Shown in pieces: positions 1 through 32,000 of a DNA stretch of 32,000 nt (position 1 is the first letter of the stretch; each line of letters opens with the position of its first letter). Both the position numbers and the translations under genes were made by a program. The DNA is from Xylanibacter ruminicola 23 (GTDB lineage: Bacteria; Bacteroidota; Bacteroidia; Bacteroidales; Bacteroidaceae), in the NCBI RefSeq assembly GCF_000025925.1, contig NC_014033.1, forward strand, positions 1,380,001 through 1,412,000, read 5' to 3'. Under the pieces are notes generated by a model that saw only the letters and a program-made list of their open reading frames with translations, was not told the origin of the DNA and ran no database searches.

Positions 1-1623
1 GATGGTAGCATGGAAGGTAGGATTATCGGCACCAAGCAGTCCACCATTCAACTGTGTGGTGTTGCGGTCCTTCTCCTTTACGGCACCAAAGTACTTGTTG
101 CACTCCACCTCTACTGCCAGGTAGTTCTTACCCTTATGCAGCAGACCGGTTACATTGAATTTGCCACGCATAAAGGCACCCTCGATACGGCCCAGACGCT
201 GTCCGTTCAGATAAACGTTAGCTTTCCAGTTGATACCATCGAAGTTGAGCCACTGCTGCTCGCCATCAATACGCTCTACGTTGAACTCCTGACGGTACCA
301 GAAGTTTGAGCGGAAATATGATTCTGAAATCTGATTGATATCGTCGGCATAGTTTGGATCGGGAACAGCACCGATATTCATAAACGATGCCAGCACGGTG
401 CCAGGAACTGTAGCAGGCACCCAACTTCTACTATCATAATCAGCCGATGCAATCTGCTCGCCACGGGCATCCACCTCCGATGCACGCTGCAACTGCCACA
501 TGCCGCCACTCAACTCGTAGCGTCCGTTCTTCATACCAGCCAAAGCATGTGGGGTGTAAACCTGTTTCTGCTTCGACAGCACCTCCAACTCACGCAGAGC
601 ATAGCAGCCAGCCTCGCCGGGCTCCTGGAGGAGCAAGCGCACGTAGCGGGCAGTACATTGAACATTGACCATTGAAGATTGACCATTGAGAGATGCCACC
701 TTTTTCCAGGTTTGGGCGTCGTCGGATATTTGAATGATGCCTTTCTTGGGGGCATAAAGCCAGTCGAGATTAATCTGCTCGATAGGCAGACTCTTTCCAA
801 GGTCGGTGTATATCCACTGCTCGCCGCCACCATCGCTCATCCATACGCTGCTGAACTGCTGCGATGGCAACAGCTCTACATACTCGCCGATGGCATTCTG
901 GAACTGCAACTCGTACACGTCCCAGTGGGCAGCGCCAGTCATATCCATGACCACACGCAGATGCTGGGTGTTTACAGGTGTTTTAAACTTAATCAGCTCA
1001 TCCAACTGGCGTGCTGGCAACAGGCTCTCCTCGGTCTGTTTGTTGGGGTCGGAATGCAACTTATAATACAGTGGTTTACCAGGCAGTTTGTCGCCCTTCA
1101 GTTCGCCAACCACCTGCCAGTCTTTTCCATTTTCCGAAGCCTCGCAACGAATGCTGTAGCCCTCGGTAGCCAGCTGGTCGTTATAGGCCATCATACCTAC
1201 CACACGTACCCCGGCAGTTTTTACTGTCATGGCACCGCTATAGTCGTACTGCAGCCAGGTCTTCTCGCCCATCAGGATATTCTTTGAATAGGCACCGCCA
1301 TCGATAGCCCACTCTGCCTCCTTACGGGGCAGCACACCATCCTGGGTAGAAACCTTCAGCAGGATGGGATCGGCAGTATCGCAGATACCATCTGTTACCA
1401 GATGTGCCGTCAGGTTGTAGTCGATAGCCGACGAAGCCCAGACCGCACGGTGGCGTGCTACATTTGTTAATGTCTGGCCATTCTCCACCCAGCTCAGTGT
1501 GGGTGCGTAATACTCACTCTTGGCACCCGGATACTGTCCGATGCCACGCGTGTAATCAGTTGGTTGAGGTGCAGCCACAGCGCACATACCGATACACGAA
1601 AAAATTGCTGTAAGATACTTCAT
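1..1623 (-). CDS. Glycoside hydrolase family 2-like enzyme, N-terminal 541 codons (signal peptide, discoidin/F5-8 type C-like region, GH2 sugar-binding domain); the 3' end lies beyond the left window edge
   Basis: Absent from the ORF track because it runs off the edge. Manual reverse translation from the ATG (complement of 1621-1623) stays open to base 1. It begins MKYLTAIFSCIGMCAVAAPQP. It later contains SNFWYRQEFNVERIDGEQQWLNFDGINWKANVYLNGQRLGRIEGAFMRG, the typical GH2 N-terminal beta-sandwich signature. Confidence 0.75.
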   Translation of the reverse strand, partial: MKYLTAIFSCIGMCAVAAPQPTDYTRGIGQYPGAKSEYYAPTLSWVENGQTLTNVARHRAVWASSAIDYNLTAHLVTDGICDTADPILLKVSTQDGVLPRKEAEWAIDGGAYSKNILMGEKTWLQYDYSGAMTVKTAGVRVVGMMAYNDQLATEGYSIRCEASENGKDWQVVGELKGDKLPGKPLYYKLHSDPNKQTEESLLPARQLDELIKFKTPVNTQHLRVVMDMTGAAHWDVYELQFQNAIGEYVELLPSQQFSSVWMSDGGGEQWIYTDLGKSLPIEQINLDWLYAPKKGIIQISDDAQTWKKVASLNGQSSMVNVQCTARYVRLLLQEPGEAGCYALRELEVLSKQKQVYTPHALAGMKNGRYELSGGMWQLQRASEVDARGEQIASADYDSRSWVPATVPGTVLASFMNIGAVPDPNYADDINQISESYFRSNFWYRQEFNVERIDGEQQWLNFDGINWKANVYLNGQRLGRIEGAFMRGKFNVTGLLHKGKNYLAVEVECNKYFGAVKEKDRNTTQLNGGLLGADNPTFHATI

Positions 1624-1650
1624 ATTGTCGTAGTTTCTGATTTTTGTGCA

Positions 1651-1658
1651 CAAAAGTA
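1651..1658 (-). promoter_or_regulatory. Bacteroidetes-type -7 promoter box (TACTTTTG on the minus strand) for the GH2 gene
   Basis: Plus-strand CAAAAGTA is the reverse complement of TAnnTTTG. It lies about 28 nt upstream of the GH2 ATG at 1623. Confidence 0.45.
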
Positions 1659-1701
1659 CAAAAAAAATGGATACCATACTAAACTTTCGTCATTTTTTTG
1701 C

Positions 1702-1709
1702 TATCTTTG
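1702..1709 (+). promoter_or_regulatory. Bacteroidetes-type -7 promoter box TATCTTTG for the GH29-GH92-GH29-GH3-GH92(-cutC) operon
   Basis: Exact TAnnTTTG match 30 nt upstream of ATG 1739. Confidence 0.5.
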
Positions 1710-1738
1710 CAACCATAACTAATATACAATTTCTATTT

Positions 1739-3109
1739 ATGCTAAAAACAAGAAGATTATGTCTGGCCTTAGGGCTGGCAGTGTGCCTGACGGTAGGCGC
1801 ACAGGATAACGAGATTCATCAGCGTTCCGAAACCTACGAGTGGCCAACCGACCAGCTGGTAGTTAAGAATCTTAAAGCATGGCAGGACCTGAAGTTCGGC
1901 GTGCTGTTTCATTGGGGATTGTATGCCGTACCAGGCATGGTAGAATCATGGGCTATCTGCGACGAGAACTGGATAACCCGCGACTCTACACGCACCTATC
2001 AGCAGTATATGGACTGGTATTTCGGACTGGCCGATGAGCTGAAACCCACCAAGTTTGATCCTACCCAGTGGGCTGAGGCCTGCAGCAATGCGGGTATGAA
2101 ATATATGATTTTCACCACCAAGCACCACGATGGTTTCTGTATGTGGGATTCACAGGAGACCGATTTTACCATTGCCAAGCACGCCTTTAAGGACGATCCA
2201 CGTCGCGATGTGCTGAAGCATGTGCTGGATGCCTTCCGCCAGAAGCAGTTCACCATCGGTACCTACTTCTCTAAGCCCGACTGGCACTCGCAGTACTACT
2301 GGTGGGATGTGTATGCCAAGAAAGGTCGCAACGTGAACTATCCCGTTGATCAGCACCCCTGGCGCTGGCAGCAGTTCAAGAAGTTCACCCACAATCAGAT
2401 GAACGAAATTCTGTCGCGTTACGGTAAGGTAGATATCCTGTGGCTCGATGGCGGCTGGGTAGCTAAAGAAAACCGCGGTCAGGATCTGGATATGCCCGAG
2501 GTGGCCCGTATCGCCCGTAAGAATCAGCCTGGCATCATTATCGTAGATCGTACCATCCATGGTCCTTACGAGAACTACCAGACACCCGAGCGCACCATCC
2601 CTGAGACACAGTTGGATTTCCCCTGGGAGAGCTGTATCCCTCTGAGCGACGACTGGGGCTGGGTACCACGTCCACGTTTCAAGAGTCCTGAGAAGGTGAT
2701 TGGCACCCTCATCGAGATTGTTGCCAAGGGTGGAAACCTGGTGTTAGGCGTTGGTCCTACTCCCGAAGGACTGATCGAGCCTGAGAGCGTGAAGCGCCTG
2801 AATGCCATTGGTGCCTGGCTTAAGCTGAACGGTAAAGCCATCTATAACACCACCATCACCCCTTATTACAACGAGGGTAATGTATGGTTCACCAAAGCCA
2901 AGGATGGTAGTCGCTACTATGCCATCTACCGTTTGAACGATGGCGAGAAACTGCCTACCAGCATCACCTGGAGCCAGAATCTGCCAAAGAAAGCCATCCG
3001 TTTGGTTAGCAACGGCAAACGTGTAAAATACAAGCTGCAGGGCAATCAGGTAACCGTTTATCTGCCCAAGCAGCTGCCACAGCAGTCGATTGCACTTGAA
3101 ATAGAATAA
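1739..3109 (+). CDS. GH29 alpha-L-fucosidase (secreted)
   Basis: ORF track gives 1646..3109. I prefer ATG 1739: MLKTRRLCLALGLAVCLTVGAQ reads as a signal peptide, and the GTG at 1646 lies upstream of the -7 box. GH29 hallmarks are KFGVLFHWGLYAVPG, TKHHDGFCMWDS and VDILWLDGGW. Confidence 0.9.
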   Translation: MLKTRRLCLALGLAVCLTVGAQDNEIHQRSETYEWPTDQLVVKNLKAWQDLKFGVLFHWGLYAVPGMVESWAICDENWITRDSTRTYQQYMDWYFGLADELKPTKFDPTQWAEACSNAGMKYMIFTTKHHDGFCMWDSQETDFTIAKHAFKDDPRRDVLKHVLDAFRQKQFTIGTYFSKPDWHSQYYWWDVYAKKGRNVNYPVDQHPWRWQQFKKFTHNQMNEILSRYGKVDILWLDGGWVAKENRGQDLDMPEVARIARKNQPGIIIVDRTIHGPYENYQTPERTIPETQLDFPWESCIPLSDDWGWVPRPRFKSPEKVIGTLIEIVAKGGNLVLGVGPTPEGLIEPESVKRLNAIGAWLKLNGKAIYNTTITPYYNEGNVWFTKAKDGSRYYAIYRLNDGEKLPTSITWSQNLPKKAIRLVSNGKRVKYKLQGNQVTVYLPKQLPQQSIALEIE

Positions 3110-3135
3110 CACTTGTAAAACTAAACTTTGAACTT

Positions 3136-5412
3136 ATGAAGACATTAAGCATGAAGAAGGCTTTCATTGCCTTGTCACTTCTAACATGTCAGTCGGTTGC
3201 TTTTGCTAAGATGCAGCCGGTGGATTATGTGAGTACCTTGGTAGGTACCGAGTCGAACTACAACCTCTCAACAGGTAACACCTACCCTGCTGTAGCCATG
3301 CCCTGGGGTATGAACTTCTGGGTAGCGCAGACCGGTAAGAATGGCGATGGCTGGCAATACACCTATACCGCCAACAAGATTCGCGGCTTGAAGCAAACCC
3401 ACCAGCCCAGTCCTTGGATTAACGATTACGGACAGTTCTCGCTGATGCCCACGGTAGGTCCGAAGGTGTTCAACGAAAACAAGCGTGCCAGCTGGTTCTC
3501 GCATAAGGCCGAGGTAGCCACACCCTATTATTACAGCGTGTATCTGGCTGATTACGATGTAACTGCCGAGGTGGCTCCTACCGAGCGAGCTGCTGTGATG
3601 CAGTTTACCTTCCCCGAGACTGATGAGGCCAACGTGGTGATTGATGCCTTTGATAAAGGTTCGTACGTAAAAATCATCCCCACCGAGAATAAGGTGATAG
3701 GCTATACCACCAAGAACAGCGGCGGTGTACCCGAGAACTTCAAGAACTGGTTTGTGATGGTGTTCGATAAGCCATTCGCCAGCAGCGTAACGGTGCAGGA
3801 TAGCATTTTTACCAATCAGTTGGAGATGACAGCCCATCATGCCGGTGCCATCGTATCGTTCAAAACCCGTAGAGGCGAGAAGGTATGTGCCCGTGTGGCA
3901 TCATCATTCATCAGTCTGGAGCAAGCCGAGCAGAACCTCAACGAGATTGGCAAGCGTTCGCTGCAGCAAGTAAAAGCTGCCGGCTGCAAACGCTGGAACG
4001 AGGTATTGGGACGTATCGAGATCGAGGATAATGATATCGACCACCTGCGCACGTTCTATAGCTGCTTGTACCGCTCAGTGCTCTTCCCACGTAGTTTCTA
4101 CGAGCTCAACGCCCAGGGCGAGCCCATCCACTACAGTCCTTACAACGGCGAGGTCCGTAAGGGTTATATGTTTACCGATACCGGTTTCTGGGATACCTTC
4201 CGCTGCCTGTTCCCACTGCTTAATCTGGTTTATCCCTCGATGAACACCAAGATGCAGGAAGGACTGGTGAATGCCTATCTGGAGAGCGGTTTCCTACCCG
4301 AATGGGCCAGTCCAGGTCACCGTGGTTGTATGGTAGGCAACAACTCTGCCTCGATTGTAGCCGATGCCTACCTGAAGGGTCTGCGTGGCTACGATATCAA
4401 CAAGCTGTGGGAGGCTGTGGTTCACGGCACCCAGGCTGTACACCCCGAAGTGAGCAGCACAGGCCGTTTGGGCTACGAGTACTACAACAAGTTGGGTTAT
4501 GTGCCTTACGATGTAAAAATCAATGAGAATGCCGCCCGCACCCTGGAGTATGCCTACGACGACTGGTGTATCTACCTGTTAGGTAAAGCCTTAGGAAAAA
4601 AGAAAAAAGAGATCGACGTGTTTGCCAAGCGCGCCATGAACTATAAGAACCTGTTTGATGCCGAGACCAAGCTGATGCGAGGTCGCCTGAAGAATGGCGA
4701 GTTCATGAAGCCCTTCAACCCTTTGAAATGGGGCGATGCCTTTACCGAGGGTAACTCATGGCATTACACCTGGTCGGTATTCCACGACCCACAGGGACTC
4801 ATCAACCTGATGGGTGGTAAGGCAGCCTTTAATCAGATGCTCGACTCGGTATTTGCCCTGCCTCCCGTGTTTGATGACAGCTACTATGGCTTTACCATCC
4901 ACGAGATCCGTGAGATGCAGATTATGAACATGGGTAACTATGCCCACGGCAACCAGCCCATACAGCACATGATCTATCTGTATGGCTACAGCGGCGAGCC
5001 TTGGAAAACCCAGTACTGGATTAACCAGACGATGAACCGCATGTACAATGCCAACCCCGATGGCTATTGCGGCGATGAAGACAACGGACAGACATCGGCC
5101 TGGTATGTGTTCTCGGCTCTGGGATTCTATCCCGTTTGTCCAGGTAGCAACCAGTATGTGATTGGTACCCCATACTTTAAGCAGGCTACCGTACACCTGG
5201 AGAACGGCAATACGCTCTCTATCGATGCCGACGGCGAAGGCTGCTATATCCAGCAAATGACGCTGAACGGCGCCGACTACCAGCATAACTACCTGGATCA
5301 CAACCAGCTGATGCAGGGCGCTACCATCCGTTTCGGTATGAGTACCACCGCCAACAAGCAGCGCGGCACCCAACCACAGGATGCGCCGTATTCATTCTCG
5401 AATGCACAATAA
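3136..5412 (+). CDS. GH92 alpha-mannosidase (secreted)
   Basis: Signal peptide MKKAFIALSLLTCQSVAFA. GH92 hallmarks are GNTYPAVAMPWGMNFW and GDEDNGQTSAWYVFSALGFYPVCPG. Confidence 0.9.
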   Translation: MKTLSMKKAFIALSLLTCQSVAFAKMQPVDYVSTLVGTESNYNLSTGNTYPAVAMPWGMNFWVAQTGKNGDGWQYTYTANKIRGLKQTHQPSPWINDYGQFSLMPTVGPKVFNENKRASWFSHKAEVATPYYYSVYLADYDVTAEVAPTERAAVMQFTFPETDEANVVIDAFDKGSYVKIIPTENKVIGYTTKNSGGVPENFKNWFVMVFDKPFASSVTVQDSIFTNQLEMTAHHAGAIVSFKTRRGEKVCARVASSFISLEQAEQNLNEIGKRSLQQVKAAGCKRWNEVLGRIEIEDNDIDHLRTFYSCLYRSVLFPRSFYELNAQGEPIHYSPYNGEVRKGYMFTDTGFWDTFRCLFPLLNLVYPSMNTKMQEGLVNAYLESGFLPEWASPGHRGCMVGNNSASIVADAYLKGLRGYDINKLWEAVVHGTQAVHPEVSSTGRLGYEYYNKLGYVPYDVKINENAARTLEYAYDDWCIYLLGKALGKKKKEIDVFAKRAMNYKNLFDAETKLMRGRLKNGEFMKPFNPLKWGDAFTEGNSWHYTWSVFHDPQGLINLMGGKAAFNQMLDSVFALPPVFDDSYYGFTIHEIREMQIMNMGNYAHGNQPIQHMIYLYGYSGEPWKTQYWINQTMNRMYNANPDGYCGDEDNGQTSAWYVFSALGFYPVCPGSNQYVIGTPYFKQATVHLENGNTLSIDADGEGCYIQQMTLNGADYQHNYLDHNQLMQGATIRFGMSTTANKQRGTQPQDAPYSFSNAQ

Positions 5413-5423
5413 TAACACAAAAT

Positions 5424-7229
5424 ATGAAACAATTACTTTTACTATTCAGTTTTAACTTCCTACTACTCCCTACTTTTGCCCAGAAGCAGGCCCCCGCACC
5501 AGTTGCGCCCCTGCCTACAGCCCATCAGGTGGCTTGGCAGAAGTTAGAGACTTATGCTTTTATCCACTTCGGTCCCAACACCTTTGGCGATCGCGAGTGG
5601 GGCTATGGCGATGCGCCATTGAGTGATTTCAACCCCACCAAGCTCGACACCGAGCAATGGGCCCACACCATCAAGGCTGCCGGTATGAAAGGCGTGATAC
5701 TCACCGCTAAGCACCACGACGGTTTTTGTTTGTGGCCCACCAAGTACACCGACTACAGCGTTCGTAATACGCCTTACAAGGATGGTAAGGGCGATATTGT
5801 AGGCGAGTTGGCAGCCGCCTGTAAGAAGTACGGCCTGAAACTGGGTCTGTATCTCTCGCCATGGGATCGCCATCAGGCATTCTACAGCACCCCACTCTAT
5901 GTGGAGTATTTCTATGCCCAGCTCGAGGAGTTGCTCACCCAGTATGGCGAGCTTTTCGAGGTGTGGTTCGATGGTGCCAACGGTGGTGATGGCTGGTATG
6001 GCGGTGCCAAGGAGCAGCGCAAGATTGATCGCCGTACCTACTACGATTTCCCCCGTGCCCACAAACTGGTGTATAAGCATCAGCCACAAGCCATCATCTT
6101 TAGCGATGGCGGCCCCGGTTGCCGTTGGGTTGGCAACGAAGAGGGTTATGCCGATGCCACCAACTGGTCGTTCCTGCGAATCAACGAGGTTTATCCTGGT
6201 TACGATAAGTACTACGAGCTGACCAGCGGACATGCCGATGGCGACACCTGGGTTCCCTCGGAGTGCAACACTAGTATCCGTCCGGGGTGGTTCTATCACG
6301 AGAGCGAGGATGCCCGTGTAAAAAGCATCCCACAGCTCACCGACCTGTACTACCGTAGCGTAGGTCATAACGGCACATTCCTGCTCAATTTCCCCGTAGA
6401 TAAGGAAGGACTCATCCATCCTATCGACTCGGCTAATGCCGTGAACTATCACCAGCAGGTAGCTGCCGAACTGAGTAACAACCTGCTGCGTAAAGTCAGC
6501 ATCAAAGCCTCGAACGTACGTGATAAGAAACTGTACGCAACGGCAAATCTGACCGACGGCAACTACGATACCTACTGGGCTACCGAGGACGGTGTAACTA
6601 CTGCTACACTCGAGATTGCACTCAAAGGTACGCAGAAGATTAACCGTATCATGCTGCAGGAGTATATTCCTCTGGGTCAGCGTGTTAGCAAGTTCCACTT
6701 AGAGTACTTTAACGGCGGCAAATGGCAGCCCGTCAGCATCAAGGAGGCTACTACCACTATCGGTTACAAACGCCTGCTGCGCTTCCAGACCATTACCGCC
6801 AAGAAGCTGCGTGTATGCTTCGACGAGGCTCGTGGTCCGCTCTGCATCAACGGCATCGGTGCCTACTATGCCCCCAAGGCTATGGAGAGCTACCAGCAGC
6901 AGGAACTGAATCTGAAAGGCTTTGATTACACCATCCAGCAGCAGGATGCCAAAGCCATCACCATCGACCTGGGTCGCACCCGTCAGATACGTTCGCTGCA
7001 TTACAAGCCTACCACCACTGGTATGATCTCGCACTACGAGATATGGGCTGGTAATACCCTCGACAACATGAAGCGTATTGCCGCAGGCGAGTTCTCGAAC
7101 ATCCGCAACAACCCCATTATGCAGGATGTGTATTTTGCACCCGCCGACTGCCGTTACGTACAGCTGAAAGCCGTACACCTGGTTAACGAATCAGAATCAG
7201 CATCTTACGATAAACTCATCATTCTGTAA
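5424..7229 (+). CDS. GH29 alpha-L-fucosidase with C-terminal discoidin/CBM32-like domains
   Basis: Signal peptide present. GH29 motifs are HFGPNTFGDREWGYGD, TAKHHDGFCLWPT and FEVWFDGANGG. The C-terminal NLTDGNYDTYWATE stretch is F5/8 type C-like. Confidence 0.9.
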   Translation: MKQLLLLFSFNFLLLPTFAQKQAPAPVAPLPTAHQVAWQKLETYAFIHFGPNTFGDREWGYGDAPLSDFNPTKLDTEQWAHTIKAAGMKGVILTAKHHDGFCLWPTKYTDYSVRNTPYKDGKGDIVGELAAACKKYGLKLGLYLSPWDRHQAFYSTPLYVEYFYAQLEELLTQYGELFEVWFDGANGGDGWYGGAKEQRKIDRRTYYDFPRAHKLVYKHQPQAIIFSDGGPGCRWVGNEEGYADATNWSFLRINEVYPGYDKYYELTSGHADGDTWVPSECNTSIRPGWFYHESEDARVKSIPQLTDLYYRSVGHNGTFLLNFPVDKEGLIHPIDSANAVNYHQQVAAELSNNLLRKVSIKASNVRDKKLYATANLTDGNYDTYWATEDGVTTATLEIALKGTQKINRIMLQEYIPLGQRVSKFHLEYFNGGKWQPVSIKEATTTIGYKRLLRFQTITAKKLRVCFDEARGPLCINGIGAYYAPKAMESYQQQELNLKGFDYTIQQQDAKAITIDLGRTRQIRSLHYKPTTTGMISHYEIWAGNTLDNMKRIAAGEFSNIRNNPIMQDVYFAPADCRYVQLKAVHLVNESESASYDKLIIL

Positions 7230-7231
7230 AC

Positions 7232-9580
7232 ATGAAACGAATACTGATATCAACAATGGCTTGCTGCATGGCCCTGAGCCTGTCGGCCGCCAAAAAGAAA
7301 GCTAAGGAGCTACTGCCCTACCAGAACCCGAAACTCTCGGTAGAACAGCGTGTAAACGACCTGGTTAGTCGTATGACATTGCAGGAGAAAGTGGGCCAGT
7401 TACGCTGCACCTTGGCATGGAACTACTACACCATCAAAGGAAAGAATGTAGAACCCTCGGAGCTGTTTAAGAAGGATATTGCCGAAGGACAGATAGGTAT
7501 GCTCTGGGGTACCTACCGTGCCGACCCCTGGACACAGAAGTCGCTCGAGAACGGACTCAACCCCGAACTGGCAGCCAAGGCTGGTAATGCCCTGCAGAAG
7601 TATGTGATAGAGCACACCCGACTGGGTATCCCCCTGTTCTTAGCCGAAGAGGCACCCCACGGACATATGGCTATCGGCACTACCGTATTCCCCACCGGAT
7701 TCGGTATGGCTGCCACCTGGAACCCAGCCCTGATTGAGAAAACCGGCGAGGTGATTGGTCAGGAAATCCGCTTGCAGGGCGGCCATATCAGCTATGGTCC
7801 GGTATTAGACCTGGCCCGCGAGCCCCGTTGGTCGCGTGTCGAGGAGACGATGGGTGAAGACCCCGTACTGGCAGGCGAGTTAGGTGCTGCCATGGTAAAA
7901 GGACTGGGTGGCGGCATCCTGTCGAAGCCCTATAGCACCATCGCCACACTGAAGCATTTCATCGGCTACGGCACCACCGAGGCCGGACAGAATGGCGGTA
8001 TCACCATTGCCGGTGCACGCGAGTTGCAGGAGAGTTTCCTGCCCCCATTCAAGAAAGCCATCAATGCCGGCGCCCTGTCGGTGATGACCAGCTATAACTC
8101 GCTGGATGGTATCCCCAGCACCTGCAGCAAGGCGCTGCTTACCGACCTGCTGCGCACCCAGTGGGGATTCAACGGCTTTGTAGTCAGCGACCTGTATAGC
8201 ATCGACGGTATCCATGGCACCCACCGTGTAGCCGAGACCAAGCAGCAAGCAGGTGTGATGGCACTGAAGGCAGGTGTTGATGCCGACCTTGGTGCCCTGG
8301 CTTTCGGCAGATTGGAAGATGCCGTACAGAAAGGCATGGTAACTGAGGCTGAGATTGATGTAGCTGTCAAGCGCATTCTGAAGATGAAGTTCGAGATGGG
8401 CTTGTTTGAGCATCCTTATGTAGATGCAGCCCAGGCCAAGCAGCTGGTTCGCAGCGATAACAACAAGGCTGTTGCCCTGCAGGTGGCTCGCGAGATTATC
8501 ACCCTGCTTAAGAACCAGAACCACGTGCTGCCACTTAGTAAAACCCAGAAGGTGCTGGTGTGCGGACCTAATGCCGACAACGTGTATAACATGCTGGGCG
8601 ACTATACCGCACCACAGGAAGAAGGCAACGTAAAAACCATCCTCGCTGGCATCCGCAGCAAACTGCCAGCCAGTCAGGTAACCTACGTCAAGGGTTGTGC
8701 CGTACGCGACACCACCGCATCGAACATTGCCGAGGCAGTAGCTGCAGCCAAACAGGCCGATGTCGTCGTGGTAGCTGTAGGCGGTTCGAGTGCCCGCGAC
8801 TTCAAGACCAGCTATAAGGAGACCGGTGCTGCTGTTACCGACAGCAAGACTATCAGCGATATGGACTGCGGCGAAGGATTCGACCGTGCCACCCTCACCC
8901 CATTGGGTCATCAGATGCAGCTGCTCAAGGCCCTCAAGGCTATCGGTAAACCACTGGTAGTGGTATATATCGAAGGTCGTCCCATGGATAAGAGTTGGGC
9001 CGCCCAGCATGCCGATGCGCTACTCACAGCTTACTATCCCGGACAGGAAGGTGGTACCGCCATTGCCGACGTGCTGTTTGGTGATTATAACCCAGCCGGA
9101 CGCCTGCCTGTATCGGTACCCGCCAACGTAGGTCAGATTCCAGTTTACTACAACAAGAAGCCACCTATGCCACACGATTATGTAGAGATGAGTGCCCGTC
9201 CGCTGTATGCCTTTGGCTACGGCTTGTCGTACACCACCTTCAAGTACGACGACCTGAACATCGAGGAGACTGGCGATACCCAGTTTAAGGTAACCTTCAA
9301 CGTTACCAATACCGGCGATATGGATGGCGACGAGGTGGTGCAGCTGTATCTGCACGACGAGTTTGCCTCTACTGCCCAGCCTATGATGCAGCTCAAGAAG
9401 TTCAGTCGTATCTTCATCCCCAAGGGCGAAACCAAGCAGGTATCGTTCACCCTCGAAGCCGAGGACCTGGAGATTGTAGACCAAGAGATGAACCACGTCG
9501 TAGAGACTGGCGACTTTACCGTGATGATAGGTCCCAGCTCGGATAACATTATTCTTAAAGCCACATTTACCCAGAATTAA
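7232..9580 (+). CDS. GH3 exo-glycosidase (beta-glucosidase/beta-xylosidase type; specificity not determinable)
   Basis: Motifs RLGIPLFLAEEAPHG, GFNGFVVSDLYSIDG (nucleophile Asp region) and YPGQEGGTAIADVLFGDYNPAGRLPVS. The start lies 2 nt after the previous stop. Confidence 0.9.
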   Translation: MKRILISTMACCMALSLSAAKKKAKELLPYQNPKLSVEQRVNDLVSRMTLQEKVGQLRCTLAWNYYTIKGKNVEPSELFKKDIAEGQIGMLWGTYRADPWTQKSLENGLNPELAAKAGNALQKYVIEHTRLGIPLFLAEEAPHGHMAIGTTVFPTGFGMAATWNPALIEKTGEVIGQEIRLQGGHISYGPVLDLAREPRWSRVEETMGEDPVLAGELGAAMVKGLGGGILSKPYSTIATLKHFIGYGTTEAGQNGGITIAGARELQESFLPPFKKAINAGALSVMTSYNSLDGIPSTCSKALLTDLLRTQWGFNGFVVSDLYSIDGIHGTHRVAETKQQAGVMALKAGVDADLGALAFGRLEDAVQKGMVTEAEIDVAVKRILKMKFEMGLFEHPYVDAAQAKQLVRSDNNKAVALQVAREIITLLKNQNHVLPLSKTQKVLVCGPNADNVYNMLGDYTAPQEEGNVKTILAGIRSKLPASQVTYVKGCAVRDTTASNIAEAVAAAKQADVVVVAVGGSSARDFKTSYKETGAAVTDSKTISDMDCGEGFDRATLTPLGHQMQLLKALKAIGKPLVVVYIEGRPMDKSWAAQHADALLTAYYPGQEGGTAIADVLFGDYNPAGRLPVSVPANVGQIPVYYNKKPPMPHDYVEMSARPLYAFGYGLSYTTFKYDDLNIEETGDTQFKVTFNVTNTGDMDGDEVVQLYLHDEFASTAQPMMQLKKFSRIFIPKGETKQVSFTLEAEDLEIVDQEMNHVVETGDFTVMIGPSSDNIILKATFTQN

Positions 9581-11764
9581 ATGAAAAAGCTCATTTTTAC
9601 ATTTTTAAATTGTTACATTTTAGGCTCTCTGTCTATCAGCGCCCAGCAGCCCGTGGATTACGTCGATCCCTTTATCGGCACCACCAACTACAGCGTATGC
9701 AATCCAGGTGCCGTGTGCCCCAATGGCATGATGAGTGTGGTACCCTTTAACGTGATGGGTAGCGACCTGAACATGTACGATAAGGATAAGCGCTGGTGGT
9801 CGGCGCCTTACGAATATAACAACAAGTATTTCACCGGCTTTGCCCATGTAACGCTGAGTGGTGTGGGTTGTCCCGAACTGGGCACCCTGCTCACCATGCC
9901 TACCACCGGCAAACTGGATGTGGATTACCGCCACTACGGCTCGGAATACAGCAACGAGCAGGCCACCCCTGGCTACTATGCCGTAAGTCTGAAAAAGTAC
10001 GGCATCCGTTGCGAGGTTAGTGCCACCACCCGCAGTTCGGCCGAGCGTTTCACCTTTCCTAAAGGCGAGGGTCATATCCTGCTGAACCTGGGTAACGGAC
10101 TCACCAACGAGGTAGGTGGCATGGTGCGCCGTGTCAGCGATACCGAGATTGAGGGTTATCGCCTGGTGGGCACCTTCTGCTACAACCCGCAGGCCGTGTT
10201 CCCCATCTACTTTGTGATGCGAGTTAACAAACACCCCGTATCGGCAGGCTACTGGAAAAAGCAGCCACCGATGGACGGACCCGAAAAAGACTGGGACCCC
10301 GATCAGGGCAAATACAAGCTCTACACCACCTACGGCAAGGAGCTGGCTGGCGATGATGTAGGCTACTATTTCAACTACGATTGTGCCGAGGGCGAACAGA
10401 TTGAGGTGCAGATGGGCGTATCATTCGTATCTATCGAGAATGCCCGCCAGAACCTGAACACCGAACAGCCCCAATTTGCTTTCGACAACACCCGTCAGCA
10501 GGCCCGTCAGACTTGGGCTGAAACGCTGAACCGTGTTACCGTCGAGGGTGGCACCGAGGCCCAGCGCCGCATGTTCTACACCGCCCTGTATCACACCCAG
10601 ATTCACCCCAACATCCTGCAGGACGTTAACGGCCAGTACCCCGAAATGGAGAGCTTTAAGATTGGAAACATCAACAAAGGCAACCGTTATACGGTATTCT
10701 CACTCTGGGACACCTACCGCAACGTGGGTCAGCTGATGACACTACTCTACCCCGACAAGCAGTTGGATATGGTACGCTCTATGATTGGCATGTACAAGGA
10801 ATGGGGCTGGATGCCAAAGTGGGAACTGTACAGTCGCGAAACCTGGACGATGGAGGGCGATCCTGCCATCCCCTTTATTGCCGACACCTGGTTGAAGGGG
10901 CTGTGCGATTTCGATATCGACACCGCCTACGAGGCTTTCTATAAGTCGGCCACCCTGCCTGGCAAGGATAACAAGATGCGCCCCGATGTTGACAACTACT
11001 ACAAGCGCGGTTACGTGCCTATGGGCGAATATGCCGCCGATATGTCGGGCGACAACTCGGTATCGCACGCCTTGGAGTACTATATTGCCGATGCCTCGCT
11101 GGCAAACTTAGCCGAGGCTCTGGGTAAGAAACAGGATGCCAAGCGATTCCGCCAACAGAGTCTGGGCTACCGTCATTACTATTCTAAGGAGTCGGGTACG
11201 CTGCGCCCTATCAATCAGGATGGCACGTTCCTCACACCTTTCGATCCCAAGGATGGTGCCGACTTCTCGAATGCGCCCGGATTCCACGAGGGCAGCGCCT
11301 GGAACTACACCTTCTACGTGCCTCACGACATCAAGGGACTGGCACGCCTGATGGGTGGCGACAAGAAGTTTGTGCAGAAGCTGCAGCGCGTGTTCGACGA
11401 GGGATTGTACGACCCTGCCAACGAACCCGACATTGCCTACCCTTACCTGTTTACCTATTTCAAAGGCGAGGAATGGCGCACCGAGAAGATTGTTACCAGT
11501 CTGATTAACAAAAACTTCAGCGATAAGCCCAACGGCATTCCAGGCAACGACGATTGCGGCACCATGTCAACATGGCTCATCTTCTCGATGATGGGCTTGT
11601 ATCCCGATTGCCCTGGCACACCCAGCTACGCGCTTACCAAACCGGTATTCGATAAGGTAACGCTGCATCTCGACAAGCGTTATTACCCCAAGGGCGACAT
11701 CATCATCGATGGCACCAAACCCCTCAAGAAATATCGCATCTCGCATAGCGAGCTGGTGCATTAA
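9581..11764 (+). CDS. GH92 alpha-mannosidase (second copy)
   Basis: The ATG abuts the preceding TAA. Motifs are PVDYVDPFIGT, SGVGCPELG and GNDDCGTMSTWLIFSMMGLYPDCPG. Confidence 0.9.
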   Translation: MKKLIFTFLNCYILGSLSISAQQPVDYVDPFIGTTNYSVCNPGAVCPNGMMSVVPFNVMGSDLNMYDKDKRWWSAPYEYNNKYFTGFAHVTLSGVGCPELGTLLTMPTTGKLDVDYRHYGSEYSNEQATPGYYAVSLKKYGIRCEVSATTRSSAERFTFPKGEGHILLNLGNGLTNEVGGMVRRVSDTEIEGYRLVGTFCYNPQAVFPIYFVMRVNKHPVSAGYWKKQPPMDGPEKDWDPDQGKYKLYTTYGKELAGDDVGYYFNYDCAEGEQIEVQMGVSFVSIENARQNLNTEQPQFAFDNTRQQARQTWAETLNRVTVEGGTEAQRRMFYTALYHTQIHPNILQDVNGQYPEMESFKIGNINKGNRYTVFSLWDTYRNVGQLMTLLYPDKQLDMVRSMIGMYKEWGWMPKWELYSRETWTMEGDPAIPFIADTWLKGLCDFDIDTAYEAFYKSATLPGKDNKMRPDVDNYYKRGYVPMGEYAADMSGDNSVSHALEYYIADASLANLAEALGKKQDAKRFRQQSLGYRHYYSKESGTLRPINQDGTFLTPFDPKDGADFSNAPGFHEGSAWNYTFYVPHDIKGLARLMGGDKKFVQKLQRVFDEGLYDPANEPDIAYPYLFTYFKGEEWRTEKIVTSLINKNFSDKPNGIPGNDDCGTMSTWLIFSMMGLYPDCPGTPSYALTKPVFDKVTLHLDKRYYPKGDIIIDGTKPLKKYRISHSELVH

Positions 11765-11820
11765 ACATGAAACATGAAACATTAAAGATTAAACATTAAA
11801 GATTAAAGAATAAACATTAT
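11762..11820 (+). repeat. AT-rich short-unit repeat (AAACATG x2, AAACATTAAAGATT x2); copy A of a dispersed repeat family
   Basis: 11770-11798 is identical over 29 nt to 29599-29627. 11784-11807 is identical over 24 nt to the reverse complement of 18048-18071. Confidence 0.9.
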
Positions 11821-12492
11821 ATGAAACGAACATTAGAAGTATGTACTGGCAATATGGCCAGTGTGATTGCAGCTGCTGAGGGCGGTGCCGAGCGCATCGA
11901 ATTGTGTACAGCTTTGGCATTAGGCGGTGTTACCCCCACCATAGGTATGATGAAGTGGATTCGCCAGCAGTATCCCGAACTCAAGATTCAGGTACTCATC
12001 CGTTCACGCGAAGGCGATTTTGTGTATAACAAGGCAGATATCGAGGCGATGCTCGAGGATATCCGTCTGTCGTTGCCATACTGCGATGGTATCGTGTGCG
12101 GCGCCCTCACTGCCGATGGCGATATCGACGTAGAGGCATTGAAGCTGATGGTTGAGGCTTCAGGCGACAAACCCTTTACTTTCCACCGTGCTTTCGACCG
12201 CTGTCGTGAGCCCGAGAAGGCCCTTGAGCAGATTATCGCTGCCGGTTGTGCCCGCATCCTCACCTCAGGTCATGAGCCATCAGCCGAACAGGGTATCCCC
12301 CTGTTGCGTAAACTCGTGGAACAGGCAGCCGGACGTATCATCATCATGCCAGGCGGCGGCGTAACAACAAAAAATGCCCGCCTGATCATCGACCAGACGG
12401 GCTGTATGGAAATTCACGGTTCATTCTCGGCAGGCAGTGGTGTTACCAGTGCCGACGACGTGAAATACGTGCTTTCTACAATTGACGAATAA
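11821..12492 (+). CDS. cutC: CutC-family protein (copper homeostasis protein CutC homolog, TIM barrel)
   Basis: Full-length family resemblance: MKRTLEVCTGNMASVIAAAEGGAERIELC, FHRAFD, ILTSG. Confidence 0.85.
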   Translation: MKRTLEVCTGNMASVIAAAEGGAERIELCTALALGGVTPTIGMMKWIRQQYPELKIQVLIRSREGDFVYNKADIEAMLEDIRLSLPYCDGIVCGALTADGDIDVEALKLMVEASGDKPFTFHRAFDRCREPEKALEQIIAAGCARILTSGHEPSAEQGIPLLRKLVEQAAGRIIIMPGGGVTTKNARLIIDQTGCMEIHGSFSAGSGVTSADDVKYVLSTIDE

Positions 12493-14884
12493 CCTTGATC
12501 AGCTGCTCACCTAAGTTGATGGTGTAGCCCTGCTGAACAAATACCACGCGGTTAAACGAATCGCAAATCAGGAACACAGGGAGTGCTGGGCTCTGCAGTT
12601 TCATCTGCTGCCACACTTCCTGTTTTATTTTACCCTCTACATCGGTTCCCCATACCACGGTGTTAGGCAGCTTGTCGAACTCGGCAAAGTTAAAGCGCTG
12701 TGCCTCGTCGTCGTTCTGGAACAGGAATATCATCTTTCTACCCCACTCCTCAAACTGCTGCTTATAAACCGAGATATCGCGCATAGCGTGGTTGGTAGGC
12801 TCCTGGTTAGGTGCCACAATAGCCAGCACATAATACCCGCGCCCAGTAGTAGAAAGCAGACTCTTATCGCTATCGGTAGCTTTGTCGTGATAGATATCCT
12901 CGGCATTTATCGACCCAATCACCTGTACATCCTCCTGATTCTCGCGCAGGGCGTAACTGATGGTGGTATCACCGTTAAGTGTAAAGCGCTGCATACGAGC
13001 CAGTACCTTACCGCTGGCCATACGCACACCGGTAGTAAGGATATACTCGCCCTTATCTATCTCCTGTCCGTTCACGAAATCTTGCTGGGTGGCATCCTCG
13101 GGGAATGTCTGCAACTGCAGCTGTCCATCCACCACCTTGCTCAGCGTAAAGTGGATGTAGTACTTAGGATTATCGTTGTGAGCCGACAGCTTGTAGTCCA
13201 GCTTCAGCTTGGCGGTGTTACCCTGCTTGGCGTTCTGGGCCTTGGCAAACACATCCACCCAACGTCCATCGGCATAGTACTGGGGCTTGCCGTTCACCTC
13301 GTTGATACGGGCAGGCATGCCTAAACTGCGAGCCACCGATACAAAGAAGATGTTACGACCCAGATCGTCGGTCAGCTTTTCGCGATACACACTCATAGGC
13401 TGCATACGCAATCCCTGTGGGTTATGATCGTTGTCGATGCGGATGTTCTGGTTGCACCATGCCTCCAGCTGGGCAGGACTCTTGATGCTACCCATGTGCT
13501 CGCGGAAGAAAGCCTTATAAGGTGTGAGCCACTCCAGCTCTACACGGGGGCACAGCACATACTTCAGATAGATATCCGATGTATCCACGGCAGCCACCTG
13601 ATTATCCTTCAGCACAGCCAGTTCGATATCACGCAGGTCCTTCTTAGCCAATACGCCGAGCAGTTTCTCTGCCATCAGCTGGTTGGGAGCCTCGTCCAGG
13701 AACTGCTGGATAGTACGGTGGTTACCGCGCCAGTCCTCAACCGGCATGGTAGCCTCGTAGGCATGACGGATACTGTCCTCGTAAGCCGAACGACGGTTGT
13801 TCTCAGCACGCTGCTCAGCAGTTACCAAAGGCAGCTGACCACTAACTGGTGGTGGCACGATATCGAGATCCACCAAATCAGGCAATTCCTTGCTGTTCAG
13901 CACGATTTTCACCTGCTTGTCCTTACCGAACGATACCTTACGGGTAGCCACCAAGCCACCTTTCGATACCCACAGCAGCATGTCGCCCTTACCGGCAGTC
14001 AGCGAGGCATGGCCCAGCTTGTCAGTAGTTTTGTTAGCTACGGTGTAGAACTCAGCATAGTTATACAGCTTAAACTCTACGCGGGCACCCGAAACAGGCT
14101 TGCCTTTAGCGTTAACCACCTGTACGTTAACCTGCGCGGTAGGTGCATAGTTATCTACCACGTTAATCTCTGTGTAACAAGGTGTCTGGCTCATCACCTC
14201 CTCAGGTCCGTCGTAGTTACCAAAAGCCTTGGTGTGCATCAGCATACCACGCGAGGCACTCTCGTTAAACCAACCCAGGTTCAGCACAGGCTCTGGCTCG
14301 CAGGCACCCAAGAAGTACCACTTGCCATCGGCCCAGGCCTCTACCCACGCATGGTTATCGTCGGTATGCGCCCAACGCGGGGTATAAACCTGACGGGCAG
14401 GAATACCTACGGCACGCAGGGCTGCAACAGTAAAAGTGCTCTGCTCGCCACAACGTCCATAAGCCGTACGGAGCGTTGCCAGCGGACTGCTGGTTCTGCC
14501 ATCCGACGGACGATACGTCACGTGCTCGTGGCACCAGTGGTTCACCTCGAGGATAGCCTCTTGCATACTCAGTTTCTCAACACGGGGCTTGAGGGCCTTG
14601 TAGAACACCTCGCGACTGTTGTCGAGATTCTCGTTGTTAACTCGCACGGGCACCACAAAATGGCGGAACTCGCGCTCTGGAATGGTTTTGCCCCATGGCA
14701 TCTCAGCACGTGCTTTGAGCGACAGGGCAACGTTCTGCTGGTAGAACTCGCGACTGTAATCAGTCTTGTCTGGCTGTGGCATAAACTGGTAAAGGTAGTC
14801 CACATAGCTGTCGCGGGTTTGAGCGCTGGCTGGTAGGCACATGGCGCTCAGCAGAATGGTGAAAATAGTTAGCGTTTTGTACAT
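12476..14884 (-). CDS. Secreted transglutaminase-core (Png1/PNGase-fold-like) protein with a thioredoxin-fold-like C-terminus
   Basis: Signal peptide MYKTLTIFTILLSAMCLPASAQ. Core motif: YGRCGEQSTF, IPARQVYTPRWAHTDDNHAWVEAW, FLGACEPE. The stop overlaps the cutC 3' end by 17 nt (convergent). The start lies 13 nt after the tyrA stop. Confidence 0.75.
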   Translation of the reverse strand: MYKTLTIFTILLSAMCLPASAQTRDSYVDYLYQFMPQPDKTDYSREFYQQNVALSLKARAEMPWGKTIPEREFRHFVVPVRVNNENLDNSREVFYKALKPRVEKLSMQEAILEVNHWCHEHVTYRPSDGRTSSPLATLRTAYGRCGEQSTFTVAALRAVGIPARQVYTPRWAHTDDNHAWVEAWADGKWYFLGACEPEPVLNLGWFNESASRGMLMHTKAFGNYDGPEEVMSQTPCYTEINVVDNYAPTAQVNVQVVNAKGKPVSGARVEFKLYNYAEFYTVANKTTDKLGHASLTAGKGDMLLWVSKGGLVATRKVSFGKDKQVKIVLNSKELPDLVDLDIVPPPVSGQLPLVTAEQRAENNRRSAYEDSIRHAYEATMPVEDWRGNHRTIQQFLDEAPNQLMAEKLLGVLAKKDLRDIELAVLKDNQVAAVDTSDIYLKYVLCPRVELEWLTPYKAFFREHMGSIKSPAQLEAWCNQNIRIDNDHNPQGLRMQPMSVYREKLTDDLGRNIFFVSVARSLGMPARINEVNGKPQYYADGRWVDVFAKAQNAKQGNTAKLKLDYKLSAHNDNPKYYIHFTLSKVVDGQLQLQTFPEDATQQDFVNGQEIDKGEYILTTGVRMASGKVLARMQRFTLNGDTTISYALRENQEDVQVIGSINAEDIYHDKATDSDKSLLSTTGRGYYVLAIVAPNQEPTNHAMRDISVYKQQFEEWGRKMIFLFQNDDEAQRFNFAEFDKLPNTVVWGTDVEGKIKQEVWQQMKLQSPALPVFLICDSFNRVVFVQQGYTINLGEQLIKVIRQL

Positions 14885-14897
14885 GTAAAATATCTAG

Positions 14898-15692
14898 TTA
14901 GCGTTTAATCTCTATGTCGTTCTTGACGTTGTTGCGAATCTTCGTCAGATAGCCCTTCATACCAGCGGCATCCTTCTGGTCGATAATCTCCAGCAGCTCC
15001 TTCAGCTCGGTACGAATCTGTGCCACCTGATCGTGCGTGTAGGGGTTGAACAGGATTTCCTGCAGCAGGTAGTCGTCCTCATTCAGCACGCCCTTGGCAA
15101 TACGCATATGGCGCTTAAAGGTAGTACCTGGTGCATCCTGATGCTTCATCACAGCAGCGAACACAAACGTTGAAACAAATGGAATACTCAGCGAGTAAGC
15201 CACCGTTTTATCGTGCTCCTCAAAGGTATACTCGTAGATGTTCAACCCCAGCTTGCGATACAGCTCCTTAAAGAAGCAACGACCCATGCAGTCGCCCTCC
15301 TGGATAATGATGGCATTCTCCTCGCTCAGCTGTTGCAGGTTGGCGAAGGTAGGACCAAACATCGGGTGCGTAGATACAAAGCGCATACCGGTCTGCTCAT
15401 AGAAGTCCTTCAGATCGGTCTTTACGCTGGCGATATCGCTGATAATGCACTCCTTAGGCAGGTAAGGTATCACCTCTTTAAACACGGGGATGGTATATTT
15501 CAGCGTTACCGCATTGATGAGCAGTTCGGGCTCAAAGGCCTTAATCTCATCGTAGGTGGTGAAACGCTGACAGTTGTATGTAAATCGCATGCGTTTGGCA
15601 TCTCTCTCAAACACAGCCACTTCGTGGTCGAAACTCAGCAGGTCGATGAAGAACGATCCCATCTTTCCTGCGCCCATTACTAATATTTTCAT
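14898..15692 (-). CDS. tyrA: Prephenate (or arogenate) dehydrogenase
   Basis: Rossmann motif MKILVMGAGKMGSFF and the STHPMFGP motif. Confidence 0.85.
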   Translation of the reverse strand: MKILVMGAGKMGSFFIDLLSFDHEVAVFERDAKRMRFTYNCQRFTTYDEIKAFEPELLINAVTLKYTIPVFKEVIPYLPKECIISDIASVKTDLKDFYEQTGMRFVSTHPMFGPTFANLQQLSEENAIIIQEGDCMGRCFFKELYRKLGLNIYEYTFEEHDKTVAYSLSIPFVSTFVFAAVMKHQDAPGTTFKRHMRIAKGVLNEDDYLLQEILFNPYTHDQVAQIRTELKELLEIIDQKDAAGMKGYLTKIRNNVKNDIEIKR

Positions 15693-15706
15693 TGCTTTTT
15701 TATTTT

Positions 15707-15781
15707 GGCACGAATTACGCGAATTTACACGAATTTTAGCTTATTATTCAATAATTCGCGTTAATTCGTGAAATTCGTGCC
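15707..15781. repeat. 75-bp imperfect palindrome between the DAHPS/CM stop and the tyrA start; three CRCGAATT units per arm
   Basis: Left arm GGCACGAATTaCGCGAATTtaCACGAATT. Right arm AATTCGCGttAATTCGTGaAATTCGTGCC. About 27 of 31 positions pair, including one G-U, and the outer 10 bp are perfect. Confidence 0.9.
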
Positions 15782-15787
15782 TAATAA

Positions 15788-16852
15788 TTACTTATTTATT
15801 ATTTCAATCTGCTGGCGAACGCTCTCTTCGTGGATGTTCTCGAATACGTGTGCTACGAACTCTGGGTCCATGCCACAGAGTGAGCCCTGGGCACCACGCT
15901 TGTTCAGGATTTCGTTGTAGCGGTTAGCCTGCAGTACTGTCATGTTGTGCTCCTTCTTGTACTGACCAATCTCGCGGCACACACGCATGCGCTTAGCCAA
16001 CAGATCCATCAGCTGGTTGTCCAGCTCGTCAATCTGCTTACGCAACTGGGTGATACCCTCGGTAGTGGTCTTCTCATCGCGGATTACCAACAAGCTCAGG
16101 ATGTAGTCGAGTACATCAGGTGTTACCTGCTGCTTGGCATCGCTCCAGGCCTTATCAGGATCGCAGTGGCTCTCCACAATCAGACCGTCGAAACCAAGGT
16201 CCATAGCCTGCTGACACAGAGGTGCTACCAGCTCACGACGTCCACCGATATGCGAGGGGTCGCTGATGATAGGCAGCTCAGGAATACGACGACGTAACTC
16301 AATGGGAATCTGCCACATAGGTGCGTTACGATAAATCTTTTGTTCGTAGCTTGAGAAACCACGATGGATAGCACCAAGACGCTTGATGCCAGCCTGATTG
16401 ATACGCTCCAAAGCACCAATCCAGAGCTCCAGGTCGGGGTTCACGGGGTTCTTTACGAACACGGGGATGTCCACGCCCTTCAGCGAGTCGGCAATAGCCT
16501 GCATGGCAAAGGGGTTGGCCGACGTACGGGCACCAATCCACAGGATATCTACACCGTGCTTCAGGCACAGCTCTACGTGCTCGGGAGTAGCAACCTCGGT
16601 AGAAACCAGCATCTTGGTTTCCTTCTTCACCTGCTCCAGCCATACCAGAGCGGGCTCGCCATGACCCTCAAAGCCACCGGGCTTGGTACGAGGCTTCCAC
16701 ACACCAGCGCGGAAGTTATGGCAGCCCTTCATAGCCAGCTGCTTAGCGGTTGTCATTACTTGTTCCTCGGTTTCAGCACTACAAGGGCCTGCAATCACAA
16801 AGGGACGTTCGTTGTCACTTGGTAAATTCAATGGTGATAATTCTAATTCCAT
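15788..16852 (-). CDS. Bifunctional 3-deoxy-7-phosphoheptulonate (DAHP) synthase class I-beta / chorismate mutase
   Basis: Motifs KPRTKPGGFEG and ISDPSH. The C-terminal chorismate-mutase helices contain LRKQIDELDNQLMDLLAKRMRVCREIGQYK. Confidence 0.9.
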   Translation of the reverse strand: MELELSPLNLPSDNERPFVIAGPCSAETEEQVMTTAKQLAMKGCHNFRAGVWKPRTKPGGFEGHGEPALVWLEQVKKETKMLVSTEVATPEHVELCLKHGVDILWIGARTSANPFAMQAIADSLKGVDIPVFVKNPVNPDLELWIGALERINQAGIKRLGAIHRGFSSYEQKIYRNAPMWQIPIELRRRIPELPIISDPSHIGGRRELVAPLCQQAMDLGFDGLIVESHCDPDKAWSDAKQQVTPDVLDYILSLLVIRDEKTTTEGITQLRKQIDELDNQLMDLLAKRMRVCREIGQYKKEHNMTVLQANRYNEILNKRGAQGSLCGMDPEFVAHVFENIHEESVRQQIEIINK

Positions 16853-16880
16853 GACTATATTTTTCTATTTTACTATTTCA

Positions 16881-18047
16881 CTATTTTACGATTTTCTCGA
16901 TGCGCTCGAGGGCGGCTTTGATCTTCTCTTCCTTGGCACAGAGCGAGATGCGGATGTATCGCTCGCCGTTGCTACCGAAGATAAAGCCTGGAGTTATAAA
17001 TACGCGGGCCTCGTGCAACACACGCTCTGTCAGGTCCTCTACGTTCTGGACATCAGCGGGAATCTTTCCCCACAGGAACATACCCACCTGATTCTTATCG
17101 TAGGTACAACCCAGCACATCCATAATCTTCTCGGCCCACTGGCGGCGACGCTTGTAGCTATCGATGTTGAACTCGCGATGCCAAGCCTCGTCGTTGTTGT
17201 TCAGCGCCTCGGCAGCAGCCAACTGAATGCCACGGAAGGTACCACTCTCAATGTTACTCTGCACCTTCAGTATCCACTGGATAAACTGTGGGTTCGACAA
17301 GCACATACCTACACGCCAACCGGGCATGTTATGACTCTTCGACATCGAGTTGAACTCAATACAGCAGTCCTTGGCGCCTGGCACCTGCATAATGCTCATG
17401 TGCTCCTCGCTCAGGATAAACGAGTAAGGGTTATCGTTCACCACCACAATGTTGTGATCCTGGGCAAACTTCACCAGTCGCTCGTAGGTTTCCATACGGG
17501 CACGTCCGCCTGTAGGCATATTGGGATAGTTGGTCCACATCAGCTTCACCTTCGAGAGGTCCATCTTCTCCAGTTCGTCGAAATCAGGCTGCCAACCGTT
17601 GTCCTCACGCAGATTGTAGTTTACGATTTTGGCACCCAGAATCTTGCTGAGCGATGTGTAGGTGGGATAGCCAGGATTGGGCACCAGCACCTCGTCGCCA
17701 GGGTTTACAAAGGCCAAGGTTACGTGCAGAATACCCTCTTTCGAACCAATCAGAGGCAATACCTCAGTCTTCCAGTCGAGCTCCACGTTGTACCAACGCT
17801 TGTAGAAGTTAGCCATGGCCTCACGCAGTTCGGGTGTACCTACTGTTATCTGATAGCCGTGTGCATCGGGCAGCTTAGCCACCTCGCACAGCTTTTCGAT
17901 GGTTCGCTCCGATGGTGGCATGTCGGGACTACCGATAGCCAATGAGATAATATCCTTACCCTCGGCGTTCATCTGCGCCACCTCCTTCAGTTTCCTACTA
18001 AAGTAGTACTCCTGCACCAAACTTAATCTATCTGCGGGTTGTATCAT
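16881..18047 (-). CDS. Class I PLP-dependent aminotransferase (aromatic/prephenate aminotransferase by context)
   Basis: FNSMSKSHNMPGWRVG (PLP lysine) and NPGYPTY. It sits inside the aromatic operon. Confidence 0.85.
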   Translation of the reverse strand: MIQPADRLSLVQEYYFSRKLKEVAQMNAEGKDIISLAIGSPDMPPSERTIEKLCEVAKLPDAHGYQITVGTPELREAMANFYKRWYNVELDWKTEVLPLIGSKEGILHVTLAFVNPGDEVLVPNPGYPTYTSLSKILGAKIVNYNLREDNGWQPDFDELEKMDLSKVKLMWTNYPNMPTGGRARMETYERLVKFAQDHNIVVVNDNPYSFILSEEHMSIMQVPGAKDCCIEFNSMSKSHNMPGWRVGMCLSNPQFIQWILKVQSNIESGTFRGIQLAAAEALNNNDEAWHREFNIDSYKRRRQWAEKIMDVLGCTYDKNQVGMFLWGKIPADVQNVEDLTERVLHEARVFITPGFIFGSNGERYIRISLCAKEEKIKAALERIEKIVK

Positions 18048-18075
18048 TTTAATCTTTAATGTTTAATCTTTTAAT
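18048..18075 (-). repeat. Copy C of the AAAGATTAAACATTAAAGATTAAA repeat, directly 5' of the aminotransferase ATG
   Basis: The reverse complement of 18048-18071 equals 11784-11807 (24 of 24). Confidence 0.9.
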
Positions 18076-18110
18076 CGTTTCTTTAGTACGCTTGGCATCG
18101 CCAAGAATGT

Positions 18111-18953
18111 TTAATTGGTCTGCTTCCCATCCTTGTACTCACCCAGAATCTTCAGCGCCTTGGTAAGTGGGATGATGGCATCCACCGCCTGACGGTATCG
18201 TGTCAGATCATCGTACATCACATCTACGTAGAACAGGTACTCCCACTCCTTGCCGATGATGGGCAGACTCTGAATCTTTGTGAGGTTGATGTGATAGAAC
18301 GACAGGATGGCCAGTACGTGTGCCAGCGAGCCCTGCTCGTGAGGCAGCGAGAACACCATGCTGCTCTTGTTAGTCTCTGTAAGCGGACGCATCATATCGG
18401 CCTTGTTAGGATTGCTCACTACCAGGAATCGGGTAAAGTTATGCTTGTTGTCCTCGATGTGGTCCTCGAGCACCTTCAGTCCGTACAGCTTGGCAGCCTC
18501 GGCATGACAGATGGCAGCCCATCCGCGCTTCTTGCCCTCGGCAATCATCTTGGCACTACCGGCAGTATCCTCGGCCTCCACATTCTTAAGCTGTGGGTGC
18601 TGTGCCAGGAAGTTGCGGCACTGCATCAGGGCTACGGGGTGCGAGTGTACCTCGGTAATGGTGTCCCAATCGTCCTCGGGCAAACAACAGATGCTGTGGG
18701 TGATGTGCAGCTTATGCTCGCCTACGATGGCAGTACCGCTATCACGCAGCAGCTCGTAGTTGTGCAACAGACTACCCGCAATCGTATTCTCGATAGCCAG
18801 CATACCTATGGCGGTAGGATCCTTCTGCATCTCCTCAAACACCTGTTCGAAGGTTGAGCAGCAAATCAACTGTATCTGTTCTCCCTCGAAGTACAGGTGC
18901 GCCGCGATATCGTGGAACGACCCGATTAATCCTTGTATTGCAATTCTCTTCAT
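18111..18953 (-). CDS. pheA: Prephenate dehydratase (PDT plus ACT domains)
   Basis: IAIQGLIGSFHDIAA and TRFLVV, followed by a C-terminal ACT-like region. Confidence 0.9.
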   Translation of the reverse strand: MKRIAIQGLIGSFHDIAAHLYFEGEQIQLICCSTFEQVFEEMQKDPTAIGMLAIENTIAGSLLHNYELLRDSGTAIVGEHKLHITHSICCLPEDDWDTITEVHSHPVALMQCRNFLAQHPQLKNVEAEDTAGSAKMIAEGKKRGWAAICHAEAAKLYGLKVLEDHIEDNKHNFTRFLVVSNPNKADMMRPLTETNKSSMVFSLPHEQGSLAHVLAILSFYHINLTKIQSLPIIGKEWEYLFYVDVMYDDLTRYRQAVDAIIPLTKALKILGEYKDGKQTN

Positions 18954-18989
18954 TATCTCAATTTTTACATTTTCTAATTTTTACACTTT

Positions 18990-19030
18990 AAAAAAGCAAG
19001 TCCCGCTATCACTTGGTTGTGAAGCGGGAC
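18990..19030 (-). terminator. Intrinsic terminator hairpin of the pheA leader (attenuator)
   Basis: Minus-strand RNA reads GUCCCGCU-UCAC-AACCAA-GUGA-U-AGCGGGAC (8+4 bp stem with a 1-nt bulge), then UUGCUUUUUU. It ends 37 nt upstream of the pheA ATG. Confidence 0.65.
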
Positions 19031-19066
19031 CTTGTTGTTTTATCTTCCATTGTCATAAGTTGAACT

Positions 19067-19144
19067 TTACACGCAACTTCCCGCTTCACAGTGTCCTGCA
19101 AAGTAAAAATAATAACCGTAAAACCACACATTCAACATTGACAT
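19067..19144 (-). CDS. Aromatic-rich leader peptide MSMLNVWFYGYYFYFAGHCEAGSCV (25 aa)
   Basis: Manual translation. Codons 7-15 are W F Y G Y Y F Y F. Codons 19-22 overlap the antiterminator segment. The ORF is below the size cut-off of the ORF track. Confidence 0.6.
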   Translation of the reverse strand: MSMLNVWFYGYYFYFAGHCEAGSCV

Positions 19145-19172
19145 AATTCTCTCGTTTATTTGTTTACGGCTG

Positions 19173-19180
19173 CAAAAGTA
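19173..19180 (-). promoter_or_regulatory. -7 promoter box TACTTTTG (minus strand) of the aromatic operon; TTTG -33-like element at the complement of 19201-19204
   Basis: Exact TAnnTTTG match, with a TTTG 20 nt upstream. It lies 28 nt before the leader ATG. Confidence 0.5.
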
Positions 19181-19210
19181 TAGTATTTTTGCGAAATAAA
19201 CAAATAAAAT

Positions 19211-19234
19211 GGCAGAAATTTTGCGATTTCTGCC
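19211..19234 (-). terminator. Terminator of the primase-helicase module
   Basis: GGCAGAAAT-(6 nt)-ATTTCTGCC is a perfect 9-bp stem. On the minus strand it is followed by AUUUUAUUUGUUUAUUU. It lies 36 nt after the stop at 19270. Confidence 0.6.
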
Positions 19235-19269
19235 ACAAATTGTTATTTTTCGTGCTTTTACCTATATAT

Positions 19270-21795
19270 TTACGGTAATTCTTTTAAAATTTTACGATAT
19301 ACGCCATAACTTACTTTCTTGATTACGCCATCCTCTTTCAAGCGCTTTAGAGCACGCGATGTGGCAGAATCACTCGTGCCAAAACTGTCCTTAAACTGCT
19401 GCGTATTAAACTCCTCAGGCAACTGGCGGAAACATTCATCGTAACGCGTGGTGCGACGACGCTGTACAAACTCCTTATTCTGATCGGCAAAATAGTTAAA
19501 CGCCATCTCGCCAAAGAAGAACTTCTGAGACTGATACTGAATGTCCATCACCACACGACAGAAACGCTTATCTGTCTCATCCATGGATAGCGTGTGGTGC
19601 TCCTGCCACTCGTCCCAATGGCGCATCAGGATAAAGGGCAACGAGATGCCAATACCGTAATACGGAATACGCTTTAACAACATGCGATCGGCCTTATCGC
19701 CATTAAATTCAGCTATCTCCATCTTATCGGTCTGCCACTCATAGGTTTCGTCGTTCAGCGGTTCAATGGGTATCTCACCAGCCACCTTATCCAATCGGTA
19801 GGCCCACTTCTTCAACGTTTCTTCGCTACCCTCAATCACCTCTTGGTAGCGCTCCACCTTACCTTTATCAGGCAAAGGGATAACTGCCAGTCGGGTGCTC
19901 ATACCCGTACCAAAATTACGCTGGTTCACTTTGCGATGCAGGGCATAAGGCGTGCCGGTGTAGATAAAGTTCCAATACACGTTGAACATACCCGTTACGC
20001 TCTCCTGATTAGCGTACATCTGTCCGTCCTCCTCGTTGTGAAAGGCTTTCAGCTCCAGAATCTCACGGTCTTTCCAATCGCCACCTTTGTTATTTTTGGT
20101 AACGTTGTCAAGTTCCGAGTCGAACGAGAACATGTGCAGGTTCAGCGGCTTGCCATCTATCGTTTCGATGGCTGCATTCATGTGGCGGATAAACTCACCG
20201 GTAGCCGTACGTGCAGGGTGTACGCGGATGCCTACAGCAGGTCGTTTCAATGCCTCGCCCTTCTGCGCCTTGGTGCTGGTGGTGCGTTCCGTGCGCCCCT
20301 CCTTGTAGCGGTTCACAGCATCTATCAAACAGCTATCGGCTTGAATCATCGGGTCGGCAATCTGCTTGTAAAACTCCTCAATCATATGCTTTCCCGCACC
20401 AGGATCGCCGATAATAAAGATGCAGTAATTCAAGCGACGCACAATCTTTGGCGCAAACCAGAAGTGATACCAGGCACGCGTCATCAACGTCCCGAACAGC
20501 GCCGCCGATGAGAACAATACCGCTGGCAGTTTATGGGGATGCACATTCACAAACAGCTCCTTCATACAAGGATAAAACTCAGCCATCTCCTGCAACTCTT
20601 CAGCCCACTTATCCAGCGGCAATTGCGAGTAAACATCATCAGCCTCCCCCGCCCCCTCCAAAGGGAGGGGAGAATTTACAGTTGGTTCCGAAGGCTCTAA
20701 TACAGCCTTCATCTCCTTTGAGATTTTTGGCAGCCAGGCCTTCCCCTTCTTGGCATTATCGTTCTCCTGTGCCGTTACGTAGTCGGCAGCATTATCCACG
20801 GTACGCTTCACATCCTCGCCGCGCTCTGCTATCATATCCTGTACCCAAGGCTGTACCATCAGCAGGGCCAGTGTCTTAGCCTTATCACGGTCGGTCATAA
20901 TGTACAAATCGCGAGCCAGCACCACGCTGGCCTCATGCCTCGAAACCTCATCGCTGCTGGTAGATCGTTTTTTCCACCATGCTGCGATTATCGAGAGTAA
21001 CGGCATGCCATTGTACGTCAGAAGCTCAGCAATCCGCAGGTTGTCTCCATCGCCAGCTGATAAAGCAGGTTGGTTTTCTCCAGCACTTTCCACAGCGGCC
21101 ATATCAGCGCTATCAGCACTATTCTTAGCAACGTTAATAGTAGGCTGGCTACGACCAGCATGGTACTCATCGTTATACTTCTTACCAAATTCTTCGTTTT
21201 CATACGTAATCAATTTTTCTTCGTCAATAAAAATAATATCTTCACTTGTAGTAAGGAACGCACCCCTTGAGGCATCCTTGCAAGCCTCATCGGGGTTAAG
21301 CCCCAGCTTTTTAGAGAACACTATCTGGTTGTCAATCAGGTTGCCTACGTTGGCATCAGCCATAAACACAACCTTCAATCCATGCCCCGATGGCGTAACG
21401 TACACAAACAGAATCCTGGCCTTATCCTCGTCAGACAACTTGGCATAAGCTTCCTCCCAAACCTGGCGCACATCGCCCTCCACATGGTCAAAGTCAATCA
21501 CACACAAGCCGTTTAGCTTACAATGTTGCTGACTGCGCCAACTGCCCTTCTTAAAGGTTACATCGCCAGTAAGTTTGTTCTCAAACTTCTTATCCCATTC
21601 TTCATAGGTGGCAATGAAAATCACAAACGGCAGACTCTTTTTCTTGTTGTCGTAGGCATTCTTATCACCTCGGGCCAGCGCCTCGCGGGCTTCCTTTACT
21701 TTTCTGATAGTTTCAGGCGCCGTAATTAGCGCCCGAAACTGTTCTACTGTAACTATTTCGGTTGGTAAACCGAAGCTTCGTTGAAAGCAAAACAT
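19270..21795 (-). CDS. AEP-type primase (BT4734/VirE_N-like) fused to a P-loop NTPase; putative primase-helicase
   Basis: N-terminal prim-pol motifs are LCVIDFDHVEG (DxD) and VYVTPSGHGLKVVF. The C-terminal half has IFIIGDPGAGKH (Walker A with His in place of Ser/Thr) and MFSFDSE (Walker B-like). It overlaps the upstream gene by 43 nt. Confidence 0.6.
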   Translation of the reverse strand: MFCFQRSFGLPTEIVTVEQFRALITAPETIRKVKEAREALARGDKNAYDNKKKSLPFVIFIATYEEWDKKFENKLTGDVTFKKGSWRSQQHCKLNGLCVIDFDHVEGDVRQVWEEAYAKLSDEDKARILFVYVTPSGHGLKVVFMADANVGNLIDNQIVFSKKLGLNPDEACKDASRGAFLTTSEDIIFIDEEKLITYENEEFGKKYNDEYHAGRSQPTINVAKNSADSADMAAVESAGENQPALSAGDGDNLRIAELLTYNGMPLLSIIAAWWKKRSTSSDEVSRHEASVVLARDLYIMTDRDKAKTLALLMVQPWVQDMIAERGEDVKRTVDNAADYVTAQENDNAKKGKAWLPKISKEMKAVLEPSEPTVNSPLPLEGAGEADDVYSQLPLDKWAEELQEMAEFYPCMKELFVNVHPHKLPAVLFSSAALFGTLMTRAWYHFWFAPKIVRRLNYCIFIIGDPGAGKHMIEEFYKQIADPMIQADSCLIDAVNRYKEGRTERTTSTKAQKGEALKRPAVGIRVHPARTATGEFIRHMNAAIETIDGKPLNLHMFSFDSELDNVTKNNKGGDWKDREILELKAFHNEEDGQMYANQESVTGMFNVYWNFIYTGTPYALHRKVNQRNFGTGMSTRLAVIPLPDKGKVERYQEVIEGSEETLKKWAYRLDKVAGEIPIEPLNDETYEWQTDKMEIAEFNGDKADRMLLKRIPYYGIGISLPFILMRHWDEWQEHHTLSMDETDKRFCRVVMDIQYQSQKFFFGEMAFNYFADQNKEFVQRRRTTRYDECFRQLPEEFNTQQFKDSFGTSDSATSRALKRLKEDGVIKKVSYGVYRKILKELP

Positions 21796-22217
21796 TTGTC
21801 TATTTCACTTGTTAGTTGGTACAACTGCTTCCTTACGTCCAATGCTCCTTCAACCTCGAATGTGAGCCAGGCCATCAGCTGGGGATGCTCACCTTTAACA
21901 AGACAGACCTTCAGGTTGTCGTTGTTTACCAGATACTCGCCTTTCGGCATAGTAGGTTCTGTAATCTCGATGTCCTTGGTCAGCTTAGCCAACTCCTTAT
22001 GGAAATAGGCCGCCTTGTCAGCCACTTCATCCGGACATTTCAGTTCAATACACGTCAGCGGGTTCTTACCAGTGGTAGCATAACGCTTACTGCGCCCCAC
22101 TTTCTTCACATCCTTCTGACTGGGCACACCCTGAGCCTGAGGGTCAACCTCTATCGAACCATCATCATAGATTCTGGTGTTCGACTTATACGATTTCTGT
22201 AGCTTTCTCATACTCAT
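21753..22217 (-). CDS. Hypothetical protein (154 aa)
   Basis: Intact ORF whose start overlaps the stop of the preceding gene by 4 nt (22214-22217). No motif recognised. Confidence 0.55.
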   Translation of the reverse strand: MSMRKLQKSYKSNTRIYDDGSIEVDPQAQGVPSQKDVKKVGRSKRYATTGKNPLTCIELKCPDEVADKAAYFHKELAKLTKDIEITEPTMPKGEYLVNNDNLKVCLVKGEHPQLMAWLTFEVEGALDVRKQLYQLTSEIDKCFAFNEASVYQPK

Positions 22218-22507
22218 TTCACGCTAATCTTATCAATATAAATCGTGGTAGCCTGAATCTGTTCACCAGTCTGCTGCGACATCCAGTCTCTCACTACCAT
22301 CGAGCACTGCACCCTGTAGAAGTAGTTCTTGTCGTAAATCGGACAGTTAACGGCTCGTTCGCCTGTCACCTCGCCTAAGAACGTGTCAATACCATCAGTC
22401 AGCTTAAATGTAACAGCATTCATTACCTTTTCCTGACCAGTCTTTTTGTCGGTGTACTTTCTTGTTGAAAGTGCCGACTGCTCCAAAATTCTAACAGTCT
22501 TTTCCAT
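22214..22507 (-). CDS. Hypothetical protein (97 aa), possibly a small OB-fold/ssDNA-binding-like protein (weak impression only)
   Basis: Intact ORF with a beta-rich pattern reminiscent of DUF3127-type small OB-fold proteins. Not verifiable here. Confidence 0.5.
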   Translation of the reverse strand: MEKTVRILEQSALSTRKYTDKKTGQEKVMNAVTFKLTDGIDTFLGEVTGERAVNCPIYDKNYFYRVQCSMVVRDWMSQQTGEQIQATTIYIDKISVK

Positions 22508-22556
22508 TTTAATTTTTACCTTTTTTCATTTTTACCTTTTCCTTATATCTTGTTCC

Positions 22557-22994
22557 TTATTTCTTTAGCATAAACAATAAATAATCCTTCGTCTCAGCCA
22601 GCAATTCGATACCTAATTGGAAGTATTCCTTTTCTGGATTGAGATGCAGCAGATTCACCAGGTTATGGGCCAACCCGGTATTGTTGAACTGCAGGTTGTT
22701 GGAACCTGTCTTAAACTTAACCTCAATGCCCCGCGTGCGATTAAACATCAGCACCACATCGGTAGTCTGTCGGCTTCTTGTAAGCAGCATGTGGGTTGAT
22801 AGCTTTTTGGCTATCATCCGCGAATGTTCCTGATTAAACGTCAGTCGGTTGCCGCCCCTCAAACTCAGCGAACAGGTATCCTTGGGCAGACCCAGACAGT
22901 TACTCCTAGTCTTAACATTAATAATCTCCAAGTCCAAACTTTCCAACTGTGCAGCCTCATTAAGATCGGCACGCTTGGTTGATATCATCTTCAA
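22557..22994 (-). CDS. Hypothetical protein (145 aa from TTG 22994; alternative ATG at 22988)
   Basis: ORF track entry. The same reading frame continues upstream and is interrupted only by one TGA at 23091-23093. Confidence 0.5.
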   Translation of the reverse strand: MKMISTKRADLNEAAQLESLDLEIINVKTRSNCLGLPKDTCSLSLRGGNRLTFNQEHSRMIAKKLSTHMLLTRSRQTTDVVLMFNRTRGIEVKFKTGSNNLQFNNTGLAHNLVNLLHLNPEKEYFQLGIELLAETKDYLLFMLKK

Positions 22995-23219
22995 CCATTC
23001 TTCGTGTATAGCTAACCAAAAATCCTTGTCGTAAATCGACTTGGGATAAACACAAACGCCTGAGGTATCACGTTTTCTACCTTGGCTTTTTCAAGATAAG
23101 CCTCCCATAGTAGGAGGATTAACCGAAAGATGATTCTGTCGATAGTTCTGCGAAAACATCACATAGATATTTCGCACGTGTAGGAATCTTTTAAATTCCT
23201 GTATCTCTGTTCTTGTCAT
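22995..23219 (-). pseudogene. Interrupted 5' extension of the 145-aa ORF (42 codons, TGA, 32 codons, all in frame); possibly a decayed N-terminal domain
   Basis: ATG 23219 opens MTRTEIQEFKRFLHVRNIYVMFSQNYRQNHLSVNPPTMGGLS, then a stop. It continues KSQGRKRDTSGVCVYPKSIYDKDFWLAIHEEWLKMISTKR. The +1 frame also carries a protein-like stretch, EAYLEKAKVENVIPQAFVF. Confidence 0.3.
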
Positions 23220-23310
23220 AATAAAATGCTTTTTTACGTCGCCCCCTTTCAGGCGACCTTTATAATTAATAAATAATGTATTAACAGCCAATGTATCAAT
23301 AAATTAAAGA

Positions 23311-23360
23311 GCACTTGCAAACTGATTCTGAGCGTCCTCAGGTTTGCAAGTGCAAAGATA
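23311..23360 (-). promoter_or_regulatory. 12-bp perfect inverted repeat GCACTTGCAAAC-N19-GTTTGCAAGTGC abutting a minus-strand -7 box TATCTTTG (23353-23360)
   Basis: Read directly from the sequence. The loop contains a further 5-bp pair, CTGAG/CTCAG. Confidence 0.5.
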
Positions 23361-23421
23361 GATACAAATAATGTACGGGGGATAGTTTTAGGCAGCACCC
23401 GCCCTTACTATCCCCTGATTA

Positions 23422-23455
23422 CCCTTAATTGCCCATGAAAGCCCTTAATTGCCCA
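23422..23455. repeat. Direct repeat CCCTTAATTGCCCA x2 at 20-bp phasing, with a third partial unit GCCCTTA at 23401
   Basis: 23422-23435 equals 23442-23455 (14 of 14). The repeat lies immediately 3' of the stop at 23459. Confidence 0.9.
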
Positions 23456-23458
23456 AAC

Positions 23459-24565
23459 TTATTTGCTTAGATATTGGTTGCTAAAGTGTTTTTCGCTGAA
23501 TCCTTTACCAGTAGGCATACCCAATCTCACCAACTCGGCATAGACTGGCGACGGATTGGGTGGCAGAAGTATTTTCTTGTCGCGAGCCATCTGCTGCAGA
23601 TACTCGCATATCACTTGTACACTTTGTCGTTTTACTAAGCGTTTCACTTCATTATGAATCGCCACCCCGTCTTCGTCACTAATCGTTGGATGAATAAACT
23701 TAAACAGCTCCTCATCCGGTGTCTTTGCATGGGATGTTTGCTTCTCTAAGTCTTTCTGTTCTGCTTTCAAGTTTATGATGTCTTCGTGAATCATTTTCAG
23801 CTGCACGTCGTACTCATACAGGGCTATGCGCTGCTCCTTTGTAAACTTCTCGAAACAATACGAAAAAAGATAGGTGTATATTTGTTGGTAATCAATCATA
23901 AACATGCGTTCATCTTTCCAATACGAATACCGCTTCAGTTTAGCACACTCCTCAACAAAGTTTCCTGGCAACTCTTGTCCATGTTTGATGTCCTTCTTTA
24001 CCAGCTCCAACTTCACCGCGGCTATCTCGTCGCCTTTAGGATCCTCATCGTAGTACAAGACACCTTTTATCAGCATGTCAGCGGTTAGTTGCACCTGCTG
24101 CTGTATCAGCTGTTTTATCGTGGGATGCGGATGGCGTATGCGCCATAACTCATAATCAAGGGTATGGGTTGATTTCTCTAGTCGTGCTGCCATCCGCTTA
24201 AATACTTTTTCAGCATAATCTACATCCACTTGCAGAATCTTAATTTGCAGCTCCTGCAGCATGTTCACCAGAGTAACAATCTTCTGTTTCAGTGGCTCGA
24301 TAAGCGGTTGACGAGGCACGCTAAAGATTTTGCTTTTCAGCCAGTAGTCCACATCAGTCATGCGGTCAAAGTCAATTACCAGTGGAATCCTACAGCTTCT
24401 TATTGCCGACTTATCCAATAGCCGCTTTACAACACGTATGGCATCATCGGCCAGTTCGTTCATACACAAGCTGCAATGCACAAAAATCCGTTCACAGGTA
24501 AGGTCGTGCATGTTACAATGCTCCATCAAATCAGCTAGATTCATCAAAGTCTGTTTTTGTTTCAT
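23459..24565 (-). CDS. Hypothetical protein (368 aa from ATG 24565), Cys/His-rich N-terminus, long helical middle
   Basis: The ORF track starts at GTG 24625. I prefer ATG 24565 because it overlaps the stop of the upstream small ORF (ATGA) and gives MKQKQTLMNLADLMEHCNMHDLTCERIFVHCSLC. The C-terminus reads VYAELVRLGMPTGKGFSEKHF. Confidence 0.6.
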   Translation of the reverse strand: MKQKQTLMNLADLMEHCNMHDLTCERIFVHCSLCMNELADDAIRVVKRLLDKSAIRSCRIPLVIDFDRMTDVDYWLKSKIFSVPRQPLIEPLKQKIVTLVNMLQELQIKILQVDVDYAEKVFKRMAARLEKSTHTLDYELWRIRHPHPTIKQLIQQQVQLTADMLIKGVLYYDEDPKGDEIAAVKLELVKKDIKHGQELPGNFVEECAKLKRYSYWKDERMFMIDYQQIYTYLFSYCFEKFTKEQRIALYEYDVQLKMIHEDIINLKAEQKDLEKQTSHAKTPDEELFKFIHPTISDEDGVAIHNEVKRLVKRQSVQVICEYLQQMARDKKILLPPNPSPVYAELVRLGMPTGKGFSEKHFSNQYLSK

Positions 24566-24687
24566 AACAGCCAAACACCTCCTTTCTGTTTGATGGTTAG
24601 ATACTTGGTTGCATAGCGGGAACACTTCACACAGAAGGTTCCCTCGCGTTGGAGCCAGTTAGCTCCGGTTTTGGGGTTGATAGTCAT
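24562..24687 (-). CDS. Small ORF (41 aa) MTINPKTGANWLQREGTFCVKCSRYATKYLTIKQKGGVWLL
   Basis: Manual translation. It starts 54 nt downstream of the -7 box and its stop overlaps the next ATG (ATGA). No homology recognised. Confidence 0.3.
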   Translation of the reverse strand: MTINPKTGANWLQREGTFCVKCSRYATKYLTIKQKGGVWLL

Positions 24688-24740
24688 AATTATAAATTTT
24701 GAATGGTAATTTATTAGCGTGTTCTATTGAAGAACAGACG

Positions 24741-24748
24741 CAAAGGTA
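24741..24748 (-). promoter_or_regulatory. -7 promoter box TACCTTTG (minus strand) for the module
   Basis: Plus-strand CAAAGGTA. Confidence 0.45.
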
Positions 24749-25001
24749 CAAATAAGTGAGCACAATACAAAAAATGGGTACCCCAAAAAACTACATATTC
24801 ATTTAAGATGTAGGATAATTAAGAATTTTTATGTACCTTTACTCGATATGCCACATGCACAACTGACGCAGTTCTGAGTGATCTGTGTATATTTTGCACA
24901 TACCACTTCTCGTTGTAACTCACCCTCTTTAATTAGATACAAAGAAAAATAAGAAATACAAACATTTTAGCCAATAATTCTTGGAATTGGAAAGAAATTC
25001 G

Positions 25002-25009
25002 TAATTTTG
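25002..25009 (+). promoter_or_regulatory. -7 promoter box TAATTTTG
   Basis: Exact consensus match 35 nt before ATG 25044. Confidence 0.45.
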
Positions 25010-25043
25010 TACCCAAATAACAAACATTCAAAAACGATAAGCT

Positions 25044-25343
25044 ATGATTAAGATGTATGTAATGGAGACTTGTCCCGACTGTGCTTATGTCGAGAAGCAA
25101 GTAGAAGGAAACCCTAATTTTGAAGTGATCGACATCGGTAAGCATGTCAGAAACCTGAAGCAGTTTATCAAGCTTCGTGATACACATCCGGCTTTTGATG
25201 AAGCGAAGGCCGTGGGTGACTTAGGTATTCCCTGCTACGTACTGGAAGATGGCACAGTAACGCTCTACTCGAAGGATGTCGGTTTGGAGCCACGTCCCCA
25301 GGACGAAGGTGCTGCTTGTAGCCTCGATGGACGAGGATGTTAG
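25044..25343 (+). CDS. Glutaredoxin-like (NrdH/YruB-like) small thioredoxin-fold protein
   Basis: MIKMYVMETCPDCAYVEKQ carries a CPDC redox motif, and GIPCYVLEDGTV is also present. There is an extra C-terminal Cys pair, ACSLDGRGC. Confidence 0.75.
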   Translation: MIKMYVMETCPDCAYVEKQVEGNPNFEVIDIGKHVRNLKQFIKLRDTHPAFDEAKAVGDLGIPCYVLEDGTVTLYSKDVGLEPRPQDEGAACSLDGRGC

Positions 25344-25402
25344 GTATGTAACTCAATCGTTTAGAAAACAACATATCCTTTATATTGGATATATATTTTC
25401 AA

Positions 25403-25759
25403 ATGGAGCTATTTGACGAGGAGAATATACATACCACGCTTGATGAACAGTGGGAGAATTACGGGACGCTCAACTATATTGAAGATGAGCGTCGTGAGAG
25501 CTATGCTGATTCTGCTGTGGAACGTAGTGAACTACTTGGACAGATAGCAGCAATGATAGATCGACATCTTACCCGTCAGGAATCAGAAATACTCCGTTCC
25601 TATTTTGGGCTGCAAATGAAGCGCGTATCTGTAGAAGAACTGGCACTAAGAAATGGTGTGTCGAAAAAACGAATCATACGGATTGTTGGTGATGCTGTAG
25701 ATAAACTACGCTTCAGCGACGATGCTATTGACATCTGGAAGTATCTGTATAGAAAATGA
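25403..25759 (+). CDS. Sigma-70 region-4-only HTH protein with an acidic N-terminus (118 aa)
   Basis: LTRQESEILRSYFGLQMKRVSVEELALRNGVSKKRIIRIVGDAVDKLR resembles sigma region 4.2. No region 2 is present. I prefer ATG 25403 over TTG 25385. Confidence 0.6.
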   Translation: MELFDEENIHTTLDEQWENYGTLNYIEDERRESYADSAVERSELLGQIAAMIDRHLTRQESEILRSYFGLQMKRVSVEELALRNGVSKKRIIRIVGDAVDKLRFSDDAIDIWKYLYRK

Positions 25760-25763
25760 ATAA

Positions 25764-25784
25764 AGCCTGTCATCACGACAGGCT
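25764..25784. terminator. Hairpin AGCCTGTC-ATCAC-GACAGGCT, probably a bidirectional terminator
   Basis: 8-bp perfect stem. The T-rich tail is on the minus-strand side (UUUAUUCAUUUU). The plus-strand tail is weak. Confidence 0.5.
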
Positions 25785-25893
25785 CTTCAATTGGAAGTTA
25801 TTCAAACATGTAGATATTTTGGCTAAAACATTGTGGGTGCAAAGGTACGGTGATTCTCCGACATTTGCAATACCTAAAACATGGGATTTATAT

Positions 25894-26379
25894 TCAGATC
25901 GATGCTATCAAAGAATAGAGGTAGCTGCCGAAGGATATGAGCAGCCATATCATGAGGGCGATTAGTAGCAGGAGTACAAGCAGGACGATGGCGGATTGCA
26001 GCGCACGGCGGTTTACTTGTTTGATGATAGCATCGTCGCCATCGATGAAGCCCTGAATCATCGCCATGTTTTTCATGTTGGCGCGGTGGAAGATATCTAT
26101 CACGTCGCCGATAAAGAATGGAATCATCCCTAAGAGCACATCCCTCAGCGCATTGTTGAGTACGGCTAATGTTAATGGAATGCTCTTGATGATACACATG
26201 GAGAAATAAACGAATGGCACCACGCAGAGCAAGGCCACAGCATCACCCCACCCCGGAATCAACCCGATGACCGCATCGAGATAGAAGCGGTCCATATATC
26301 GGGTAAGTGATTGCATCGACTGATAGACTTTATTATCCATCAGCCGAGCGCGTCGTTGCAGTCGTATTTCGTCGTTCAT
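25894..26379 (-). CDS. DUF4112-family membrane protein
   Basis: LDAVIGLIPGWGDAVALLCVVPFVY and GMIPFFIGDVIDIFHRANMKN are typical of DUF4112. Confidence 0.75.
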   Translation of the reverse strand: MNDEIRLQRRARLMDNKVYQSMQSLTRYMDRFYLDAVIGLIPGWGDAVALLCVVPFVYFSMCIIKSIPLTLAVLNNALRDVLLGMIPFFIGDVIDIFHRANMKNMAMIQGFIDGDDAIIKQVNRRALQSAIVLLVLLLLIALMIWLLISFGSYLYSLIASI

Positions 26380-26385
26380 CTGTTG

Positions 26386-26754
26386 CTAGATTACTGCTCT
26401 GCCAAATGGTGAGAGGGCAAGTTTGGCCAGACGGAAGTGCATTTTTCCGAATGGGATACCGATGATGGTGATGCAAAGGATGAAGCCATAGAATATATGT
26501 GTAAGCCAAATCCAGATTCCACCAACAAAGAACCAAAGTATGTTCATAAAGGTGCTCAGACATCCTGGTTGCGACTGCATCCACTCAACCTTGGTGCCGA
26601 AAGGCCACAAAGCAAGTATGCCAAGTTTGAAGCTTTGCAAACCGAACGGGATGCCTACGATGGTGAGCATCAGGATAAGTCCTGCAACGAAGTACTCGAG
26701 GGCAATGTTAATGCCTCCGAAGATGAGCCAGATGATGTTTCCTAATAGTTTCAT
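26386..26754 (-). CDS. yccF: YccF-family inner membrane protein
   Basis: MKLLGNIIWLIFGGINIALEYFVAGLILMLTIVGIPFGLQSFKL, with a duplicated YccF motif. It lies 6 nt upstream of the DUF4112 gene. Confidence 0.85.
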   Translation of the reverse strand: MKLLGNIIWLIFGGINIALEYFVAGLILMLTIVGIPFGLQSFKLGILALWPFGTKVEWMQSQPGCLSTFMNILWFFVGGIWIWLTHIFYGFILCITIIGIPFGKMHFRLAKLALSPFGRAVI

Positions 26755-26831
26755 ATTCTGAATTTTTAAAAGTCTTCAACTTTTAGACGTATGAAAAGGT
26801 AGAAAAGTTGCATGATATACGAAAAAAAGTG

Positions 26832-26839
26832 TAATTTTG
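26832..26839 (+). promoter_or_regulatory. -7 promoter box TAATTTTG for umuDC
   Basis: Exact consensus match 19 nt before ATG 26858. The TTG start in the ORF track (26837) lies inside the box. Confidence 0.45.
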
Positions 26840-26857
26840 CAGCAAAATAATAAAAAT

Positions 26858-27310
26858 ATGAATGAACCAGAGATAAAAAAGGCGGATGTTTCTACCGAGC
26901 TGGAGCTGCCGATGTACGATGCGATTGCAGCCGGATTTCCCATTACCAGCGACTATCCTGCTGACAGGTTGGACTTTAATCGCGACTTTATCAAGCACCC
27001 CGAAAGTACGTTTTATGTACGTGTGAAAGGTGACTCGATGAAGGAGGCCGGCATTTTTGATGGCGACTTGTGCCTGGTGGATAAAGCCGAGGAGATGGAA
27101 CACGGCAATATCGTAGCTGCGTATGTAAACGGTGGCTTTACGGTGAAGTATCTCGATACATCCACCAAGGATCAGGGCTTTATCCGACTGGTGCCTGCCA
27201 ATAAGGATTTCAAGCCGTTTATCATCGATTCGTCAGATGAGTTTACCGTCTGGGGCAAAGTAATTTTTACCATTAGAGACTGGAGGAATAGCTATTGTTT
27301 GCCATTATAG
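26858..27310 (+). CDS. umuD: UmuD-like S24 peptidase (SOS mutagenesis accessory subunit)
   Basis: Ala-Gly self-cleavage site in YDAIAAGFP, Ser nucleophile in KGDSM, Lys in FTVKYL. No N-terminal DNA-binding domain. Confidence 0.85.
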   Translation: MNEPEIKKADVSTELELPMYDAIAAGFPITSDYPADRLDFNRDFIKHPESTFYVRVKGDSMKEAGIFDGDLCLVDKAEEMEHGNIVAAYVNGGFTVKYLDTSTKDQGFIRLVPANKDFKPFIIDSSDEFTVWGKVIFTIRDWRNSYCLPL

Positions 27311-28587
27311 ATTGCGATAATTGCTTCGTGAGTTGCGAGCGTGTATTTAGGCCCGATCTCAACGGAAAGCCCGTCGTTGTATTGTCGAACAACGATGGTT
27401 GTGTGGTTGCGCGCTCAAACGAAGCAAAGGCCATGGGCATCAAAGCTGGAACACCTTATTATCAGCTGAAGGAGCTCTTCCCCGGACAGGAGATAGCCGT
27501 ATTTTCATCGAACTACGAACTGTATATCGATATGACCGACAGAGTGATGTCGCTTATCCGAAAGGAGGTGCCTGAATTCTATCGTTACAGCATCGACGAA
27601 GGTTTCTGTATGCTCAAGGGGTTGGAGCATCTCGACCTGAAAGCATGGGGCGAGGAGATGCACCAGCGCATCAAACAATGCACGGGCATGCCGGTAAGCA
27701 TAGGCATCGCCTCTACCAAGACCTTGGCTAAGATGGCCAGCCATTATGCCAAGAAATACCCCGGATTTCACCATTGTTGCTATATCAACCATGTGTCACG
27801 TCGCGACAAGGCCTTGGAACTTTATCCCATCAGCGAGGTTTGGGGTATAGGCCGACAGTATGCCAAGCGACTTGAAGCTATAGGCATCAAGACAGCCTAT
27901 GATTTTGCAACTCAAAGCCGAAGTTGGGTTCGATCCACCTTTAATGTGGTGGTTGAGCGCACCTGGCGTGAACTGAATGGCGAGGATTGCATTTTGCTGG
28001 AGGACATGAGCAAGAAGAAAAGTATCTGTACCAGCAGGAGTTTCCCCGGGATGGTGAACGATTTTGAGACGCTGCGAACCAGTATCAGCAACTTTGCCGC
28101 CCATTGTGCCGAGAAGCTACGCAAACAGCAATCGGCAGCGGCGATAGTGAGTGTATTTATCGACACGAACCACTTCAGAGAAGATCTACCCCAGTATTGG
28201 AACTATGCCGAGGAACGACTGTTGACACCCAGCAGTAGCACGCAGGATATCGTGCAATGTGCGCTGCGATGCACCAAACAGATATACCGACAAGGCTACC
28301 AATACAAGCGAGCGGGTGTGATTGTGATGGGCATTTGCCCTGATACGGCTGTGCAGACCAATTTCATCGACTACGATTCGGAGAAATATGAGAAAAAGCG
28401 AAAACTGGATGAAGCCATCGACCGTATCAATCGCATAAATGGTAGTGAGACTGTGGTGCTGGGGGCGCAACAATATACGGCTAAAGACGGTAAAGGCCGA
28501 GCTAGTATTTTCCGTGACAGCATCAAGCACGACTTCCGCAGTCCAAGCTACACTACCAAGTGGAGTGATATCCCAGAAGCGGAATAA
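27295..28587 (+). CDS. umuC: UmuC-like Y-family DNA polymerase (Pol V catalytic subunit type)
   Basis: (M)FAIIDCDNCFVSCERVFRPDLNGKPVVVLSNNDGCVVARSNEAKAMGIK closely parallels the E. coli UmuC N-terminus. TTG start, 16-nt overlap with umuD. Confidence 0.9.
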   Translation: MFAIIDCDNCFVSCERVFRPDLNGKPVVVLSNNDGCVVARSNEAKAMGIKAGTPYYQLKELFPGQEIAVFSSNYELYIDMTDRVMSLIRKEVPEFYRYSIDEGFCMLKGLEHLDLKAWGEEMHQRIKQCTGMPVSIGIASTKTLAKMASHYAKKYPGFHHCCYINHVSRRDKALELYPISEVWGIGRQYAKRLEAIGIKTAYDFATQSRSWVRSTFNVVVERTWRELNGEDCILLEDMSKKKSICTSRSFPGMVNDFETLRTSISNFAAHCAEKLRKQQSAAAIVSVFIDTNHFREDLPQYWNYAEERLLTPSSSTQDIVQCALRCTKQIYRQGYQYKRAGVIVMGICPDTAVQTNFIDYDSEKYEKKRKLDEAIDRINRINGSETVVLGAQQYTAKDGKGRASIFRDSIKHDFRSPSYTTKWSDIPEAE

Positions 28588-28751
28588 CTTTTGCAGTTTT
28601 GCGGTTTTGCAAACTTGACTTAAAGGTTTTTAGAAATCTATAATACTAAGCCTATTATTATATAATATATATATTATATAATAATAGAGATATTTTACTA
28701 AAATATCCAATACCTTAATGTCAAGTTTGCAAAAGTGCAAAAGCGCAAAAC
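28588..28751. repeat. 164-bp composite palindrome: 39-nt imperfect arms built from three TTTTGC units, plus a central perfect 36-bp almost pure A/T palindrome (28652-28687)
   Basis: Arms 28588-28626 and 28713-28751 match at 31 of 39 positions as an inverted repeat. The centre is CTATTATTATATAATATAT/ATATATTATATAATAATAG. Confidence 0.9.
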
Positions 28752-28826
28752 CATCATCAGATAAAAAAAGTAGCTTTGTGGACTAAAATAACTACCAAAA
28801 CATTTGCACAATTCAAATATTTTTTG

Positions 28827-28834
28827 TACCTTTG
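28827..28834 (+). promoter_or_regulatory. -7 promoter box TACCTTTG, with TTTG at 28803-28806, for the HU-like gene
   Basis: Both elements are present with 20-nt spacing. This implies a 5' UTR of about 155 nt. Confidence 0.5.
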
Positions 28835-28860
28835 CAATGTTGTTGAAAGGCAACAAAAAA

Positions 28861-28927
28861 GAGCGCTTAAGCCATAGAAAAATTTTCAGTAGGCCTACCA
28901 GAAAATTTTAGATGGCTACACCCGCTC
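28861..28927 (+). other. 67-nt quasi-palindrome / long imperfect hairpin in the 5' UTR of the HU-like gene
   Basis: Pairs are GAGCG/CGCTC, AGCCAT/ATGGCT, AAAATTTTC/GAAAATTTT and GTA/TAC, arranged around a central AGGCCT. Confidence 0.6.
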
Positions 28928-28998
28928 AAACACGACTAAGGAAGAGGTTTTAAGGAAAAGGAAAGATTATAACAAACCCTTTAATTTAAAACAAAATT

Positions 28999-29568
28999 AT
29001 GGCACTTAAAGTAAAGGCAGTTGAGCGACTGCTTAAGTTTGACAAAGAGAAAGAAGGTAAGTATCGTTATGTACTGAGCCCCGACCTGTACTCAAGTCTG
29101 GATCAGGACAAGGTAATCAAGGAGGCTGCCAGTCGCAGCGGTGTGATGGAAGGCGTGATGCAGGCCTGCTGGAATGCTGCTGGCGAGGTAATCAAGGCCT
29201 GGGCCACCGAAGGACACTCGGTTGCCATTCCCGGACTGGGCACCATGCGTTTCGGACTGCGCGGTAAGGCGGTTGAGAACGTGAACGAGGTCAAAGCCGG
29301 ACTGATCACCACCCGTCGTATCATCTTTACACCAACGGTTAAGCTGAAGGATGAGCTGGCTAACACCGCTATCCAGATTACCTGTATCGACCGCAACGGC
29401 AAGGAGGTGAAGCGTGTAACCAGTAGCGACAGCGGCGACGTGGAGGATCCTGAGAACGAGAATGGTGGCAACACCAATCAGGGTGGCAATCAGCCAAGCA
29501 ATGGTGGCGGTAACCAGGGTGGTAACACAGGCGGTGGCAGCGGTAGCCACGAGCCGATTGGAGACTAA
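28999..29568 (+). CDS. HU-family DNA-binding protein, Bacteroidales type, with a Gly/Asn-rich tail (HU-HIG-like)
   Basis: The HU fold pattern is VAIPGLGTMRFGLRGKAV followed by RRIIFTPTVKLKDEL. The C-terminal low-complexity tail is NENGGNTNQGGNQPSNGGGNQGGNTGGGSG. Confidence 0.75.
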   Translation: MALKVKAVERLLKFDKEKEGKYRYVLSPDLYSSLDQDKVIKEAASRSGVMEGVMQACWNAAGEVIKAWATEGHSVAIPGLGTMRFGLRGKAVENVNEVKAGLITTRRIIFTPTVKLKDELANTAIQITCIDRNGKEVKRVTSSDSGDVEDPENENGGNTNQGGNQPSNGGGNQGGNTGGGSGSHEPIGD

Positions 29569-29594
29569 GGGCTTGGGGCTTAGGCCCCGCCCTA

Positions 29595-29627
29595 CATTAA
29601 ACATGAAACATTAAAGATTAAACATTA
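29595..29627 (+). repeat. Copy B of the AAACATGAAACATTAAAGATTAAACATTA repeat, directly 5' of the small-peptide ATG
   Basis: 29599-29627 equals 11770-11798 (29 of 29). Confidence 0.9.
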
Positions 29628-29728
29628 TGAGTAAGAGAGAAACAGTAAAGTTCATCGTACAGATGATAGCGAGTATCGCCACAGCGATAGTAACCGCCCT
29701 AGGTGCAACCAGCTGCATGGGCCTGTAA
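29627..29728 (+). CDS. 33-aa hydrophobic peptide MSKRETVKFIVQMIASIATAIVTALGATSCMGL; resembles the Bacteroidales 'smalltalk' peptides found next to HU-like genes (from memory)
   Basis: Manual translation. It is followed after 8 nt by a strong terminator and lies 58 nt after the HU-like gene. Confidence 0.5.
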   Translation: MSKRETVKFIVQMIASIATAIVTALGATSCMGL

Positions 29729-29736
29729 TCAAAGAA

Positions 29737-29772
29737 ATCAGCCGAGGTACCCACCCCTCGGTTGATTTTTTT
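29737..29772 (+). terminator. Intrinsic terminator
   Basis: ATCAGCCGAGG-(8 nt)-CCTCGGTTGAT forms an 11-bp stem with one G-U pair; the T-run (7 T from 29766, the first being the stem's last base) follows. Confidence 0.75.
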
Positions 29773-29825
29773 GCCCCCATCCCAAAATTTCCCAACCTAT
29801 GCCTTGTTTTTGCACACCTTTTTTG

Positions 29826-29833
29826 TATATTTG
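29826..29833 (+). promoter_or_regulatory. -7 promoter box TATATTTG
   Basis: Exact consensus match. It lies 22 nt before a 26-codon ORF and 112 nt before the exonuclease ATG. Confidence 0.45.
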
Positions 29834-29944
29834 CAGCGTCTAATCTTTAAAAGTATGGCAAAGAATCTATTAAACAAGTACGTATGGCTGGTGGAAACCA
29901 TCTGCAAGGTTCAAAACAAATGTGGAACAAAATAAGAACGACAA

Positions 29945-30436
29945 ATGAAAGATTTTGCTGCAATAGATTTTGAGACTGCTAACAACGAGCGAACCAGTGT
30001 TTGCTCAGTAGGAGTTGTGATTGTGAGAGATGGCGAGATTGTGGATTCCTTCTATTCGCTGATACAGCCAGAGCCCAATTACTATAATTATTGGTGTAGT
30101 CAGGTGCATGGACTAACACGTCAGGATACAGAGGAGGCCCCAATATTTCCAGAAGTATGGAAGCAGATTGAGCCAATGATTGAAGGTTTGCCCTTGGTGG
30201 CACATAACAAAGCTTTCGATGAGAGTTGCTTAAAGGCCGTGTTTCGTTGTTATCAGATGGACTATCCAGATTATCAGTTCTATTGTACTTGTGTGGCTTC
30301 TCGCAAAGCATTCCCAAATGCCGCGAATCACCAGCTACATACGATTTCTAAGCTATGTGGTTATGAGCTAGAGAACCACCATCATGCCCTCGCCGATGCC
30401 GAAGCATGTGCCTGGATAGCCAGAGAAATCCTATAA
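29945..30436 (+). CDS. DnaQ-like 3'-5' exonuclease (DEDDh family, stand-alone)
   Basis: Exo I AIDFETAN, Exo II AHNKAFDESCL, Exo III HHALADAEACAWI. Confidence 0.85.
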   Translation: MKDFAAIDFETANNERTSVCSVGVVIVRDGEIVDSFYSLIQPEPNYYNYWCSQVHGLTRQDTEEAPIFPEVWKQIEPMIEGLPLVAHNKAFDESCLKAVFRCYQMDYPDYQFYCTCVASRKAFPNAANHQLHTISKLCGYELENHHHALADAEACAWIAREIL

Positions 30437-30464
30437 ATATTCTGGTATTTTATTAGATTCTTAC

Positions 30465-30495
30465 AAGGTGTGCACTCAAACGGCACACCTTTCTT
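30465..30495 (+). terminator. Hairpin AAGGTGTGC-(9 nt)-GCACACCTT followed by TCTT
   Basis: 9-bp perfect stem with a short U-rich tail. It lies 28 nt after the exonuclease stop. Confidence 0.55.
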
Positions 30496-30496
30496 G

Positions 30497-30504
30497 TATC
30501 TTTG
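30497..30504 (+). promoter_or_regulatory. -7 promoter box TATCTTTG
   Basis: Exact consensus match 27 nt before ATG 30531. Confidence 0.45.
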
Positions 30505-30530
30505 CATCGTGAACATAAGATAATGTAAAG

Positions 30531-31399
30531 ATGGAAACGAGACAGAAGAAAAAGATGGATTTGCTCACAGCTATTGAGCAGATAGTAGAAAAGGCCAAGG
30601 ACTCGATGCTAAGCCCTGAGTTCTATCGCAAGGCCTCGCGATATATCAAATATGTGTCTGACAAACTCGATCTGACCAGGAACTGAGCGTGATGCTGGCC
30701 CTCTTCATCAATCGTAGCGATGATACTAATATTCATATCAGCGAGCTGTCGGAAGATGTTAATTGCTCTACAATCCATATAATACGCTACATGAACGACA
30801 TTGATATTCTTGAAAAAAGAGAATTCGTACGTTGTTGTAGAGACTTTCATAGATATAGAAAGAGTGTTTCGTATAGAATACCATTTGAGGTTATTGAGGC
30901 TCTGAAGCATGACGAAAAGTATGTACCCAGAAGATGTACAGGCCTTACATGCCAGGAACTATTTGGCGAACTCGAAGAAATCTTTGACTTGCGCAAGGAG
31001 AATGAGATGACTTATGAGGCTATGCTGCAAAAGATCAATTCTCTTTTTGCAGATAATAGCAAACTAAATTTCGTTCAAATGGTGGATAGTTTCTTTCCTG
31101 ATGGTGAAGAAAATGAAGAAAGGATGTTGTTAATTTTATTCTGCCATCTATGCGTAAATAATGGTGACGACAATATTCGCTTTCATGATTTAGATTTCTT
31201 GTTTGATGACAAACGGGAATGGAATCGTCAGAAAGTAAGACTTAATAATGGGAATCATTTTCTAATTGAGGAACATCTAATTGAGTATAACAATGATAAT
31301 GGCATGATTCATACTGGAGTAATAAAAGAATATCCTGCTGATTTCATGGATGAAGCCATCCTTAAATACGCCAAAATTAATCTAAGTAACATAATTTAG
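30531..31399 (+). pseudogene. Frameshifted and probably 3'-truncated gene; N-terminal (wHTH-like) region of a Bacteroidales AAA-type ATPase family, ATPase domain absent
   Basis: The 51-codon ORF 30531-30686 (METRQKKKMDLLTAIEQIVEKAK, then KLDLTRN and a stop) continues in another frame. That frame is open from 30662 and reads QTRSDQELSVMLALFINRSDDTNIHISELSEDVNCSTIHIIRYMNDIDILEKREFV. No Walker motif occurs before the stop at 31399. Confidence 0.5.
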
Positions 31400-31408
31400 A
31401 ATAAAAAG

Positions 31409-31446
31409 AAAAGAAGTTTGCGTTTTTGGTTGCGCAAACTTCTTTT
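31409..31446. terminator. Bidirectional terminator between the decayed gene and atpG
   Basis: AAAAGAAGTTTGCG-(10 nt)-CGCAAACTTCTTTT is a 14-bp perfect stem. The A/T runs within the stem arms supply the U-rich 3' arm in either orientation. Confidence 0.75.
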
Positions 31447-31451
31447 ACATG

Positions 31452-32000
31452 TTAGTTATTAACCGAACCACCCACAATATCGAGCAATTCGGATGTAATG
31501 GCTTGCTGGCGGCTCTTGTTGTATTGCAAGTTGAGCTGGCGCAGCAATTCATCGGCATTATCAGTGGCCGTTTGCATAGCTACCATTCGGGCTGCATGCT
31601 CGGAGGCATTGCTATCCAACAGGGCTGTGTAGAGCATCAGGTGAGCCAGTTTTGGCATGAGCAGCGAGAGCACACAGTTCATGTCGGGCTCAACGATAAA
31701 GTTATCGTTAAGTGGCTTAACCTCTTCGCTCTTAGCACCCTCGTCCTTTCGCTCTCCCCTATTCTTAAGGTACTCCTGACTCTGCTTGGTGGCAATCACA
31801 CTCTCAAGATCGCGCTCATGATCGGCCTGCAACTCACTCTCCACATCGATAGGCAGGAAGGTTTTGCGGGTAAGCACCTGTGAGCCTGCACTCTTAAAGT
31901 GGTGATAGATGAGTTCTACCTTATCAATCTCGCCCTGAGCAAACTTACGACCCAGCTCCATGGCTATCTCGATGCAGTCGTGCACATTGGGATGATCGGC
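31452..32000 (-). CDS. atpG: F0F1 ATP synthase gamma subunit, C-terminal 182 codons (the 5' end lies beyond the right window edge)
   Basis: NASEHAARMVAMQTATDNADELLRQLNLQYNKSRQQAITSELLDIVGG is the conserved gamma C-terminal helix. The frame stays open to base 32000. Confidence 0.9.
   Translation of the reverse strand, partial: ADHPNVHDCIEIAMELGRKFAQGEIDKVELIYHHFKSAGSQVLTRKTFLPIDVESELQADHERDLESVIATKQSQEYLKNRGERKDEGAKSEEVKPLNDNFIVEPDMNCVLSLLMPKLAHLMLYTALLDSNASEHAARMVAMQTATDNADELLRQLNLQYNKSRQQAITSELLDIVGGSVNN

What the first reader, a model, noticed from the sequence alone, without database searches (positions are those of the whole stretch)
18990..19204. Leader-peptide transcription attenuator with a Trp/Phe/Tyr codon run upstream of the pheA-aminotransferase-DAHPS/CM-tyrA operon
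This region has the full logic of a ribosome-mediated attenuator, placed in front of an operon that makes both Phe and Tyr.
- Position: it lies on the minus strand between a TAnnTTTG box (complement of 19173-19180) and the pheA ATG (18953).
- Leader ORF: a 25-codon ORF (19144 down to 19067) encodes MSMLNVWFYGYYFYFAGHCEAGSCV. Eight of nine consecutive codons (7-15) are aromatic: 1 W, 3 F, 4 Y.
- Antiterminator: codons 19-22 (UGUGAAGCGGGA, complement of 19079-19090) are a perfect 12-nt complement of UCCCGCUUCACA (complement of 19018-19029).
- Terminator: that second segment is also the 5' arm of a hairpin with an 8+4 bp stem, followed by UUGCUUUUUU (18990-19030).
- Predicted behaviour: a ribosome reaching the stop codon would mask segment 1, so the terminator forms. 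A ribosome stalled on the early W/F/Y codons leaves segment 1 free to sequester the terminator arm.

Such attenuators are textbook in Proteobacteria. They are sparsely documented experimentally in Bacteroidetes, where translation initiation is atypical.
Basis: partly seen in the sequence, partly recalled or inferred. Interest (0 to 1): 0.75.

Follow-up and report, generated by a model that had tools for sequence, protein, structure and literature searches.

The report
Phe/Tyr leader-peptide attenuator before pheA
This is a well-conserved, textbook-style "leader peptide" switch that very likely turns the phenylalanine/tyrosine biosynthesis operon of a rumen Prevotella on when charged Phe- or Tyr-tRNA runs short; the mechanism is classical, and a similar element has already been described in another member of the phylum.

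Summary
The window is from Xylanibacter (Prevotella) ruminicola.

**Conservation.** The 25-codon leader ORF occurs upstream of pheA in 79 of 79 related Prevotellaceae species. Synonymous codon changes keep the amino acids. The start codon has a Bacteroidetes-type A-rich context, and the stop position is fixed.

**Structures.** In that hairpin (1:2) the Phe/Tyr codons pair with segment 2. The antiterminator core is invariant, and its flanks co-evolve.

**Ribosome-footprint model.** The antiterminator can form with the ribosome on any aromatic codon. It cannot form once the ribosome is three codons past the run.

**Corrections.**
- Trp is not conserved (11 of 80), so this is a Tyr/Phe leader.
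- The switch has four segments, not three.

**Wider distribution.**
- Nine of ten distant Bacteroidota pheA loci carry an aromatic (Phe/Tyr-rich) leader ORF plus a terminator-like hairpin.
- A Flavobacterium psychrophilum pheA leader with the same architecture was published in 2021.
- No Rfam family matches.

**Verdict.** A new member of a known kind: the evidence is strong, the novelty is modest, and there are no experimental data.

The parts
19201..19204 (-). Bacteroidetes-type -33 promoter element, TTTG
   Evidence: Read from the sequence. It lies 20 nt upstream of the -7 box. The function is inferred from the published Bacteroides promoter consensus (own knowledge).
19173..19180 (-). Bacteroidetes-type -7 promoter box, TAnnTTTG (TACTTTTG)
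   Evidence: A TAnnTTTG box lies upstream of the leader ATG in 73 of 80 orthologous leaders. None of the 77 loci that could be scored has one between the terminator and pheA.
19145..19170 (-). A-rich 5' UTR and SD-less translation initiation region of the leader ORF
   Evidence: Across 79 leaders, A is present at -13 in 99%, at -12 in 97%, at -3 in 78% and at -6 in 61%. These are the positive determinants reported for Bacteroidetes initiation (PMC6847099).
19067..19144 (-). Leader ORF of 25 codons plus stop: MSMLNVWFYGYYFYFAGHCEAGSCV*
   Evidence: It is present in 79 of 79 orthologous loci. Synonymous third-position variation keeps the amino acid at codons 5, 6, 7, 10 and 12. The stop is at codon 26 in 78 of 80.
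19100..19126 (-). Regulatory codon run, codons 7-15 (W F Y G Y Y F Y F; family consensus Y F Y G Y Y F Y F)
   Evidence: Substitutions stay within the aromatic residues (TAT/TTT/TTC, TAC/TAT/TGG).
19096..19109 (-). Segment 1: UUUUUACUUUGCAG (codons 12-16), the 5' arm of the 1:2 hairpin. An outer extension, CGGUU, lies at 19114-19118.
   Evidence: Seen in the MFE fold. The inner 8 bp pair in 80 of 80 sequences. The closing pair is A-U in 48 and G-C in 31, with none unpaired. RNAalifold predicts it independently.
19078..19091 (-). Segment 2: CUGUGAAGCGGGAA (codons 18-22). It pairs either with segment 1 or with segment 3 (the antiterminator uses 19079-19090).
   Evidence: The core TGTGAAGCGG is invariant at the nucleotide level, including third codon positions.
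19074..19075 (-). Invariant Y-G dinucleotide in codon 24. The amino acid alternates between Cys and Arg. Together with the invariant G at 19084 it fits either an outer 1:2 stem pair or a G-10/Y-1/G+1 RNA-polymerase pause signal.
   Evidence: The pause reading is inference only.
19031..19066 (-). Variable, A-rich spacer between the leader stop and segment 3
   Evidence: Segment 2 to segment 3 spacing is 32-54 nt (median 52). The sequence is not conserved and is often made of 8-nt tandem repeats.
19018..19032 (-). Segment 3: AGGUCCCGCUUCACA. It is the 3' arm of the antiterminator and the 5' arm of the terminator.
   Evidence: The core CCGCTTCAC is invariant in 80 sequences although its flanks are variable.
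18998..19012 (-). Segment 4: GUGAUAGCGGGACUU, the 3' arm of the terminator
   Evidence: 96.7% of cells are paired. Two pairs show compensatory changes (CG:45/UA:29 and CG:41/UA:33).
18990..18997 (-). U-rich tract of the intrinsic terminator (GCUUUUUU)
   Evidence: At least 6 T in an 8-nt window after the hairpin in 76 of 80 orthologues.
14898..18953 (-). Regulated operon: pheA (18953-18111), aminotransferase (18047-16881), DAHP synthase/chorismate mutase (16852-15788), prephenate dehydrogenase (15692-14898)
   Evidence: Pfam and NCBIfam matches. The same gene order follows the leader in relatives.

Best explanation
This is a classical ribosome-mediated (leader-peptide) transcription attenuator that senses charged Tyr-tRNA and Phe-tRNA.

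**Proposed mechanism**
1. Transcription starts at the Bacteroidetes-type promoter at about 19170.
2. A ribosome initiates at the SD-less, A-rich start site (19144) and translates the 25-codon leader.
3. If Tyr- or Phe-tRNA is scarce, the ribosome stalls with one of codons 7-15 in its A site.
   - It then sits on segment 1, so the 1:2 hairpin cannot form.
   - Segment 2, which begins 9 nt after the last aromatic codon, stays outside the ribosome footprint.
   - Segment 2 pairs with segment 3 as soon as segment 3 emerges.
   - The terminator cannot form, and RNA polymerase reads through into pheA, the aminotransferase gene, the DAHPS/CM gene and tyrA.
4. If both tRNAs are plentiful, the ribosome runs on to the stop codon, 11 nt after the segment 2 core, and covers segment 2.
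   - Segment 3 pairs with segment 4.
   - Transcription ends at about 18990, giving a leader transcript of roughly 180 nt.

**Shown here:** the sequence elements, their conservation, covariation in 1:2 and 3:4, co-evolving 2:3 flanks, a codon-level signature of translation, and the fit of the geometry to a footprint model.

**Inferred:** actual translation, actual termination, the response to amino-acid supply, and any pausing role of the 1:2 hairpin.
For: **Leader ORF**
- It is present in 79 of 79 Prevotellaceae loci, and all 80 sequences are distinct.
- Third-position changes keep the amino acid: N5 AAT42/AAC36, A6 with all four codons, G10 GGC53/GGT23/GGA1, Y12 TAC57/TAT22. Changes at codons 7 and 11 stay aromatic.
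- The start context has A at -13 and -12 in 97-99% of sequences, matching PMC6847099.
- The element is linked to the operon, not to the upstream neighbour.

**RNA structures**
- Terminator: -21.9 kcal/mol, z = -5.6, with two strongly compensatory pairs.
- 1:2 hairpin: the inner 8 bp are 100% paired, and the closing pair switches between A-U (48) and G-C (31) with none unpaired.
- RNAalifold finds both helices unaided.
- Antiterminator: a 12-nt perfect complement (0 of 1000 shuffles reach 12) with a 10-bp core invariant in 80 sequences.
- Native 2:3 flanks pair better than swapped ones: -23.7 against -22.3 +/- 0.24 kcal/mol, 0 of 5000 permutations as good.

**Geometry**
- 9 nt from the last aromatic codon to the segment 2 core in 79 of 79.
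- 11 nt from the segment 2 core to the stop codon in 77 of 79.

**Footprint model**
- P(2:3) is 1.00 for A-site codons 1-15, 0.78 at codon 16, 0.44 at codon 17, 0.02 at codon 18 and 0.00 from codon 19 to the stop.
- Across orthologues the median is 1.00 on aromatic codons and 0.00 at the stop.

**Context**
- No promoter box lies between the terminator and pheA in any of 77 loci scored.
- The operon makes both Phe and Tyr.
- The published F. psychrophilum pheA leader shows the same boundary in the model. Its 5' segment and downstream operon are differentially expressed, with read-through in poor medium (PMC9723704).
Against: - No experimental data exist for this organism.
- The antiterminator core never varies, so it gives no direct covariation. 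Pair 121/174 is unpaired in 32 of 80 sequences.
- The flank swap test is not corrected for phylogeny, and the segment 3 flank is also constrained by the terminator.
- With the full transcript at equilibrium the terminator wins for almost every ribosome position. The switch therefore has to be kinetic, as in E. coli trp.
- The 1:2 hairpin is weak (-9.2 kcal/mol against -24.7 for 2:3). Its protective role without translation is doubtful.
- The footprint size (-18 to +11 nt around the first A-site nucleotide) is an assumption taken from other bacteria.
- Coupling of transcription and translation has not been demonstrated in Bacteroidota.
Confidence: 0.85

Rival explanations
1. The terminator/antiterminator switch is real but is set by something other than ribosome position, such as an RNA-binding protein, a small ligand or an uncharged tRNA binding the leader RNA. 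The ORF would then be incidental.
For: - The strongly conserved nucleotides (TTTTACTTTGCA, TGTGAAGCGG, CCGCTTCAC) could in principle form a binding site.
- The antiterminator core shows no covariation.
Against: - The codon-level pattern shows selection on the reading frame: synonymous wobble changes, aromatic-to-aromatic replacements, a conserved ATG with a Bacteroidetes initiation context, and a fixed stop position.
- Distant lineages keep an aromatic ORF while the RNA sequence changes completely.
- No riboswitch, T-box or other Rfam family matches, even at E < 10.
Confidence: 0.05
2. The leader ORF does regulate the operon, but mainly by a route other than the intrinsic terminator. Candidates are Rho-dependent termination, mRNA stability, or effects on pheA translation.
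For: - The spacers are long, A-rich and unstructured.
- One natural variant, L008, lacks the 3' arm of the terminator yet keeps the ORF and segments 1-3.
Against: - 79 of 80 loci keep a strong hairpin, and 76 of 80 have at least 6 T in the 8 nt after it.
- The terminator stem covaries.
- Segment 3 is shared between the antiterminator and the terminator, which only makes sense if the terminator is what is being controlled.
Confidence: 0.05
3. The small ORF with its terminator is an independent gene for a small aromatic-rich peptide, and pheA is transcribed separately.
For: An ORF followed by a terminator is formally a complete transcription unit.
Against: - There is no promoter box between the terminator and pheA in any of 77 loci scored.
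- The N- and C-terminal residues of the peptide vary freely. The invariant stretches are invariant at the nucleotide level and coincide with RNA stems.
- The ORF is always linked to pheA, whatever the upstream neighbour.
- The conserved 2:3 complementarity has no role in this reading.
- The peptide matches no NCBIfam family.
Confidence: 0.03

Closest known systems
Flavobacterium psychrophilum pheA-aspC3 leader-peptide attenuation element (THC0290_N_0195; Guerin et al. 2021, ISME Commun, PMC9723704, SI D9 and Table S7)
   Same: - Same phylum and the same operon head (pheA followed by an aminotransferase).
- A short ORF with a mixed Phe/Tyr(/Trp) run: MNTNNTFYSNNSFYFYWNIGRDCYMVI.
- A purine-rich segment 2 inside the ORF that is complementary to the 5' arm of a terminator containing TCCCG.
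- In my footprint model the antiterminator is allowed up to the last aromatic codon and forbidden from two codons later.
- No Rfam family in either case.
   Different: - Primary sequence is not alignable by eye, and I ran no formal homology test.
- The peptide has 27 rather than 25 codons, and the aromatic codons are split into two groups.
- The helices are weaker (2:3 at -14.3 and terminator at -13.7 kcal/mol, against -24.7 and -21.9).
- That element has transcriptome support (a separate 5' segment, read-through in poor medium). The Prevotella element has none.
Escherichia coli and gamma-proteobacterial pheL-pheA attenuator (Rfam Phe_leader, named from memory; pheL survey in PMC3082878)
   Same: Same logic: a leader peptide rich in the cognate amino acid, 1:2, 2:3 and 3:4 alternative pairings, and an intrinsic terminator in front of pheA.
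   Different: - pheL is shorter and carries Phe codons only. Here Tyr and Phe alternate and Tyr is the more frequent.
- The regulated operon here also contains the DAHPS/CM and tyrA genes, so one leader governs both branches.
- Initiation is SD-less.
- There is no sequence or covariance-model similarity (no Rfam hit).
Bacteroid-trp RNA motif (RF01692; Weinberg et al. 2010, PMC2864571)
   Same: It is a cis-regulatory leader of an aromatic amino-acid operon (trp) in Bacteroidetes. The Flavobacterium paper treats it as a Trp leader-peptide RNA.
   Different: It belongs to a different operon and a different amino acid. The covariance model does not match this region, even at E < 10.
E. coli trp operon attenuator (trpL), own knowledge
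   Same: - A four-segment architecture.
- The terminator is thermodynamically favoured on the full transcript, so control is kinetic.
- The 1:2 hairpin overlaps the regulatory codons.
- The stop codon is placed so that a terminating ribosome masks segment 2.
   Different: - There are two Trp codons there, against eight aromatic codons here.
- Here 2:3 (-24.7) is far stronger than 1:2 (-9.2). Super-attenuation in the absence of translation is therefore not assured.

Membership tests
Ribosome-mediated (leader-peptide) transcription attenuators of amino-acid operons (trpL/pheL/hisL class) | A short translated ORF lies between the operon promoter and the first structural gene. | tested here: met
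   The ORF is at 19144-19067 and is conserved in 79 of 79 loci. It shows a synonymous-site pattern and a fixed stop and a Bacteroidetes initiation context. Translation itself was not observed.
Ribosome-mediated (leader-peptide) transcription attenuators of amino-acid operons (trpL/pheL/hisL class) | The ORF contains a cluster of codons for the amino acid(s) made by the operon. | tested here: met
   8 of 9 codons are aromatic, which is unique in the window. Tyr and Phe are conserved; Trp is not. The operon encodes PDT, PDH, CM/DAHPS and an aminotransferase.
Ribosome-mediated (leader-peptide) transcription attenuators of amino-acid operons (trpL/pheL/hisL class) | An intrinsic terminator lies between the leader ORF and the first structural gene, with no internal promoter. 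| tested here: met
   The hairpin is -21.9 kcal/mol with z = -5.6. Two pairs covary, and RNAalifold predicts it. A T-rich tract follows in 79 of 80 loci, and 0 of 77 have a promoter box downstream.
Ribosome-mediated (leader-peptide) transcription attenuators of amino-acid operons (trpL/pheL/hisL class) | An antiterminator pairing is mutually exclusive with the terminator. | tested here: met
   There is a 12-nt perfect complement sharing segment 3 with the terminator, and 0 of 1000 shuffles reach 12 nt. The 10-bp core is invariant and the flanks co-evolve. Direct covariation in the core is absent because the core never varies.
Ribosome-mediated (leader-peptide) transcription attenuators of amino-acid operons (trpL/pheL/hisL class) | A segment 1:2 hairpin overlaps the regulatory codons. 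| tested here: met
   The inner 8 bp are always paired, and the closing pair is A-U in 48 and G-C in 31 sequences.
Ribosome-mediated (leader-peptide) transcription attenuators of amino-acid operons (trpL/pheL/hisL class) | A ribosome stalled on the regulatory codons leaves segment 2 free, and a ribosome at the stop codon masks it. | tested here: met
   The footprint model places the boundary at codons 15 to 18. Spacings of 9 nt and 11 nt are fixed in 79 of 79 and 77 of 79 loci. This rests on a model with an assumed footprint.
Ribosome-mediated (leader-peptide) transcription attenuators of amino-acid operons (trpL/pheL/hisL class) | Read-through increases when the cognate amino acid or charged tRNA is limiting. 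| not testable with these tools
   This needs Term-seq, RNA-seq or reporter assays with and without Phe and Tyr.
Rfam Phe_leader (gamma-proteobacterial pheL) and other Rfam leader families | A match to the family covariance model. | tested here: not met
   No family reaches its gathering score in the 32-kb window. No leader family appears among hits with E <= 10 in 18800-19400.
Rfam Bacteroid-trp (RF01692) | A match to the family covariance model. | tested here: not met
   Searches give no hit.
Bacteroidota pheA leader element (as described for F. psychrophilum, PMC9723704) | An aromatic-run sORF plus terminator directly upstream of a pheA-aminotransferase operon in a Bacteroidota genome. | tested here: met
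   The same arrangement is seen in 9 of 10 distant Bacteroidota-like pheA loci.
Bacteroidota pheA leader element (as described for F. psychrophilum, PMC9723704) | Common descent, shown by detectable sequence or structure homology of the RNA. | tested here: inconclusive
   Only a shared TCCCG in the terminator 5' arm, in 8 of 12 lineages, and the same ribosome-position boundary. I built no covariance model spanning the lineages.
Riboswitch or T-box leaders | A match to a known ligand- or tRNA-binding RNA fold. | tested here: not met
   There is no Rfam hit, and the reading frame is under selection.

The most novel reading that the evidence does not exclude
Beyond cis attenuation, the abundant terminated leader transcript of about 180 nt, or its aromatic peptide, might have a second, trans-acting role. 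The precedent is the Sinorhizobium trp attenuator products rnTrpL and peTrpL (PMC7298713, PMC7968998).

A more modest version is that the leader works as an OR gate for two amino acids, Tyr and Phe. It would then be an ancient, phylum-wide Bacteroidota RNA family that has no Rfam entry, and its existence would imply tight coupling of transcription and translation in a phylum without Shine-Dalgarno initiation.

Nothing in my data excludes the trans-acting reading, and nothing specifically supports it. The nucleotide invariance is already explained by the overlapping alternative helices.
Probability: 0.05. Interest if true: 0.6.

Novelty: new member of a known kind. Interest (0 to 1): 0.3.

Why it matters
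- **Operon regulation.** It shows how rumen and gut Prevotellaceae probably regulate the costly Phe/Tyr pathway: one leader reads the charging of two tRNAs for an operon that serves both branches.
- **Distribution.** The same design recurs upstream of pheA across distant Bacteroidota. It is probably ancient, and it is missing from Rfam, so genome annotation currently ignores it.
- **A testable question.** Ribosome-mediated attenuation only works if the leading ribosome follows RNA polymerase closely. A conserved element of this type is indirect evidence for transcription-translation coupling in a phylum that initiates translation without Shine-Dalgarno pairing. It also offers a compact natural reporter for testing that question.
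- **Limits.** None of this changes textbook understanding of attenuation.

Tried and rejected
- **Rfam scans.** Scans at gathering threshold and at E <= 10 gave no relevant family. The weak hits (KRAS_3UTR, snoRNAs, RsaJ) are chance matches to A/T-rich sequence or to terminators.
- **Equilibrium folding of the complete leader with a masked ribosome.** The terminator dominates at nearly every position, so the test was uninformative. I replaced it with the truncated-transcript model, which reflects the order of synthesis.
- **Reaching Bacteroides proper through protein searches.**
  - The search for homologous proteins returned only Prevotella-like proteins of at least 79% identity.
  - The 50%-identity representatives are mostly unnamed MAG proteins.
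  - I therefore cannot say whether B. thetaiotaomicron or B. fragilis carry the element.
  - The B. theta transcriptome supplements mention no pheA or prephenate dehydratase entry.
- **Older comparative papers.** Vitreschak 2004 and Lopatovskaya 2010 are recalled from memory as predicting attenuators in Bacteroidetes. They are not in the library, so I could not check what they say about pheA.
- **The overlapping 40-aa ORF (19131-19009, another frame).** I rejected it because it runs through the spacer, which is not conserved.
- **The hairpin at 19236-19209.** This is the terminator of the upstream 841-aa gene and not part of the attenuator.
- **Single-sequence antiterminator searches in distant lineages.** Five were significant, two marginal and two not. 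I claim the full switch only where it is supported.
Full report
**Source and context**

The PheA protein encoded at 18953-18111 is 99% identical to that of Xylanibacter (Prevotella) ruminicola strains. Downstream of the feature, all on the minus strand, lie four genes:
- prephenate dehydratase (18953-18111)
- a class I/II aminotransferase (18047-16881)
- a DAHP synthase/chorismate mutase fusion (16852-15788)
- prephenate dehydrogenase (15692-14898)

The operon therefore serves both the Phe and Tyr branches. The upstream gene (21795-19270, an 841-aa PrimPol/BT4734-like protein) has its own terminator at 19236-19209. It is not conserved as a neighbour. In a relative with 80% PheA identity the neighbour is a SpoU methylase, yet the leader is still there.

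**Checking the observation**

- the TAnnTTTG box (19180-19173), with a TTTG 20 nt upstream
- the 25-codon ORF MSMLNVWFYGYYFYFAGHCEAGSCV (19144-19067), with 8 of 9 aromatic codons
- the perfect 12-nt complement between 19090-19079 and 19029-19018
- a hairpin plus U-run ending at 18990

None of this is chance:
- The hairpin folds at -21.9 kcal/mol (z = -5.6, 0 of 200 shuffles as good).
- The 2:3 region folds at -23.9 kcal/mol (z = -3.4).
- No dinucleotide shuffle of the leader gives a 12-nt perfect helix (0 of 1000).
- The aromatic run is the only place in six frames of 32 kb with at least 7 of 9 aromatic codons. The next small ORF has 5, and 200 shuffled windows never exceed 6.

The full-length fold shows that UUUUUACUUUGCAG (codons 12-16, 19109-19096) pairs with CUGUGAAGCGGGAA (19091-19078). 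The element is a four-segment attenuator.

**Comparative evidence within Prevotellaceae**

A genome scan returned 80 loci from different species, with PheA 90-99% identical. All 79 that include upstream DNA carry the leader ORF, and all leader sequences are distinct. I aligned them as A1.

*Conserved blocks.* These are the promoter box, the ATG, the aromatic run, TGTGAAGCGG, CCGCTTCAC and the terminator 3' arm plus T-run. The spacers are free to vary in sequence and length.

*Evidence for translation.*
- Asn5 (AAT 42 / AAC 36), Ala6 (all four codons), Gly10 (GGC/GGT/GGA) and Tyr12 (TAC 57 / TAT 22) vary at the third position while the amino acid is kept.
- Codons 7 and 11 change only among aromatic residues.
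- The stop codon is at codon 26 in 78 of 80 sequences, although residues 22-25 vary.
- By contrast, codons 13-16 and 19-21 are invariant even at wobble positions, and they coincide with RNA stems.
- The Trp codon is present in only 11 of 80 sequences, so the conserved signal is Tyr/Phe.

*Start context.* A is present at -13 (99%), -12 (97%), -3 (78%) and -6 (61%). These are the positive determinants of SD-less initiation reported for Bacteroidetes (PMC6847099).

**Structure counts**

| Helix | Result |
|---|---|
| 1:2 hairpin | Inner 8 bp paired in 80 of 80. Closing pair A-U in 48, G-C in 31, none unpaired. |
| Terminator (3:4) | 96.7% of cells paired. Two pairs with compensatory changes (CG:45/UA:29, CG:41/UA:33). 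|
| Antiterminator (2:3) | 10 bp are invariant, so there is no covariation either way. |

RNAalifold predicts both the 1:2 hairpin and the terminator without guidance. It adds outer 1:2 pairs between codons 9-10 and codons 23-24.

For the antiterminator I used a swap test. Native segment 2 and segment 3 flanks pair better than partners exchanged between species: -23.7 against -22.3 +/- 0.24 kcal/mol, with 0 of 5000 permutations as good. Different clades use different extensions of the core. This is suggestive, but it is not corrected for phylogeny.

**Geometry and model**

The last aromatic codon ends exactly 9 nt before the segment 2 core in 79 of 79 leaders. The stop codon begins 11 nt after the core in 77 of 79.

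In the model, a ribosome footprint (18 nt 5' to 11 nt 3' of the first A-site nucleotide) is kept unpaired, and the transcript is cut after segment 3. The probability of the 2:3 helix is then:
- 1.00 for A-site codons 1-15
- 0.78 at codon 16 and 0.44 at codon 17
- 0.02 at codon 18 and 0.00 from codon 19 to the stop

Across orthologues the median is 1.00 on aromatic codons and 0.00 at the stop. The aromatic run thus ends at the last position compatible with antitermination.

With the whole transcript at equilibrium the terminator wins almost everywhere. Control must therefore be kinetic, as in E. coli trp (own knowledge).

The 1:2 hairpin is weak (-9.2 kcal/mol) compared with 2:3 (-24.7). It may act mainly as a pause or timing hairpin. 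An invariant G...YG pattern (19084, 19075-19074) fits an elemental pause consensus. It also fits the outer 1:2 stem, so this stays open.

No promoter box lies between the terminator and pheA in any of 77 loci scored. The operon therefore depends on read-through.

**Beyond the family**

I reached ten more distant pheA lineages (44-72% PheA identity) through representative proteins.
- One has pheA 7 nt after frr and no leader.
- The other nine all have an aromatic small ORF, for example MNASFARFYFYFYFGLPPEGGGRCS, MNNASFAFSFWFYFYFIR and MKKFNAFFFSYYFYFANNCKAGSCV. Each is followed by a hairpin, usually with a T-run.
- A complementary partner for the terminator 5' arm, starting 8-16 nt after the last aromatic codon, is significant against shuffles in five. 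It is marginal in two and not significant in two.
- A TCCCG motif recurs in the terminator 5' arm in 8 of 12 lineages.

**What is already known**

- Guerin et al. [quoted passage not shown] It encodes a 27-aa peptide, MNTNNTFYSNNSFYFYWNIGRDCYMVI.
  - It is supported by a separately expressed 5' segment and by read-through in poor medium.
  - The authors note that it has no Rfam hit and is conserved in other Flavobacteriaceae (PMC9723704).
  - In my model it behaves the same way: P(2:3) is 0.95 up to W17 and 0 from codon 19.
- Rfam holds Bacteroid-trp for the trp operon (PMC2864571), but nothing matches here.
- The B. thetaiotaomicron transcriptome paper only remarks that some long 5' UTRs contain leader-like sORFs (PMC7366714).
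- I found no genetic or biochemical test of any such attenuator in the phylum, and no report for Prevotella.

**Verdict**

The mechanism is classical, and an equivalent element has been published for another Bacteroidota genus. I therefore rate it a new member of a known kind, with modest interest (0.3).

Its residual value is threefold:
- It is an unusually clean, strongly constrained example.
- It is probably an ancient phylum-wide family with no Rfam entry.
- It is a natural handle on transcription-translation coupling in SD-less bacteria.

Noticed in passing
window 18951-18989; L028 2335-2368 and 2415-2498; many rows of alignment A1: The sequence-variable spacers of these leaders are often built from purine/A-rich tandem repeats with an 8-nt period (GAAGAATT, AAAATTGA, GTAAAAAG, AGAGTTAA). 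The spacers concerned are stop to segment 3, terminator to pheA ATG, and sometimes the region upstream of the leader ATG. Copy number differs between species, and the terminator-to-pheA distance ranges from 10 to 93 nt. They may simply keep the spacer and the SD-less pheA start site unstructured. Function unknown.
   Followed up: partly
L008 2287-2503: One of the 80 species has lost the 3' arm and T-run of the terminator while keeping the leader ORF and segments 1-3. It is either a natural constitutive variant or an assembly error.
   Followed up: no
window 19074-19084 (minus strand): An invariant G (19084) and an invariant Y-G (19075-19074) lie about 10 nt after the 1:2 hairpin. Codon 24 alternates between Cys (TGY) and Arg (CGN), so the nucleotides are conserved but the amino acid is not. 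This fits either an RNA-polymerase pause signal or the outer 1:2 stem predicted by RNAalifold.
   Followed up: partly
window 19270-21795 (-), 27295-28587 (+): Directly upstream of the leader lies an 841-aa gene with a BT4734-like/PrimPol-like N-terminal domain. Further on is a Y-family (ImpB/UmuC-type) polymerase gene. Relatives have other neighbours here (a SpoU methylase in L081). This side of the window may be a mobile-element insertion next to the pheA operon.
   Followed up: no
L084/L085 1493-1501: In one Bacteroidales MAG lineage (PheA 45% identical) pheA starts 7 nt after the ribosome-recycling-factor gene. It has no leader, and its operon is pheA-aminotransferase-tyrA. This is an example of the attenuator being absent.
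   Followed up: no
L094 about 1360-1500: In this distant lineage the aromatic run is weak (MQKITYIRLYFRIYFQVLE, 4 of 9). A TAnnTTTG-like box lies just after the terminator, 141 nt before pheA. It may be a decaying or rewired attenuator.
   Followed up: no
window 1646-11764 (+): A run of glycoside hydrolase genes lies here: two alpha-L-fucosidases, two GH92 and one GH3. It is followed by a CutC-family gene and is unrelated to the finding.
   Followed up: no
window 19009-19131 (-): A 40-aa ORF in another frame overlaps the leader and runs through the spacer into segment 3. The spacer is not conserved in relatives, so it is very probably not a gene.
   Followed up: partly

Follow-up and report, generated by a model that had tools for sequence, protein, structure and literature searches.

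Proteins that combine a BT4734-like AEP domain with a DUF3987/VirE-type ATPase are described as replicases of mobile elements (Iyer et al. 2005, as relayed in PMC5862659 and PMC11724360), and a logic of primase, ATPase, and winged helix is likewise described for mobile-element replicases (PMC5862659). On one integrated element a BT4734-like PrimPol is paired with a PriCT-DUF3987 protein (PMC11724360), and in B. thetaiotaomicron VirE and DUF3987 genes lie between an integrase and the MobC/relaxase genes (BT4615-BT4623; PMC10434189). A list of the ten most over-represented Pfam families of the human gut microbiome includes the PF08800 primases (PMC2880560), and we found no paper in the literature testing the role of their chromosomal copies in Bacteroidales.

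We analysed a 32-kb stretch of Xylanibacter ruminicola 23 DNA (the window) containing a block with such a protein. What is known here is the type of primase-helicase, and the cassette is a phage-derived repeated unit built round it. The initial annotation described a discrete, compact, one-orientation unit without an integrase, and this description stands, with the seven ORFs and their overlaps, the two promoter boxes, the terminator, and the AEP and Walker A motifs all found at the positions given, on the minus strand (the strand of every cassette gene, promoter, and terminator below). The outer promoter (24741-24771), upstream of the 41-aa ORF, is of the Bacteroidetes type, with a -33 TTTG at 24771 and a -7 box TACCTTTG at 24748-24741; it is one of four matches in the 32-kb window to the full TTTG-N17-23-TAnnTTTG pattern, against 0.67 expected. 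An internal -7 box, TATCTTTG (23353-23360), is located upstream of the 219/243-aa gene and the core operon and is predicted to drive both. It has no -33 element at the outer promoter's spacing, and in loci L012 and L069 the same box is positioned directly 5' of the 97-aa gene. An intrinsic terminator (19209-19236), consisting of a hairpin (11 pairs, 19236-19209) and a subsequent T run, closes the cassette and coincides with the right-hand homology boundary with cassette-free relatives; similarity to the window ends at 19251 for L079 and at 19229 for L089, L092, and L096. The core comprises the genes for the 97-, 154-, and 841-aa proteins, with overlaps of 4 nt (97/154) and 43 nt (154/841), and is a translationally coupled operon.

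The 841-aa protein (19270-21795) was proposed from its motifs to join an AEP primase to a P-loop ATPase at the centre of the block (IDFDH, aa 100-104; SGHG, aa 136-139; GDPGAGKH, aa 463-470), and this proposal is supported. The BT4734-like AEP domain (~aa 11-221, nt 21133-21765) matches Pfam PF08800 (VirE_N) over aa 76-189 with 38.7 bits against a gathering cut-off of 22.4 (E=1.4e-9), as do 34 of the 41 family representatives, and matches the PADLOC profile RTasVirE-PriCT2 at E=1.8e-14. Within motif I (IDFDH), D101 is kept in 40/42 and D103 in 39/42 sequences; the His of motif II (SGH) is present in 28/42 and is otherwise Gln, Lys, or Arg; and motif III, CKD, is conserved in the family consensus. 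All three AEP catalytic patterns (I, hhhDhD; II, sxH or sxK; III, hD) are thus present in the family, and the protein is a member of the BT4734-like AEP primase family and a predicted primase. It is not new as a primase, since its closest relatives are already named 'VirE N-terminal domain-containing' or 'BT4734/BF3469 family' in the source databases.

A PriCT-like helical segment (~aa 270-330) is followed by a DUF3987-like P-loop ATPase (~aa 400-760, nt 19516-20598). The 841-aa protein itself has no match to Pfam DUF3987 (PF13148); matches of its relatives (E=1.6e-4 to 2.6e-3) stay under the gathering score, and 11 of the 41 representatives match at E<=1e-3, the best at 2.1e-6. No sequence relative was found in the PDB. 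The Walker A motif, GDPGAGKH, is as unusual as was claimed. GK[H/N] is present in 40 of 42 subfamily members (His in 20 and Asn in 20) in place of the canonical GxxxxGK[ST], and GKS is seen in the wider family and in solo paralogues. G468, K469, and the Walker B residue E561 are invariant. With His or Asn in place of Ser/Thr, ATP hydrolysis may therefore be altered. Weak wHTH matches place a putative winged helix at ~aa 785-835 (nt 19291-19443). The combination of AEP, divergent DUF3987-type ATPase, and C-terminal winged helix is the customary layout of a mobile-element replicase.

The two small core proteins belong with three front-end products (41, 368, and 219/243 aa) to the five that the initial annotation could not place, and none of these has a family match in Pfam, PHROGs, NCBIfam, or PADLOC. 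The 97-aa protein (22214-22507), predicted to be all beta-strand, has ~685 homologues, most of the listed ones being 97 aa long, with Prevotella or unnamed metagenome assemblies as their source. Its AlphaFold model (pLDDT 60.7) is all-beta with six strands; Foldseek gives no significant match (best E 0.19), although SSBs recur among the weak matches (TM<=0.32), the NCBIfam ssb match is weak (E=0.082), and hhalign against E. coli SSB gives a probability of 1.7%. An OB/SSB-like fold, as raised in the initial annotation, is suspected at most. The 154-aa protein (21753-22217) has ~1,900 homologues, none with a Pfam domain or an informative name, and its gene is present in 43 of the loci fetched; the predicted model (pLDDT 46.8) is unusable.

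All three core genes have a dN/dS of ~0.1 (replicase, 0.06-0.15; 154-aa gene, 0.08-0.28), and the catalytic residues of the replicase are kept down to ~25% identity. At the window's locus the 97-aa gene has two deep alleles (dS>1.9, omega ~0.1), against a dS of 0.02-0.38 for flanking genes. These substitution rates show strong purifying selection on the core, and indicate that selection keeps the cassette intact. They bear directly on the proposal that the block is a decaying prophage or mobilisable-element remnant with no present function. Such decay would accommodate the loss of a lysin gene here, the lack of a recombinase, the frameshift in one front-end gene in the window, and the replacement of the cassette in L079, but is very unlikely given the rates, the retained catalytic residues, and the thousands of full-length homologues with the same gene order.

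The gene order 97-154-841-lysin is conserved over ~50 loci, and the front ends are variable and interchangeable between loci, with 41-, 368-, and 219/243-aa products here and Rha/ANT antirepressor-like proteins and others elsewhere. The first front-end gene (24562-24687) is the 41-aa ORF with an FCVKC motif, which is called as a gene and has counterparts with 56-93% identity in L008, L012, L068, L069, L071, L073, and L078. The ATG of the 368-aa gene (23459-24565) overlaps its stop codon (ATGA), although the mechanical ORF extends to 388 aa from a GTG further upstream. The Cys/His-rich N-terminus ascribed to the 368-aa protein is real, but just three Cys are kept in close relatives and the segment is missing from other family members; its C-terminal ~85-aa domain is common to the otherwise unrelated 140-157-aa front-end family F26. 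The protein has no match in phage records, and its dN/dS is 0.05-0.29. Downstream, what had been read as an interrupted ORF plus a 145-aa ORF is in reality one gene (22557-23291; 219 aa as the ATG-start ORF call, 243 aa as the database gene call). The two fragments are present in the window (66 aa, 23091-23291; 145 aa, 22557-22994), split by a +1/+2 indel pair. The window and BPTT01000001.1 (GCA_019973335.1) are identical except for three extra bases (23053-23054 and 23106), all within this gene, which is intact in BPTT01000001.1, L068, L071, L073, and L078, and is present in 13 loci.

A direct-repeat array (23418-23454) separates the 368-aa stop codon from the internal promoter; it has two copies of GGGCAATTAAGGG 20 nt apart and partial copies at a 10-nt period, and is a candidate operator or iteron. 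The divergent locus L012 also has the GGGCAATTAAGGG pair 3' of its 368-aa gene, and analogous arrays of different sequence are positioned 5' of the core operon in L033, L037, L077, and L010. Compared with Markov shuffles, repeat arrays 5' of the core promoter are in excess in 4/10 independent intergenic regions (P<=0.003), with a fifth at P=0.043. The array tracks the 368-aa front end rather than the replicase allele, as L057 has a near-identical replicase (dN 0.010) with another front end and no GGGCAATTAAGGG array, and it may therefore be an operator only. No replication origin was identified.

So far the cassette is found almost exclusively in Prevotellaceae (rumen Prevotella-type), together with a few unclassified Bacteroidales MAGs. 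Each genome has two to four copies of the core, located at sites unrelated to each other and with many at contig ends, and one pair of 6.1-kb copies is 99.2% identical with different flanks. A recent insertion at this locus is not supported, as the cassette is at the same place and in the same orientation in all ten contexts with an identical prephenate dehydratase; being fixed in all ten of the closest relatives sampled, the block goes part of the way towards the counter-case raised in the initial annotation, that of a syntenic, core segment. Of 79 loci from sister lineages, at least 70 lack it next to PDT, and at one fixed locus parts of the cassette are replaced mosaically. The supposition of an accessory block with mobile-element or phage ancestry is upheld by the multiple copies at unrelated sites, the absence from most sister lineages, and the Rha/ANT front genes and endolysins of relatives. 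The usual fourth core gene, 3' of the primase, encodes a phage-type endolysin (peptidoglycan hydrolase) and is missing in the window, where the junction at 19259-19269 marks the spot at which relatives carry an endolysin gene (~142 aa) and a 96-aa ORF. The lysin of relatives was identified via phrog_873 (E=6.6e-38) and phage endolysin families; no part of the window corresponds to L001 12459-12914, and the endolysin is lost in the window's genome.

These copy numbers can be set against a domesticated role, in which the host would use the cassette as a replication or repair accessory (e.g. repriming or restart) together with umuDC and exonuclease genes in the vicinity. Solo paralogues, with just the ATPase and winged helix, do occur in conserved housekeeping surroundings, the island also contains umuD-umuC and a DnaQ-like exonuclease, and AEP PrimPols have repair roles (PMC11724360). 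We regard this as extremely unlikely, however, with several diverged copies, presence that varies between lineages, variable front ends, and umuDC unlinked to the cassette in other loci.

The search for signs of mobility was largely negative. No integrase, relaxase, capsid, or terminase gene is present from the pheA-type operon to atpG, and no protein of the window's island has a recombinase domain. Across ~50 loci, the 10 kb around the cassette has no integrase or other recombinase family that recurs (in two or more, among 106 flanking ORF families of 285-450 aa), and no MobC or relaxase gene is present in the window or recurs in the flanks. Neither att-like direct repeats nor terminal inverted repeats are found at the boundaries, the duplicated copy has a ragged left edge, and we saw no circular contigs with the cassette and no evidence of excision. 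No cassette protein has a PHROG structural or packaging match, and packaging, capsid-redirecting, and mobilisation genes are lacking. Searches of 50,697 phage records, 72,556 plasmids, and IMG/VR gave next to nothing, the sole IMG/VR match being a chromosomal-looking fragment with a type I R-M system and a transporter. The suggestion of a satellite or autonomous replicon is accordingly not sustained. A true phage satellite or integrative mobilisable element could still obtain its recombinase and its packaging or transfer functions in trans from a helper phage or conjugative element, and the compact size (5.5-6.5 kb), the primase-helicase with Rha/ANT-type regulators and small proteins without family, and the copies at unrelated sites, including the near-identical duplicate, are in keeping with this; set against the missing integrase family, repeats, transfer genes, circular forms, and phage or plasmid matches, it is nonetheless an improbable explanation.

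A role in conflict with phages, with front ends that sense infection, a primase-helicase that targets foreign DNA or is activated by it, and an endolysin (where present) that kills the cell, is a possible if doubtful explanation. The AEP domain matches defence-associated profiles in PADLOC, and BT4734-like AEP domains are found in defence-associated reverse transcriptases, CRISPR-associated PrimPols, and pAgo clusters (PMC11724360). Many cassette loci adjoin defence genes, including Cas9 (L001), McrBC and HNH (L072), AbiH (L061), GmrSD (L057), type I R-M (L077), methylase/endonuclease sets (L006, L038), Fic, and RhuM, but this adjacency could be mere co-location in variable islands. HU-HIG genes, proposed interceptors of invading DNA (PMC5499826), recur upstream of the cassette with a 33-aa DUF6486 gene (in the window at 28999-29568), and the fast variation of the front ends and the deep alleles of the 97-aa gene would also suit such a role. 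In PADLOC-DB v2, however, the AEP domain alone is matched (by DRT- and Cas-associated PrimPol profiles), with no model for the partner proteins and no system-level match; neither a signal peptide nor a holin partner is obvious for the lysins, and this genome can dispense with its lysin.

We tentatively favour the reading that the block is a selectively maintained, non-autonomous replication cassette of mobile-element or phage origin, and one resident copy of a multi-copy family. A front-end protein or the replicase itself would bind the 10-bp-periodic array and so control the internal promoter. Once the 841-aa protein is expressed, its winged helix would bind DNA, the ATPase would open it, and the AEP domain would lay primers, assisted by two putative cofactors, the 154-aa protein and the possibly ssDNA-binding 97-aa protein. 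Replicase and cofactors would thereby give replication in cis, with local over-replication of the cassette and the adjoining variable island, or would act on incoming DNA. Without self-excision, the cassette would spread and diversify through duplication and homologous exchange between copies. A more specific variant, which we consider quite unlikely, is a chromosomally fixed self-priming replication switch, in which a sensor front end derepresses the operon via the locus-specific array, and the GK[H/N] primase-helicase and two cofactors replicate in place to amplify the adjacent variable or defence island, or to abort infection with a linked endolysin. This would be a Prevotellaceae-specific conflict system with no described counterpart.

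The window offers a clean, bounded example, with an invariant three-gene core under strong purifying selection, swappable front ends, and an array that is a candidate operator or iteron. Along with natural variants that have or lack the lysin, or lack the core, these provide handles for genetics in cultivable Xylanibacter ruminicola strains. In-place replication or phage defence, if either is true, would help to explain the variable islands that the cassette adjoins in rumen Prevotellaceae, with possible relevance to similar primase genes of gut Bacteroidales; for a merely tolerated remnant, the conservation would still require explaining.

In comparison with known systems, the 841-aa protein resembles BT4734-AEP/DUF3987 replicases in its N-terminal AEP (DxD, sGH, and D motifs), its P-loop ATPase with weak but repeated similarity to DUF3987, and its C-terminal winged helix, but differs in that the window's ATPase is too divergent for Pfam DUF3987 and has GK[H/N] rather than GK[S/T], and in that the family is always preceded by two small proteins without recognisable family. 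The integrative mobilisable elements of Bacteroides (integrase, HTH, VirE, DUF3987, MobC, relaxase) are likewise compact accessory blocks with primase-ATPase genes in a Bacteroidales chromosome, whereas the cassette has no integrase, MobC, or relaxase in the window or recurring within 10 kb at ~50 loci, and no plasmid match. Phage satellites (P4-like, PICI/cfPICI, PLE) share its small size, primase-helicase replicase, antirepressor-type regulators (in relatives), and many unassigned proteins, but the cassette has no integrase, no att sites, and no packaging or capsid-remodelling genes, is absent from viromes, and is fixed at this locus across the whole close clade. The HU-HIG expansion of Bacteroidetes (Burroughs et al. 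2017, PMC5499826) is similarly multi-copy, fast-diverging, and order-specific; its genes were reported to lack conserved gene linkage (PMC5499826), whereas we see an apparent, loose linkage to primase cassettes here, extending over a few kb with variable content between.

Every feature that the initial annotation had described in the cassette was found where it had been placed, on the minus strand. The outer promoter (TTTG-N-TACCTTTG, 24771-24741) is a full match to the Bacteroidetes-type pattern and is one of four such matches in the window, where 0.67 are expected; a sigma-70 promoter scan of the window was uninformative for Bacteroidetes. Open reading frame (ORF) calling places a 41-aa ORF (24562-24687) at the head of the block, and the 368-aa ORF (23459-24565) begins in an ATGA overlap with its stop. 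These are followed by an internal promoter box, TATCTTTG (23360-23353), ORFs of 66 aa (23091-23291) and 145 aa (22557-22994), and the core genes of 97 aa (22214-22507), 154 aa (21753-22217) and 841 aa (19270-21795, ORF calling), which overlap successively by 4 nt and 43 nt; the terminator (19236-19209) is a hairpin of 11 pairs followed by a T run. The 66-aa and 145-aa ORFs had been described as an interrupted ORF plus a 145-aa ORF, and both are present, but they are not two separate genes. The window is 99.98% identical to GCA_019973335.1 (BPTT01000001.1), a chromosome of Xylanibacter/Prevotella ruminicola type, differing over 20.8 kb by exactly three inserted bases (23053-23054 and 23106) and no substitutions. 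All three lie inside this gene and create a compensated local frameshift and a stop, and as the gene is intact in BPTT01000001.1 (243 aa by database call, 219 aa from the first ATG) the two ORFs are pieces of one gene. The three bases may reflect genuine variation, a sequencing error or a change between assembly versions.

The IDFDH, SGHG and GDPGAGKH motifs attributed to the 841-aa protein were located at aa 100, 136 and 463 respectively. Its N-terminus is a BT4734-like (VirE_N, PF08800) AEP domain that scores above the Pfam threshold and matches the PADLOC VirE-PriCT2 profile (E=1.8e-14), with the AEP motifs conserved. The C-terminal half is a P-loop ATPase; no Pfam model matches this domain in the window protein, and DUF3987 matches are seen in relatives and in 11 of 41 representatives at 50% clustering (best E=2e-6). 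The final ~50 residues give repeated but weak winged-helix matches, and PDB sequence and profile searches with the protein returned just generic P-loop and weak Crp-type winged-helix hits. The Walker A motif that had been singled out as unusual is real and subfamily-specific: of 42 close relatives, 20 have His and 20 have Asn directly after the lysine, and Ser is retained at that position in the wider family (consensus GKS) and in solo ATPase-only paralogues. Across the replicase family G468, K469, E561, E588, N609, R635 and R709 are invariant to ~22% identity. The solo paralogues, which correspond to the ATPase and winged helix of the C-terminal half (410-472 aa, 39-46% identical), are located in three of the related loci, L054 (9959-11377), L055 (same position) and L056 (10019-11251), and carry the canonical GKS Walker A. 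Housekeeping neighbours (lysS, gpsA and a DNA alkylation repair gene) surround those in L054 and L055, with a different neighbourhood in L056, and the solo form may be a domesticated copy.

That most products belong to no nameable family was borne out: the 41-, 368-, 219/243-, 97- and 154-aa products have no match in Pfam, PHROGs, NCBIfam or PADLOC, or among 50,697 phage records. The 97-aa and 154-aa proteins have ~685 and ~1,900 homologues respectively, which are without Pfam domains or informative names, the few named ones being hypothetical proteins from Prevotella. AlphaFold models of both are too poor for fold assignment (pLDDT 60.7 and 46.8 respectively) since every available homologue exceeds 70% identity. 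The 97-aa model is all-beta with six strands; Foldseek gave no significant match to it, with SSBs recurring among the weak ones, and an hhalign comparison with E. coli SSB was negative. An OB fold for the 97-aa protein is possible.

Cassette anatomy was compared across 54 genome loci, one virome locus, 20 identical-protein contexts and 80 metagenome loci. The 97-aa, 154-aa and 841-aa genes make up the invariant unit, which is usually followed by one of two alternative types of phage endolysin, either a ~142-aa protein (phrog_873, E=6.6e-38) or a Peptidase_M15_3 protein (phrog_894); the window cassette carries no endolysin gene (junction 19259-19269). The front ends 5' of the core are interchangeable and include the 41-aa and 368-aa pair, the 219-aa gene, a distinct 388-aa protein, Rha plus ANT or ANT-only antirepressor-like proteins, and several unknown families. 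Per genome there are two to four copies, located at unrelated sites and often at contig ends. In one MAG, two copies of 6.1 kb share 99.2% identity but not their flanks; their right edge lies just past the terminator 3' of the lysin gene, and their left edge is ragged.

The proposal that the block is a phage satellite found no support. No integrase, relaxase or transposase family recurs among 106 non-redundant flanking ORF families (285-450 aa), the recurrent ones being Fic, RhuM, glycosyltransferases and similar. No convincing terminal or att repeats surround either the window cassette or the 6.1-kb duplicate, and no whole contig among the loci is circular. Searches of phage, plasmid and virome collections found nothing save a single IMG/VR fragment, which looks chromosomal, as a type I R-M system and a transporter are encoded on it too. 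The reading as a true satellite or mobilisable element fails on all of the defining features tested and is improbable.

Repeat arrays are present upstream of the core. In the window, the stretch from the 368-aa stop to the internal promoter contains two copies of GGGCAATTAAGGG at a spacing of 20 nt and partial copies repeating every 10 nt (23418-23454), and the pair is also found 3' of the 368-aa gene in a divergent locus (L012). Other loci have three to five copies of GTCGGACAT, CTCCCAC, GTTCTGAAA or CGGGATAT just 5' of the core promoter. Against Markov shuffles of each region, four of ten independent intergenic regions are significant at P<=0.003 and a fifth at P=0.043; a cruder genome-wide test against all intergenic regions is weakly significant (P=0.036, n=10). 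The motif tracks front-end type and not replicase allele, and an attempt to link the array to a binding protein failed, the array being uncoupled from the replicase allele; the front ends of the window and of locus L010 share a near-identical C-terminal domain, yet have different arrays. The arrays may be operators, iterons or both. Separately, A-rich short tandem repeats with a period of 8 or 16 nt (AAGGTAAAAAT-like) are found directly 5' of start codons of the 97-aa gene (22507-22540) and the prephenate dehydratase (PDT) gene (18951-18989) in the window, and of the lysin gene in locus L032 (12623-12654). They may belong to the translation-initiation leaders of these genomes and not to the cassette.

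The cassette occupies the same place and orientation in all ten contexts encoding an identical PDT. In sister lineages (79 usable loci, PDT 91-99% identical) a cassette is at the PDT site in only about five, one of which has a replicase just 32% identical to that of the window, and ordinary chromosomal genes take this position in the rest. In locus L079 a cluster for a 1228-aa cadherin-like surface protein and a 388-aa lipoprotein takes the place of the core, with breakpoints inside a front-end gene (left) and at the cassette terminator (right). The region directly 5' of the PDT gene (L078-L157) varies greatly among related Prevotella lineages, where many different sets of genes occupy it. The replicase of locus L072, one of the ten identical-PDT contexts, was ruled out as a pseudogene, the interruption being a 100-N scaffold gap and not a mutation. 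The cassette is a mosaic within the clade, combining a replicase that is orthologous among strains (dS 0.14-0.36), front ends that are unrelated and a 97-aa gene with two deep alleles (dS>1.9). The flanking genes have dS of 0.02-0.38, with only L001 reaching 0.2 or more, and dN/dS for all core genes is ~0.06-0.28. The locus distribution, mosaic dS and low dN/dS indicate that the cassette is accessory and old, that recombination exchanges it and selection keeps it, and that it is neither a fresh insertion nor a decaying remnant. Pure decay is at odds with the selection data and is unlikely, and a role in host repair, which conflicts with the copy-number and presence/absence pattern, is very improbable.

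The cassette lies between the pheA-type operon and atpG, in a low-GC island (~19.2-31.4 kb; GC 0.40-0.45 vs ~0.52 on its left side). On the operon side, a likely Phe/Tyr transcription attenuator (18990-19204, minus strand) precedes genes for PDT, an aminotransferase, DAHP synthase/chorismate mutase and prephenate dehydrogenase, and comprises, all on the minus strand, a promoter (TTTG...TACTTTTG, 19204-19173), a 25-aa leader ORF (MSMLNVWFYGYYFYFAGHCEAGSCV, nine aromatic residues, 19144-19067), alternative hairpins (19090-19074 with 19034-19018), and, immediately ahead of the PDT start (18953), a stem that resembles a terminator and has a T run. On the other side (25044-25759) are a glutaredoxin-like 99-aa gene and a 124-aa protein consisting of sigma-70 region 4 only, weakly matching the MzaA defence sigma factor; this pair is divergent beside the cassette in many strains, and each gene also occurs without it (L079, L001). 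The island also contains umuD-umuC (Peptidase_S24 and Y-family polymerase, 26837-28587), of which umuC is absent in some strains (L057, L059), a DnaQ-like 3'-5' exonuclease (29945-30436; phrog_192, E=1.7e-39), and, at 28803-29725, an HU-HIG gene (28999-29568) that has a Bacteroidetes-type promoter to itself (28803-28834) and a 33-aa DUF6486 ORF just 3'.

At least 13 independent loci (raw count) have an HU-HIG gene a few kb 5' of the primase cassette, mostly on the opposite strand, which is notable because such genes are described as having no conserved linkage (PMC5499826). These recurrent neighbours, the many adjacent defence genes across loci (Cas9, McrBC, AbiH, GmrSD, R-M, Fic and RhuM), and the known occurrence of BT4734-type AEPs in defence contexts lend some weight to a defence or conflict role, although the PADLOC search matched no known system and we consider such a role rather doubtful. 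We tentatively favour a replication cassette that is non-autonomous, descends from a mobile element or phage and is maintained by selection; the mechanism proposed for it is drawn from domain content and anatomy.

The replicase family itself is already known and named, the closest relatives of the 841-aa protein being 'VirE N-terminal domain-containing' or 'BT4734/BF3469 family' in source databases. Its domain order, a primase, PriCT-like segment, putative helicase ATPase and winged helix, is the same as that of mobile-element replicases (PMC5862659; PMC11724360). The searchable literature has no description of the cassette as a unit, one that combines this replicase with two partners of unknown family that are always present, alternative lysins, front ends that can be swapped and locus-specific repeat arrays, lacks a recombinase, and is present in several copies per genome.
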